54,205 nt of DNA from Nanobdellota archaeon (GTDB lineage: Archaea > Nanobdellota > Nanobdellia > Woesearchaeales > JACPBV01). The stretch lies in contig JAHJAV010000097.1 of NCBI GenBank assembly GCA_018813685.1, positions 1-54,205 on the forward strand, given 5' to 3'. Below the pieces are notes generated by a model. The model was not told the DNA's origin. It was given only the letters and a program-made list of their open reading frames with translations, and did not search any database. Each line of letters opens with the position of its first letter. The first letter of the stretch is position 1. Of this stretch, positions 1-54,205 are shown piece by piece. The translations under genes and the position numbers were made by a program.

Positions 1-145
1 CGGCTGAAATAAGCGGGTTCTTTCAAGATTTACATCTATTTACAGAAGTGGTATGTTTGCGGAGTTCTGGCAAGCTTCGACCGAAGAGTTTCAAATTTTC
101 TTTAGAGCATCAGAAGCGTGTCCAGTCTGGACTATCAGAATAATA
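1..145 (+). rRNA. Possible 3'-terminal fragment of a divergent 23S rRNA (window opens inside it)
   Basis: Begins GGCTGAAATAAGCGGG...TTCAAGAT. This resembles the conserved GCUGAAAGCAUCUAAGCGGGAA...CAAGAU segment near the 23S 3' end. No ORF, several short GC stems, followed by T6. Similarity judged by eye only. Confidence 0.35.
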
Positions 146-151
146 TTTTTT
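146..151 (+). terminator. Oligo-T tract (T6), archaeal-type termination signal after the 23S-like segment
   Basis: TTTTTT directly after the non-coding structured segment. Confidence 0.3.
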
Positions 152-179
152 ATTATAATTGATGTGCTATCTGAGAAAA

Positions 180-321
180 TTTGGAATTGTAGATAACATC
201 GGGCTAAGCCCTGTTCAACTCTCCGTTAGGATTGGATTTTAGTGCAACGATGCCGTAGGCAAAAATCCAAAGTAAAATTTCAATTGTTAATTATGAATAA
301 TGCCGAAGGCACTATTTTTTT
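180..321 (+). ncRNA. Candidate structured small RNA or spacer RNA (three GC-clamped hairpins ending in T7)
   Basis: Hairpins are gggc-taa-gccc (201-211), a 9-bp stem ttggatttt/aaaatccaa (232-240/262-270) enclosing tgcc-gta-ggca, and tgcc-gaa-ggca with an extended stem (296-316). A T7 run follows at 315-321. No ORF. Confidence 0.25.
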
Positions 322-337
322 AGAGCGGGGGAGCCCC
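274..337. repeat. Left arm of a bipartite inverted repeat enclosing ORF 425-928
   Basis: Outer part aaaatttcaattgtta (274-289) and inner part gagcgggggagcccc (323-337). These are reverse complements of 971-986 (1 mismatch) and 951-965 (perfect). Confidence 0.8.
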
Positions 338-424
338 TACTATTCCGAAAGGTTTTTAAGAGGTTTAATATTCCAAATAGTTAAGAGGTGTTAGTACCTC
401 AGAAACTTATTCTGAGAAAAGAAA

Positions 425-928
425 ATGAAGTTAGAAGAATATTTAGAAAAATTGAAAACTTGCCCAGATGGGAGATTAGAAGGAGAATTAGGAATCTATG
501 ATAATTGGGGGATGTTCCTTAATGCTGATTTTGAAGAAGTATTGGGGTGGTTTAATCAATCTGATCAATATAAATTTCATGAATTAAGTGGGGACTATCA
601 TAGATTTGATTATGTTTCTGGCACAGTTAGGGTACAAGTTTTTAATTGGCTTGCAGGATGTACATTAACAGGTGGTGGACTCAATAATAACGAAGTGGAA
701 AGAGAACACTTCGATAGACAGAAACGGAATTATAATATGACTGTTATGTTACATCAGTATCAAGAAAAGAAAATCGAAGGAGAAAACTGGAAAAGGGCAA
801 TAGCATTAGTGGTGGATGATGTTTGCAGATTTGCGATTGGAAGAGGTGTGCCTCTTTGTTTACCTGATGCAGTTGGGACAGATTTTCTTAAACCCCATGA
901 TTATTCCAGAATAGTTTATTTTCCATAG
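425..928 (+). CDS. Hypothetical protein (167 aa), no recognisable domain
   Basis: Long ORF in a stop-rich AT-rich background with a plausible globular composition. Enclosed by the inverted repeat. Confidence 0.55.
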   Translation: MKLEEYLEKLKTCPDGRLEGELGIYDNWGMFLNADFEEVLGWFNQSDQYKFHELSGDYHRFDYVSGTVRVQVFNWLAGCTLTGGGLNNNEVEREHFDRQKRNYNMTVMLHQYQEKKIEGENWKRAIALVVDDVCRFAIGRGVPLCLPDAVGTDFLKPHDYSRIVYFP

Positions 929-950
929 TTTTTCACGCGAAGCGTGAGGT

Positions 951-986
951 GGGGCTCCCCCGCTCGTTTCTAACAATTAAAATTTT
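951..986. repeat. Right arm of the bipartite inverted repeat
   Basis: ggggctcccccgctc (951-965) and taacaattaaaatttt (971-986). Preceded by the hairpin cacgc-gaa-gcgtg (934-946). Confidence 0.8.
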
Positions 987-1082
987 ATTGAGTTGAACAC
1001 CTATTAAACACAGTTTTAATTGCTGTTTAATGGGGTTTAAGGCTTTTAGGCGAATATTCTATCTTTTGGCAGATAAATGGCT

Positions 1083-1096
1083 AAGGTTTATATATT
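1083..1096 (+). promoter_or_regulatory. BRE/TATA box for the NFACT-like gene
   Basis: AAGGTTTATATATT lies about 27 nt upstream of ATG 1117, implying a leaderless mRNA. Confidence 0.5.
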
Positions 1097-1116
1097 CTCT
1101 TTCTTTTACATCTATT

Positions 1117-2226
1117 ATGAAAACCAATTTTGCATCTATTGAACTGCATTATATTGTTGATGAGCTACAGTTTCTGGTAGATGGCAAAATAGACAATATC
1201 TATAATCCTGAGAAAGATGAGTTTATACTGCAGATGCATGTGCCGAATAAGGGTAAGCAGATACTTAGGATTGTTTCAGGCAAGGTTATTTATATCGCTT
1301 CCAGCAAGAAACCAGCAGAAGAGCCGTCTGGGTTCTGTATGTTTTTGAGAAAACATCTTGGGAATGCCAGGCTGAGAGAGGTTAGGCAGATTTACTCAGA
1401 AAGGATAGTTGAATTTGTATTTGGGAAAGAAGATGAGCAAAGATTAATTGTAGAGTTTTTTGGAAAAGGAAATGTTATCCTGTGCGATAAGGAGCATACT
1501 ATATTATCTGCACTGGTCTATCATAAATGGAAGGACAGAGAGATAATGGCAAGGTCAAAGTATACTTATCCTAAGATGAATATTAATTTTATGGATTTTA
1601 AAGCTGAAGAGATCAAAGAACTGCTTAAGAAAACAGATAAAAGCCTTGTAAAATGCTTAGCTGCAGAACTTGGTTTAGGGGGATCTTATTCTGAAGAGAT
1701 ATGTTTGATATCTGGGCTGGACAAGGGGAGCAATCCAAATGAGCTAGGTGATAAGGAAATAAAAGGGATTATCAAATCAGTTAAAGGGTTGACAGATAAT
1801 AATGTTAAGCCATCTATTGTTTATGAGGGGGATAATGCAAAGGATGTTGTTCCTTTTTCTTTAGGAATCTATAAGGGGTTAAAGGAGAAGGAATTTAAGT
1901 CCTATAATGAAGCGATTGATTATTTTTTTATCAATGAATTCAAGGAAGAGAAAAAGAAGACTTCACAGGAAAAAGAGATAGAGAGATTAAAAAGGATAGT
2001 TGAAAGCCAGCTGGGAAGCATATCTGAATTAGGGTCAAAAGAAACAAAGGAAAGAGAAAAAGCAGAGCTGATATATCAGAATTATGGGCTTTTGAGCAAT
2101 GTGCTTGAAGAGATGAAGAAAGCAAAGGAAAAATATGATTGGAAAGAAATAAAGAACAGGCTTAAAGGACATAAGCTGATAAAATCAGTAAATGCAAAGG
2201 ATAAAACAATAGAAGTTGAGTTTTGA
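1117..2226 (+). CDS. NFACT-N family protein (RqcH/FbpA/NEMF-like), C-terminally truncated
   Basis: NFACT-N pattern: IVDELQFLVDGKIDNIY...FCMFLRKHLGNARLREVRQIYSERIVEFVF...FFGKGNVILCD. HhH-like LGLGGSYSEEICLISGL, then coiled coil. ATG 1117 preferred over the ORF-track start 1030 because of the TATA box at 1083. Confidence 0.8.
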   Translation: MKTNFASIELHYIVDELQFLVDGKIDNIYNPEKDEFILQMHVPNKGKQILRIVSGKVIYIASSKKPAEEPSGFCMFLRKHLGNARLREVRQIYSERIVEFVFGKEDEQRLIVEFFGKGNVILCDKEHTILSALVYHKWKDREIMARSKYTYPKMNINFMDFKAEEIKELLKKTDKSLVKCLAAELGLGGSYSEEICLISGLDKGSNPNELGDKEIKGIIKSVKGLTDNNVKPSIVYEGDNAKDVVPFSLGIYKGLKEKEFKSYNEAIDYFFINEFKEEKKKTSQEKEIERLKRIVESQLGSISELGSKETKEREKAELIYQNYGLLSNVLEEMKKAKEKYDWKEIKNRLKGHKLIKSVNAKDKTIEVEF

Positions 2227-2230
2227 AAAG

Positions 2231-2246
2231 AAAAGTTTATATAAAA
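2231..2246 (+). promoter_or_regulatory. BRE/TATA box
   Basis: AAAAGTTTATATAAAA lies about 30 nt upstream of ATG 2268. Confidence 0.45.
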
Positions 2247-2267
2247 CAGAATAGGGTTAGGATATAT

Positions 2268-3230
2268 ATGCCATCAAGCTTTAATGATAGTATGGGTGAA
2301 TATCTCGAAAGCAGAAGAAGGAAGAAGCTATTTTCTGGGTTTAAGTCAGATGTTATGAATAAAAAATCTGCTTTTTCAAACAATGCAGTTTCTAAATTTA
2401 GTGAATTAAGGGGAGGGATAGTTACAAGATTCAAACAAGTTAAATCTCCTGAGGAAAAGCCAAAACGGGAGATAAGACAGGGAGATATAGATGAGCTGCT
2501 TAGGCAGAAAGGGGTAGTTGATAGGCCAATTAAGAAGATTGAGAAGCGTGCTGAGGAAGGAGATGGATGGAAAGAGGTGAGTTTAGAGGTATTTGGGGTG
2601 AGCAAGGAAGAAACAAAAGAGGGCGTAATCTCTGTACGGGAAAATACGGAGATCCAAATTGATGATGAGGGTGAGAAGGAACCTATAGTAAAGGCAGAGC
2701 CTGAGGAAAAAGATAATGAGATCATATTAGCCAATCAAGATGAAAAGATGATGGCTCTTAAGAAGAGGGTTTCAGACATACTTTTTAAGAAGAAAGAGGC
2801 TAAAGAATCAGTAAAGGTTCCTGAATTCAGAAGGAATGTATTGCCTGAATCAATAAGGGAGCAGCCTAAGCACGAAGAGAAAAAAGCTGATCCTGTACAG
2901 GATGAGGTAAAAAAGGAAGAAGCCAAGAAATCATTTATAGCTAAGTTTGTAAGTATTGGGAGTTCTTCTGATGATGAAAAAGAGAGAGAAGAAAAACTTA
3001 AGCAGGAAGAGGCAAAAGCAGTTAGGGATCATATTGAAACAGAGCAGAGATTGAAGGAAGAGGCGCAGAAACATTCAGAGAACGCAGCAGAGAATGTCGA
3101 TTTTTCTAATTTTTTCCAGGAAGACGAGAAGATTGAGAGTGTTTCTCAAAATATTGAGCAAGTGCAAGAAGGCGAGACAGAAGAAGAGAAGAAGATAAGG
3201 GAATTGATGGAAAATGGGAATGAACAGTAA
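2268..3230 (+). CDS. E/K-rich low-complexity (probably disordered or coiled-coil) protein
   Basis: Uninterrupted ORF with extreme Glu/Lys content. Start moved to the first ATG (2268) downstream of the TATA box. Confidence 0.55.
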   Translation: MPSSFNDSMGEYLESRRRKKLFSGFKSDVMNKKSAFSNNAVSKFSELRGGIVTRFKQVKSPEEKPKREIRQGDIDELLRQKGVVDRPIKKIEKRAEEGDGWKEVSLEVFGVSKEETKEGVISVRENTEIQIDDEGEKEPIVKAEPEEKDNEIILANQDEKMMALKKRVSDILFKKKEAKESVKVPEFRRNVLPESIREQPKHEEKKADPVQDEVKKEEAKKSFIAKFVSIGSSSDDEKEREEKLKQEEAKAVRDHIETEQRLKEEAQKHSENAAENVDFSNFFQEDEKIESVSQNIEQVQEGETEEEKKIRELMENGNEQ

Positions 3231-3243
3231 AGCTTTTAAATAG
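3229..3243 (+). promoter_or_regulatory. BRE/TATA box for the 5S rRNA
   Basis: AAAGCTTTTAAATAG lies about 25 nt upstream of the inferred 5S 5' end. Confidence 0.5.
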
Positions 3244-3262
3244 AATTCTACTTCTCAAATAA

Positions 3263-3405
3263 TAGACGGTCATAGGGGCTTGGTTCCACCCGATCCCATA
3301 TTCCTAATCTAGTCGGTTAGGATGGGAATTTCGAACTCGGAAGTTAAGCAAGCCTCCGTTCCTGGGTGTACTGCATTGCGCGGGAAACCAGGAAAGCTGT
3401 CGCCC
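3263..3405 (+). rRNA. 5S rRNA, archaeal type, with an internal insertion
   Basis: GGTCATAGGGGCTTGG..CCACCCGATCCCAT[insert]TTCGAACTCGGAAGTTAAGCAAGCCTC...GTACTGCATTGCGCGGGAAACCAGG. Helix II GGGGCTTG/CAAGCCTC and helix TTCCTGG/CCAGGAA are visible. T6 follows. Helix I looks short, so the exact ends are uncertain. Confidence 0.85.
3299..3328 (+). other. ~30-nt insertion (hairpin) within the loop C / helix III region of the 5S rRNA
   Basis: Removing about 30 nt restores the canonical CCCAUUUCGAAC. The insert folds as TCCCA/TGGGA, a TAT bulge, TCCTAA/TTAGGA and a 9-nt loop (3294-3327). Confidence 0.7.
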
Positions 3406-3411
3406 TTTTTT
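3406..3411 (+). terminator. Oligo-T terminator of the 5S rRNA
   Basis: TTTTTT immediately after GCTGTCGCCC. Confidence 0.6.
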
Positions 3412-3507
3412 ATGACATTGTTTTTATCTTAGGATTTTTTAGAAAAGTAGATAAATAATTACTACTATTTTCTATTTTTAGGAGATTAATCCAACCTATA
3501 ATATATT

Positions 3508-4317
3508 ATGATTAATCAAAAAATAAGAAAATTAAGAACTAATGGTTTTTCACTTAGAGAAATTTCTAAAAAATTATCTATATCTTATTCAACAATTAAA
3601 AGAGCTTGTAAACATATAGGGATGTCTAAACAAGGCGAAGAGAGATATCATTTAAAGGTAAAAGGCGTAATTAAGAAAATCAAGATAAAAAAAGGATTGA
3701 ATGAAGAGAAAGTGAGGATTATCAGCAATCTATTATTTGACGGTGCTGTTTATGTAAATAACTACCATTATTCAATAATGTATGTTAATAGTTCAAAAGA
3801 ACTTATAAATCAATTTATGGTGGATATGGGTAAAGCCTATAATGTTAATCCTTCTTCATTTGAGGACTGCAGGACTTATTATAGGGTTAAATATCTGTCA
3901 AAACAGATATACGCTGATTTGATGAAGTATTTTAAGTCATTCTCAACTTCGGATAAGATGTGTTTTATCCCTTCTATAATTTTGAATAATAATAAATTTA
4001 AGACAATCATATTAAGGGCTTTTTGGGAGAATGAGGGCTCTATTTCTAAAGATGGAAAACTATCTGCAGATTTAATGAATCTTAAGATAATCAAACAGTT
4101 ATCAAGATTACATAATGAACTAGGAATTAAGCATAGCATCAGCAGATACTGGAAGAATGGATGGGCGTATAAACTATTTTTATCCCGATCAAAAGAAAAC
4201 TATAAAAGGTTTTTAGATTATAACTTGTTCTTGAAATCAATTGCAACAAAAGGCTACTTTATTGGCGATAAGAAAATCGATGTTCTTAAAGAATACTTTG
4301 ATCGTAAATTTGACTAA
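3508..4317 (+). CDS. LAGLIDADG-family homing-endonuclease-like protein with N-terminal HTH
   Basis: Two LAGLIDADG motifs about 95 aa apart: IISNLLFDGAVY (aa 71-82) and ILRAFWENEGSIS (aa 168-180). N-terminal HTH is GFSLREISKKLSISYSTIKRA. Confidence 0.8.
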   Translation: MINQKIRKLRTNGFSLREISKKLSISYSTIKRACKHIGMSKQGEERYHLKVKGVIKKIKIKKGLNEEKVRIISNLLFDGAVYVNNYHYSIMYVNSSKELINQFMVDMGKAYNVNPSSFEDCRTYYRVKYLSKQIYADLMKYFKSFSTSDKMCFIPSIILNNNKFKTIILRAFWENEGSISKDGKLSADLMNLKIIKQLSRLHNELGIKHSISRYWKNGWAYKLFLSRSKENYKRFLDYNLFLKSIATKGYFIGDKKIDVLKEYFDRKFD

Positions 4318-4443
4318 ATTGGCTTTATGCTAAGAGATTTTCGAAAAGCTCTTACTATTCTAGTACTACAAATACTTCTACATTTACTATCTTTCATAAT
4401 CTTTTTAAATAAAGGGATTATTCTCTCTATCTAAGGTGTTTTT

Positions 4444-5742
4444 ATGAAAATAGCTGTGATAGGTACAGGGTATGTAGGGCTTACAGTAGGCACTTGCCTT
4501 GCTAATCTAGGCAATGAGGTCATGTGCGTAGATGTAGATTCAGTTAAGATAGATAACTTGAATAAGGGGATAATCCCTATATATGAGCCGGGGTTAAAAG
4601 AGTTGGTCGATAGGAATGTTAAGGAAAAGAGACTTTTTTTTACTATATCTGTAGGGGAGGCTATCCAGAAGTCTGATGTGGTCTTTATAGCAGTAGGGAC
4701 CCCCCAGAAAGAAGATAACAGGGCAGATTTGAGTTATGTTGAGAATGTTGCAAAAGATATCGGAAAATATATCAATTCTTATAAGGTGATAGTGGATAAA
4801 AGCACTGTTCCTGTCGGAACAGCAGACAGGGTAAAAGAGATAATATCTGAAAATCAGGAAAAAAAGATTGATTTTGATGTTGTCTCAAATCCTGAGTTCC
4901 TTAGGGAAGGAAAGGCTATAAAGGATTTCTTTAATCCTGATAGGGTTGTTATAGGTGTTGACTCAGATAAGGCTAAGAAAGTTATGACTTCACTTTACAA
5001 GCCATTGGAGAGGACAGATAAGCCGATAATCTTCACAGATATAAAAAGCGCAGAGCTGATAAAATACGCTTCAAATGCATTTTTAACTACTAAGATATCA
5101 TTTATCAATGAGCTGTCTCATCTGGCTGAAAAGGTTGGAGCAGACATTAAATCAGTTGCAAAAGGAATGGGTTTAGATTCCAGGATAGGCGTGAGATTCC
5201 TGCAGGCAGGTGTTGGCTATGGCGGAAGCTGTTTTCCGAAAGACGCAAGGGCTTTGATAGAGACAATGAAGGAGAACAAATGCAGCACATCTGTATTAGA
5301 TGCTGTTGAGTCTGTAAATGAAGCCCAGAAATTGTCAATAATATCCAAAATAAAAAAACTATTAGGGAATCTGAACAATAAAAAAATAGCAATATGGGGA
5401 TTGTCATTCAAGCCAAATACAGATGATATAAGGGAAGCTCCTTCTGTTACAATAATAAGTGAACTTCAGAAAGAAGGCGCCAAGATACGTGTGTTTGATC
5501 CAGTTGCAATGAACGAAGCAAAAAAAATTCTGAAAAATGTAGAATATGGGGAGGATTCATTTGATGCGCTTATAGGCTGTGATGCTTTAGTTATAGTCAC
5601 TGAGTGGGATGAGTTTAGGGAATTAGATAAAGAAAAAATGAAAAAAATGCTCAAACAGCCAAATATAATAGATGGAAGGAATATTTACGAGCCCAGTGAA
5701 ATGAAAAAATCGGGGTTTAATTATGTGGGCGTCGGCAGGTGA
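4444..5742 (+). CDS. ugd: UDP-glucose 6-dehydrogenase
   Basis: MKIAVIGTGYVGL Rossmann fold, GYGGSCFPKD active-site Cys motif, full length of 432 aa. SD AAGGTG lies 6 nt upstream. Confidence 0.9.
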   Translation: MKIAVIGTGYVGLTVGTCLANLGNEVMCVDVDSVKIDNLNKGIIPIYEPGLKELVDRNVKEKRLFFTISVGEAIQKSDVVFIAVGTPQKEDNRADLSYVENVAKDIGKYINSYKVIVDKSTVPVGTADRVKEIISENQEKKIDFDVVSNPEFLREGKAIKDFFNPDRVVIGVDSDKAKKVMTSLYKPLERTDKPIIFTDIKSAELIKYASNAFLTTKISFINELSHLAEKVGADIKSVAKGMGLDSRIGVRFLQAGVGYGGSCFPKDARALIETMKENKCSTSVLDAVESVNEAQKLSIISKIKKLLGNLNNKKIAIWGLSFKPNTDDIREAPSVTIISELQKEGAKIRVFDPVAMNEAKKILKNVEYGEDSFDALIGCDALVIVTEWDEFRELDKEKMKKMLKQPNIIDGRNIYEPSEMKKSGFNYVGVGR

Positions 5743-5748
5743 TTTAAG

Positions 5749-6483
5749 ATCAAGGCAATAATTCTTGCGGCAGGGTATGCAACGCGCCTTTATCCATTGA
5801 CCCAAGACAATCCAAAGCCCCTTTTAGGGGTAGGAGGCAAACCGATAGTTGAACATTTGATAAGGAAAATAGAAGAGATTGATGGGGTTGATGAAATATT
5901 TATTGTTACAAATGCTAAGTTCTATGATGTTTTTGAGAATTGGCTGAGCGGATTCAATTCAACTAAAAAAATAAAGATACTTAATGACAATACTACTTCA
6001 AATGAAGACAGATTAGGCTCATTGGGCGATGTTAATTTTGCAATAGAAAAGGAGAATATTAAAGATGATATTTTGCTTGTAGCAGGAGATAATCTTTTTG
6101 AGTTCTCACTTAAGGAATTTTTGGATGGGCTAAAACCTACTGGTAAAAGCGCTGTTGTCTTGTACGATGTAGCAGATAGGGAGCTCGTAAAGCAGTATGG
6201 GATCGTTGAAGTTGATAAAAACAACAAGATGTTAGATTTTGAGGAAAAACCATCTGAGCCAAAATCAACTTTAGCTTCAACAGGAATATATTTTTATCCC
6301 TCTTATGTTTTGCCGATGCTGCAAAACTATGTTCATAAGTATAAGAATAGCGACAAGGCAGGGAATTTTCTGGAATGGCTGCATAAAAATGAAGATGTTT
6401 ATTGCTATATAACTCAAAAGAGATGGATAGATATAGGCTCATTAGATCAGCTTGAGAAAGCAAGAAAGGAGTTCAATGGATAG
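5749..6483 (+). CDS. Sugar-phosphate nucleotidyltransferase (start codon unresolved)
   Basis: The N-terminal signature KAIILAAGYATRLYPLT..PKPLL is encoded upstream of the first canonical start (TTG 5797). It follows the in-frame ugd TGA directly. SD AGGTGA (5737-5742) sits 6 nt before ATC 5749. Confidence 0.75.
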   Translation: MKAIILAAGYATRLYPLTQDNPKPLLGVGGKPIVEHLIRKIEEIDGVDEIFIVTNAKFYDVFENWLSGFNSTKKIKILNDNTTSNEDRLGSLGDVNFAIEKENIKDDILLVAGDNLFEFSLKEFLDGLKPTGKSAVVLYDVADRELVKQYGIVEVDKNNKMLDFEEKPSEPKSTLASTGIYFYPSYVLPMLQNYVHKYKNSDKAGNFLEWLHKNEDVYCYITQKRWIDIGSLDQLEKARKEFNG

Positions 6484-7606
6484 AAAAAAAGTAGTTGTTG
6501 TAGGCCCAATATATCCTTTTAGGGGAGGAATTGCACATTCCAATACCATGCTTTGTTCAAATCTTTCTAAGAATCATGATGTTACTTCAATATCTTTCAA
6601 AAGACTATATCCAAAAATATTGTTTCCTGGAAAGGCACAGAAATACGAAGAAAAAAGGAAGTTTGACATAAAAGTTGAGCATATAATCGATTCAATAAAC
6701 CCTTTTAACTGGTTGAGTGTTTTTTTTAGGATAAGGAAAATAAATCCGGATATTGTTATACTCCTCTGGTGGACTATATTTTTAGCTCCGTTTTCTTTTA
6801 CTTTGCTTTTGCTCCTTAACCTTTTTTCGAATATTAAAATTTGCATTTTATGCCATAATGTTTTACAGCATGAAAAAAGGTTTTTTGACAATTTTTTGAC
6901 AAAATTGATTTTTAAGCGAGCAGATTATTTTGTTGTTCTAGCTTCCATCGATTTAAAAAACCTTAAACATATGGTGCCTAATGCAAAGGTAAAAGTGTTT
7001 GTTGAACCAACGTACGACAATTTTTTTTCAGAAGCAGGAATCTCCAAGGAAGAAGCAAAGAAAAGAATCGGATTAAACGGTAGGGTTATTCTATTCTTTG
7101 GTTTTGTAAGGCCTTATAAAGGTTTAATGTACTTGATTGATGCTATGCCTTTTGTCCTAAAGAAAATAAACCTGACTTTGCTTATTGCAGGTGAGTTCTG
7201 GGGGGACAAGGACAAATATCTCCATCAGATAGAAAAAAATAATTTGTCCGGCAATATAAGGATAGTTGATAAATATCTTCCTGATGAAGAGGTCCCTCTT
7301 TACATATCGTGCGCAGATGTATTAGTCCTGCCTTATACTTCTGCAACCCAGAGTGCAATATTACAGACCTCTTTCGGTTTTAACAAACCAGTTATAACCA
7401 CCAATGTCGGCGGCCTGCCTGATTTTGTAAGAAATAATGAAACAGGGATACTTATACCTCCCAAGGATTCAAAAAAACTGGCAGATGCAATAATTGATTT
7501 TTATATAACTAAAAAAGAAAAAAAATTTGTGAATAATATCAAAAGTAAAAGGAATCTTTTTGCGTGGAATGAATCTAGGGAAAAGATATTATTTCACGGC
7601 TTGTGA
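6476..7606 (+). CDS. Glycosyltransferase family 4 (GT-B)
   Basis: C-terminal GT1/GT4 pattern ...YISCADVLVLPYTSATQSAILQTSFGFNKPVITTNVGGLPDFV..ETG. ATG 6476 overlaps the upstream stop (ATGGATAG). Confidence 0.85.
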   Translation: MDRKKVVVVGPIYPFRGGIAHSNTMLCSNLSKNHDVTSISFKRLYPKILFPGKAQKYEEKRKFDIKVEHIIDSINPFNWLSVFFRIRKINPDIVILLWWTIFLAPFSFTLLLLLNLFSNIKICILCHNVLQHEKRFFDNFLTKLIFKRADYFVVLASIDLKNLKHMVPNAKVKVFVEPTYDNFFSEAGISKEEAKKRIGLNGRVILFFGFVRPYKGLMYLIDAMPFVLKKINLTLLIAGEFWGDKDKYLHQIEKNNLSGNIRIVDKYLPDEEVPLYISCADVLVLPYTSATQSAILQTSFGFNKPVITTNVGGLPDFVRNNETGILIPPKDSKKLADAIIDFYITKKEKKFVNNIKSKRNLFAWNESREKILFHGL

Positions 7607-7641
7607 AAGATTTATAAACAAGAATCGATTAATCTTTGAAA

Positions 7642-8712
7642 ATGATACCTGTAGCTGAACCTTTTTTGGGAGAAAAAGAATTAGAGTATGTTACTGACTG
7701 CGTCAAGTCAGGTTGGATATCTTCTATGGGCAAGTATGTCAATCTTTTTGAAGGAGGATTCAGCAAATACTGTAATTCTAAACATGGTGTTGCTGTTTCC
7801 AATGGCACTGTCGCTTTGCATCTGGCTTTGGCTGCATTGGGCATCGGAAAGGGTGATGAGGTCATAATACCTGACCTGACATTTGTGGCTACTGCAAATG
7901 CTGTTGCTTATACAGGCGCAAAGCCAGTTATGGCAGATATTGATAAGGAAACATGGTGCATAGATACTGAAAAGATAAAAGATAAACTAACTAAAAAAAC
8001 AAAAGCAATAATCCCTGTGCATCTTTATGGCCATCCCTGTGATATGGACCCAATAATGGAACTTGCTGATGGAAGGGAGATAAAGGTTATTGAAGATGCT
8101 GCAGAGGCACATGGAGCTGAATACAAGGGCAAGAAAGTAGGGTCTATAGGGCATATAGGGTGTTTTTCTTTTTACGGCAATAAGATAATAACAACAGGCG
8201 AAGGAGGCATTTGCTTGACTGATGATGAAAAACTGGCAGAGAGGATGAGATTCCTTAAGGATCATGGAATGTCAAAAGAAAAAAGATATTGGTATGATGA
8301 GATAGCTTATAACTATAGGATGACAAATATCCAGGCAGCTTTAGGTGTTGCACAGCTTGAGAAGATTGACAAGATAGTTGAAGCAAAGAGAAAGAATGCC
8401 CAGATATATAATTCATTACTGAAAGGCTTAAAAGATATTGTTTTGCCTGCGGAAAAGGAATGGGCTAAGAATGTTTACTGGATGTATTCTATACTCGTCG
8501 ATAATAGAGATGAATTGATCAAGAAGTTAGAGAAGAACGGGATAGATTCTAGACCATTTTTTTATCCGATACATCAATTGCCAATGTATAAACTTGATGG
8601 CCAGTTTCCAGTGAGCAATGAGGTTTCAATTAAGGGAATTAATCTTCCATCATCACCTACGTTGGCAAGGGAGCAGATAGAACATATTGTTAAGGTGATT
8701 ATTTCTTCCTGA
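7642..8712 (+). CDS. DegT/DnrJ/EryC1-family PLP-dependent sugar aminotransferase
   Basis: VSNGTVALHLAL, DAAEAHGA, and FSFYGNKIITTGEGG carrying the catalytic Lys. Confidence 0.9.
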   Translation: MIPVAEPFLGEKELEYVTDCVKSGWISSMGKYVNLFEGGFSKYCNSKHGVAVSNGTVALHLALAALGIGKGDEVIIPDLTFVATANAVAYTGAKPVMADIDKETWCIDTEKIKDKLTKKTKAIIPVHLYGHPCDMDPIMELADGREIKVIEDAAEAHGAEYKGKKVGSIGHIGCFSFYGNKIITTGEGGICLTDDEKLAERMRFLKDHGMSKEKRYWYDEIAYNYRMTNIQAALGVAQLEKIDKIVEAKRKNAQIYNSLLKGLKDIVLPAEKEWAKNVYWMYSILVDNRDELIKKLEKNGIDSRPFFYPIHQLPMYKLDGQFPVSNEVSIKGINLPSSPTLAREQIEHIVKVIISS

Positions 8713-9391
8713 GTACAAGAACAAAACTTGGCAGGAAAAAACATAGCTTATCTATTAAGATATCTGGCATTAAGAAGAATAACTTTGATAAATTGTGGAA
8801 TGGAATGTCATGCGCATTATATTTTCCAGGGTTTTTTAATATCTTTTTTGTGATGTTATCCACATTCCATCCCCTTAACATTTGATTTAGCCTTCCAAAG
8901 CTGACCAGGGTTATATCATATTCTTTGTTTTTTAAGAGCCTAAGATATAATTGGGATATTGTTTTTGGAAAAAAAGAGAGAAATGGGAGATTGAAGTGCC
9001 TTTCAAAAACCCAATATCTGTTAGGGGTTGCTAAATAGCATATTCCGTTGTTTTTTAATACCCTCTTTATCTCTTCCAGGTGCCCTTTTTGATTAGTTAT
9101 GTGCTCTAACACATGATTGGATATGATTATATCCAATGAATTATCCTTGAAGGGCAGTTTATAGCTTTTTACAAGCATAAACTTAAATTTCTTGTTTGGA
9201 ACAGTTTCATCTATAAGATCAATACCCATCACTTCTTTGCTTACTTTGGCCAGCTCATTAGCGATTTCCCCATTACCCACTCCTATGTCTAGAAGTCTTG
9301 ATTCTTTCAGATTTTTGTATTCTTTTAAGATAGAAATTATCTTTTTTGCTTTGGTTATCCTTCCTGTTTTGACAGCGTGAGATTTTGACAT
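8699..9391 (-). CDS. Class I SAM-dependent methyltransferase
   Basis: Motif I LLDIGVGNGEIA and the acidic loop GIDL. Confidence 0.8.
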   Translation of the reverse strand: MSKSHAVKTGRITKAKKIISILKEYKNLKESRLLDIGVGNGEIANELAKVSKEVMGIDLIDETVPNKKFKFMLVKSYKLPFKDNSLDIIISNHVLEHITNQKGHLEEIKRVLKNNGICYLATPNRYWVFERHFNLPFLSFFPKTISQLYLRLLKNKEYDITLVSFGRLNQMLRGWNVDNITKKILKNPGKYNAHDIPFHNLSKLFFLMPDILIDKLCFFLPSFVLVLRKK

Positions 9392-9490
9392 ACTAAATCA
9401 GTCTTAGGATATTTAGTATATTTAAAAATCTTTTGCAATTCAAATTCTTTTTAAGAAAGATATATAAATGATATCTCTTTGAGGGATGTA

Positions 9491-10222
9491 ATGGTCGGCA
9501 TTTTTCAGATGATCAAGCTGTTTAAGCTGTCTTTGCTTAGGGGAAATTCAGATCAGGATTATTTTGATTTTCAGGCTTATCAAGGTAAGTTAATAGTTTC
9601 TGAGCTTATGGCTAGGGGAGTAAACCTAAAAAATAAGGAGATATTAGATTTGGGGTGCGGGATAGGCGGCTATTCTTCTCAATTTTATAAAGAATCAAGG
9701 AAACTGACTGCAGCAGACATAAATAAGCCAAAAATACTGCTGAAGAAATGCCCTAATATAAACTTCCTTAAATTTGATGCATGCAAAAAGTTTCCCTTAA
9801 GCTCTAAGAAATTTGATCTTGTTGTCTGCAGCAGCACCATAGAACATGTCTGCAATCCATTAGGGCTGCTGAAAGAGATAAATCGAGTTCTTGATGATGG
9901 GGGTAGATTAGTACTAACTTTCCCTCCTTTTTATTCTCCTTTTGGGGGACATACATTCAAGCCGTTTCATTATCTAGGTGAAAAAATGGCAATAAGAATC
10001 AATAATCTTATCAGAAAGCAGAATGTAAAATCTTACAGCACTGCATATGGGAATTGGGGGCTTTATCCTTTAAAGATATCTGATGTTGAGAATTTATTGA
10101 AGAAGTCAGGATTTACAATTAATGATAAATGGGTTAGATTTTTCCCTATAAACATAGCTAAGATACCTTTTCTTAATGAGCTTGTAACATGGCACATAAA
10201 CTTTTTGTGCGAGAAGCCTTAA
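9491..10222 (+). CDS. Class I SAM-dependent methyltransferase
   Basis: ILDLGCGIGGYS...AADI. ATG 9491 lies about 25 nt downstream of ATATATAAA (9461-9469). Confidence 0.8.
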   Translation: MVGIFQMIKLFKLSLLRGNSDQDYFDFQAYQGKLIVSELMARGVNLKNKEILDLGCGIGGYSSQFYKESRKLTAADINKPKILLKKCPNINFLKFDACKKFPLSSKKFDLVVCSSTIEHVCNPLGLLKEINRVLDDGGRLVLTFPPFYSPFGGHTFKPFHYLGEKMAIRINNLIRKQNVKSYSTAYGNWGLYPLKISDVENLLKKSGFTINDKWVRFFPINIAKIPFLNELVTWHINFLCEKP

Positions 10223-11157
10223 TTTCTTGGATTATTTTTTGAAGATATTTTGCTCCATCTGATCAAGAATGGCATCAATAAAGCAGCTAGGGCATACATT
10301 ATCAAAGACGAAATTAAGTATATTCCTGTTACTGTACTCACATCATACCCCCTTACCCCAAAAAGGAAAACAGAAAAAGATTCCCTTATTCCAAGTCCAC
10401 TTAGGCTTATTGGAACAAGAGCTGCAAGGGTGGTTATGGCTGTTATTGCAGCTATTAACGGGATAGATGCATATTTTCCTATTGATATAAAAAGAACAAA
10501 AACCACCAAAGACCTTAAAACTAAGCTTAATATGTTTAGGATTAAATTATACATCAGGTAAATTTTTTTCTCCTTTTTTAGATAAGAGAATGTTTTTGAA
10601 AATCCTTCAAATTTCTGTGTGATAGACTTAAAAAAGAATTTTTTTATCAAACCAATGCCTCTTTTTGAGAGCACAACAAAGCCCAATGCAATTATTATGC
10701 CGCTTAGTAATATGATTATGAATATGTTCTGTACAAATACTGCAAAATAAAATAATCCTATGAAAGAAAAGATAAAATGGGTTAATATTGCTGTAAATTT
10801 GTCAATGATGAATATAGCTGTGCTTTCTCCTATCTTAAGGCCTTCATCTTTTAATGGTTTTACCATATAAAGTTCACCTATCTTTGCAGGGGAAAAAAGG
10901 CCAAATGCCCATGCTAGGGTGGTGTAATTTAACATCTTGTTGAATGTTACTTTTTTGTCAAGGGCCGAGACTAAGACCCTTATCCTCATTGTGAATATTA
11001 CAATGGTAGATATAAGCAAAATTAATGAAACTAATACCCAACAGATGTTCATGTCTTTGACTGTGTTATATACTTTTAGTGGATTGCTGTAATAGATTAA
11101 AACAGATATTAACAATAAACTTATTGTTATTTTTATTATATTTTTTAACCATCTCAT
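10219..11157 (-). CDS. Flippase-like integral membrane protein (UPF0104 / LPG-synthase TM-domain family)
   Basis: Polytopic membrane protein with the typical N-terminal region and PAKIGE motif. Translationally coupled to the GT2 upstream. Confidence 0.6.
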   Translation of the reverse strand: MRWLKNIIKITISLLLISVLIYYSNPLKVYNTVKDMNICWVLVSLILLISTIVIFTMRIRVLVSALDKKVTFNKMLNYTTLAWAFGLFSPAKIGELYMVKPLKDEGLKIGESTAIFIIDKFTAILTHFIFSFIGLFYFAVFVQNIFIIILLSGIIIALGFVVLSKRGIGLIKKFFFKSITQKFEGFSKTFSYLKKEKKIYLMYNLILNILSLVLRSLVVFVLFISIGKYASIPLIAAITAITTLAALVPISLSGLGIRESFSVFLFGVRGYDVSTVTGIYLISSLIMYALAALLMPFLIRWSKISSKNNPRN

Positions 11158-12035
11158 TTTTTGTTCATGTCAGCCAGCAATCCGAAAAGGATTATCTGTA
11201 TTCCAGAAAATATAAGCAGGAGCATGAGGAACAATAGGCCAAGATGGCCGCTTATCCCGGTTGTCAGATGGAGATAAATGAAATATAATCCTATTAACAT
11301 ACCTGCTGTAAGAAAAGAACCCCCTATCTTTCCAAAAAACTTGAGCGGCTCATAATCACGGTAAACTCTTAATATGTTCATCCATGCCTTGACTGCATAC
11401 TCCAAAGGATTTTTTATCAATCTGCTTTTTCCCTTTCTTTCTGCGAAATAAACAGGAACTTCAACAATCCTGAATTTATTTAATACTGCTTTGATCACTT
11501 GTTCCTGGGTGTAAGTGTGGTTAGACTTAATCTCTATAGCGGCAACTTCTTTTGTAAATGCCCTAAATCCAGTCTGGCCATCGCTTATCTTTGTTCTAGT
11601 TATGTTTGAGATTACCTTTGAAAATGCCCTGTTGCCTATCTTTTTGATCAGGGGCATGCTTTCAATCCTTCCCTTGAATCTAGAACCAAGAACAAGATCT
11701 GCCCTTTTGTTTTTTATAGGCGCTATCAGTTTAGGTATTTCAGAAGCAAGGTATTGGCCGTCTGCGTCTGTGTGGACAATTATATCCGGATCTAGTTCAG
11801 CTGCTTTTTTCATCTCTGTCCTAAATGTTTCAGCTAAGCCATAGTTAATGGGGTGTGAGAAAACAATCACGCCTTCTTTTTTTGCTATTTCGCTTGTTTT
11901 ATCTTTGCTGCCGTCATCTATAACTAGGATTTTGCATTCTGCACTAATCTCATGCATAACTTTCTTTATATCCCTGATTACCCTGCCTATTGTCTTTTCT
12001 TCATTATAAGCAGGTATTGTTATTACTACTTTCAT
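11154..12035 (-). CDS. GT2 polyprenyl-phosphate sugar synthase-like glycosyltransferase with C-terminal TM helices
   Basis: VVITIPAYNEE...VIDDGSKDKT...DADGQ...GSRF. Two C-terminal TM segments. Confidence 0.85.
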   Translation of the reverse strand: MKVVITIPAYNEEKTIGRVIRDIKKVMHEISAECKILVIDDGSKDKTSEIAKKEGVIVFSHPINYGLAETFRTEMKKAAELDPDIIVHTDADGQYLASEIPKLIAPIKNKRADLVLGSRFKGRIESMPLIKKIGNRAFSKVISNITRTKISDGQTGFRAFTKEVAAIEIKSNHTYTQEQVIKAVLNKFRIVEVPVYFAERKGKSRLIKNPLEYAVKAWMNILRVYRDYEPLKFFGKIGGSFLTAGMLIGLYFIYLHLTTGISGHLGLLFLMLLLIFSGIQIILFGLLADMNKK

Positions 12036-12052
12036 TTTCCTATGGAAAGGGT

Positions 12053-12070
12053 AAACTATTTAAATAGGTT
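12053..12070. promoter_or_regulatory. Near-palindromic shared TATA box of a divergent promoter
   Basis: In AAACTATTTAAATAGGTT the core TATTTAAATA (12057-12066) is a perfect palindrome. It lies 22 nt from ATG 12035 (-) and 30 nt from ATG 12096 (+). Confidence 0.5.
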
Positions 12071-12095
12071 TCGGATAGCAGATAAAGGGGATATC

Positions 12096-13964
12096 ATGAG
12101 CATCATAACTATACTATTATTTTTAGTTTACACTTATGGATTAGGGTTTAGTGTAACTTTTTTTATCAAGAATTCTGATAATTTTTTTGAGAAGCACCTA
12201 ATGAGATTAGGGATTGGATTAGGGGTTTTTCCTATTCTCGGGATTATTTTTGATCTGATACATATACCTATTGATTGGAAGATGTTTTTAATTGTGTCTT
12301 TGGCTATTCCAGCGTATTCTTTTTTTACCAAGGTTGTTAAGGGAAATATCCCTCAAATTAATTTTAAGATTACAAAATCAGACCTTTATGTTTTGGTTGT
12401 ATTATTGGTGTTCCTGTTTTCTTTGTATACCTATGCTTCTGGGGCGTTTAAGTATCCTTATTTGGAGGATGATGATCCCTGGGCGCATGCTGTCGGAATA
12501 AAGTATGTTTCAGTTGAAAAGAACTTAAGGCCAGAGCCTGGTTTTTTTATGTATCTGAATCCTTATCCTCCTGCTTATGATATGATCATGGGTGTGCTTC
12601 ACCAAACATCACCTTCAATCATGTGGACAATGAAATTCTTTAATGCCCTGATAATCTCATTGAGCATATTGTTTTTTTATTTCTTTGTTAAGGAGTTTAC
12701 TTCCAGCAAAGGCAAGGCATTATTTTCGACTTTTGTTTTAGCTATGATTCCATGTTATATGAGCCATTTTATATGGGCTATTTCATTGATTGTTCCATTG
12801 TTTTTTGTTGCTATGTACTGTCTTGAGAGAATAAAATATGATAAGAAATGGTTTTTTGCAGGTGTTTTGGTTATCGGCGGGATATCATTAACACAACCAA
12901 CACATGCTATCAAGTTGGGTGTTATGTTGATTCTTTATTTTGGGGTAAAAAGTTTAATTGAAATGAAATTCAATAAGGAAATCCTGTTTTCAATATTAGG
13001 GGGTTATTTGGTATCATTAGTGTGGTGGGCAGGAAGATGGAGATCTATACTTGGCAAGATGACTGGTGAGTCTTCAATAGGGAGTATAGGCGGCTCTTCT
13101 TTTAATCTGTTTTCTTTTATAAAAAAGGCTCTTCCGCCTAACAGCGGCACTGCAACAAGAGTATATACTTTCAATGATTTTTTTGTTGCGAAAACTCAGA
13201 ATATGATAAACAATCCAATAGGGGTAGGCATTGTTTTGTGCATATTAGTTGCTTTTTCTCTGGTTTATGTATTGATTAAATACAAATCCTTATTTAATAA
13301 GGAGAATAGCTGGTTATGGGTGAGTTTAGCTTGGTTTATATTTACTTTTTTAGGGGTAAATTCAATGACATTCAATCTGCCTATTGGGTTGTATGCTTTT
13401 AGGATTTGGATGCTTTTGGCAATACCTATTTCAATCCTTGCTGCAGAAGGGACTTGGTTTTTATTGGGATATGCTGATAAAAAAGGTATGGGAAAAAGCT
13501 TATTACTTTTTGTTATAATATTAGGCATTATATTCACTTCAGGGTATCAGAAGTATGCTGTGAATACTGCGAATTGGCCTCCGGGTGTAGGGTGGACATC
13601 TATGGATGAGATTCAGGGGTATACCTGGCTTAAAACATTGCCTGCTGATACCAAGGTTTTTACGTTTGTGAGCGAAGAACCAATAATAGGATTTGATAAG
13701 TATACTTGCTTGTGGTGTAATGACGAGATTTCTTTTAAGAAGGACGCAATAAATAAAAGTATTGGAGAGATCCATAATTGGCTAAAAAGCAAAAAGTATG
13801 AATATCTAGTCATGAGCGGAAGAACATACAGCCAACTTGAAGAAACGTTTGGCAAGAACGAGACAGCAAACTTAGTTAATAAGAAATTGGATGAGATATC
13901 TCATTCTAATCTGTTTACTGTGGCATATCAGAATCAGGGAATGATATTGTTTAAGGTTCTATAG
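12096..13964 (+). CDS. GT-C-fold (ArnT/PMT/STT3-like) membrane glycosyltransferase candidate
   Basis: More than 10 TM segments. First-loop acidic motif YPYLEDDDPWAHA followed by NPYPPAY. C-terminal soluble domain with YTWLKTLPADTKVF. No WWDYG motif seen. ATG 12042 is an alternative start. Confidence 0.65.
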   Translation: MSIITILLFLVYTYGLGFSVTFFIKNSDNFFEKHLMRLGIGLGVFPILGIIFDLIHIPIDWKMFLIVSLAIPAYSFFTKVVKGNIPQINFKITKSDLYVLVVLLVFLFSLYTYASGAFKYPYLEDDDPWAHAVGIKYVSVEKNLRPEPGFFMYLNPYPPAYDMIMGVLHQTSPSIMWTMKFFNALIISLSILFFYFFVKEFTSSKGKALFSTFVLAMIPCYMSHFIWAISLIVPLFFVAMYCLERIKYDKKWFFAGVLVIGGISLTQPTHAIKLGVMLILYFGVKSLIEMKFNKEILFSILGGYLVSLVWWAGRWRSILGKMTGESSIGSIGGSSFNLFSFIKKALPPNSGTATRVYTFNDFFVAKTQNMINNPIGVGIVLCILVAFSLVYVLIKYKSLFNKENSWLWVSLAWFIFTFLGVNSMTFNLPIGLYAFRIWMLLAIPISILAAEGTWFLLGYADKKGMGKSLLLFVIILGIIFTSGYQKYAVNTANWPPGVGWTSMDEIQGYTWLKTLPADTKVFTFVSEEPIIGFDKYTCLWCNDEISFKKDAINKSIGEIHNWLKSKKYEYLVMSGRTYSQLEETFGKNETANLVNKKLDEISHSNLFTVAYQNQGMILFKVL

Positions 13965-13995
13965 GTTTTTGAATGATTTATTTACATAAAATCAT

Positions 13996-14009
13996 AAAGC
14001 TTATAAATA
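13996..14009 (+). promoter_or_regulatory. BRE/TATA box
   Basis: AAAGCTTATAAATA lies about 20 nt upstream of TTG 14023. Confidence 0.4.
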
Positions 14010-14022
14010 AGTTCGTTATATA

Positions 14023-15729
14023 TTGAATGATCATTCATTTTGGAGGTTTAAAATCTTAACAAACAACTCAAAGAAGATATTATCTTATCTTGTGAATAAT
14101 CCTAAAAGCAACATAAGCATCAACCAACTTTCAAGGCTTTTGGATATAAGTGTAGGCAGCACACATCAAATACTCAAAGAATTTGAAACAGAAGATATTG
14201 TTTTGTCTGAGCCTGCAGGCAATTCTATAATCTATCATATTAATTTTAACAATACTATGACAAGAAAACTTGTTGATGAGCTTAGATCAAATGAACCTCA
14301 AGAGAATGTTAAGAAGACTAAGATAGTGTGCACTATCGGTCCATCTACTGATAGTGTGGCTATGATAAGAAAACTTATTGAGAATGGGGCAGATGTAATC
14401 CGTATAAATTCTTCGCATTGTACAGAACAATCTATGTTGGAGCTGATCAGTAATATAAGGAAGGCAAATGAGTTTGTCCCTATACTTATAGACATTCCAG
14501 GGGTAAAGGTAAGATTAGATAAATTTAATGGAGAATTTTTTTTTAAAAAAGGAGATATCCTGAACTTTTGCTCTAATAAAAAAGAAGGGTGCATACCTGT
14601 TGACCATGATGGTTTTCATAATAAGATGTCTAAGGGAGCTCATTTTTCTATGGATGATGGAACAGTCGGTTTTGCAGTAGAAAAGATAGAAGGAGATATT
14701 ATTTCATGCATTGCTTTGAACGATGGGGCAATAAAAGGCAGAAAAGGCATAAATGTTCCAGGACTTAATCTAGGTGGGTGCCATTTAACCCCTGTTGATA
14801 AAAAGCTTATAACATTTGCCATAAAGAATAAGGTTAACTTTATAGGGATATCTTTTATCAAAAGTGCACAGCAGGTTGAGAAAATAAACGAATTAATGAA
14901 AGGGACTGATGTAAAATTAATCTCTAAAATAGAAACTCAGGAAGCAATAGATGAATATCCCCAGATAATTGAGAAATCTTATGCAATAATGATTGACAGG
15001 GGAGATTTAGGTGCAGAGGTTGGTTTGGAGAGAATACCTCGCCTGCAGAAGAAGATAATAAATGAATGCAACTATCAGGGAAAACCTATAATCATAGCAA
15101 CCCAGATGCTTGATTCAATGAGGATTTCTCCATACCCCACTAAATCAGAGATAACTGATGTTGCAAATGCTGTTTTGGATGGAGCTTCTGCACTGATGTT
15201 ATCTGCTGAGACTGCAGTTGGCAAATACCCTTTGGAAACAGCCTCTACAATGAGGAAGATCATTTCTGATATAGAAGGTGAAGTCAAATACAGGACTTTT
15301 GAGGATAATATAAGCCGGGATGATTTTACAGATGTTATGGGTGCTGCAGTTGCTAAGATCACCAATCTGATAAAAATAGATAAGATTGTATGCATCACAA
15401 GCGGAGGCTATAGTGCAAGGATGCTTGCCAGGCACAAATTACCCACATGGATTATAGCAGCTACTGACAATCCAAGAGTTGCATCTATAATGAATCTTGT
15501 ATGGGGCGTAATGCCTTTTTTGGTCAATATTAAAATAGACAATAGCGGTTCTGTAGAACAGAAGCGAAAGATAGTTATGGAGTGCCTTGATAACGGATTA
15601 ATTGAAAAAGAAGACACTATACTGATACTTGGCGCTGTTTTTCCGAACAATAGGAAGATAACCAACATGATAGAACTACATAAAGTGAGGGAATTTATTG
15701 GTTATTTTAAGGAGGCTGAAAAAAAATGA
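14023..15729 (+). CDS. pyk: Pyruvate kinase with an N-terminal winged-HTH extension
   Basis: Aa 97-568 are a full PK: KTKIVCTIGPS, ISKIETQEA, MIDRGDLGAEV, QMLDSM..PTKSEITDVANAVLDGASALMLSAETAVGKYP. Aa 1-95 hold ISINQLSRLLDISVGSTHQILKEFETEDIV (wHTH). The start is TTG. Confidence 0.85.
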   Translation: MNDHSFWRFKILTNNSKKILSYLVNNPKSNISINQLSRLLDISVGSTHQILKEFETEDIVLSEPAGNSIIYHINFNNTMTRKLVDELRSNEPQENVKKTKIVCTIGPSTDSVAMIRKLIENGADVIRINSSHCTEQSMLELISNIRKANEFVPILIDIPGVKVRLDKFNGEFFFKKGDILNFCSNKKEGCIPVDHDGFHNKMSKGAHFSMDDGTVGFAVEKIEGDIISCIALNDGAIKGRKGINVPGLNLGGCHLTPVDKKLITFAIKNKVNFIGISFIKSAQQVEKINELMKGTDVKLISKIETQEAIDEYPQIIEKSYAIMIDRGDLGAEVGLERIPRLQKKIINECNYQGKPIIIATQMLDSMRISPYPTKSEITDVANAVLDGASALMLSAETAVGKYPLETASTMRKIISDIEGEVKYRTFEDNISRDDFTDVMGAAVAKITNLIKIDKIVCITSGGYSARMLARHKLPTWIIAATDNPRVASIMNLVWGVMPFLVNIKIDNSGSVEQKRKIVMECLDNGLIEKEDTILILGAVFPNNRKITNMIELHKVREFIGYFKEAEKK

Positions 15730-16859
15730 TCGATCCGCATGGGGGCAAGTTAATAAATCGCGAATTAACAGGTAATTCAAAGGAGAAAGCTATTGAAGAG
15801 TCAAATGAGATAAAAGGATTAACTGTGCATAGAGATACTTTACTTGATATAGGGAATATTGCTACAGGCGCTTTTAGCCCATTGAATGGTTTTGTTTTAC
15901 AGAATGATTTTATCTCAATAATCGAGAGCAATACACTTGAGAATGGAATTCCATGGACTATTCCAGTTACTTTTCCTGTTCAAGAGATTAAAGGCATAAG
16001 CGAGGGAGATGATGTTGCATTATTTGATGAATCTAAACGTCCAATTGCAATATTGCATCTAGAACAGATATATAAATTTAATTTCAACGAAGCAGCTAAA
16101 TCTATCTTTGGCACTATTGACCTTAATCATCCGGGTGTGAAAAAGATGTATGATATGGGGAATACTCTTCTTGGGGGGGAGGTAGATATGATCAATGTCC
16201 CTTCGCCTATTGTTGGTAAGTATGAGCTGACTCCTGAGCAAACAAGACAGAAGTTTAAGGAATTAGGTTGGAAAAGAATAGTTGGGTTCCAAACAAGGAA
16301 CGTGCCTCATACAGCGCACGAGTACCTGCAGAAAGCTGCATTGGAACTGACAGACGGCATATTATTGCACCCCCTTATTGGATGGAAGAAAAAAGGAGAT
16401 TATAAGCCGGAAACAATAATGAAGGGATATGAAGCATTAATCAAGTATTATTATCCAAAAAACAGGGCTGTATTATCAGCATTAACAACCCAGATGAGAT
16501 ATGCAGGGCCAAAAGAAGCTGTGTTTCATGCAATAATAAGAAAGAATTTTGGATGCACTCATTTTATTGTGGGGAGAGATCATGCAGGTGTAGGCAAATA
16601 TTATGATAAATATGCCGCACATAAAATTTTCGATACTATAGGAGATATAGAGATTGAGATATTAAAGCTTATGGGGCCTTATTTCTGCAAGCATTGCGGC
16701 CATATAACAACAGAAAAGACATGCCCTCACCCACCAGAGGAGCAGATACAGATAAGCGGGACAGTGATAAGGGATATGCTTTCAAAAGGTGAAATGCCCC
16801 CTAAAGAATTCATGAGGGAAGAGATTTCAAAGATGCTCAGCAAAGAGGACCTTAATTAA
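15726..16859 (+). CDS. sat: Sulfate adenylyltransferase (ATP sulfurylase)
   Basis: GAFSPLNGF, GFQTRNVPHTAHEYL, HFIVGRDHAGVG. ATGA overlap with pyk. Confidence 0.9.
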   Translation: MIDPHGGKLINRELTGNSKEKAIEESNEIKGLTVHRDTLLDIGNIATGAFSPLNGFVLQNDFISIIESNTLENGIPWTIPVTFPVQEIKGISEGDDVALFDESKRPIAILHLEQIYKFNFNEAAKSIFGTIDLNHPGVKKMYDMGNTLLGGEVDMINVPSPIVGKYELTPEQTRQKFKELGWKRIVGFQTRNVPHTAHEYLQKAALELTDGILLHPLIGWKKKGDYKPETIMKGYEALIKYYYPKNRAVLSALTTQMRYAGPKEAVFHAIIRKNFGCTHFIVGRDHAGVGKYYDKYAAHKIFDTIGDIEIEILKLMGPYFCKHCGHITTEKTCPHPPEEQIQISGTVIRDMLSKGEMPPKEFMREEISKMLSKEDLN

Positions 16860-16860
16860 A

Positions 16861-17388
16861 ATGAAAGGTTATACTATATGGTTTACTGGCTTATCAGGTT
16901 CCGGAAAGACTACAATAGCAAATAAACTTGCAGATATATTGAGGAAAAGAGGGAAATCATTAGTTGTTCTCGATGGTGATATAGTAAGAAAAACACTTTC
17001 TGCTGATTTAGGCTACACTAAGGGAGAGAGAGATAAACATATTACCAGGATAGTTCATGCCTGCGAGCTGATAACTAAGAATCATGTGATTAATATAGCG
17101 TGCGTTATCTCTCCTACCCGACATATTCGAAAGTATGCAAAAGACCTTATCGGGAAGGATAATTTTATTGAAGTTTATGTAAAATGCCCGCTTGAGGTTT
17201 GTGAAAAAAGAGATGTAAAGGGCCATTATGCAAAAGTCAGATCAGGGGAGATAGAACATTTTGTTGGGATCAATGTGCCTTATGAGGAGCCTTTGAACCC
17301 TGATTTAGTTCTTGAAACTGATAAAGAGAGTGTAACTGAGTCTGCAAATAAGCTTATTGATGAGATGGTAAGCAGGAAGATAATATGA
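16861..17388 (+). CDS. cysC: Adenylylsulfate (APS) kinase
   Basis: P-loop WFTGLSGSGKTTIA, LDGDIVR, 175 aa. Confidence 0.9.
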   Translation: MKGYTIWFTGLSGSGKTTIANKLADILRKRGKSLVVLDGDIVRKTLSADLGYTKGERDKHITRIVHACELITKNHVINIACVISPTRHIRKYAKDLIGKDNFIEVYVKCPLEVCEKRDVKGHYAKVRSGEIEHFVGINVPYEEPLNPDLVLETDKESVTESANKLIDEMVSRKII

Positions 17389-17426
17389 TCAGATGTTGAG
17401 TGCAGGATTTATTTACCTAAAATCAT

Positions 17427-17440
17427 AAGGTTTAAAAATA
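17427..17440 (+). promoter_or_regulatory. BRE/TATA box
   Basis: AAGGTTTAAAAATA. SD AGGAG (17469-17473) precedes ATG 17480. Confidence 0.45.
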
Positions 17441-17479
17441 GCTGTCTGATCTCAAGATTAAATTATACAGGAGATTTAA

Positions 17480-18298
17480 ATGAGCAAGGTATCATGGAAG
17501 GAAATTAAGGAATACCACCGGAAGAAACCGAAGAATATTTTTTTGTTAAGCTCTTATTTTGCACCCTATCTGACAAAATTACTTTTACATACATCTATCA
17601 CTGCAAATCAGGTTACATTTTTTTCATTTCTCTTTTCATTTATAGCTGTTCCTCTTATAGCGTTTGGGGATTATAAATGGACAATCATAGGGTCTGTTCT
17701 TCTACAGTTCATACTCATTATGGATGCTTCAGACGGCGCAATTGCCAGAATCAGGAAGACTACTGGAAAATTTAGTGCTTATTATGGTGGATTTATGCAT
17801 GATTTTATCCCTATATTTTTGATTATTGCAATGAGCATAAAATCTTACATATTTTTTGATAATTATATGTTTTTTATAGCTGGTATGATAACTATCACTG
17901 CGATGTTCTTGACAGGATACAGCAGATTTTACAAAGATAGGGTAGCAGTTAAATACATGTTAAGGTATGGTAAAAAACTGGTTTCGGATCAAGTAGTGGA
18001 TGTTCTGCCGAATCCTGTAATGCCCAATGAAGATGCGCTGCAAGATAAGACCAAAACAAAAAGCAATGTTGGTTTTATAGAAAAAAATGTTAAGAGATTT
18101 AGATTTATGGAAAAAATCATATTCTTTTTCAATTCATTCAGCCACTTGCTTGCTTTTGTATTGATGTTGTCTGTATTTAATATTCTTCATTATGCACTGT
18201 TCTTTTATGCCCCGTTTTACATTATCATATGTATACTAAAAGTTTATGTAGAGGTTAAGAAGGGGTTAAATGAATATGTTTTTGAGGACCGAAAATAG
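17480..18298 (+). CDS. CDP-alcohol phosphatidyltransferase-family membrane protein (divergent motif)
   Basis: ITANQVT...MDASDGAIARIRK. Polytopic. The distal G/D part of the family motif is irregular. Confidence 0.65.
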   Translation: MSKVSWKEIKEYHRKKPKNIFLLSSYFAPYLTKLLLHTSITANQVTFFSFLFSFIAVPLIAFGDYKWTIIGSVLLQFILIMDASDGAIARIRKTTGKFSAYYGGFMHDFIPIFLIIAMSIKSYIFFDNYMFFIAGMITITAMFLTGYSRFYKDRVAVKYMLRYGKKLVSDQVVDVLPNPVMPNEDALQDKTKTKSNVGFIEKNVKRFRFMEKIIFFFNSFSHLLAFVLMLSVFNILHYALFFYAPFYIIICILKVYVEVKKGLNEYVFEDRK

Positions 18299-18315
18299 AA
18301 AAATAATATAAACTA

Positions 18316-19227
18316 ATGTTAATTCGATTTTTAATTATGGCACAACTTAAAAAATATGTCGATTTGCACATACATACTGATGCTTCTGACGGGGCTCTTT
18401 CTGCTAAGGGTACTGTAAGGAAAGCCATAGAACATGGATTGAGCGCTATAGCTATAACAGACCACGATTCAATAGACAATGTGGCAATTGCTGTTAAGGA
18501 AGGCAAGAATCATGGGTTACTGATAGTTCCAGGTGTAGAACTTACAGTAGATGATTATAGAAATAATATAATTGATATACACATTTTGGGATTATTTATC
18601 GATATTCACAATAAACCTCTTAACCAATTGCTAATGATTTCGAAGAAAGAGAGGTTTAATCAGAAAAAATGCATTATAAATAAACTTCAGGCCCTGGGCT
18701 ATAAAATAAATTTTGAGGAAGTTAGGGAGACTGCAAAAGGGGAAATAGGAAGGTTGCATATAGCCCATGTTTTGTTGAAGAGAAATAAGCAGTTGAAGAA
18801 TCTAGGGTATATCTTTGAGCATCTGCTTGGGGTAGGGAAGCCTGCTTATGCAAGGAGGAAGCACGAAACAGGATTAAAAGAAGCGATTTCTGCAATACAT
18901 AGTGCAGGAGGAATTGCTGTTCTGGCGCACCCCTATCTGTACGATTCTGATTTTGATAATCTGATAAAAAAGTTTGTAGAAACAGGGGGGGATGGATTAG
19001 AGGTTTTTTATGCTTATGATAAAACAGCCAAATTCGAGAAGAAACCAAAAAATTATCTTGATAATTTGCAGTCTAGGCTAAAGAAGATAGCCTTAAAGAA
19101 TAACTTATCAATGTCAGGGGGAAGCGATTTTCATGGCCATGCCAGAAATAAGCGCATTGGATACCCTAAGATACCTTTGGAAGTAGTTGAACAGATGAAG
19201 AGGATGCCAATAAACAAGCGAATATAA
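18316..19227 (+). CDS. PHP-domain metal-dependent phosphoesterase (COG0613 TrpH/YciV-like)
   Basis: VDLHIHTDASDG...AITDHDS...GVEL...HILG...LAHP...GGSDFHG. ATG 18337 is an alternative start. Confidence 0.8.
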   Translation: MLIRFLIMAQLKKYVDLHIHTDASDGALSAKGTVRKAIEHGLSAIAITDHDSIDNVAIAVKEGKNHGLLIVPGVELTVDDYRNNIIDIHILGLFIDIHNKPLNQLLMISKKERFNQKKCIINKLQALGYKINFEEVRETAKGEIGRLHIAHVLLKRNKQLKNLGYIFEHLLGVGKPAYARRKHETGLKEAISAIHSAGGIAVLAHPYLYDSDFDNLIKKFVETGGDGLEVFYAYDKTAKFEKKPKNYLDNLQSRLKKIALKNNLSMSGGSDFHGHARNKRIGYPKIPLEVVEQMKRMPINKRI

Positions 19228-19247
19228 TCCAATTAGGTTCTACTATC

Positions 19248-19259
19248 TTTTTTATTTTT
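19248..19259 (+). terminator. Oligo-T tracts (T6 + T5)
   Basis: TTTTTTATTTTT lies 20 nt after the PHP gene stop. Confidence 0.4.
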
Positions 19260-19283
19260 GGCTGTTTATAGAACACTAATCCG

Positions 19284-19297
19284 AAAGATTTATAAAT
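19284..19297 (+). promoter_or_regulatory. BRE/TATA box of the phosphonate operon
   Basis: AAAGATTTATAAAT lies about 30 nt upstream of ATG 19320 (leaderless). Confidence 0.5.
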
Positions 19298-19319
19298 CTA
19301 CTAGTAGCACTAGTATAAC

Positions 19320-19877
19320 ATGAAAAAGATTGTTTGGCTTAATAAGTCAAATGGGCAGCTTTGCGTAACTATACCTAAAAATTCAGGCATAAAAGATGGA
19401 GATATAATTAATATTGAGAAAGAGAAGATTAAGACTATAATCTATTCCCCTATGATAGCAGACTTGTTTAATTATGGCCATTTAAGGCTGCTGCAAAGCG
19501 CAAATTCATTGGGGGATTTTCATATATGCGGTGTATTAACCAATGAAGCTGTGAGGTCTTACAGGGAGGAGCCAATTGCTGATTTCAGAGACAGGATGTC
19601 CATAATTTCAGCCCTTCAATGCATAGATATGGTGATGCCGCAGGATAATAGAGACCCAACTGAGAACCTGAAAAAGATTCATGAGCAATTCAGAAACTCA
19701 AAATTGATTTTAGTCAATGGATCAAACTGGAAAAAGGTCTATGGCAGCGGTTATATCAAAAAGATAGGGGGAGAAGTAGTCCAGCCTAAGTTTTATGATA
19801 AGCTTTCTTCCAAGAATATAATCGGGAAAATATTTAAAGTTTACAAGGGGGGCAAGGTGAAGAATTATGGCGAATAA
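19320..19877 (+). CDS. HxGH cytidylyltransferase (TagD/GCT-like) with an N-terminal AbrB/SpoVT-like domain
   Basis: Aa 1-35 have NGQLCVTIPKNSGIKDGDIINIEKE (swapped-hairpin type). These are followed by DLFNYGHLRLLQSANSLGD...CGVLTNEAV. Confidence 0.7.
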   Translation: MKKIVWLNKSNGQLCVTIPKNSGIKDGDIINIEKEKIKTIIYSPMIADLFNYGHLRLLQSANSLGDFHICGVLTNEAVRSYREEPIADFRDRMSIISALQCIDMVMPQDNRDPTENLKKIHEQFRNSKLILVNGSNWKKVYGSGYIKKIGGEVVQPKFYDKLSSKNIIGKIFKVYKGGKVKNYGE

Positions 19878-21273
19878 GATAAGAAAGATTCTTTTAGTGT
19901 CTCCAAGATACACTTTATTTAAAGATGATGTCAGAAGATGCGTTGCTCCAATAGGATTAGCCTATTTAGCAGCATTCTTAGAAAAAGACGGCTATGAAGT
20001 AAAAATATTGGATGCTGCAGCTGAAGGTTATGATAATGTTAAAATTCACGGTGAGTTTTTAACATACGGCTTAGATGATGAGGAAATAAGAAAAAAGATT
20101 ATTGAATTCAATCCAGATGTTGTAGGTGTTTCATGCATATTTTCTACCCAATACGAAAATGTAAAAAAAGTATTGAAACTTGTGGATGATATAGACCCAA
20201 ATATAACAACTATGGTCGGCGGTTCACATCCTACTTATGCTGTTGATGAAGTTCTTGATTTAGGCAATGTAGACTACATTGTTATGGGCGAGGCAGAGCT
20301 GTCCACATTGCAGCTTTTGAATACCCTGAACACTGGCGGTGATGTTTCTGAGATTGGTGGATTAGCTTACCGCAAAGACGGCAAAAATATATCGAACAAT
20401 AGGCTGCAATATATCCAGAATGTGGATGATCTGCCATCTCCTGCAAGGCATTTGCTCAATATGGAGCTCTATTTTAAAATAAATCTTCCTCAGAATCCCT
20501 ATACCTGCGGTAAGAGAGTTGCACAGGTAATCACATCCAGGGGGTGCCCTGCACGATGTGTTTTCTGTACAACAACAAATTTCTGGGGCAATCGTTACAG
20601 GGGAAGAAGTGCAGAAGGCGTTGTTAAGGAAATAAGGGAGCTTAAAGAGAAGTATAACATAGATGAAATCCAATTTACTGATGATAATTTAACATTGGAG
20701 AAAAAAAGGGCAATGGATATATTAGACGGCATAAAGAATCTTGGATTGATGTGGTGCCTGCCACAGGGGATTGCAGTATGGGCATTAGATGAGGAATTGC
20801 TTGAGAAAATGAAAGAGTCTGGGTGTTACCAGCTTACATTTGCAATTGAAAGCGGAAATCAGCATGTTTTGACTGATATAATAAAAAAACCACTGAATCT
20901 GGAGAAGGTGAAACCCTTGGTTAAAAAGGCACATGAGCTTGGTATAAACCTCCATGCTTTCTGCATTTGCGGATTGCCTGGAGAGACAGTAGAGCAGATG
21001 TATGAAACCTATAATTTTGTCCTTGATTGCGGTTTTGAAAGTGCATCTTTTTTTCTTGCAACCCCCTTGATAGGATCAGAACTGTTGAAAATATGCAGGG
21101 AAAAAGGCTATTTGAGTGAGGATATGACCTGCAACAAGCAATTATTTAAGATAGGCAATATAACCACCCCTGAGTTCAAAGCAGAGGAAATCCAGAGTTT
21201 AGTTGAACAATTTAATAGGGATTATAATCGCAATGATAAAAGGGAAAAAAGGTTTGAGGATGGAAAGTATTAA
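19867..21273 (+). CDS. Class B (B12-binding domain) radical SAM enzyme
   Basis: N-terminal Rossmann-like B12 domain (ILLVSP...PIGLAYLAAFL...VGVSC...GGSHPT) and SRGCPARCVFC (CX3CX2C). SD AGGTGA is present. Confidence 0.85.
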   Translation: MANKIRKILLVSPRYTLFKDDVRRCVAPIGLAYLAAFLEKDGYEVKILDAAAEGYDNVKIHGEFLTYGLDDEEIRKKIIEFNPDVVGVSCIFSTQYENVKKVLKLVDDIDPNITTMVGGSHPTYAVDEVLDLGNVDYIVMGEAELSTLQLLNTLNTGGDVSEIGGLAYRKDGKNISNNRLQYIQNVDDLPSPARHLLNMELYFKINLPQNPYTCGKRVAQVITSRGCPARCVFCTTTNFWGNRYRGRSAEGVVKEIRELKEKYNIDEIQFTDDNLTLEKKRAMDILDGIKNLGLMWCLPQGIAVWALDEELLEKMKESGCYQLTFAIESGNQHVLTDIIKKPLNLEKVKPLVKKAHELGINLHAFCICGLPGETVEQMYETYNFVLDCGFESASFFLATPLIGSELLKICREKGYLSEDMTCNKQLFKIGNITTPEFKAEEIQSLVEQFNRDYNRNDKREKRFEDGKY

Positions 21274-21300
21274 GATAATAACTTCGGAGGTCAATGAAAA

Positions 21301-22773
21301 ATGAGAATATTATTAGTGTATGCAAACAGTTTTATGGACAACTTAATACCTGTAGGGGTATCTTTGTTATCAGCCTGCCTGAAGAAAGCAGGCCATGAAA
21401 CCAAGCTTTTCGATACAACTTTTTATAGGACCAGGGAGAAAACCGGGGATGAGGCGAGAGTTGAAACTTTGCAGATAAGGGAAACGAAGCTTGATGATTA
21501 TGGGGTCCATGAAAAGAAAGCAGATGCAGTAGATGATTTTAAGAAACTTGTCGATGATTACAAGCCCGGCCTAATAGCTGTTTCTATTGTTGAGACGACC
21601 TACTTCATAGCGTTAAATCTGTTGAATGGGATTAAAGATTATGATATCCCTAAAGCGGTGGGCGGAATACATGCAACAATGGCTCCTGGGGAAGTGATAA
21701 AGGAAGAAGCGGTAGACATTGTCTGTGTAGGTGAAGGGGAAATTGCCCTTACTGAATTGGCAGACAGAATTGATAAAGGCACTGATTATTCTGACATTCC
21801 AAATCTATGGGTTAAGAATGATGGAAAAGTGATTGAAAATCCAGTTGGTCCCCTCGTTAAGCTTGATGATCTTCCTGATCAGGATTGGTCTATCTGGGAA
21901 AAAGAAAGATTCTATAAGCCAATGGGTGGAAAGGTGTGGATATGCGGCCCAATAGAATTTGACAGAGGATGCCCTCATCAATGCGCTTTTTGCTGTAATG
22001 CAGGACTTCAGAAATTATATAAACAGCATGGTTTTTATCCAAGGAGCAGGAGCGTTAAAAAGTTTATTGATGAGTTCAAGGGCAAACAAAAAAGATACGG
22101 ATTAAATTACCTCTTTGTCATGTCAGAGAATTTTTTTCAGGGCAATGGGAGATTTAATGAATTTGTAGAATTATATAGGGATATCAAGATACCATTTTGG
22201 GTTGAAACAAGACCTGAGACTGTTACAGAGGAGCGGCTTAAAATGCTAAAAGAAGTTGGGTGCGAGGGAATAAGTATGGGCGTTGAGCACGGAAATGACG
22301 AATATAGGAGAAAGGTTCTTAATAGGTTTGTATCCAATGATGCCATAATAAAAGGATTTCAAATGGCTATACATTCTGGAATAAGGGTTACAGCGAATAA
22401 TATTGTAGGTTATCCGGAAGAGACCAGGGAGCTGTTTTTTGATACTGTTGAAGTGAACAGGCAGATCAAAGGGGCATATACTATGATAAACATATTCAGC
22501 CCTCACAGGGGAACTTCCTTATGGAAGCTGGCTGTCGAAAAGGGATATATACCCAAAGATACATTTGCAGGTGATTACCGTCTTGATAGTGGAATAGATA
22601 TGCCTCATTTGAGCAAGGAAGCTATTAAGGGACTGCAGAGAACTTTTAGGCTGTATGTTTATCTTCCAAAAGAGATGTGGCCTGAAATTGAAAGGGCTGA
22701 AAAGTTTGATGAAGAGGGGAATAAGGCTTTTGAAAGATTAAGCAAGATTTATATGGAAAAATATATGAAATGA
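21301..22773 (+). CDS. Class B (B12-binding domain) radical SAM enzyme
   Basis: ILLVYAN...PVGVSLLSACL...GGIHAT and DRGCPHQCAFC. Confidence 0.85.
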   Translation: MRILLVYANSFMDNLIPVGVSLLSACLKKAGHETKLFDTTFYRTREKTGDEARVETLQIRETKLDDYGVHEKKADAVDDFKKLVDDYKPGLIAVSIVETTYFIALNLLNGIKDYDIPKAVGGIHATMAPGEVIKEEAVDIVCVGEGEIALTELADRIDKGTDYSDIPNLWVKNDGKVIENPVGPLVKLDDLPDQDWSIWEKERFYKPMGGKVWICGPIEFDRGCPHQCAFCCNAGLQKLYKQHGFYPRSRSVKKFIDEFKGKQKRYGLNYLFVMSENFFQGNGRFNEFVELYRDIKIPFWVETRPETVTEERLKMLKEVGCEGISMGVEHGNDEYRRKVLNRFVSNDAIIKGFQMAIHSGIRVTANNIVGYPEETRELFFDTVEVNRQIKGAYTMINIFSPHRGTSLWKLAVEKGYIPKDTFAGDYRLDSGIDMPHLSKEAIKGLQRTFRLYVYLPKEMWPEIERAEKFDEEGNKAFERLSKIYMEKYMK

Positions 22774-22787
22774 TAACGGGGTGAAAA

Positions 22788-24098
22788 ATGAAAAAAGTCT
22801 ATGTTGGAATGAGGGCCGATATAATACATCATGGGCATTTGAAAATTATTCAAGAGGCAAGAAAGCTTGGAGAGGTTACAATAGGATTACTTACTGATAA
22901 GGCTGCAGCGAGCTATAAGAGAATGCCTTTTTTTTCGTATGAGCACAGAAAGATGATACTTGAGAATATTATCGGAGTGAAAGAAGTTATTTCTCAGGAG
23001 ACATTAGATTATGTGCCCAATCTAATGAGATTAAAGCCTGATTATGTTGTCCATGGAAATGACTGGAAGACAGGGGCTCAGAAGGAAGTAAGGAAGAGGG
23101 TAATAAGTGTACTCAAAGAATGGGGCGGCAAACTTGTAGAGCCTGATTTTACAAAAGATGTTTCTTCAAGCCAGATCGCTGAAGAATTGTTTGAGCTTGG
23201 CACTACTCCCGGGGCAAGGATGAAAAAATTAAGAAGATTATTGGAACTTAAGCCGATTGTAAGGGTGTTAGAGGTGCATAACGGGCTTACCGGAAGGATT
23301 GTAGAAAAAACGAGAGTGGTTGAAGGAGATAATGTTCGTGAATTTGAATGCATGTGGCTGAGCAGTTTGACTGATTCAACTGCAAAAGGAAAACCCGATT
23401 CAGGATGTGTTGATTTCACTTCTCGTGTGAATACCCTTAACCAGATATTTGAAGTTACAACTAAACCAATGATTGTCGATGCTGATAATGGCGGACTAAC
23501 AGAACATTTTGTGTTTATGGTTAAGACCATGGAGAGGTTAGGAGTTTCTGCTGTTATAATTGAAGATAAGGTAGGTGCAAAAAGGAATTCTCTTTTTGGA
23601 GCTGAGGTTGAACAGGAGCAGGATGAAATTGAGATGTTTTCAGACAAGATATCTTCTGGCAAGAAAGCTCAGGTTACAGAAGACTTTATGATAATTGCAA
23701 GGATTGAGAGTTTGATATTGAATAAAGGAATGGAAGATGCTTTAAAGAGAGCTAAAGCTTATATTGATGCGGGAGTTGACGGCATAATGATACACAGCAA
23801 GAAGAAAGATTTTCAGGAGATACTTGAGTTTTGCAGAGAGTATAAACAGTTTGAGAATAAGGTTCCTCTTGTGGCTGTGCCTTCAACCTATAGCTCTATA
23901 ACTGAAGAAGAGCTTATTGGTGCAGGGGTTAGCATAGTGATTTATGCGAACCAATTGCTTAGGAGCGCTTATCCTGCAATGGTGAATACAGCAGAGACAA
24001 TACTTAAGAACCACAGGGCTCTTGAATCAGAAGAGCAGTGCATGCCGATAAAGGAAATATTGAGTTTGATACCTGCTGTTTGTACGGGTGGTAAATAA
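22788..24098 (+). CDS. pepM: Bifunctional cytidylyltransferase / phosphoenolpyruvate mutase (Fom1-type architecture)
   Basis: N-terminus has ADIIHHGHLKII (HxGH). The C-terminal isocitrate-lyase-fold domain carries the PepM-diagnostic EDKX5NS motif, EDKVGAKRNS (nt 23562-23591). Confidence 0.88.
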   Translation: MKKVYVGMRADIIHHGHLKIIQEARKLGEVTIGLLTDKAAASYKRMPFFSYEHRKMILENIIGVKEVISQETLDYVPNLMRLKPDYVVHGNDWKTGAQKEVRKRVISVLKEWGGKLVEPDFTKDVSSSQIAEELFELGTTPGARMKKLRRLLELKPIVRVLEVHNGLTGRIVEKTRVVEGDNVREFECMWLSSLTDSTAKGKPDSGCVDFTSRVNTLNQIFEVTTKPMIVDADNGGLTEHFVFMVKTMERLGVSAVIIEDKVGAKRNSLFGAEVEQEQDEIEMFSDKISSGKKAQVTEDFMIIARIESLILNKGMEDALKRAKAYIDAGVDGIMIHSKKKDFQEILEFCREYKQFENKVPLVAVPSTYSSITEEELIGAGVSIVIYANQLLRSAYPAMVNTAETILKNHRALESEEQCMPIKEILSLIPAVCTGGK

Positions 24099-24113
24099 AT
24101 AGTGGTGATATCT

Positions 24114-25235
24114 ATGATCTCATGCGAAAAGTTATATGAAATATTCAAAAAAAATGAGCTAACTTTTTTTACAGGAGTTCCAGATTCAATTTTTAAGGAT
24201 TGGATGAAGTTTCTGGCAGATGAGCATGGTGGGAGGGTTACAAATATTATTGCTTGCAATGAATGCGAGGCTGTTGCGACTGCTGCGGGCTATAATCTAG
24301 CTACTGGAAAGATAGGGGTAGTTTATATGCAGAATTCTGGCGAGGGTAAAACTGTAAATCCACTTACTTCTTTGTGTGATAAAGAGGTTTATTCTATTCC
24401 TGTTCTGCTGATGATAGGGTGGAGAGGGGAGCCTGGCAAGAAAGATGAGCCGCAGCATAAAAAGATGGGGAGGATAACCATTAATCTGCTCGAGACTTTG
24501 GAGATACCTTATGAAATATTGCCTACTGATGAAGAAGATATTGTAAAATCTATTGCAAAGATGAAGGAGCTTGCTGAGCAGGAAATCAAGCCAGTTGCAT
24601 TGATTGTAAGAAGCGGAATATTGAAAGAATATGAATCAAAGAAAAAGGTCAAAACAAATTATGAAATGGCTAGGGAGGATGCAATTAAATCGATTGTAGA
24701 TAATCTAGATGGGAGCGAGCCTATTGTTTCGACAACCGGCAAGACTTCAAGGGAGCTATTTGAATATAGGGTTGCTAAGGGACAAAAACCATGTGATTTT
24801 TACACTGTAGGTAGCATGGGATGTTGCGTATCAATTGCAAACGGAATAGCTTTGCAGAAACCTTCAAAAAAGGTATTTGTTTTTGACGGTGATGGGGCTG
24901 TGATTATGCAGATGGGGGCTTTGGCTACTGTAGGGCATTATAGGCCAAAGAATCTTTATCATATAGTTTTTGATAATGGAAGTTATGATTCAACTGGGGG
25001 GCAGCCGACTGTTTCTGTTTCTGTTGATTTTGGGAAAGCAGCTTTAGCTTGCGGATATAAGGCTGCAAAGACTGTTGAGAAAAAGGCTGATCTTATCCAG
25101 GCTGTAAACGAGATGAGAGCTTCTGACGGCCCGCAGATGCTTATTGTTAAAGTGAATAAGGGAGCAAGAAAAGATTTAGGGAGGCCTACTACTACACCTG
25201 TTGAGAATAAAAAAGAATTTATGAAGAAATTATGA
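24114..25235 (+). CDS. ppd: Phosphonopyruvate decarboxylase (ThDP-dependent)
   Basis: FFTGVPDS N-terminus and the ThDP motif GDGAVIMQMGALATVG...VFDNGSYDSTGGQ. About 375 aa. ATG 24114 has SD GGTGAT; GTG 24102 is an alternative start. Confidence 0.85.
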   Translation: MISCEKLYEIFKKNELTFFTGVPDSIFKDWMKFLADEHGGRVTNIIACNECEAVATAAGYNLATGKIGVVYMQNSGEGKTVNPLTSLCDKEVYSIPVLLMIGWRGEPGKKDEPQHKKMGRITINLLETLEIPYEILPTDEEDIVKSIAKMKELAEQEIKPVALIVRSGILKEYESKKKVKTNYEMAREDAIKSIVDNLDGSEPIVSTTGKTSRELFEYRVAKGQKPCDFYTVGSMGCCVSIANGIALQKPSKKVFVFDGDGAVIMQMGALATVGHYRPKNLYHIVFDNGSYDSTGGQPTVSVSVDFGKAALACGYKAAKTVEKKADLIQAVNEMRASDGPQMLIVKVNKGARKDLGRPTTTPVENKKEFMKKL

Positions 25236-26374
25236 AACAAAAAGAATTTTTTGGAAAGGATTCAATCTACAAGCTGAAGGAGATTCTTGATGAACATAAA
25301 CCTAAGTCTATCTTTTTAGTCACTGGCAAAAGTTCTTATGAAAAGAGCGGGGCTAGTGGGAAATTAGGTGAGATGCTCAAAGGATATAATGCGATTCATT
25401 TTACTGATTTTAATCCCAACCCAAAATTAGAGGAGATAGAGAACGGGTTAAATATTTTCAGGGAAAATAAATGCGATTTTTTAATCGCTGTCGGTGGAGG
25501 GAGCCCGATTGATGTTGCGAAGTCAGTGAGCATATTGGATGCTAATCCAGGGGATGCTGTCGATTATATAAACAAAAAGAGAAAGATAGAGAAAAAAGGC
25601 AAGATACTGGTTGCTATACCTACTACCTCTGGCTCTGGAAGTGAAGCTACTTATTTTATTGTATTTTATAAGGGCAAGACCAAGTGCTCTCTTGGGCATG
25701 AGGAGTTTACACTGCCTGATTATGCTATTGTAGACCCAGTTTTGACAGATAGCCTTCCAAAATACCAGACAGCATGCACTGGAATGGATGCTTTGGGCCA
25801 GGCAATTGAATCTTACTGGTGTGTAGATTCTACAGAAGAGTCAAAGAATTATGCTGCTGAAGCAATAAAGCTTGCTATGGAATTTCTTGAAGAAGCTGTC
25901 AACAATCCATCATATAAGGCGAGAGAAGCAATGGCTAAATCTGCTAACCTAGCCGGAAAGGCAATAAACATATCGAGGACAACTGCCTGCCATGCTGTTG
26001 CGTATCCAATAACTTCTTATTTTGGAATACCTCATGGGCATGCTGTTGGTTTGACTATACCTTCTATGCTAGTGCATAATTATAGAGTTAATGAGGGTGA
26101 GCTGCTTGATAAAAGGGGGATTTCTTATGTTAAGAAGACAATTGAGGAAATATCCAGTTTAGTTGGCGCTAAGACAGTTGATGAGGCAGCTAAAAAGATA
26201 AATGAGCTGATGAGCCGGATAGGACTTAAAATAAGACTTTCTGAGCTTGATATTAAAACTGAATCTGACAGAGAGATAATACTCAAGAATGGATTTAATC
26301 CTGGGAGGGTTAAGAATAATCCTAGGGTGTTAACAGAAGAAGCTTTGAGGGTAATTATATCAGAAATCGACTAA
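25232..26374 (+). CDS. Group III iron-containing alcohol dehydrogenase (phosphonoacetaldehyde reductase-type, FomC/PhpC-like by context)
   Basis: VGGGSPIDVAK and the His-rich metal site HAVAYPITSYFGIPHGHAVG. Overlaps the ppd stop. Confidence 0.8.
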   Translation: MKQKEFFGKDSIYKLKEILDEHKPKSIFLVTGKSSYEKSGASGKLGEMLKGYNAIHFTDFNPNPKLEEIENGLNIFRENKCDFLIAVGGGSPIDVAKSVSILDANPGDAVDYINKKRKIEKKGKILVAIPTTSGSGSEATYFIVFYKGKTKCSLGHEEFTLPDYAIVDPVLTDSLPKYQTACTGMDALGQAIESYWCVDSTEESKNYAAEAIKLAMEFLEEAVNNPSYKAREAMAKSANLAGKAINISRTTACHAVAYPITSYFGIPHGHAVGLTIPSMLVHNYRVNEGELLDKRGISYVKKTIEEISSLVGAKTVDEAAKKINELMSRIGLKIRLSELDIKTESDREIILKNGFNPGRVKNNPRVLTEEALRVIISEID

Positions 26375-27081
26375 TAAGCCAATTTTTTCTTGGCTATCTC
26401 TAAATCTTCCAATGTGTCGATTTCCATGCAGAATTCATTTCCGAAATAGACTGGTTTCAGCCTGATCTCTTTTGAAATCTCATTGAAGGCATTTTCTGAG
26501 TATACCTCGGTTTTGCCTTCCTTAACAAACCTTTCAATTTCCTGCATCCACCTCAGGAAAGCATCTTTTGAGAAGATGTATATCGGTGCAAGGAAAAAGC
26601 AGTTTTTACCGGAAATATCAACACCTATTTCTTTTAAAATTCCATCTTCTACCCTTCCTTTGAAATCCTTTTCCGGTGGCTCTTTTTCATTATTCAGTAG
26701 GACGGCATTTTTTTCTTTACTTTTTAAAAGTCTTTTCAATAAAACCCTGTCAAAAACCATGTCGCTGTGCATCAATAATATGTCGTCATCAATCTTATCT
26801 TTAGCCATAAACATGGAGTAGATATAGTTTGTTTCTTCGTATTTTGGATTTTTTACATATTCTACATTAAATTTAGGATAATTTTTTTTCATAAATTCCA
26901 GTATCTTTTCTTCAAACGGGCCTGTAGTTATTATAGCTCTTTTGATGCCTACTGACCAGAGATGGTCAAGTTCATGCCCAAGGATTGTTTTTCCATTTAA
27001 TTTAATCAAGCACTTTGGAATTTCGTCTGTTAAAGGATACATCCTGCTTCCAACTCCTGAAGCCAAAATCATAGCTTTCAT
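26371..27081 (-). CDS. LicC/MobA-like NTP-transferase (phospho-alcohol or phosphonate cytidylyltransferase candidate)
   Basis: MKAMILASGVGSRMYPLTDEIPKCLIKLNGK. SD GGGTGA precedes ATG 27081. Confidence 0.75.
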   Translation of the reverse strand: MKAMILASGVGSRMYPLTDEIPKCLIKLNGKTILGHELDHLWSVGIKRAIITTGPFEEKILEFMKKNYPKFNVEYVKNPKYEETNYIYSMFMAKDKIDDDILLMHSDMVFDRVLLKRLLKSKEKNAVLLNNEKEPPEKDFKGRVEDGILKEIGVDISGKNCFFLAPIYIFSKDAFLRWMQEIERFVKEGKTEVYSENAFNEISKEIRLKPVYFGNEFCMEIDTLEDLEIAKKKLAY

Positions 27082-27094
27082 AATAATCACCCTG

Positions 27095-28537
27095 TTATTT
27101 TTTTTGACCTGACCATGGAATAAACGATTTTACTACATCTATCTCTTCTTTTCCAAAGCCGCCCATCACAAATAATGCGGCAAAATAACCCATTGCTGCC
27201 AAGGGAATTATGTATATTACCGGCATGAACTTGATGTATATGACTAAAGCACCCATAATGATGCCTGCAATAATCGGCTTATAGCTTATTTTGATTAGAT
27301 TTAAGGGATAATTGTTTTTTGTTGTGAAATAGTAGAGAATACCAAAGCTTATGATTTGTGTGATTACTGTTGCCACTGCCGCCCCAATATAACTGAATCT
27401 TGGAATCAATACAATATTTAGTATTACTGCCGATGTTGTGCAGATAACAGTGGATGCAGTAAACAATTTCTGCTTGTTTATCGAATTGAGCAGATAGCCC
27501 ATGTTTTCGTTTAGGAATATAAGGACTATTACAACAGATGATATTGCAAGGATCTTTCCTGATTCTATAAACTGTTCCTTGTACATCCAGAGGATTATCT
27601 GGTTGGCCAGCAGACTTACTCCTATGCTTATAGGTATGCCTATCACAAGCAGATAATAGAATGATTGTTTATACAGCCTTTTTAGATAATCCTTGGAATC
27701 TGTATGGTGGAATCTTGACATTGCAGGAAATGTTGCATGGGTTATTACAGATGGAATAAAAGTAAGGGCTGTAATCAGGGTTGATGATGCGTTATACCAT
27801 CCTGTAGCCTGATAGCTTTTCATCGCTGTGAGCATTACTGTGCTTATCTGGTAATATATCCTCTGGAAAATCATTGTAAACCAGAACGGCCAGGAATTTG
27901 TCAGGAGGGAATGCCACATCTTATAGTCAAATGACAGGGATAATTTTACAAATTTCCTGTAAGAAACTATATAACAATAGACTGAAGTAATTAGTTTTGA
28001 GGCAATAAGGGCCAATAGTAGGGTGTATATTCCATTTCCAGTCATAAGTACATAAGCGCTAAAACCTAAAGAAAATATCCTTTCAATTGAAGTATAGTAA
28101 AACACAAACTGATTTTTTTCAAATGCTTTGAATACTATCCCCATCAGGGTGTTGAACGCATTAAAAAGTTCGTGAACCATAACAAGGAGAATCACCGGCA
28201 GAATCTCATTTGTTTTAGGCCATGCCAATGCAATCAGGACTGAGATTAAATAAGACACTATTGTAATGGCAAATTTCAATGTGAGTGTGTTATTAACAAG
28301 GCTTTCTGCTTTTGACTTGTCTTTTGCAATTTCCCTAAATATATAGACTGTAAGGCCCATATGTGAAATCATAGTCACCAGACCGATAAAAGCAAAGGCA
28401 AAAGAGTATTTTCCGAATCCTATACTTCCAAGATACCTTGTTATGATTATAACCAGCACCAAAGAAATTATTTTGTTTATTATCTCTGTTGAAAATAGGA
28501 ATCCTGCGTTTTTTGCTATAGTCCTTGCCGATGACAT
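27095..28537 (-). CDS. Wzx-type (MOP superfamily) polysaccharide/oligosaccharide flippase
   Basis: 480 aa with about 12-14 TM segments. Typical N-terminus IAKNAGFLFSTEIINKIISLVLVIIITRYLG..GFGKYSFA. Confidence 0.8.
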   Translation of the reverse strand: MSSARTIAKNAGFLFSTEIINKIISLVLVIIITRYLGSIGFGKYSFAFAFIGLVTMISHMGLTVYIFREIAKDKSKAESLVNNTLTLKFAITIVSYLISVLIALAWPKTNEILPVILLVMVHELFNAFNTLMGIVFKAFEKNQFVFYYTSIERIFSLGFSAYVLMTGNGIYTLLLALIASKLITSVYCYIVSYRKFVKLSLSFDYKMWHSLLTNSWPFWFTMIFQRIYYQISTVMLTAMKSYQATGWYNASSTLITALTFIPSVITHATFPAMSRFHHTDSKDYLKRLYKQSFYYLLVIGIPISIGVSLLANQIILWMYKEQFIESGKILAISSVVIVLIFLNENMGYLLNSINKQKLFTASTVICTTSAVILNIVLIPRFSYIGAAVATVITQIISFGILYYFTTKNNYPLNLIKISYKPIIAGIIMGALVIYIKFMPVIYIIPLAAMGYFAALFVMGGFGKEEIDVVKSFIPWSGQKK

Positions 28538-28539
28538 AT

Positions 28540-29919
28540 TTACAGAGACCTCTTAAGATAATTAATTACAAAACCAGGCCTTTTTAAAATATATTTCACC
28601 AGTTTCTTAAACTCGCCGAATGAAGTGAAATACCTTAACATCAGCTGCCTGTTGTTTAAGCTGTAGATCTTTTTCCTGTAATGTTTCAAATCTTTATCAG
28701 TAATGTGCTCCAATTTTATCAATGAATGCTTAGCATAGTAATCAATATCTCCTTCAATGAGCTGATTATTCTTTTTTAATAGGTCGTATAGGTCATTGCC
28801 TGGGTAGGGTACTGCGGTAAACACATCCAGGCCGTCTGGCTTTATTTTTTTGATCAATTGATAAGTATCTTCCAAATCTTCTTTTGTTTCGATTGGAGCT
28901 CCAATCATGAAGTATGCGAATGTCTTTATCTTAAGGTCTTTGCAGAGATTAAATGCTTTTACTGCCTGTTCGGGTGTTGTGCCTTTTCTGTAATAGTTTA
29001 GTATCTTCTGAGATCCAGATTCAACTCCAAATGATATATGGCTTAATCCTGATTCTTTCATTGTCTTCAGAAGGTCAAAATCAACATTATCGATTCTAGT
29101 ATGGCAGCCCCAGTCTATGCTGAGCTTTCTTTTTTCAAGCTCATTCTTGAACTCTTTGAACCATTCCAATCCACAAAGAGTTAGAGTGTCATCTTTGAAC
29201 CATAACTTTACCATGCCTTTGAACAAATGACTATATCTTTTGACTATTTCTTCGATTTCTTCCACTACGTTTTTTGCGCTTCTTTTTCTTACCCTATTTC
29301 CAAATAACTTGTCTACCATTGGCTTACAGTAAAGGCAATTGTATGGGCAGCCCCTTGTTGCTATTATCCCTATTTCTGTTGTACCTGTCTTGAAATATTT
29401 TTCATAATCCCATAACTCTCTTGAAGGGAATGGAAGCTCATCTAGATCATGTACAAATGATTTTTTTTGATTTATCCTTGTTTTGTTGTTATCTTTAAAT
29501 GCAATGCCATCTATTTCGCTTATTGGAATTTTTTTTTCTATGTTATCTGCTAGTTTTGCTGTTGTATCTTCGCCTTCCCCTATTATCACATAATCAAATC
29601 CTTGGTTAAGGGCTTCTTCTGGTGATAATGTTCCATGAGAGCCTCCAAGAAAGCAAGGGATTTTTGGATTTGTTTCTTTTATTATTTGCAGTGCTTTTTT
29701 TGAGTGGTCAAAGATTAGTGAAGTTGAACTCATGCCTATAAGGTCTGATTCTTTGGCTGCTTTTCTTAATTCATCTTCATTTTTATCGAATGTTAAGTCT
29801 ATCAAATTTACTTCATGGCCTTTGCTTTTTAGAGATGATGCTATATACAAGATACCTAATGGTTCCTGGAGCCCGGATGGGTCTTCACTGAATCCCGGAT
29901 AAATCAATGTTATTTTCAT
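28540..29919 (-). CDS. Class B (B12-binding domain) radical SAM enzyme
   Basis: ITLIYPG...PLGILYIASSL...GGSHGT and TRGCPYNCLYC. Confidence 0.85.
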   Translation of the reverse strand: MKITLIYPGFSEDPSGLQEPLGILYIASSLKSKGHEVNLIDLTFDKNEDELRKAAKESDLIGMSSTSLIFDHSKKALQIIKETNPKIPCFLGGSHGTLSPEEALNQGFDYVIIGEGEDTTAKLADNIEKKIPISEIDGIAFKDNNKTRINQKKSFVHDLDELPFPSRELWDYEKYFKTGTTEIGIIATRGCPYNCLYCKPMVDKLFGNRVRKRSAKNVVEEIEEIVKRYSHLFKGMVKLWFKDDTLTLCGLEWFKEFKNELEKRKLSIDWGCHTRIDNVDFDLLKTMKESGLSHISFGVESGSQKILNYYRKGTTPEQAVKAFNLCKDLKIKTFAYFMIGAPIETKEDLEDTYQLIKKIKPDGLDVFTAVPYPGNDLYDLLKKNNQLIEGDIDYYAKHSLIKLEHITDKDLKHYRKKIYSLNNRQLMLRYFTSFGEFKKLVKYILKRPGFVINYLKRSL

Positions 29920-30944
29920 TTTATACCTTCCCTATAAACTTTTAGATGATCTTTTGCTATTTTTTCCCAATTTGCAACCTTTCTATACTCTTCGATTCCT
30001 TTTTTATATCTGCTGTAATTATTCAACACTTCCTTTATCCCTTCTGCAAGTGCTTTTGGGCTTTTGGGCTTTACTACTTCTCCAAACCTAAATAAGTCTA
30101 CCATCTCCCATAATGCGCCTGTTTTGGCTGCCACTACAGGAAGGCCGAATGCAACTGCATTGTGTAGTATTCCTGATTGATATGGCGCCCACACATGAGG
30201 TAGGACCACTAAATCTGCGTTGTTATAATATTGAGATTTCTTATGCTCATCAATCCATCCAAACTCTGTTTTTATTTCTGCTTTTGAAAATTTTAGTTGG
30301 GATTTAATCTCTTTTTCTATTTTTTTATCTACAAAATTACCAGTTATTGTTAGTTTGCAATCAGGAAGATAATCCATTGCCTTTATGAGATATTCTACAC
30401 CTTTGTTTTTTGATATCATGCCGAAACAGAGAAGATTATTACCTTTTCTTTTGTGCGTTTTAAAAAGATTCAGTCCATGATATATGTATCTTATATTATG
30501 CGCCTTGTATTTCTTTTCCAGGAATTCTTTTTGTTTGGGGGTGTGTATGATAACTAAATTCGATTTCTTTATTATCTGCCTTTCAATAGATTCGAGAATA
30601 CTGTCTTTTAAGTTTCTTATTAAATAGTGCACTTCGTGAAGCGTTACTATGACTGGAATTGGAAGGCTCAATGCACTTAACAGGTTAAGGTTTAATATTT
30701 TACTGAAGAATGGTGCTACATATTGTATGTGTATTGCATCCAAATTTTCTTTTTTGATTATATTTTCCAAATCTTTCTTTAGGGAAAATGACCTGAAATC
30801 AATGATATAGTCTGCTTTACTCCCTTTTCTTCCTATTGTGACAATGTCTTTTCTTTTCCCCCCTAATCCAATCAGGATGTTGTTTGAATATATTGCAATT
30901 CCATCTTTTTCAGGGAGAAATGGGCTTAATAATCCTATTTTCAT
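29916..30944 (-). CDS. Glycosyltransferase family 4
   Basis: GT-B C-terminal pattern ADLVVLPHVWAPYQSGILHNAVAFGLPVVAAKTGAL. Confidence 0.8.
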   Translation of the reverse strand: MKIGLLSPFLPEKDGIAIYSNNILIGLGGKRKDIVTIGRKGSKADYIIDFRSFSLKKDLENIIKKENLDAIHIQYVAPFFSKILNLNLLSALSLPIPVIVTLHEVHYLIRNLKDSILESIERQIIKKSNLVIIHTPKQKEFLEKKYKAHNIRYIYHGLNLFKTHKRKGNNLLCFGMISKNKGVEYLIKAMDYLPDCKLTITGNFVDKKIEKEIKSQLKFSKAEIKTEFGWIDEHKKSQYYNNADLVVLPHVWAPYQSGILHNAVAFGLPVVAAKTGALWEMVDLFRFGEVVKPKSPKALAEGIKEVLNNYSRYKKGIEEYRKVANWEKIAKDHLKVYREGIK

Positions 30945-31846
30945 TTTCCAACCTTGAGGAACATACCATAAAGAGTGTTCATGTAGAGGTCTTTTTGGTA
31001 TTTTTTTATTATCTTGAGTATATCTTCAAAATGATTCAAGCCATGCCTCATAAAAGTGGTTTCATGAGTAGACAAGGTATATATGGTTCCTGTTTTGATT
31101 GCATCTTTTATTCCATTCTCGATTATTTCTAGCTCTTTTCGGTTTCGAATTCCTGTTTTTATAAAATAAGAAGAATGAATACAGTTGAATCCGCGCCTTT
31201 TGAAAAAGCCTTTTTTAGTTCTCTGAGTTATGACTGTACCATACTTCTCCCTTGTGCCGTCAAATCTTGTGAGGATAATTCCATTGTTTTTTAAGATATT
31301 ATATATCCTATCTGGCCTTTTTGGCTCTTCAAGCTCAAACCAAGGGGCAGCATAAGTCTTTGGATCAAAACCAATTCTTTTTGCGGCTATCCTGGAGAAT
31401 CTTATCGAATTACTTATTATGCTGTCTGGCTCTGAAAAATTGCTTTCATGCAAGAAATTGTGGATAGATACCTCAAACAATCTGCTGTTCATCTCATTCT
31501 GTATGAAACCTCCGAAAGAGGGGATAATTTTAGGCAGCCTTCTTTTATTCCAGAGGTATCTTGTTTTTATATCCTGATTAAGGTAACCTGTTAATATCTT
31601 TTTATCTCCTTTTTTAAGGAACAGCGAACCTACAAAGAAGAATGTTGCAGGAATATTGTATTTTTTTAATAGGACTACCATTTCATTTAATGTTTTTATA
31701 CTATAATCCATGCCCAATATTGCAGACAAAAGCATTTTTACCCTCTTGCTGAACTTGTCCCTTGGGCTAAATGGTATTCTGCCAAATTCACCTTCAGCAT
31801 CAACCATTATTATTAATCCTGCTTTTTTATTTCCTGGAAATCTCAT
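30941..31846 (-). CDS. Polysaccharide deacetylase-like (CE4-like) protein
   Basis: MVDAEGE (TFDDG-like), PATFFFVG, and HNFLH (HxxxH metal motif). Confidence 0.55.
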   Translation of the reverse strand: MRFPGNKKAGLIIMVDAEGEFGRIPFSPRDKFSKRVKMLLSAILGMDYSIKTLNEMVVLLKKYNIPATFFFVGSLFLKKGDKKILTGYLNQDIKTRYLWNKRRLPKIIPSFGGFIQNEMNSRLFEVSIHNFLHESNFSEPDSIISNSIRFSRIAAKRIGFDPKTYAAPWFELEEPKRPDRIYNILKNNGIILTRFDGTREKYGTVITQRTKKGFFKRRGFNCIHSSYFIKTGIRNRKELEIIENGIKDAIKTGTIYTLSTHETTFMRHGLNHFEDILKIIKKYQKDLYMNTLYGMFLKVGK

Positions 31847-32501
31847 TATGTTCCTCTTTAAGGTATTTCAAGAAGTAATATGCAATGTAAGAAACCCATA
31901 TAACATTAAAGTAGGCAGCATAGAAAAAAAGGAACAGATAATTCATATTTATCAAGGAGGCAATAACAAGGAAATGAATCTGTATATCCCACTCAACAAA
32001 GAATAGCAGGAGCCTTGAAAAAAGGTTTTGTTTCAACTGCTTTTTTAATTTGTCTTCAGTATGGTTCTGGAAGCATATGTCTGATCTTAATGATGCAAAT
32101 ATATAGAGGTGCTTTCCAAGGAAGTAAACTGAGGCAGCTATGATGAATATAATCTCTTTTGTCTGCAGGTAATTGGCAATTGCTATGTTCAGCACCCATA
32201 TATCCATAACAATCTTATCACAAACACCATCTATCCATTCACCGAACTTGGTTCGCATGTTCTTTAGCCCGGCCAGGATGCCATCTGTAACATCTATAGC
32301 ATAGAACATGATAACTGCTGCTGCAAAAATCAGGCGATAGATGAAACCGTTTTGGTACAGCAATACAGCTGCAGAAAGCCCCATCAATGCCCTAAACAAC
32401 GTAACTGAGTTAGGGGTTGCTGGTGTGTTTTTCAGGAGCTTGGCTATAGCTTTTCCTAATGGGAATATATAATATTTTGCGATATAGTTTATTGTTACCA
32501 T
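31827..32501 (-). CDS. CDP-alcohol phosphatidyltransferase-family protein
   Basis: DVTDGILAGLKNMRTKFGEWIDGVCD fits D-x2-DG-x2-A[R>G]-x8-G-x3-D-x3-D. Polytopic. Confidence 0.7.
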   Translation of the reverse strand: MVTINYIAKYYIFPLGKAIAKLLKNTPATPNSVTLFRALMGLSAAVLLYQNGFIYRLIFAAAVIMFYAIDVTDGILAGLKNMRTKFGEWIDGVCDKIVMDIWVLNIAIANYLQTKEIIFIIAASVYFLGKHLYIFASLRSDICFQNHTEDKLKKQLKQNLFSRLLLFFVEWDIQIHFLVIASLINMNYLFLFFYAAYFNVIWVSYIAYYFLKYLKEEHNEISRK

Positions 32502-32502
32502 T

Positions 32503-33153
32503 TCAGCCTTTTTTTGGGATTACGACGAACTGTATAAATTTATAGATCAATAATAGCGCATAGAATGTAAAGTAGAATATCACCATGTAAGGTATCCAAT
32601 TGAAGAAGGCAAGTATAAGGCAGTATGTGAATGTGTGGGATGGGCAAGTGAGCCACCTTACAATATATTCTAGGGTTGTATGAGGGATCTCTTCATCTGT
32701 TTCTTTTATCTCAAATATCTGAGTGTACCTGTGGAAAAGGAGATTTATAATTGGTATTGACGCAGATGTAAACGCACCTAACATTATGTAGATGGGGTTA
32801 TTAAGAGCTTTGTAAGAGTAAATCCCCAGAGCAAAATAAAACAGCGGAAAAACCGCTTCGTGCCATACTGCTTCCAGATATTTTCCCCTCAAGCTTGCTT
32901 GTTTTTTTAATCTTGCAAGGGTACCGTCCATTGTATCCAATATCAATATTATCTGAAGAATTATGGCTCCTGTAAATATATACCCATATGAAATAAAGAT
33001 GCAGGTAATAACAGTTAAAATACTGACAAAAACACTTATTTGATTGCCCGTTATCGGAGTTTTGACTAATAGGGGAGCTAATCTCCAGCCTATTGGCTCG
33101 CAAAAATATCTGAACCATAAGCTTCTGCTGGGTTTTGATGTCATTATGTGCAT
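32503..33153 (-). CDS. CDP-alcohol phosphatidyltransferase-family protein (distal Asp residues substituted)
   Basis: In DTMDGTLARLKKQASLRGKYLEAVWH the DG-x2-AR-x8-G part is kept. The two distal Asp positions read E and H. Confidence 0.6.
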   Translation of the reverse strand: MHIMTSKPSRSLWFRYFCEPIGWRLAPLLVKTPITGNQISVFVSILTVITCIFISYGYIFTGAIILQIILILDTMDGTLARLKKQASLRGKYLEAVWHEAVFPLFYFALGIYSYKALNNPIYIMLGAFTSASIPIINLLFHRYTQIFEIKETDEEIPHTTLEYIVRWLTCPSHTFTYCLILAFFNWIPYMVIFYFTFYALLLIYKFIQFVVIPKKG

Positions 33154-33177
33154 GCCTCTGTTATTTTTATATGGTCT

Positions 33178-33714
33178 TTATTTCACCACTTCTAACCTAA
33201 AATTAATTTTTCTTACAAATCCACCTAAAATTAGTCCAACTTTATTTAAAAGCTTTTTTTTGAAAGGGATTATCTTTCCTAATTTGGTTGGTATAAGTTC
33301 TTTTTTAAGTATCTTGAACCTTGCGTTGGTATAAAAATTATAAACGTGTTTATCTGTGAAATAATCAAAAGTATCTAATGTAAAAAATCTTTTGTGGGTT
33401 GGATCTGCCAATGCAGTTATACTGTTAAAGTAAGGGGGATCTAAATCGATTATTGCCCCATTTTTACAGATCCTATGCAACTCTTCCATCGATTTAACTA
33501 AATCAGCTAAGTGTTCTGCAATTCCTATTGCCCTTACTTCTTCAAATGTGTTATCTTTGAATGGATAGGGCATCTTATCTAAGTCATGCACCACATCTAC
33601 CCCATCTAAATTTACTATGTCTAAATTAATATAATCTTTTTTAATATCGTTTCCACAACCAATATTCAATTTTTTTATTTTAGCTATATCCCTAATATTT
33701 TCCACCAGTTTCAT
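33178..33714 (-). CDS. Class I SAM-dependent methyltransferase
   Basis: KLNIGCGNDIKKDYINLD...DLDKMPYPFKDNTFEEV. Confidence 0.75.
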   Translation of the reverse strand: MKLVENIRDIAKIKKLNIGCGNDIKKDYINLDIVNLDGVDVVHDLDKMPYPFKDNTFEEVRAIGIAEHLADLVKSMEELHRICKNGAIIDLDPPYFNSITALADPTHKRFFTLDTFDYFTDKHVYNFYTNARFKILKKELIPTKLGKIIPFKKKLLNKVGLILGGFVRKINFRLEVVK

Positions 33715-35188
33715 TTATAGTTATACTGAGATAAGGATATTCTTCTTTATTTAAAAAAGGTTTTATTTTGCAGATGTTTTCATTGTGTTCTGCACCCTTT
33801 TTTAGAAGTATCCATGTGCCTTCTGCTTTAATTATTCCATATTCATTATCATTGAACATAAGGTTGAAGTTTATGTCTTTTATCTTGTTGCCTACTCTTT
33901 TAGGGTCTGTTAAGGCATCACCCATATCCAACAATACATATTCTGGTTTAGAGTATTCTAGGTTGAAATATATTTCATATAAAGGCTTTGGAAATTTATA
34001 GATTTCATAACGCTGACTCAAATGAGGAATTACCCAGTTATTTGTTGATACTGATGCATCTTTTGGAATCATATCTACGAATTCATTGCCTGTTTTTACA
34101 TAGTCTGTGTTTGTTTTGAATTCATTTAAGTCGTATAATATAGTGAATGGGCCGTATGCGATGTAACATATAATTGTTGAAATTAAAACTAGGGAAGATA
34201 TGACTATGATTATATGATCCTTGGTTGAATTTTTGATCAATCTTATTTTTTTAAATGTGGATTTTAATAGTTTATATGCTAGTGGGATTGAGTAGATTGT
34301 AGCTATAAAAATTAAGGGTAGTATTGATGCTTGGTGGTGGTAGACTATTTCAGTGTAAGGTCTGGGGCTTGTTGTTAAAAGTATTCCAAATTCTATTATA
34401 CCTACTGCTAGTATTGTTGGGGATAAAAACGATAAAAATAAAACTGGAGCGAACAGAAGGATAACTAAGGTTATCTTAAATAATATTTGGCCAAAATATC
34501 TTTGGAAATACAAGAACCCATGCGCGCCTTTCGAAAAAACGTATGGCATTATCCAAATTGCTGTCACAAACCATAATATTCCCGTTATAGCTAATGTTAA
34601 TCCTAGTTTTCTTTTTTTATGTGATAAAAATAGATATACTCCAAATGTTGTGAGGTATAATGGTAAATGTTCTTTTGTCATCGCTAACAAAATGAGGAAA
34701 AAAACCGATTTTTTGTAATCTCCTTTTTCCATAAAGTAGAAAGCAAACAAGATGAATGGAATTGCAAATGCTATTGGGTGAAAGTCAAAAAGATTTATGT
34801 AGTGAACAGATGGATTTAAGAGATAAGCTATACTTAGAATTAAAGAAGCAGCTTCATTTTTCAGCTTTAGTTTTGATATTAGGTAAACTCCTAATGCACC
34901 TAAAGATATTGCCATCGTTTGAATTACCAGCAAAGTTATTGGACTTGAATAAATCCAATAGAAAGGCACAATCAATAAGAGGATTATATCGAAATGATCT
35001 CCAAAAACCCACGTTCCTTGTACTGTATCGAATATCAATTTTCCTTTACTAAGCCCCCAAATCTGTTGTTCATATTCACCCAAATCAAAGCCAGTTGAAT
35101 TGAACGATTCATGCTTTAATACCGATAAAGTTAGGAATAATATAAAATAAATAAAGATAAATACATATATAAACTTTTTTTTCTTCAC
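33692..35188 (-). CDS. DUF2079-like polytopic membrane protein (GT-C-like)
   Basis: FDLGEYEQQIWG...GDHFDIILLLIVPFYWIY...LLVIQTMAISLGA. C-terminal soluble domain. Confidence 0.65.
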   Translation of the reverse strand: MKKKKFIYVFIFIYFILFLTLSVLKHESFNSTGFDLGEYEQQIWGLSKGKLIFDTVQGTWVFGDHFDIILLLIVPFYWIYSSPITLLVIQTMAISLGALGVYLISKLKLKNEAASLILSIAYLLNPSVHYINLFDFHPIAFAIPFILFAFYFMEKGDYKKSVFFLILLAMTKEHLPLYLTTFGVYLFLSHKKRKLGLTLAITGILWFVTAIWIMPYVFSKGAHGFLYFQRYFGQILFKITLVILLFAPVLFLSFLSPTILAVGIIEFGILLTTSPRPYTEIVYHHQASILPLIFIATIYSIPLAYKLLKSTFKKIRLIKNSTKDHIIIVISSLVLISTIICYIAYGPFTILYDLNEFKTNTDYVKTGNEFVDMIPKDASVSTNNWVIPHLSQRYEIYKFPKPLYEIYFNLEYSKPEYVLLDMGDALTDPKRVGNKIKDINFNLMFNDNEYGIIKAEGTWILLKKGAEHNENICKIKPFLNKEEYPYLSITINETGGKY

Positions 35189-36390
35189 TTTGTTAACTCA
35201 TTTAGACATTTTTTAAATGCGTGTATTGTATAATCAATATCTTCTCTACTTAGATATTCGTGACATCCAATATAGAATGCATTTGAATCTAAATATTCAG
35301 CATTTGGGAGTTTATCCTTATATTGGGATTTCAGAAATGAATATGATGGCTGCCTAGTGGGTACGCATCCAAATAAAGGTCTTGTTTCAATACCTTCTTG
35401 TTCAAGCAGCCTCCTTAGTTTTTCCCTTTGTATTTGTTTTTTGATAACTAATGGGTAAGCAATGTAGCTTACCTTGTTGGAATAAATAGGTAGTTGTAAG
35501 ATATCAGAAAACTCTTGTAACCCCTCATTAAGACATTTTACATTTTCTTGCCTTTTTTTTATAGTTTCGTCTATCTTTCTTAGTCGTACTAATCCTAAAG
35601 CCGGTTGAAATTCAGTAACTTTAAAATTATGCCCTATAACATCATGTGTAAATCTTGGGTCAAGGTTGTTAGTTAATTTAGGGCAAAAACCTTTTGGTCG
35701 GGTACATATTTCACAGGTACATACTCTCCCATTGGATTTTATTTTCATTGCCAATTCAGCAATTTCCTGATTATTTGTATTAACTGTACCAAGTTCACCA
35801 GCTTGGATGGCATGCGCCATATTGAATGAGAAACAAGAGATTAGAGATTTGGAACCAGTTTTTGTGCCATCATCAAATTTACTTCCATGACATTGAGCGC
35901 AATCCTCTATGACTGTGATTCCATACTTTTTAGCTAGGTTATTTATCTTTTCCATATCTACCGGATAACCCATTAGATGAACTAGCAATATACTCTTTAT
36001 TTTATCTGGGTTTTCTTCCAAATATATTTTTATATTTTCGGGAGTAATTCCGAATGTGTTAATATCTACATCGACATAGGCAGGTTGCATATTAGACATC
36101 ATTATAGCATTACTTGTAGCTATATATGTTAAGGGAGTTGTTAATATTGGATCATTATCTGAAATGTACTTAGCATATTTCAATGCTATTAATCCTGTAA
36201 CTAATGCTGATGTTCCAGAGTTTACAGAAATGGAGTATTTTGTTCCTATATATTTTGCCCATTCATGTTCAAATTGGGTTACTTTTTTCCATTCCGAAAT
36301 CCTATTACTTTTTATAACATCATTAATTGCGTTTTTTTCCTCTTCACCAAACACAAAGTCTGATGTGGATACCCTTCTTTTATTTTCCAT
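35185..36390 (-). CDS. PMP-dependent NDP-4-keto-6-deoxyhexose 3-dehydratase-like (E1/RfbH/ColD type) DegT-family protein
   Basis: DegT fold, but the Schiff-base Lys position is His: FSFNMAHAIQAGELG versus FSFYGNKIITTGEGG in ORF 7642. Also a Cys-rich insert, C224-x-C-xx-C-x6-C236 (nt 35683-35721). Confidence 0.7.
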   Translation of the reverse strand: MENKRRVSTSDFVFGEEEKNAINDVIKSNRISEWKKVTQFEHEWAKYIGTKYSISVNSGTSALVTGLIALKYAKYISDNDPILTTPLTYIATSNAIMMSNMQPAYVDVDINTFGITPENIKIYLEENPDKIKSILLVHLMGYPVDMEKINNLAKKYGITVIEDCAQCHGSKFDDGTKTGSKSLISCFSFNMAHAIQAGELGTVNTNNQEIAELAMKIKSNGRVCTCEICTRPKGFCPKLTNNLDPRFTHDVIGHNFKVTEFQPALGLVRLRKIDETIKKRQENVKCLNEGLQEFSDILQLPIYSNKVSYIAYPLVIKKQIQREKLRRLLEQEGIETRPLFGCVPTRQPSYSFLKSQYKDKLPNAEYLDSNAFYIGCHEYLSREDIDYTIHAFKKCLNELTK

Positions 36391-36450
36391 TTAATTCACC
36401 TACCCCTAGTTGTTTTGACTCTAAATGCATTACTTTTAGTAAAATTGGCC

Positions 36451-36460
36451 TATATTTATA
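36451..36460 (-). promoter_or_regulatory. TATA box for the 10-kb minus-strand operon
   Basis: TATAAATATA on the minus strand. SD GGTGA (36396-36400) lies 5 nt before ATG 36390. Confidence 0.35.
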
Positions 36461-36717
36461 GATTGTGAATCTAACTTCTGTTTTTATCAAATTGTTTGGT
36501 TTATAAGAAATCCCATATATTTAAAAAATTATCTTTTTTACTATAGGGTACACCAAAAATCTTTAAATAAACCTTCTTCCAATTATTGAATTAAGGGACT
36601 GCTAGTGGAAATGATTTTAGTCAATAAGCTTGGTATTTATACAGAAAGATTAAGTTTTCAGATATTATTGGATCTTTCTGATGGGAACTAGTTTTGAAGT
36701 GAAGCCCAATCAATAAT

Positions 36718-36730
36718 AAACTATTTAAAC
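36718..36730 (+). promoter_or_regulatory. BRE/TATA box
   Basis: AAACTATTTAAAC lies about 25 nt upstream of ATG 36752. Confidence 0.45.
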
Positions 36731-36751
36731 CAATAGCTTTTTCTTTAGTTT

Positions 36752-37513
36752 ATGGCTTGCTATAAGTATCTTGGTTCCAAAAATTTTAGTTCAGATAGCC
36801 TAATCAGATTTGAAAAGAGAAAAAGAGATATTTCTATAATCTTTCCAACTTATAATGAGGAGAGGAATGTTGGAAGATTGATTCAAGCACTAAAATCAGA
36901 GTTAGAAGGCGAAAATTTTGAGATAATTGTTGTGGATGATGATTCCAAAGACAAAACCCCTCAACTAATGGATGATAATGCTGGAGAAAGGGTTATAGCG
37001 CTGCATAGGTTTGGAAAAAGGGGAATTTTTTCTGCTTTTTTAGATGGCATAAAAATCTCAAATGGAGAATATATCGTTATAATGGATGCAGATTTTTCAC
37101 ATCCACCTAAATTGATTAAGGAATTTTTGAAGTATAAGGGCGATTATGATATTGTGTCTGGCTCAAGATTTCTTAAGGGAGCTGGAATAGAGGCTCCTTT
37201 TTTCAGGAAGTATGGAACTACATTGCTTAATAAGGTATGCAATTTTATAATGGGCATTAAAGTGAAGGATGCTACAGGCGGTTTTCATTTGATAAGGAAA
37301 TCCAAGTTTGAAGAGCTGAAATTTAAATACTCAACTATCTGGGGAGAGTTTGATCTTGAGTTGTTTTACAGGGCGGTAAAGAAAGGATTTAAGATAAAAG
37401 AAGTTCCTTTTGTATACAAGTTTAGACTGGAGGGACATTCTAAATCAGAGAATCTATTGAAATATGCTTATGTTTATGTGAAAAGAGCGATTCAGTTAAG
37501 GTTTTTTTCTTAA
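36752..37513 (+). CDS. GT2 polyprenyl-phosphate mannose/glucose synthase-like glycosyltransferase
   Basis: ISIIFPTYNEE...IVVDDDSKDKT...MDADFSH...GSRF. Confidence 0.8.
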   Translation: MACYKYLGSKNFSSDSLIRFEKRKRDISIIFPTYNEERNVGRLIQALKSELEGENFEIIVVDDDSKDKTPQLMDDNAGERVIALHRFGKRGIFSAFLDGIKISNGEYIVIMDADFSHPPKLIKEFLKYKGDYDIVSGSRFLKGAGIEAPFFRKYGTTLLNKVCNFIMGIKVKDATGGFHLIRKSKFEELKFKYSTIWGEFDLELFYRAVKKGFKIKEVPFVYKFRLEGHSKSENLLKYAYVYVKRAIQLRFFS

Positions 37514-38512
37514 TAACTCTATAATCGTTTCTGCAAATGCTTTTGTGTCATTTGCTTTTACTAGAATCCCTTTCTTAAGGACTTCTTTGTGTGAGCCGAC
37601 ATCAAAAGCAACTGCCGGCTTGCCTGTTAGATTAGACTCTACAACAGGAATGTCAAACCCTTCCCATAGTGATGCTGTTGTGTAGATGTCACAGGCTGCA
37701 TAATAATAAGGGAGCTCTTTATCATCTATGAATCCTGTGAATATCACATTTTTGTTTGAGAGCTTCTTTAGCTTTTTAGTGTAATTTGGGAATGTGTGTT
37801 TTCCTGCTATAATCAGTTTAGATTTGGGATATTCTTTTTGAACTATTTTAAAGGACTCTATCAGCAGATGGATTCCCTTATGGGGGCTTATTCTTCCGAC
37901 GTATAAAAGGACAGGCTCATTTTTTATATTATACCTTTTTCTTATTTTCTTGCTGTCTATTTTGTTGTGGAACCTTTTTTTATCTACATGAACATACTCT
38001 ACTTTGCTGTCGATTCCTGTTTCTTTTTTTAGTTCTTGCCTTAAGAAATTGCTTATTGAGATTACTTCATCTGCATTCCTTATTGTGCTGTTTGTAAGGA
38101 AATTAAAGATTTTGAGATAGAGCTTTTCGAAGAGCGAATATTCATCTGTTATTCCGACGCCTGCGTTATGGTAAATATATTTTAGTTTTTTATTTTTTCT
38201 TTTTGCACTGCAGGCAAGGATGTTCATTGGATAGAGGTGTGAGATGATTAAATCATAATTCTTTAGAATGCTTGAATATTTTTTTATCTTTTTTATGTCT
38301 AGGAACATTAACAGCCTGTAGAGCCTCTGAAAGAATGGAGTTTTAGGCATGCCCATTATATGGAGGCCTGCTTTTTTTGGCTTTATTGATGCACTTAGAG
38401 CAAAGATATCTACTGTATGGCCATGCTCAACCAATTCTTTTGTCTTTTGCTCTACAAGCCGGTCTATACCTGAGAAGTGGGAGAATGTTGGAGTCAAGAT
38501 TGCTATCTTCAT
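37496..38512 (-). CDS. Glycosyltransferase family 4
   Basis: MKIAILTPTF... and the EX7E motif EGFDIPVVE. Start taken at the internal ATG (38512). Confidence 0.8.
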   Translation of the reverse strand: MKIAILTPTFSHFSGIDRLVEQKTKELVEHGHTVDIFALSASIKPKKAGLHIMGMPKTPFFQRLYRLLMFLDIKKIKKYSSILKNYDLIISHLYPMNILACSAKRKNKKLKYIYHNAGVGITDEYSLFEKLYLKIFNFLTNSTIRNADEVISISNFLRQELKKETGIDSKVEYVHVDKKRFHNKIDSKKIRKRYNIKNEPVLLYVGRISPHKGIHLLIESFKIVQKEYPKSKLIIAGKHTFPNYTKKLKKLSNKNVIFTGFIDDKELPYYYAACDIYTTASLWEGFDIPVVESNLTGKPAVAFDVGSHKEVLKKGILVKANDTKAFAETIIELLRKKP

Positions 38513-38582
38513 TATACCTATAAATCCCTTTTTGTTTAAATAGTTTGTGAAACATAATATCAATACTGGGCCATTAATCCAT

Positions 38583-38595
38583 AAGGTTTAAAAAT
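38583..38595 (+). promoter_or_regulatory. BRE/TATA box
   Basis: AAGGTTTAAAAAT lies upstream of ATG 38648. Confidence 0.35.
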
Positions 38596-38647
38596 GAATC
38601 ATCCCTTTCCAGTATTAAGGCAGTTTTAAGCATTATATGAAAACAAG

Positions 38648-39778
38648 ATGAAAACTAAGAAGGGTGTTTTTATAACATCGTATTATCCAGGGGTTTTTCT
38701 GCTTTTAGAGAAAGAGGATTATAATGCAGTGCCCTGCAAGGCAATGCAAGAACTTGGATATGATACTGAAGTCTTGACCCTGTTAAGGCCTGGACTGAAA
38801 AAGGAGGAATCTGTAAGGGGGATTAAGATAAAAAGGTTCAAGAGTACATTTGCTTTGCTTAAGTATGTGATATTTTCAAAAGAAATAGCCATTGTGCATG
38901 CTTTTCTTAGGCCGTTTTTGCCCAGCTTACTTTCATCATTAATCAATAAGCCTAAAGTTATGTCTCCAAATACTTATCAGATAGGCTCAAATAAGCTGAT
39001 TGCTTTTTTGTCTTTGATGTTGATGAAGAGGTTCGATCTTTTGTTTAACTTTACTCCTTATGAAATGGAGACTTATAAAAAAGCAGGAATTGATCAGTGC
39101 AAATTAAGACTGGTGCCCTGCTCTATTGATTACGGCTTTTATTCAAGAAAAATCACAAAGATTGAGCAAGTAAGAAAAAGGTGGAAAATAGACAAGGATG
39201 ATTTTATAGTTGTTACTGTGTGTAATCTTAAGGCTGTAAAGAATGTCGATGTCATGCTTAAGGCTGTTTCTTTGCTGAAAGGTAAGGTAAAAAATATTAA
39301 GTTTATACTGATTGGCCCAAATTCTCTTGGCAGCGCCAGATATAGGGATGAATTCCAGAAAGAACATCATTTTGTCCTGAACGATTCCATAAAAGAGTTT
39401 TCTATTGAAAAGAATATGACAGCTACCGGTAAATTAACTTTTGAGGGGATAAGGGATATTTTAAATCTGGCTGACGTTTATGTGAACAGCTCGAGTGTTG
39501 AATCACAGTGTCTTTCTGCTTATGAGTCATCTGCAGCAGGATTGCCTTTATGTTTGTCTAATATAGGCTCATTTAAGAGTGTATTTAAGGATAGAGTTTT
39601 GTATCATAATCCGAGGGATTCTGAGAAATTGGCTGAAAATCTGCTGTTTTATTACAAACATCCCGAAAAAAGAAAATCAATGGGGGCTATTTTGAAAGTT
39701 TTTGTAAAAAAATGGGATTACAGCAAAATCAAGATAAGGATGATTGATTGTTATAAAGAAGTTTTAGGGAAGATATAA
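38648..39778 (+). CDS. Glycosyltransferase family 4-like
   Basis: EX7E motif ESQCLSAYE and GT-B layout. Confidence 0.7.
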   Translation: MKTKKGVFITSYYPGVFLLLEKEDYNAVPCKAMQELGYDTEVLTLLRPGLKKEESVRGIKIKRFKSTFALLKYVIFSKEIAIVHAFLRPFLPSLLSSLINKPKVMSPNTYQIGSNKLIAFLSLMLMKRFDLLFNFTPYEMETYKKAGIDQCKLRLVPCSIDYGFYSRKITKIEQVRKRWKIDKDDFIVVTVCNLKAVKNVDVMLKAVSLLKGKVKNIKFILIGPNSLGSARYRDEFQKEHHFVLNDSIKEFSIEKNMTATGKLTFEGIRDILNLADVYVNSSSVESQCLSAYESSAAGLPLCLSNIGSFKSVFKDRVLYHNPRDSEKLAENLLFYYKHPEKRKSMGAILKVFVKKWDYSKIKIRMIDCYKEVLGKI

Positions 39779-39789
39779 TTTTATTTAAT

Positions 39790-40512
39790 CTATCTACCCA
39801 ATACCCCTCTTAGAAAATTCCTGCTTAAGCTGACTTTTTTATTTGCCTGGTTGTAATCTTCCATACGGTCAATTGCCTGCCAATATTCTTTTATGTTATA
39901 GCAAAGGACATTTCTTTTTTCTTTGATGCACCTATTGATTAGTTCAGGCATATCAAAATACCTGTTTGGTTTTATGTATCTAAGGATTTCTGGATTAATT
40001 ATATTTATTCCTGCACTTATCTTAAACTTGAAAGAAGGCTTTTCCTTTACCCCTTTTATCATGTTTCCATCTGTTTGAATAACCCCATATTTTGTCTTGA
40101 TTTCTTTTTCTTTTATACCTATAGTTATATCCCCTTTGTTCTTTTTGTGGAATTTGCACATCTTCCTGTAGTTTATGTTTGTGAGTATATCACCGTTTAG
40201 CATAAGTATGGGTTCTTTTATTCCGAAGAAATCCCTAACCAGCCTTAAAGGGCCTGCTGTTCCAAGCCGCTTTTTTTCTTTTAGATATCTTAATCTAACT
40301 TTTAGATTTGAGCCAGAGCCAAAATAAGTTTTTATAAGATCTGATTTATAGCCTACACAGAGTATTATATCATCAAAACCATTTTTTTTAAGAGATTTTA
40401 TTATAATTTCAAGAATTGGCTTGCCACCAATAGGAATCAATGGCTTAGGGATGACTAGAGTCATTGGCTTTAATCTTGAACCGATTCCTCCTGCCATTAT
40501 TGCAACTTTCAT
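39790..40512 (-). CDS. Sugar-1-phosphate nucleotidyltransferase (RfbF / ManC-like)
   Basis: MKVAIMAGGIGSRLKPMTLVIPKPLIPIGGKPIL. The ORF extends to 40536, but ATG 40512 gives the canonical N-terminus. Confidence 0.8.
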   Translation of the reverse strand: MKVAIMAGGIGSRLKPMTLVIPKPLIPIGGKPILEIIIKSLKKNGFDDIILCVGYKSDLIKTYFGSGSNLKVRLRYLKEKKRLGTAGPLRLVRDFFGIKEPILMLNGDILTNINYRKMCKFHKKNKGDITIGIKEKEIKTKYGVIQTDGNMIKGVKEKPSFKFKISAGINIINPEILRYIKPNRYFDMPELINRCIKEKRNVLCYNIKEYWQAIDRMEDYNQANKKVSLSRNFLRGVLGR

Positions 40513-40519
40513 TTTTTGT

Positions 40520-41509
40520 TTAGACTGAATATTCATCTGGCTTGTATTCGCCGATGTTTTCAGATATCCATTTTATTGTTGCTTTAAGACCTTCATCAAG
40601 GCTTACTTTTGGAGACCATCCGATAATCTTTTTGGCTTTTGAGTTATCTCCCAATAATCTTTGGACTTCTGCTTTTTCAGGCCTTACTCTTTCTTCAGAG
40701 CATTCAATATCTATTTTTTTTCCGATTATTTTTATTATTTTTTCTGCAAGTTCACCTATAGAGATATCATCTTTATTGCTTAAATTTATTACCCCGCCAT
40801 AATCTTTATCGCTTTCTGCTGTTTTGATAAAGCCGTCTGCAGTATCAGTTACAAATGTGAAATCCCTTCTTGGAGTTAGTGAGCCTAATCTGATTTTATC
40901 TTTTGTCAATGCCTGCATGATTATAGTAGGGATTATTGCTCTTGCAGACTGCCTTGGGCCGTATGTGTTGAATGGCCTTACAACTGTGATAGGCAGCTTA
41001 TATGATTTATAGAAACTTTCTGCATATTTGTCTCCGGCAATCTTGCTTGCTGCGTATGGAGACTGGCCCTGCAGCGGATGGTCTTCATTTATAGGGACAG
41101 TTAATGCAGTGCCGTAAACTTCACTGCTTGACGTTGTAATAATCCTTTTTACATTACTATCTTTTGCTGCTGTAAGAACATTTAAAGTTCCTTTGCTATT
41201 TACTGCTATAACCTCTTCGGGGTTTTTGAATGAATATGCAACACTTATAGAAGCAGCAAGATGAAATACGCAGTCAATATTTTTTAGTGCTTTTCTTATA
41301 GTTTCGAGCTCTAATACATCACCAAACATTATATCTATCTTTGATTTTGTCTTGTTAGGGAATGAATCGATGAATCCTGCTTTTCCTTTTGAGTTGTATC
41401 TAACAAAAGCATGAACATTTGCGCCCTCTGCAACAAGCCTTTCAGCCAGATGACTGCCTATGAAACCTCCTGCTCCTGTAACCAATACTTCTTTTCCTTT
41501 CAGCTCCAT
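40520..41509 (-). CDS. Extended-SDR NAD-dependent NDP-sugar epimerase/dehydratase
   Basis: VLVTGAGGFIGSHL, SSSEVYG, YAASK catalytic triad region. Confidence 0.85.
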   Translation of the reverse strand: MELKGKEVLVTGAGGFIGSHLAERLVAEGANVHAFVRYNSKGKAGFIDSFPNKTKSKIDIMFGDVLELETIRKALKNIDCVFHLAASISVAYSFKNPEEVIAVNSKGTLNVLTAAKDSNVKRIITTSSSEVYGTALTVPINEDHPLQGQSPYAASKIAGDKYAESFYKSYKLPITVVRPFNTYGPRQSARAIIPTIIMQALTKDKIRLGSLTPRRDFTFVTDTADGFIKTAESDKDYGGVINLSNKDDISIGELAEKIIKIIGKKIDIECSEERVRPEKAEVQRLLGDNSKAKKIIGWSPKVSLDEGLKATIKWISENIGEYKPDEYSV

Positions 41510-41625
41510 TTTGTTTAATCTATGCTACTTCAACACAATATATAAAGTTTTTGTTTCTGTTTTTTTATGGGTATTAAACTTTTCCGAATAGGCTTGCTTA
41601 TTGAACTATTTTATTTGAAATTCAT

Positions 41626-41639
41626 AAGATTTAAAAATA
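41626..41639 (+). promoter_or_regulatory. BRE/TATA box
   Basis: AAGATTTAAAAATA. SD AGGTGG precedes ATG 41672. Confidence 0.45.
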
Positions 41640-41671
41640 AATCGTTCTTCTGAGAGTTAGGTGGTATTTAA

Positions 41672-42637
41672 ATGAAAGCACTTATAACCGGAATAACTGG
41701 TCAGGATGGCTCTTATTTAGCTGAATTTCTTCTAAAAAAAGGTTATGAAGTTTATGGTATGTACAGGAGATCAAGTGTTGAAACTTTTGAAAGAATAGAT
41801 CACATAAAAGATAAGATACATCTTATATGCGCAGATTTAACTGACCAGAGTTCTTTGAATGAGATGATAAGAACTATCAATCCAGATGAGGTTTATAATC
41901 TTGCTGCGCAGAGTTTTGTTCCTGCTTCATGGACTCAACCTATCTTAACAGGAGATGTTACTGCTTTAGGAGTTACAAGGCTGTTAGAGGCTATAAGGCA
42001 CATCAATCCTAAAATCAAATTTTATCAGGCGTCTTCTTCTGAGATGTTCGGAAAGGTCCAAGAGGTTCCTCAAACAGAAAAGACTCCTTTTTATCCAAGA
42101 AGCCCATATGGTGTTGCAAAGGTTTATGCTTTTTGGATGACTAAAAATTACAGGGAGAGTTATGGCATGTTTTGCGCTAATGGAATATTATTTAATCATG
42201 AAAGTTGTCGTCGAGGAAAGCAATTTGTTACAAGGAAAGTAACTGATAGTGTAGCTAAGATTAAGTTAGGGTTGCAAAAAGAGCTTTTCTTAGGTAATCT
42301 AGATTCTAAAAGGGACTGGGGTTTTGCTGGTGATTTTGTAGAAGCAATGTGGTTAATGCTGCAACATAAGAAACCAGACGATTTTGTGATTGCAACAGGA
42401 GAGACACACTCCGTTAGAGAACTTTGCGAAGCAGCTTTTTCCCGTGTCGGATTAAATTATAAAGATTATGTCAAGACAGATCCTAAATTTTTAAGGCCTG
42501 CTGAGGTTGATCTGCTTATAGGAGATTATTCAAGGGCAAAGAAAGAACTGGGATGGGGACCTAAGGTCAAGTTTAAGGAATTAGTAGGGATGATGGTTGA
42601 TGAGGACCTTAAGAGGCATAAGAAAGAGCAACGATGA
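41672..42637 (+). CDS. gmd: GDP-mannose 4,6-dehydratase
   Basis: [55 protein letters not shown]. Confidence 0.9.
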
Positions 42638-43539
42638 AGGCTTTAATTACTGGAGTTAGCGGTTTTGTTGGAAATTATCTTACAAAGGAACTTCTTTTAC
42701 ATGATTATGAAGTATATGGGGTAGATTTTAATGAAAGAAAAATAGATGATGTTTCTTTTTTTAAGGCAGATATATTAGATAAGGCAAGGATTTCTGATAT
42801 TCTAGGATCAATAAAACCCGATATTGTCTTTCATCTGGCAGCAGTCTCTTCTGTAAAGACGGGATGGGAAAATCCCAAGTTGACTTTTGATGTTAATGTT
42901 AACGGAACAAAGAATATTTTAGATGCTGCGGGCAATAAAGCTAAGATTTTAGTAATCAGTTCTGCTGATGTTTATGGGATTTCTAAAAATGTGCCTATTA
43001 AAGAGGATTCTGATTTAAATCCCATAAGCCCTTATGGGGAGTCTAAACTAAAGCAAGAACAAACAGTTTTAGATTATTGCAAGAACGGCTTTAATATTGT
43101 CGTTTCCAGGAGTTTTACACATACAGGGCCAGGGCAATTGCCTTTTTATGTTTGTTCTGAGTTTGCAAAGCAGGTTGTGGATATAGAAAGGGGCAAAAGG
43201 CAAGATGTTTCTGCAGGCGACTTAAGTGTGAAACGGGACTTTAGCGATGTTAGGGATATTGTCATGGCTTATCTAATGGCTGTTGAAAAAGGGGAGAGCG
43301 GAGAAGTATATAATATCTGTTCAGGCAAGGGATTTGCACTGAAAGAGGTTTTGGATATTCTAGCTGGAATGTCAGATGCAGAGATAAAAGTGAATTTAGA
43401 CAAGACAAAAATCAGGAAAAATGAATTGCCTGTATTAATAGGGGACAATACCAAATTCTGTAATGCGACAGGATGGAAACCCAAAATACCTTTAAAACAG
43501 ACATTAAAAGATTTGTTAGAGTATTGGAGAAAAAATTAA
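42634..43539 (+). CDS. GDP-4-keto-6-deoxymannose reductase-like (Rmd-like) extended SDR
   Basis: [30 protein letters not shown] overlap with gmd. Confidence 0.75.
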
Positions 43540-43542
43540 TGG

Positions 43543-43548
43543 TTTTTT
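43543..43548 (+). terminator. Oligo-T tract
   Basis: TTTTTT lies 3 nt after the stop. Confidence 0.35.
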
Positions 43549-43555
43549 GATTAAT

Positions 43556-43568
43556 AAGGTTTATATAT
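43556..43568 (+). promoter_or_regulatory. BRE/TATA box
   Basis: AAGGTTTATATAT lies about 30 nt upstream of ATG 43594 (leaderless). Confidence 0.5.
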
Positions 43569-43593
43569 CATTAATTAATCCTTTTTCTTTATA

Positions 43594-45057
43594 ATGGCTC
43601 AAATTTTATTGATAAATCCCCAGGTTGAATTAGGGAGAAAGATAAAGGGAACAAGAAGTTATCCTGCCCCATTGGGCTTGCTTTCTATTGGCTCTTATTT
43701 AGTTAATAGGGGGTATTCTGTCACCCTGATAAATGCTATAACTGAAGATGAGCCTATGAACAAGATAATTCAGGAAGCTAAGGATGCAAAGTATGTTGGA
43801 TTAACTATGATGACCGCGCAAATACCCCATGCACTTATGATAAGTGATAAGCTGAAGGAGATGGGGAAAACAATTATATTCGGAGGAATTCATGCTGAGC
43901 TTTTTAAAGAGCAAACATGCGGCGATAAATCAGTGGATTATGTTGTTTATGGAGAAGGAGAAAAAACTTTTTTTGAGCTTATAGAATCATTAGAAAAAGG
44001 AAAAAGTGTTGAGAACATAACTGGGTTAGCATATAAGAAGGGGGATAAGGTTATAGTCAATCCTGCTCGTGAGCTTTTATCTGTTGAAGAGATTCCTGAC
44101 CCTAATTATGGGCTTATAGACTTAAAAAGGAAATTTAGAGCAAAGCCGAGGACACTTGAACTTGAAACTTCAAGGGGGTGTCCGTATCAGTGTAGATTTT
44201 GTATAGATACTATAGGTTGGAGGCGAAAATGGAGGGCTATGCCTGCAGAAAGGGTTTTAAGAATACTTGAACGTATGAAACAGGATTATGATGTTGAGGT
44301 TGTTTTATTCAGGGAGGAGAATTTCTTTATAGACAAAAAGCGGGTTGAGCAGATAGCAGACGGCCTTATAGAAAAAAAATTGAATATAAAATGGGTGACT
44401 AATGTAAGGGCAGATTGCTTTAGGGATGGATATATAGACGATGCCTTTATGGAAAAATTGAAAAAATCCGGGGCATCTGTATTTTACATAGGTGTTGAAT
44501 CAGGATCTGATAAAATAAGGGAATATATGAAAAAAGAGATTACATCAGAGCACATCTATAGGTCTGTTGAGCTTTGTGGAAAATATGATGTAGAATGTAA
44601 GATGGGGTTTATGATTGGATATCCTACTGAAACGAGGAAGGATATGTTTGATACGATTTCGATGATAAATAAAATGATTAAGGTAAATCCAAATACTATT
44701 ATCAATGGGCCTGTGCCTTTTAGACCTTATCCCGGGGCTTCTGTTTATGAGTTCTGTATAAGTTCAGGGTTGCATGAGCCTAAGACACTTAGGGAATGGG
44801 CAAAAGACACTGATTTTTCAGCTTATCTTTCTGTAAATGGATTTCCCTGGGTTGAAAAGGAGAATCGGGATATTGTTGCTAATTTAGGGAGATATACTAC
44901 ATTGGCAGTCAGCCAGTGGAGTAGAATAATTCGTTTTTCTTCTTTATTGATAATTCCTGCATTATTGTGCAAGCTAAGGTGGAAGTTGAAATTCTTCAAG
45001 TATCCTTTTGATCATTTACTTTACAAATTTGTTACAAGAAAAATGCCGATATATTGA
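43594..45057 (+). CDS. Class B (B12-binding domain) radical SAM enzyme
   Basis: ILLINP...PLGLLSIGSYL...GGIHA and SRGCPYQCRFC. Confidence 0.85.
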   Translation: MAQILLINPQVELGRKIKGTRSYPAPLGLLSIGSYLVNRGYSVTLINAITEDEPMNKIIQEAKDAKYVGLTMMTAQIPHALMISDKLKEMGKTIIFGGIHAELFKEQTCGDKSVDYVVYGEGEKTFFELIESLEKGKSVENITGLAYKKGDKVIVNPARELLSVEEIPDPNYGLIDLKRKFRAKPRTLELETSRGCPYQCRFCIDTIGWRRKWRAMPAERVLRILERMKQDYDVEVVLFREENFFIDKKRVEQIADGLIEKKLNIKWVTNVRADCFRDGYIDDAFMEKLKKSGASVFYIGVESGSDKIREYMKKEITSEHIYRSVELCGKYDVECKMGFMIGYPTETRKDMFDTISMINKMIKVNPNTIINGPVPFRPYPGASVYEFCISSGLHEPKTLREWAKDTDFSAYLSVNGFPWVEKENRDIVANLGRYTTLAVSQWSRIIRFSSLLIIPALLCKLRWKLKFFKYPFDHLLYKFVTRKMPIY

Positions 45058-45066
45058 GAAATTTGA

Positions 45067-45786
45067 TTATATCCTACCTAAAAAGTGCATAACTCTGAGT
45101 TTTAGGATAGCAATATAACTCTTCCATAACTGTGTAATGTTAAGTTTTGAGTTTCCAATCTGTCTTTCTTTGAAAGTTATTGGAATTTCGATTATTTTTA
45201 GATTCTTTAACCTGGCTTTGAACAATACTTCCTGGACAATTTGGGGGCCCCGTGATATTATCTTTTCTGGCTGGATTTTTGTTAGAGCCTGCCTTGTGAA
45301 GCACCTATAACCAGAGTTACAATCTCTGATGTTAAGGCCTAAGACTAACCTTATATACATGTTTGCAAGCTTTGTTATTGCTCTTCTCCCTATATTTTCT
45401 CTTGCATCGCGACCTCCTTGAGTTAATCTTGAGCCAAGTACAACATCTGCACGTTTGATTTTTTCCAGGAACTGAGGTATATATTTGGGATTATGGCTTA
45501 AATCTGCATCCATCTCTATGATGTAATCTGCTTTGTGGTTTAGTGCCCATATAAATCCGGCTTTTCCAGCATAGCCTCTCCCTCTTTTTTCTGTTCTTAA
45601 CAATAGGTGGACTTTTTTGTTCTTTTTTGAGATGTTTTCAACTATTTTGTATGTTTTGTCAGGGGAATTATCGTCTATAACTAATATCTCTAACCCCCCT
45701 ATTTTTAATTTTAGAATGGAATTTATCAATATTCTTATATTTTCCTTTTCATTATATGTTGGGATTGTTACAATTGTTTTTTTCAT
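45067..45786 (-). CDS. GT2 polyprenyl-phosphate sugar synthase-like glycosyltransferase
   Basis: IVTIPTYNEKENI...VIDDNSPDKT...MDADLSH...GSRL. ATGA overlap with the upstream GT-C gene. Confidence 0.85.
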   Translation of the reverse strand: MKKTIVTIPTYNEKENIRILINSILKLKIGGLEILVIDDNSPDKTYKIVENISKKNKKVHLLLRTEKRGRGYAGKAGFIWALNHKADYIIEMDADLSHNPKYIPQFLEKIKRADVVLGSRLTQGGRDARENIGRRAITKLANMYIRLVLGLNIRDCNSGYRCFTRQALTKIQPEKIISRGPQIVQEVLFKARLKNLKIIEIPITFKERQIGNSKLNITQLWKSYIAILKLRVMHFLGRI

Positions 45787-47276
45787 ATTTTGCATATACT
45801 TGTTCCTGTTTGTGGATTAGAGTAAATGATAGCGCATTTTGTTTGTTTTTGTATGAATTTTTGTTGCTCTTCTGTCAATGTTACCTGTGGCTCTATATTA
45901 AATTTTTCATTGAAGAAAAAATATCCTGCCTTTATATATTTGTAATCTTCTTTGTTTAGGGGTAGGAATCTAGCGTTTCTTTCTGTGTTTATGGTTAGGC
46001 ACTGGCCGTTTGAATAGAAAAGCGCATCTTTTGGCATATTTTCTTTTATCCAGACATAATCTTTGTCATATCTGTTCCATTCATTTGAGGCAATCCTGGA
46101 TTTAAATATGATGATTCCTGCAAATGAAACTGCAATCAAAGATAATAAAACAAAAGTGATAATCATTTTTTTCTGTAGATTTACCTTCTTAATTATGCTG
46201 TTGAATCCAATTGCCCATAAGATTGCGATTGCAGGCATTATTGGAATAAGCATCCTTGTTTCTGAGTATTTATAGAATATGTTGAATATAGCAAAAGGGA
46301 GGATCCATAAAATGAGGAAGATTTCAACTTTGCTTATTTTTTTAGGATTTTTAAGAATTCTATATAGCGAGAGAATTGCAGGGATTAAATAGATAATTCC
46401 AACTATGACTAACGATGCAAATAGAAAACTTACAAATGGTATATTTAAGAATGAAATTGTTCTTGCATCTCCCCCTGGAACGCCAAAAAGGCCTAGAACA
46501 TTTGCAGATATCACTTTTATATTCAGGAAATTAGGTATCTGCATGCCTGGTGTGGACAATTCTCCAAAACCTTCTACAGTTATGCCACCAAATATAGATC
46601 TTAAGCTTGGCCAAACTGGATTGCCGAATATCAGATAGCTTCTGACGTATGATAATATGCCTATAGATGATGCTGCAAAGAATAATGCATATTTTTTTAG
46701 ATTGGTTTTATGTTTTGAGTAGATAAGATAGATAAGCGCAGGCAAGATCAATGGGGCGTTAAATTTGGATAAAACTGATAATCCGAAGAAAAGGCCTGCG
46801 AGCGCTAATCTGCCTTTAAGTATGAAGTATATTGATCCTAACATCAGGCAAGTAAGAAATATCTCTATATGATAGTTTGAGCTGTAATCAATGAATATCG
46901 GAATGAAAGCTAAGAATAAGACAGAATATACTGCGATGTTTTTGCCGTATATTTTTTTGGTTATTAGGAAAATTAATGTCAGGCAAAACAATGAGGCCAA
47001 AGGCAATATTAACCTTATAAAAAAACCGTCTAACCCGAATAAGCTATCAAATTTGTAGAATGCTGCATTTATTATATGAAATAATGGTGGCGGCCAGAAA
47101 GGATCTGTTCTGCCTAAGTATTCGAATGTAGGCAGTTTTCCGGTTTCTGATATAAACCTAGAGATAGACATATGCCAACAACCGTCTCCAGATATATGGT
47201 TTGTCAGGCTTATAGATAAAGTTATGAGGAAAGATAATGAAATTATGATTGCGGCAATCTTTGTCTTTTTATCCAT
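45783..47276 (-). CDS. GT-C-fold (ArnT/PMT-like) membrane glycosyltransferase
   Basis: Polytopic. HISGDGCWHM...FWPPPLFHI. C-terminal YVWIKENMPKDALFY. Confidence 0.7.
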   Translation of the reverse strand: MDKKTKIAAIIISLSFLITLSISLTNHISGDGCWHMSISRFISETGKLPTFEYLGRTDPFWPPPLFHIINAAFYKFDSLFGLDGFFIRLILPLASLFCLTLIFLITKKIYGKNIAVYSVLFLAFIPIFIDYSSNYHIEIFLTCLMLGSIYFILKGRLALAGLFFGLSVLSKFNAPLILPALIYLIYSKHKTNLKKYALFFAASSIGILSYVRSYLIFGNPVWPSLRSIFGGITVEGFGELSTPGMQIPNFLNIKVISANVLGLFGVPGGDARTISFLNIPFVSFLFASLVIVGIIYLIPAILSLYRILKNPKKISKVEIFLILWILPFAIFNIFYKYSETRMLIPIMPAIAILWAIGFNSIIKKVNLQKKMIITFVLLSLIAVSFAGIIIFKSRIASNEWNRYDKDYVWIKENMPKDALFYSNGQCLTINTERNARFLPLNKEDYKYIKAGYFFFNEKFNIEPQVTLTEEQQKFIQKQTKCAIIYSNPQTGTSICKI

Positions 47277-48294
47277 TTTTCATCAGTTTGCTTACTGCAT
47301 TTGTGAAATCATCAATAGCTATTTTTTCCATACAATTTAGATTTAAGTTGCATTCTTTTTTATAGCAGGTTATGCAATCCATCTTAGGGGTTATCTTAAT
47401 CCCATTTCCATATAAATCTATTTCAGCAGCACTAGTCGGGCCGAAGAACGCAATCACTTTTTTGCTTAGCGCAATCCCTATGTTAAGGGCGAGGCTGTCT
47501 GAGGTTATTAATATGCTGCATAGGTTAATTAGGGCTGCAAACTCCTTCAGAGAGTTATCGCATCCAGTATCAATTATTTTTTGTTTTAATAAATCTTTTA
47601 TCCTCTTATTCCTTTCTTTTTCTTCGGGGCCACCAAAAAGCAGGAGTTTTACATTGGGTATTTTTGAAAGGTTTTCTGCAAGTTCAATTGTCTTTTTTTC
47701 TGAGAGCTTCTTCAACTGCCATCTTTTTCCTGCTGATGTGTTCAATCCTATCACTAAACTGTCTTCTTTTATATTGTGTTTATCTGCAAAAGTTTCTGAG
47801 AATTCAGTGCCTTCCTTTGTTAGTTTTAAAATGGGTCTGCTGTTTTTTATATTTAGGATATTACAGATGATATCCTGATAGGTTTTTTTGTTTTCTTTTT
47901 TCAGTTGATCTGCCTTTTCTTTCCCAAAAACTGAAGTCAGGCCCATATCGAACCATGGTGAAGAATCCTTTGTGTAAACTATCTTGTTGTTTTTAAGAAA
48001 CGCTCCTACCAACGTTTCTTTATTTAGGCTTTCTACTATCCTGCAGCTTTCTTCATTGTCTTCAAGATTTATTACCAGATTGTAGGATTCTTTATTTAAT
48101 TCTTGGATGTCTTCTTTATTGTTTGCAATTAATATACTGCCTATGAGGGGGTTGCTTTTCAAAAGTTCTGAAGAGTACTCTTCTGTAAGCCAGAATATCT
48201 TTGAATCAGGATATTTTTCTTTTAAGCCAGGGAGAATAGAGGTAGTCCTCAATACATCGCCTGTGGCTGCCAGCTTGATTATAAGTATTTTCAT
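47269..48294 (-). CDS. Glycosyltransferase family 9 (heptosyltransferase-like)
   Basis: MKILIIKLAATGDVLRTTSILPGLKEKYPDSKIFWLTEE...LLKSNPLI. Confidence 0.8.
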   Translation of the reverse strand: MKILIIKLAATGDVLRTTSILPGLKEKYPDSKIFWLTEEYSSELLKSNPLIGSILIANNKEDIQELNKESYNLVINLEDNEESCRIVESLNKETLVGAFLKNNKIVYTKDSSPWFDMGLTSVFGKEKADQLKKENKKTYQDIICNILNIKNSRPILKLTKEGTEFSETFADKHNIKEDSLVIGLNTSAGKRWQLKKLSEKKTIELAENLSKIPNVKLLLFGGPEEKERNKRIKDLLKQKIIDTGCDNSLKEFAALINLCSILITSDSLALNIGIALSKKVIAFFGPTSAAEIDLYGNGIKITPKMDCITCYKKECNLNLNCMEKIAIDDFTNAVSKLMKNG

Positions 48295-48393
48295 ATACAT
48301 GAGGTGTATGCGCCTGTTTTTAAGATTTATGTATTTATCTTCTAATCTTTAATAAACTTTATTGTTGTATAAACTGTTATTTGATTTCATGAT

Positions 48394-48407
48394 AAAGTTT
48401 AAATATA
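48394..48407 (+). promoter_or_regulatory. BRE/TATA box
   Basis: AAAGTTTAAATATA lies about 28 nt upstream of ATG 48428. Confidence 0.5.
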
Positions 48408-48427
48408 CTCAATTTTTCTTTAAGTAT

Positions 48428-49999
48428 ATGAGGGTGGACAGGAAAATAGAATTTGTATTTGTAGTGTTGCTTTATCTTAGCTGCTTGTGGCTTTGGAGCC
48501 TGCCTTTTCAGAAGAACAGCTTGCCTTATGGGGAAGTGGATGCCTCTTCGCATTTTGCTGTTGCAGATTATATGACCCAGACAGACAAGCCGATAGGATT
48601 ATTGCCTTATTATATCGACAAAAGATATGGGGGGGATAATGACTATAAAAATCATGTTTTGTGGTATCATCCACCTTACCATACTGCGTTTTCTATAGCC
48701 CAAATAATGGGGGGAGAAAGAGTACTTCCTGTGTTTTTAGCAAATGCAATATTTTCTTCTATAGTGTTGCTTTCTGTTTATTTCGTAATAAGGAAAATGT
48801 TCGGATTTTTACCTGCGTTATTATCTGGGTTTTTGCTTATGTTTTCCATGAGGGATATCATGGCGTATTTATGGGGGCAGTGGCCTGAAAGGATGGGATT
48901 TGCTTATCTGCCACTTGTTCTTTATTGTTTTTATAAATATGCTAGGTCTTATCTAGACAAGGAAGAAAAACCAATTTATATATATCTTACGGGGATTCTT
49001 TTGGCTGTTAATTTTTTTGTGCACCCAATGACATTTTTGCATACTGCTGCATCTATCTTCATATTGGTCATATTGTTATTTGCAAAGGAGAGAAAACTAT
49101 TTTTTAATCTTAAGCATGTGTCCCTTGCTATTGTAATTTTCTTGGTTATCATAAGTATTTTTCCTTTGCAGACAATGAATGTTGTAGTTAGGCTTTTGCC
49201 AGGAGGGAAAGATACTCCCACCGAGACAAACAGGGTAAGCATAAGCAGGCTTTTTATGTGGGCAGGTGGATTAAGCGCAGAGGGATCTGTTCCAGATTCA
49301 TACTTTTCTTATAACCAGATGATTGGTCCTTATTGGACGATGATTCTTCTGTTTTTGGGTGTTTTTATTATATTCTTTAGGAGGAATGAAAAGGATATTG
49401 TACTGATTTCGTGGCTTATTGGACTTTACTTTATGGTACATCTGGATGTAATTGGGCAGCCTGGAAGGGTGCATAGGTCATTGAGCGCCAGCGCACAAAT
49501 ATTTTATCCTTTGATTGTTTTGGGTTTGCTATACTTACTTTCTTATTCAAAATATCTTGGAAAATACAAGACTTATCTTAAATATGGGGTAATAGCTATT
49601 TTTGTGATATTGATAATGTTTTCAAGCGGAAAGATGGCCTATTCTCAGCTTAAGGGCGCTTATGGCGGGATAATCAGGGTTACACCTTACCAATATGATG
49701 CTGCTGAGTGGATGAAGGATAATCTTCCGAGAGATTCTGAGGTTTATCAATTTGGAACATTAACAATGGCTAAGTCTAGATGGATGTGGATGCTTTCTGA
49801 TACTTATATCATATATAGAGATATTTTTGATGAGAGAGATTTAGTTAATGCTACTCATATCTTGATGGATTATTCTGACAGGGCGGCCATAGGTGATAAG
49901 AATACAGTTGATGGGATGCAGAGCTGGGAGAAAGAAAATCTAGCAAATTCAACTTTGTTATACAATAAGAATAACATAAGGGTGTACCAACGTGGTTAA
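48428..49999 (+). CDS. GT-C-like polytopic membrane protein
   Basis: YGEVDASSHF...WYHPPYH. More than 10 TM segments. C-terminal AEWMKDNLPRDSEVY. Confidence 0.6.
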   Translation: MRVDRKIEFVFVVLLYLSCLWLWSLPFQKNSLPYGEVDASSHFAVADYMTQTDKPIGLLPYYIDKRYGGDNDYKNHVLWYHPPYHTAFSIAQIMGGERVLPVFLANAIFSSIVLLSVYFVIRKMFGFLPALLSGFLLMFSMRDIMAYLWGQWPERMGFAYLPLVLYCFYKYARSYLDKEEKPIYIYLTGILLAVNFFVHPMTFLHTAASIFILVILLFAKERKLFFNLKHVSLAIVIFLVIISIFPLQTMNVVVRLLPGGKDTPTETNRVSISRLFMWAGGLSAEGSVPDSYFSYNQMIGPYWTMILLFLGVFIIFFRRNEKDIVLISWLIGLYFMVHLDVIGQPGRVHRSLSASAQIFYPLIVLGLLYLLSYSKYLGKYKTYLKYGVIAIFVILIMFSSGKMAYSQLKGAYGGIIRVTPYQYDAAEWMKDNLPRDSEVYQFGTLTMAKSRWMWMLSDTYIIYRDIFDERDLVNATHILMDYSDRAAIGDKNTVDGMQSWEKENLANSTLLYNKNNIRVYQRG

Positions 50000-50345
50000 T
50001 CTGGGGAAAAAGGAACTTGGAATTTTAGCCTTGATTTTGATAGGAATATTTTCCCTAATATTTTTTGGGTTTACAGGGTTTAAGGTAGTCATTGGCTTTA
50101 TTGCGCTTTTCTTTTTGCCATTTTATCTTATTCTGGATAATTTTGATTTAGAAGAGGGTGAGAAGATTATCTTTTCATTATTTATAGGGGTTGTAATGTT
50201 TCCCTCTTTGGTTTATCTTTTAGGGGGAATTTTTGGGATAAGAATTTCTATAATTGTGAGTTTTGTGGTGTTTGTTTTAGGTGGGTTGATGATCAGATGG
50301 TTTTTTTCTAGAGCTAATAAAAATACCAGCGATGATAATGACTGA
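49992..50345 (+). CDS. Small membrane protein (117 aa)
   Basis: GTG start overlapping the upstream stop. 3-4 TM segments. Confidence 0.45.
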   Translation: MVNLGKKELGILALILIGIFSLIFFGFTGFKVVIGFIALFFLPFYLILDNFDLEEGEKIIFSLFIGVVMFPSLVYLLGGIFGIRISIIVSFVVFVLGGLMIRWFFSRANKNTSDDND

Positions 50346-50672
50346 AGGCAGTATAAATACGTGGTATCTTATGTTCAGCCCAATCAACCCGATGTAATAT
50401 GAGGATATTCCTATCATTGCTGAGCTTAATCCAACCCCTATAATCAGCCTTTCTGTGAAGCTTAGTTTGTCTTCCCAATAGAACATAACTGAAATTCCCG
50501 GAATTATGAAAACCCAGAAGAATGAAAGAGTTAGCCTTAGGATTACTGCAAAGCTTTCTTTGAAAAACAATATCTTAAGGGCGATTATACTTATAACTGC
50601 TAAAATTAAAATGTATTTTGATTCTTCAATTACTTTCTTAAAAAGTTGTTTGTTCTGCAATGCAATCTTCAC
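50277..50672 (-). CDS. Small membrane protein (131 aa), apparent paralog of 49992-50345
   Basis: 3-4 TM segments. Coupled to the upstream GT-C-like gene (35-nt overlap). Confidence 0.5.
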   Translation of the reverse strand: MKIALQNKQLFKKVIEESKYILILAVISIIALKILFFKESFAVILRLTLSFFWVFIIPGISVMFYWEDKLSFTERLIIGVGLSSAMIGISSYYIGLIGLNIRYHVFILPSVIIIAGIFISSRKKPSDHQPT

Positions 50673-52338
50673 CTCTGTTGCTGTTTTCCAGTATAACTAC
50701 AATTCCGTTATCAAATACTGGTTTGATAAAATCGTTCTTTATAAGCTCATTTGCTATCAGTATGTTATATTGCGCAAGCGCTGCCTGGCTTGAGACCTTA
50801 TCAACTATGATGAAATCAAAATCACAGATGTCTCTTTGGGTGTTATAAAAGTAATCCTTCCCTATTTCATCTGCATGATACCCATAATCCAATAAAGATT
50901 TTCTATATGCATAATGGACACCATGATGATCTCCCAACAGGTAAATTCCTATATGCCTGTTTATTGTTCTATTTGCCAATGCTGAAACATACTCTTCTGT
51001 GTTGACCATATAGGGAACTCTGAATGTGTTCCTAAGCATTGCATTCTGATTGTATACATCTCCGTAGAGGAAGAGTACTTTTGAATCTTCATCTGTATTG
51101 CCTTTTATCCAGTTAAATGTCTGCCAGTGGTATTGATTCATTATTCCTGCAGAAGTGAATCTTTCTGAGTGAGGAATATACGGAATTGCTACAACTCCAC
51201 TGAGGATTATGGCTAATATTATGCCAATTGCAAACGAATAAGCAGTTTTCCATTTTTTTATGACTAATTTTAACAGATAATATATTGAAATGCCTAAAAA
51301 TAATGAAAGATATATGGGCCATAAGCATCTTGTTTTGAAAGCATGCCTTTCAAGGCCTATGTAATTTCCAAAACCTACGAGAAGCATAAAAAATGAGATT
51401 AATATGGGTGTTGAAAACTTCTTTTTTAGCATGAACAATGCAATTATCATGCCTATTATCAACAAAGGCAATATCAACCCAAAGTTGGAGAGATATAATG
51501 TTTGGTCTGTTGATGTTGTTGCGACAATGTTAAATCCAGATGGAACTTGTGTTTTGACTAGTGTAAATCTGAATATTATCAGGTAATACGCAGAAATTAC
51601 AAGAAACAGCAATATCCCTGATGTAAAGTGTTTTATCTTTTCCTTGCTAAACTCTTTTTTTGCAAGCCACCAGATTCCCATGATTATCATAAAGCCTGCT
51701 GCAAATAATAGCTCTGTCTGGTGCTGAAGCGCAATTGCGCTTAAGAAGACTGCAAGAAATATCCAGGAATATTTAAGGTCGAAGTTTGTCATGTACCAGA
51801 AGAAGCAGATAAGGAAGAACTGCCCGAATATCAAAGGCCAGCTGCCCCATGTTATCAATGCATATGGGCCTATGCCTGGGCCTCTTGTAAATAAAAGAAA
51901 AGATAATGGTAGAGCTATCATCGCAATGTGTTTGTTCCATCTTCTAATTATGAGGTAAAACGCTAATGATGAGAAACAGAGGATTATAAATGTCAATAAG
52001 TAGGCTATGTCATAGTTCTCAAGCCCAGATGCATAAGACATAATCACATCAAGATGATACATCAATGGGGGGTAAAATCCAATAGCATCTTTAAATCCGC
52101 CTGCAATATAGGGCGCTTCGTACCTGTAATTTCCCATCTGCTTTATACTATCTATCCTTACCTGATGCTGAAATGTATCAGAGGCCATGTAAGAGAATGG
52201 AAAATCATGATTTATTTTATAGTCCCAAAGATTGGCTACACCTGCCCATAAAATGAAGAAGAATATTATAATGAGGTAGATTTTTTCAAAATCGAGCTTT
52301 AGTTTCAAATTGAGAACCTCTCTTTTATTATTCTCCAA
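50638..52338 (-). CDS. GT-C-like polytopic membrane protein
   Basis: MASDTFQH...GFYPPLMYH. More than 10 TM segments. C-terminal FNWIKGNTDEDSKVLF. Confidence 0.6.
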   Translation of the reverse strand: MENNKREVLNLKLKLDFEKIYLIIIFFFILWAGVANLWDYKINHDFPFSYMASDTFQHQVRIDSIKQMGNYRYEAPYIAGGFKDAIGFYPPLMYHLDVIMSYASGLENYDIAYLLTFIILCFSSLAFYLIIRRWNKHIAMIALPLSFLLFTRGPGIGPYALITWGSWPLIFGQFFLICFFWYMTNFDLKYSWIFLAVFLSAIALQHQTELLFAAGFMIIMGIWWLAKKEFSKEKIKHFTSGILLFLVISAYYLIIFRFTLVKTQVPSGFNIVATTSTDQTLYLSNFGLILPLLIIGMIIALFMLKKKFSTPILISFFMLLVGFGNYIGLERHAFKTRCLWPIYLSLFLGISIYYLLKLVIKKWKTAYSFAIGIILAIILSGVVAIPYIPHSERFTSAGIMNQYHWQTFNWIKGNTDEDSKVLFLYGDVYNQNAMLRNTFRVPYMVNTEEYVSALANRTINRHIGIYLLGDHHGVHYAYRKSLLDYGYHADEIGKDYFYNTQRDICDFDFIIVDKVSSQAALAQYNILIANELIKNDFIKPVFDNGIVVILENSNRGEDCIAEQTTF

Positions 52339-52952
52339 AATATGAGGAAACCATCTTTAATTTTTATTTTTGAGTGGCCAACTCTCTTTTTATAATCTAT
52401 GGGGATCTCTTTTATCTTTAATCTATTCTTTAGGGCTTTTACTGTTATTTCTGCTTCAATGTCAAAACCTTTTGAGCTGAATTTCTTGAATCTATTTACT
52501 TTGAAAGCTCTAAGGCCTGAGTTGATATCTTTTAACCTGCCGCCATATAGGAGGTTTATTGCAAGAGTGTGTATCTTGTTTGGCAGGCGGTGAAATGGCT
52601 TTATCTCTTTTAGGCTTCTTGCTCCCACGACCATATCGAATCCTTCTTTTTCAATAAGGTTTAGTAGTTTTGGTATGTACTTAACAGGGTAAGTTTGGTC
52701 GCAATCTATAAGGACTAAGATATCATAATCCTTTTCTTTTGCTATCTGAAGGGCTTTTCTGATTCCAAAGCCCTTGCCTTTGCCGTCTCTTTGATATATC
52801 GGAACTTTGTTCTTTTTGGCTATCCCTATAGTGCCATCTGTTGAGTTTGCGTCAGATATAAAAAAGTCATAACCTAATGATTTAATCTCATCTATCATGA
52901 CCTGTACGTTTTCTTTTTCGTTTCTTGTCGGAAGACAGATGACTGGTTTCAT
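52305..52952 (-). CDS. GT2 polyprenyl-phosphate sugar synthase-like glycosyltransferase (short, no TM tail)
   Basis: ICLPTRNEKENV...SDANSTDGT...IDCDQTY...GARS. Confidence 0.8.
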   Translation of the reverse strand: MKPVICLPTRNEKENVQVMIDEIKSLGYDFFISDANSTDGTIGIAKKNKVPIYQRDGKGKGFGIRKALQIAKEKDYDILVLIDCDQTYPVKYIPKLLNLIEKEGFDMVVGARSLKEIKPFHRLPNKIHTLAINLLYGGRLKDINSGLRAFKVNRFKKFSSKGFDIEAEITVKALKNRLKIKEIPIDYKKRVGHSKIKIKDGFLIFWRIIKERFSI

Positions 52953-52970
52953 TGTAAGAACTACATATAA

Positions 52971-53951
52971 TTATTTTATCAAATCCAGATTATTATTGTA
53001 CCATTCAACAGTTTCTTTCAATCCTTCTTCTAGTGAATATTTTGGCTGCCAATCGAATGTTTTTTTTACTTTTTCAATGCTTAAGAACTGCCTGTCAATT
53101 TCGTTTTTTGCAGTACCTAGTATTTTTGGCTTAATGTCTTTTTTGCCCATTACTGAGGATATTGTTTTGAACAGATCTAATACGCTTATTGGCTTGCCTG
53201 TTCCGAAATTGAATGCCTGGCCTTTCAGACCTTTTTTATCTATGTTCTCTGCGAGAATGAGGTAACCGCTGACAGCGTCTTTTACATACATATAGTCTCT
53301 TTCTAAGGTTCCATCACTCCTTATCACAAACTGGCTGTTCTTAAGAATTGAGCATATCGCATCAGGTATTATCCTTGAGAAATTGAGGTCTGCTCCGCCA
53401 TATGTGTTTGCGTTTCTGGTGATTGCTACGGGAAGATTATAAGTTATAGCATAACTCTTTGTAAGTATGTCTGCGCATGCTTTTGATGCATCATATGGAT
53501 AATTTCCCAACAGAGGAGAATCTTCTTTGTAAGGGAGCTCTTTTTGCACCCCATATGCCTTATCGCTTGAAGCAACAACGACCCTTTTTACATTATTGTT
53601 TAATCTGCATGCTTCAAGAACATTCCATGTTCCTTTGATGTTTGATTCAAATGTTGAGATAGGGCTTTTGTTTGCTACACCGACCAATGCCTGGGCTGCC
53701 AAGTGAAAAACAGAATCAATCTCTTTTTCATTTATTATCCTTTCAACACATGGAAGGTCAATTATATCTCCCTGGATGATGTTTACCTTATCTTTTATCT
53801 TAAGAAGATCAAGGCTGCATACTCTTTTTATATCCCTGATTATAACAAATACGTTTGCTCCTTTATCAATCAGGGTTTTAGCCAGCCATGAGCCTATAAA
53901 ACCGTCTGCGCCTGTGACAAATACATTTTTGGATTGCCAAAATTCAGTCAT
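52971..53951 (-). CDS. rfbG: CDP-glucose 4,6-dehydratase-like extended SDR
   Basis: FWQSKNVFVTGADGFIGSWLAKTL N-terminus typical of RfbG. SSDKAYG, YDASKACADIL. Confidence 0.75.
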   Translation of the reverse strand: MTEFWQSKNVFVTGADGFIGSWLAKTLIDKGANVFVIIRDIKRVCSLDLLKIKDKVNIIQGDIIDLPCVERIINEKEIDSVFHLAAQALVGVANKSPISTFESNIKGTWNVLEACRLNNNVKRVVVASSDKAYGVQKELPYKEDSPLLGNYPYDASKACADILTKSYAITYNLPVAITRNANTYGGADLNFSRIIPDAICSILKNSQFVIRSDGTLERDYMYVKDAVSGYLILAENIDKKGLKGQAFNFGTGKPISVLDLFKTISSVMGKKDIKPKILGTAKNEIDRQFLSIEKVKKTFDWQPKYSLEEGLKETVEWYNNNLDLIK

Positions 53952-54029
53952 TTTAATACCCCCTTTCTATGATTTGAAAAACAACAATATTTATAAATAT
54001 ACCTATTTTTTTTATATCGGGGTGTTTCA

Positions 54030-54205
54030 ATGACAGATGTACTTTTTATAGTTCCTCCTTTCAGCTATAAGGAACTTGATGATGCAAGCTCAAGGTGTCC
54101 TAATCTAGGTGTTGCTATGCTTGCTGCTGTGTTGGAGCAGCATAAATATGATGTAAAGATACTTGATGTTTTTGCTCTTGACTTAAAGGATAATGAAGTT
54201 GTTGA
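54030..54205 (+). CDS. N-terminus of a fifth class B radical SAM enzyme (partial, runs off the window)
   Basis: MTDVLFIVPPFS...CPNLGVAMLAAVLEQHKYDVKILD matches the B12-domain N-termini of the other four paralogs. Confidence 0.55.
   Translation, partial: MTDVLFIVPPFSYKELDDASSRCPNLGVAMLAAVLEQHKYDVKILDVFALDLKDNEVV

Follow-up and report, generated by a model that had tools for sequence, protein, structure and literature searches.

A predicted CMP-phosphonate gene cassette without antibiotic-finishing enzymes in a glycan island of a DPANN archaeon

The window, i.e. the whole stretch of 54,205 nucleotides that was analysed, stems from a small symbiotic-type (DPANN) archaeon. It contains six closely packed genes on the plus strand (Table 1). 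Genes 1 and 2 overlap by 11 nt and genes 5 and 6 by 4 nt; from gene 2 to gene 5, the successive intervals measure 27, 14 and 3 nt. The first-pass annotation had described this layout and assigned genes 2 and 3 to the B12 radical SAM (rSAM) enzymes, gene 4 to a fusion of a cytidylyltransferase (CyTase) with PEP mutase (PepM), gene 5 to the ThDP-dependent phosphonopyruvate decarboxylases (Ppd) and gene 6 to the iron alcohol dehydrogenases (Fe-ADH). The open reading frames, their measured spacing and their domains confirmed these assignments. The identical gene set is present in at least four further DPANN contigs, indicating that the cassette is not a chance arrangement.

Table 1 The cassette, its upstream elements and selected neighbours.
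Feature	Position	Strand	Basis or remark
CDP-alcohol phosphotransferase homologue 1	17480..18298	+	PF01066, 25.7 bits (cut-off 22)
TATA-like box TTTATAAAT	19289..19297	+	Read from sequence; 23 nt upstream of gene 1 ATG
Operator-like repeat TACTAGTA-GC-ACTAGTA	19299..19315	+	Between TATA-like box and gene 1 start codon
Gene 1	19320-19877	+	ORF; PF01467
Gene 2 (rSAM1)	19867-21273	+	ORF; B12-binding + Radical_SAM
Gene 3 (rSAM2)	21301-22773	+	ORF; B12-binding + Radical_SAM
Gene 4 (Fom1-type)	22788-24098	+	ORF; PF01467 + PEP_mutase
Gene 5 (Fom2/Ppd)	24102-25235	+	ORF; phosphonopyruvate decarboxylase
Gene 6 (group III iron alcohol dehydrogenase)	25232-26374	+	ORF; Fe-ADH
LicC/IPCT/PntC-like cytidylyltransferase	26371..27090	-	PF12804/PF00483; convergent with Fe-ADH gene
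Wzx-type flippase	27095-28537	-	Pfam
rSAM3 (third B12 radical SAM gene)	28540-29919	-	Pfam
CDP-alcohol phosphotransferase homologue 2	31827-32501	-	PF01066, 33.6 bits
CDP-alcohol phosphotransferase homologue 3	32503-33153	-	PF01066, 29.6 bits

The PepM and Ppd proteins both passed the curated equivalog cut-offs of their families, gene 4 with 393 bits for TIGR02320 (cut-off 319.6) and gene 5 with 463.9 bits for TIGR03297 (cut-off 312.5). The N-terminal CyTase domain of gene 4 bears the motif HHGH and matched the structure of Fom1 (PDB 5x3d) with an E-value of 8e-47 and 56% identity; identity with a Streptomyces Fom1 ortholog amounted to 57%. Positions 23562-23591 translate as EDKVGAKRNS, as previously noted, and when the catalytic residues of the PepM domain were checked by alignment with Fom1 and PDB 5unc, the motif columns were found to be invariant. 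Gene 5 shared 43% identity with the Fom2 ortholog, and gene 6 34% with FomC, of the Streptomyces locus L001. The score of gene 6 for the PsrA family (178.7 bits) was below the cut-off of 423.7, and its sequence predicts a phosphonoacetaldehyde reductase with the role of FomC/PhpC.

This set of genes had initially been read as the architecture of the fosfomycin early pathway. Counterparts of Fom1, Fom2, FomC and Fom3 are indeed present, but the triad of CyTase-PepM, Ppd and Fe-ADH is a generic, very widespread 2-hydroxyethylphosphonate (HEP) module and does not constitute a fosfomycin signature. It was found in almost all of 80 loci, spread over many bacterial and archaeal phyla, and nearly always without any rSAM gene; the Fe-ADH gene followed Ppd in about 69 of the 80 loci with a Fom1-type fusion.

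The informative gene of the cassette is the Fom3-like rSAM1, a radical SAM enzyme of class B, as is rSAM2. It carries a CxxxCxxC motif at residues 227-234 and aligned over its full length (409 bits, E 2e-142) with Fom3 of a Streptomyces fosfomycin cluster that also holds HppE and FomA; the identity was 42%, a value that fixes neither the substrate nor the regiochemistry of rSAM1. In a distance-based neighbor-joining tree with 200 bootstraps, the DPANN rSAM1 clade (66 sequences) and the Fom3 clade formed sister groups, with 81% support and a short internal branch. Among 87 loci fetched via rSAM homologues, a PEP mutase lay near the rSAM only when the latter shared 54% identity or more with rSAM1, or 57% or more with Fom3. 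None of the about 60 loci with more distant relatives had a PEP mutase in the vicinity; distant relatives of rSAM1 occur in glycan clusters devoid of PepM. In every adequately flanked DPANN locus, rSAM1 was linked to the PepM operon, with overlaps or gaps of tens of nucleotides. From its sequence, rSAM1 is predicted to be a 2-HEP-CMP C-methyltransferase.

Comparison of gene neighbourhoods showed the cassette to be syntenic in other DPANN genomes. The order rSAM1, CyTase-PepM, Ppd, Fe-ADH recurred in five loci (L084, L085, L086, L095 and L102), most of which have glycosyltransferases, flippases or PMT-type genes alongside, and in four DPANN contigs, independent of each other, the cassette was surrounded by genes of glycan metabolism. 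CDP-OH_P_transf genes adjoin it in L084-L086, and PF01066 genes recur beside it in L084, L085, L086, L090 and L172.

Gene 3 (rSAM2) is not Fom3-like (21% identity to Fom3). In DPANN it is nevertheless conserved as an accessory partner to rSAM1, with orthologs of 34-46% identity adjoining the cassette or rSAM1 in L084, L085, L086, L094 and L096. It had no close family among NCBIfam and belongs to a large, uncharacterised family with 2270 representatives at E<1e-30. Of the two rSAMs that had been proposed to methylate the phosphonate, once or twice, or its phosphorus, only rSAM1 is thus a Fom3-like protein. rSAM3 was 25% identical to Fom3. As at least five B12 rSAM genes are spread over the island, some or all of these enzymes may act on sugars.

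The entire 54 kb window is a glycan island, with genes for a flippase, glycosyltransferases, sugar-nucleotide enzymes and PMT-type membrane proteins; Pfam recovered the Wzx flippase, glycosyltransferases, LicC-like NTP-transferase and CDP-alcohol phosphotransferases listed in the first-pass annotation. The cytidylyltransferase facing the Fe-ADH gene had LicC (1jyk), IPCT (2xme) and PntC (6pd1) as its top PDB matches (51-58 bits), and in L086/L095 an ortholog (57% identity) is the gene that directly follows Fe-ADH, in the same orientation. The flippase and rSAM3 (27095..29919, minus strand) open a block of glycosyltransferases, which sets the cassette within a surface-glycan island. CDP-alcohol phosphotransferase homologue 1, two genes upstream of the cassette, is a candidate phosphonyl transferase. 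All three homologues deviate from the signature DxxDGxxAR...GxxxDxxxD: homologue 1 (DASDGAIAR...GGFMHDFIPI) misses the last Asp, homologue 2 (DVTDGILAG..GEWIDGVCD) has G for R, and homologue 3 (DTMDGTLAR..GKYLEAVWH) has E at D3 and H at D4. As none of the signatures is complete, the transferase may be something else or absent.

A tblastn comparison of the window with each ORF of an authentic fosfomycin cluster gave matches for Fom1, Fom2, Fom3 and FomC only; HppE, FomA, FomB and FomD had no counterpart in the 54 kb by Pfam or tblastn. A Pfam survey of all ORFs from 110 aa upwards revealed no cupin/HppE, 2OG oxygenase, DUF402, NUDIX, AA-kinase or class-V aminotransferase, in keeping with the earlier remark that FomD, HppE, a dioxygenase and an AEP transaminase were not to be seen, and the window held no exporter typical of fosfomycin-like clusters. 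Compared with the Streptomyces fosfomycin pathway, the archaeal window thus contains the counterparts of Fom1, Fom2, FomC and Fom3 without the antibiotic-finishing enzymes.

We hypothesized that the product of the cassette is a CMP-activated hydroxyalkylphosphonate with which the cell surface is decorated, and not an antibiotic, a reading to which we give a probability of roughly 0.55. The formation of HEP-CMP by Fom1, Fom2 and FomC and of HPP-CMP by Fom3 is established biochemistry (PMC8158854). By family membership, the PEP mutase domain would convert PEP to phosphonopyruvate, Ppd would convert the latter to phosphonoacetaldehyde, Fe-ADH would form HEP, and the Fom1-type CyTase domain would form HEP-CMP. 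Orthology and synteny suggest that rSAM1 would then methylate C2 of HEP-CMP, yielding 2-hydroxypropylphosphonate-CMP. Genomic context is the guide to the ensuing steps. rSAM2 might modify the phosphonate further, by alkylating it again or through some other radical chemistry, and the CMP ester would be retained as an activated donor, since neither a FomD-type hydrolase nor an epoxidase is present. A membrane transferase, for which the CDP-alcohol phosphotransferase homologues are candidates, would attach the phosphonyl group to a hydroxyl on either a lipid or a lipid-linked glycan, and Wzx would flip the product for display. Identity, tree, synteny and absences all support the initial idea of a Fom1/Fom2/FomC/Fom3 logic, without finishing enzymes, in an archaeal surface-glycan island, and we infer that the CMP-phosphonate is used as donor in the modification of a glycan or lipid of the surface. 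An exopolysaccharide decorated with HEP is known in Stackebrandtia (PMC8942020). No description of an archaeal phosphonate surface-modification route of this kind was found in the searchable literature, as had been surmised. If the reading is right, the surface of a DPANN archaeon is decorated with a methylated carbon-phosphorus compound of its own production, by a chemistry hitherto undescribed.

We considered the possibility that HEP-CMP is transferred unmodified, giving an ordinary HEP phosphonoglycan, and that the rSAMs act as methyltransferases on sugars or elsewhere on the glycan, and not on the phosphonate. This would agree with the many triads lacking an rSAM, with the Stackebrandtia decoration, which is HEP itself (PMC8942020), with the scattering of rSAM genes over the island and with the distant rSAM1 relatives in PepM-free glycan clusters. 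Yet rSAM1 is specifically related to Fom3 and tied to the PepM operon in DPANN, and PepM linkage is limited to the rSAM1 and Fom3 clades, which makes this alternative rather improbable. A sub-variant of the main explanation would yield a membrane phosphonolipid and not a glycan decoration, the CDP-alcohol phosphotransferase homologues moving the CMP-phosphonate to an archaeol or diacylglycerol-type lipid. The three PF01066 proteins of the window resemble archaetidylinositol-phosphate synthase and DIPP synthase most closely, and such genes recur by the cassette elsewhere. PepM clusters of Burkholderiales that contain CDP-OH genes, a large group, have been proposed to yield phosphonolipids (PMC8942020). 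However, their catalytic signatures are incomplete and the surrounding flippase, glycosyltransferases, sugar-nucleotide enzymes and PMT-type proteins fit better with a glycan carrier, so that we consider a lipid head group unlikely.

A diffusible phosphonate, fosfomycin-like or other, whose finishing enzymes are unrecognised or encoded elsewhere, is brought to mind by the four genes common to the window and the fosfomycin cluster. Furthermore, the Fom3 clade includes three proteobacterial loci (L090, L171 and L172) with a MurA-like gene alongside, one of which also carries a FomA-like kinase. PhyH and, in one case, AA-kinase plus NUDIX genes also neighbour members of this group, suggesting antibiotic production with self-resistance. 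These loci look like antibiotic clusters, so that, beyond DPANN, not all of the nearest relatives belong to surface pathways. The window, by contrast, offers no oxygenase, cupin, resistance kinase or typical exporter and no DUF402/NUDIX candidate for a CMP-ester hydrolase, and the glycan setting of the cassette in four DPANN contigs makes a diffusible product very unlikely here. Even less credible is P-methylation, one of the options in the first-pass annotation, by a PhpK/Sden_1168-type rSAM that would form a phosphinate. The Sden_1168 P-methyltransferase family was the top NCBIfam match of rSAM1, but its 363.6 bits fell far under the cut-off of 575, and the match is of superfamily level only, since genuine Fom3 and all related clades scored 277-365 bits. 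For PhpK, the two rSAMs scored 113 (rSAM1) and 61 bits against a cut-off of 600, and rSAM2, too, remained far under the Sden_1168 cut-off. PhpK chemistry requires an H-phosphinate as its substrate. Such compounds are known to arise by the route of phosphinothricin biosynthesis, with carboxyphosphonoenolpyruvate mutase and associated steps, and no genes for this route were seen among the ORFs and Pfam matches of the window.

Gene 1 had been described as an AbrB-fused HxGH cytidylyltransferase. Its PF01467 domain was recovered (36.8 bits), with the Fom1 CyTase domain as top PDB match (46 bits), but the motif is NYGH where HxGH is expected, varying as NYGH/HYGY/HYGH/NYGH among orthologs of 65-70% identity. 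At its N-terminus, an additional domain (about 39 aa) gave sub-threshold AbrB-type matches only (NCBIfam MazE, 18.9 bits; PF04014, 12.2 bits in one ortholog). The repeat TACTAGTA-NN-ACTAGTA occurs once in the window (0.09 expected) and is nearly missing from 2.28 Mb of other loci, but it precedes the ATG by 3-4 nt in each of the gene 1 orthologs (L084, L085, L086/L095, L088). Because this repeat is conserved at its own promoter in five genomes, gene 1 may have a regulatory and not an enzymatic role, and we regard it as a candidate autoregulator/sensor or second cytidylyltransferase. It would probably control the operon through this site, and its cytidylyltransferase-like domain may sense a nucleotide or the CMP-phosphonate. 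A promoter role is suggested for the TATA-like box, to which a TTTAAATA box is equivalent in the alignment of four other genomes; further upstream, an oligo-T stretch (about 19240-19259) lies 3' of the gene preceding the cassette.

All six plus-strand ORFs that the first-pass annotation had placed at 19320–26374 were found there: the first two overlap by 11 nt, gaps of 27, 14 and 3 nt follow in turn, and the last two overlap by 4 nt. Profile searches agreed with the domain content it had given for genes 2–6 (see table). The motif EDKX5NS is what sets PEP mutase (PepM) apart from the rest of the isocitrate-lyase superfamily, and the codons said to encode it in gene 4 do translate to EDKVGAKRNS. 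The PepM domain of this gene scored 393.1 bits against TIGR02320, passing the curated equivalog cut-off of 319.55, and its motif and metal-ligand columns were invariant when compared with the Streptomyces Fom1 ortholog and with crystallised PepM (PDB 5unc), in line with the claim that it is a true PepM. Its N-terminal cytidylyltransferase (CyTase) domain reads HHGH and is 56% identical (E 8e-47) to the crystallised Fom1 CyTase (PDB 5x3d). With an HxGH-bearing PF01467 domain close to the Fom1 CyTase and fused to PepM, gene 4 is predicted to be a Fom1-type bifunctional enzyme. The phosphonopyruvate decarboxylase (Ppd, gene 5) likewise passed a curated equivalog cut-off (463.9 vs 312.5 bits), and the iron alcohol dehydrogenase (Fe-ADH, gene 6), predicted to be the phosphonoacetaldehyde reductase, reached none (PsrA model, 178.7/423.7).

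Coordinates of the features discussed, in the window and in homologous loci (L-numbers)
Feature	Locus	Coordinates	Strand	Remarks
NFACT-family protein	window	1030–2226		
LAGLIDADG-domain ORF	window	3508–4317		free-standing
PAPS supply and recycling set	window	14023–19227	+	
CDP-alcohol phosphotransferase homologue, copy 1	window	17480–18298	+	PF01066, 25.7 bits (threshold 22)
TATA-like box and repeat	window	19289–19315		
Gene 1	window	19320–19877	+	PF01467
Gene 2 (rSAM1)	window	19867–21273	+	B12-binding and radical SAM domains
Gene 3 (rSAM2)	window	21301–22773	+	B12-binding and radical SAM domains
Gene 4 (CyT-PepM)	window		+	PF01467 + PEP mutase (PF13714) fusion
EDKX5NS motif of gene 4	window	23562–23591	+	
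Gene 5 (Ppd)	window		+	TIGR03297
Gene 6 (Fe-ADH)	window		+	group III; Fe-ADH domains
Third B12 radical SAM gene (rSAM3)	window	28540–29919	–	
301-aa ORF	window	30941–31846	–	
CDP-alcohol phosphotransferase homologue, copy 2	window	31827–32501	–	PF01066, 33.6 bits (threshold 22)
CDP-alcohol phosphotransferase homologue, copy 3	window	32503–33153	–	PF01066, 29.6 bits (threshold 22)
Fourth B12 radical SAM gene	window	43594–45057		
Fifth B12 radical SAM gene	window	54093–54203		partial, at window edge
Repeat	L084	9433–9449		
Repeat	L085	9434–9450		
Repeat	L086	11705–11721		
Repeat	L095	1862–1878		
Repeat	L088	10450–10466		

Genome contigs were scanned with the Fom1 CyTase domain as bait, yielding 80 loci, among them the Fom3 ortholog used as reference. 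The best locus, in Streptomyces sp. NPDC057623, carries a genuine cluster for fosfomycin, in the order B12 radical SAM (rSAM), HTH-cupin (HppE type), amino-acid-kinase-family gene (FomA type), Fom1, Fom2 and FomC, and the CyTase domain of its Fom1 is 86% identical to the S. wedmorensis counterpart. The first cassette rSAM, rSAM1, aligned with Fom3 of this cluster over its full length (42% identity, 409 bits, E 2e-142) and carries the cysteine motif C227-x3-C231-x2-C234; the Streptomyces ORF differs by an N-terminal extension of about 90 residues. The identity of the same Fom3 to rSAM2 was only 21%, and to rSAM3 25%. Of the two cassette rSAMs that the first-pass annotation had suggested might methylate the phosphonate, rSAM1 is Fom3-like and rSAM2 is not. 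The phylogeny that had been proposed as a check was built by neighbour joining (a distance method) from 228 rSAM homologues aligned with MAFFT, with no Sden_1168 or PhpK sequence among them. It separated a 66-sequence DPANN clade containing rSAM1, a Fom3 clade of 46 sequences (Streptomyces and Micromonospora Fom3 plus varied bacterial proteins), and an 18-member clade with additional Nanoarchaeota proteins. In 200 bootstrap replicates on 75 taxa, the rSAM1 clade was recovered in 94% and the Fom3 clade in 100%; the two were sisters in 81%, and the rival pairing of rSAM1 with the 18-member clade appeared in 11.5%. A Fom3-type rSAM is carried by about 66 DPANN cluster representatives (90% identity), besides bacterial relatives. 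Domains, CxxxCxxC motif, grouping and synteny are all those of the Fom3 family, and rSAM1 is predicted to be a C-methyltransferase of the CMP ester of 2-hydroxyethylphosphonate (HEP-CMP).

Methylation on phosphorus had been offered as another option for the two rSAMs. Indeed, rSAM1 belongs to the same class B superfamily as the P-methyltransferases Sden_1168 and PhpK, and the Sden_1168 family (NF038361) is its best NCBIfam match. Yet this match is uninformative, because genuine Fom3 (293 bits) and all neighbouring clades score 277–365, and it stays far under the cut-off of 575 (rSAM1 363.6 bits, rSAM2 52.3). For the PhpK family (TIGR04479, cut-off 600) the two rSAMs scored 113 and 60.6 bits. 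Furthermore, P-methylation of the PhpK type requires an H-phosphinate substrate, and no route to such a P–H compound is encoded in the window. With the cut-offs so widely missed and this substrate lacking, P-methylation by an rSAM is unlikely.

The association of rSAM1 with phosphonate genes was then followed across loci. Two MAGs (GCA_018816725.1 and GCA_043811255.1) have contigs with an identical cassette, and among named homologues the nearest belong to MAGs of Woesearchaeota and Nanoarchaeota, both DPANN archaea. Comparing gene neighbourhoods in relatives, as the first-pass annotation had advised, showed the cassette genes recurring in three DPANN loci (L084, L085 and L086). These carry orthologs of rSAM1 (55–71% identity), gene 1 (66–71%) and rSAM2 (34–40%) together with CyT-PepM, Ppd and Fe-ADH, and adjoin CDP-OH_P_transf, glycosyltransferase, flippase or PMT genes. 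A further locus, L102, is reduced to rSAM1, CyT-PepM, Ppd and Fe-ADH in that order, lacking gene 1 and rSAM2. A metagenome scan with an rSAM1/Fom3 alignment added 80 loci, which were pooled with the earlier ones for a linkage count. PEP mutase was nearby, given adequate flanks, at every locus whose rSAM shares at least 54% identity with rSAM1; it was also nearby at every locus with an rSAM at least 57% identical to Fom3, and at 0 of about 60 loci with more distant rSAM relatives. Because the linkage is confined to those loci, a link to phosphonates is a trait of exactly the rSAM1 and Fom3 lineages. HppE and FomA occurred in only two loci, whose rSAMs are 76–86% identical to Fom3.

Three proteobacterial loci, L090 (a Telmatospirillum MAG), L171 (GCA_016307145.1) and L172 (Neorhizobium), hold Fom3-clade rSAMs (57–59% identical to Fom3) with CyT-PepM and Fe-ADH, and L171 and L172 also Ppd. 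All three have a PhyH oxygenase and an EPSP_synthase/MurA-family gene; L171 has amino-acid-kinase and NUDIX genes, L090 and L172 have CDP-OH genes, and HppE is absent from all three. They may be antibiotic clusters of a fosfomycin-like kind that use another oxygenase and encode a resistant copy of the target.

The triad of CyT-PepM, Ppd and Fe-ADH proved much more widespread. The Fom1-type fusion is 66–86% identical across Actinomycetota, Proteobacteria, Bacteroidota and Planctomycetota, a range that also reaches Kiritimatiellia, Patescibacteria, Methanobacteriota and Woesearchaeota. Among the 80 loci with this fusion, nearly all have Ppd and about 69 have Fe-ADH, its position after Ppd being conserved; triad loci include a Stackebrandtia MAG (L002) and a Woesearchaeota genome (L066). 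Since it is spread over nearly all 80 loci from many phyla, the triad is a general module for HEP and HEP-CMP, in agreement with published inventories (PMC6697681; PMC8942020), and alone it carries no information on fosfomycin. The resemblance to the early fosfomycin pathway claimed by the first-pass annotation holds for the four enzyme types, including the Fom3 lineage.

The whole 54-kb window is a surface-glycan island, as had been claimed, and the Wzx flippase, glycosyltransferases, LicC-like NTP-transferase and CDP-alcohol phosphotransferases named as neighbours are all there. Upstream of the cassette, on the same strand, lie a wHTH-pyruvate kinase, ATP sulfurylase, APS kinase, a CDP-OH_P_transf protein and a PHP-family protein resembling 3',5'-nucleoside bisphosphate phosphatase. 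Downstream are a LicC/IPCT/PntC-like nucleotidyltransferase, the flippase, rSAM3, a GT4 glycosyltransferase, two further CDP-OH_P_transf proteins, a methyltransferase, a DUF2079 protein and a DegT aminotransferase. The remaining window encodes UDP-glucose dehydrogenase, sugar nucleotidyltransferases, GDP-mannose dehydratase-type epimerases, additional glycosyltransferases and membrane proteins of the PMT_2 and DUF6541 types, as well as a fourth B12 rSAM and the beginning of a fifth. At least five B12-binding rSAM genes are thus present in the island of a presumably small genome; L084 and L085 likewise hold four to five. The 301-aa ORF between the GT4 and CDP-OH genes had a faint polysaccharide-deacetylase match (18.5 bits) and no significant family, and in L084 a Polysacc_deac_1/DUF2334 gene adjoins the CDP-OH gene.

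Finishing enzymes had been reported missing, and neither Pfam nor tblastn searches of the window recovered HppE, the FomD hydrolase, an oxygenase or a 2-aminoethylphosphonate (AEP) transaminase. Pfam on all window ORFs of at least 110 aa gave no cupin, 2OG oxygenase, DUF402, NUDIX, amino-acid kinase or class-V aminotransferase, and tblastn of the ORFs of the Streptomyces reference cluster against the window (E 1e-3) gave matches only for Fom1, Fom2, Fom3 and FomC. The window does not hold a complete fosfomycin cluster, having no HppE/Fom4, FomD or FomA/FomB. A route through AEP was rejected; the sole aminotransferases of the window are DegT-type sugar aminotransferases.

The wHTH-fused pyruvate kinase, ATP sulfurylase, APS kinase and PHP-family pAp-phosphatase-like gene form a full set for PAPS supply and recycling, despite which no recognisable sulfotransferase was found in the window. 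By analogy with MeOPN biosynthesis in Campylobacter, the APS kinase and the pAp phosphatase might serve to make a 3'-phospho-CMP-phosphonate donor. Such a role was set aside, because a canonical ATP sulfurylase lies about 1 nt upstream of the APS kinase and because the PAPS module is not kept beside the cassette in L084–L086.

In Streptomyces, Fom1, Fom2 and FomC make 2-HEP-CMP, Fom3 methylates C2 to give the CMP ester of (2S)-2-hydroxypropylphosphonate (HPP-CMP), FomD then removes CMP by hydrolysis, and Fom4 closes the epoxide (PMC8158854). The same work places the NMR signals of HEP-CMP and HPP-CMP at about 14–15 ppm. The archaeal cassette would lead from PEP to HEP-CMP through the triad and to HPP-CMP through rSAM1. 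HPP-CMP, perhaps altered further by rSAM2, would be kept as an activated donor, its phosphonyl group being passed to a glycan or lipid acceptor. That HPP-CMP is kept as donor is the most economical reading, since of these functions the window has the first four but lacks both FomD and Fom4. The family of rSAM2 is large and uncharacterised, with 2270 representatives at E<1e-30 and best identities of 47–48%; its tight and repeated pairing with rSAM1 and PepM genes argues for a putative role on the phosphonate. Transfer of the phosphonyl group is the weakest link of the model. PF01066 proteins lie beside the cassette in the window (three), in L084, L085 and L086, and in L090 and L172. The signature D-x2-D-G-x2-A-R-x(7-12)-G-x3-D-x3-D is incomplete in all three window copies, each in its own way: the final Asp is missing from copy 1, Gly stands in place of Arg in copy 2, and in copy 3 Glu and His replace the final two Asp. 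The full motif is present only in the PF01066 neighbours in L086 and L090.

Gene 1 had been read as an AbrB-fused HxGH cytidylyltransferase. Its PF01467 domain stood; at the catalytic position (residues 50–53) the window and L086 have NYGH, L084 HYGY and L085 HYGH, so that the family does not appear to conserve the HxGH of a catalytic cytidylyltransferase. The orthologs in L084, L085 and L086 share an extra N-terminal segment of about 39 residues that is strongly conserved, and its likeness to AbrB/MazE/SpoVT was sub-threshold throughout (18.9 bits for NCBIfam MazE_PemI, whose cut-off is 50; PF04014 12.2 bits, E 0.19, on the isolated segment in one of four orthologs). An AF2 single-sequence model of gene 1 had a pLDDT of 35. 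Directly 5' of its ATG lie a TATA-like TTTATAAAT and then TACTAGTA-GC-ACTAGTA. Such a box and a TACTAGTA-NN-ACTAGTA repeat precede the start codon by 3–4 nt in gene 1 and in every ortholog, in one copy per locus, including L086, where the cassette starts with another gene; L102, which has no gene 1, has no copy. The window holds one copy against 0.09 expected, and 2.28 Mb of fetched DNA gave just two other matches, each with two mismatches. In L088, which has a more distant rSAM1 relative, the repeat sits at the extreme contig end: the contig stops 18 nt past the repeat and the start of an MKKVV ORF (10450–10484), and truncation probably explains why PepM seems to be missing there. In a promoter and terminator scan, the sigma-70 model, the wrong one for an archaeon, found no more sites than in shuffles. 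The repeat resembles a putative operator, possibly for gene 1 itself. From the conserved N-terminus, the variable HxGH and the box and repeat that track gene 1, we tentatively propose, at somewhat under even odds, that gene 1 may be an autoregulator with its cytidylyltransferase-like domain as sensor. It could instead be a second catalytic cytidylyltransferase.

Compared with known systems, the cassette shares four enzyme types with the early fosfomycin pathway, including the CyTase-PepM fusion and a class B rSAM of the Fom3 lineage, at identities of 57% (Fom1), 43% (Fom2), 34% (FomC) and 42% (Fom3). It differs from the fosfomycin cluster by lacking HppE (Fom4), FomD, FomA and FomB, by its archaeal host and glycan-gene setting, and by an additional rSAM and a CyTase-like gene with an operator-like site. 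The HEP phosphonoglycan clusters of Stackebrandtia nassauensis and Glycomyces, from which an HEP conjugate is known (PMC8942020), have the same triad and the same presumed exopolysaccharide decoration; unlike the window, they and the general triad loci have no Fom3-like rSAM, and HEP-CMP is here probably C-methylated before use. The methylphosphonate pathway of Nitrosopumilus maritimus is also an archaeal PepM-Ppd-alcohol dehydrogenase route via HEP, ending in polysaccharide-bound phosphonate (PMC8942020; PMC9381506), but there the oxygenase MpnS cleaves HEP to methylphosphonate, whereas the window has no cupin or oxygenase and tailoring is predicted to fall to an anaerobic B12 rSAM methylase. 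PntC/CDP-alcohol transferase clusters for AEP, for which a cell-surface role has been proposed (Rice et al. 2019; Li and Horsman 2022; PMC6697681; PMC8942020), resemble the cassette in nucleotidyl activation, in PF01467 or PF12804 fused to or beside PepM and in nearby CDP-OH_P_transf genes; they proceed via AEP transaminase, while the window, without a class-V transaminase, branches at HEP with radical methylation. The module belongs to the known nucleotidyl-activated HEP branch and is predicted to operate as the early fosfomycin pathway does, without being a fosfomycin cluster.

The boldest reading, to which we give a probability of roughly 0.35, is that DPANN archaea put 2-HPP or a further alkylated relative on surface glycans or lipids, using HPP-CMP made by a Fom3 ortholog directly as donor; that the puzzling, transient cytidylylation in the fosfomycin route is a relic of such tailoring, to which hydrolase and epoxidase were added later; and that gene 1 would be a new type of transcription factor, binding TACTAGTA-NN-ACTAGTA and sensing CTP or CMP-phosphonate through a domain derived from a cytidylyltransferase. 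Phosphonate decorations of the cell surface are common and few have been identified chemically; to our knowledge, Fom3 is so far known solely from an antibiotic pathway. Only two products of the HEP branch have been isolated so far (PMC8942020). Searches of the open-access literature turned up no account of this pathway, of Fom3 homologues acting in surface pathways or of phosphonate biosynthesis in DPANN. If true, this reading would add a new natural phosphonate moiety to the cell surface, extend B12 radical SAM phosphonate methylation to archaea, give Fom3 a far wider biological role than antibiotic synthesis and offer an evolutionary reason why it acts on a CMP ester. DPANN archaea rely on contact with host cells, and a hydrolysis-resistant surface group could aid their attachment or protection. 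The conserved operator-like repeat and the sensor-like gene 1 would form a putative, testable regulatory unit.

At the left end of the window, the NFACT-family protein and the LAGLIDADG-domain ORF are apparently unrelated to the glycan genes. The GC content of the cassette (0.386–0.396 over 20001–26000) is higher than elsewhere in the window (0.32–0.365); conserved enzymes may be under constraint, or the cassette may have been acquired horizontally.
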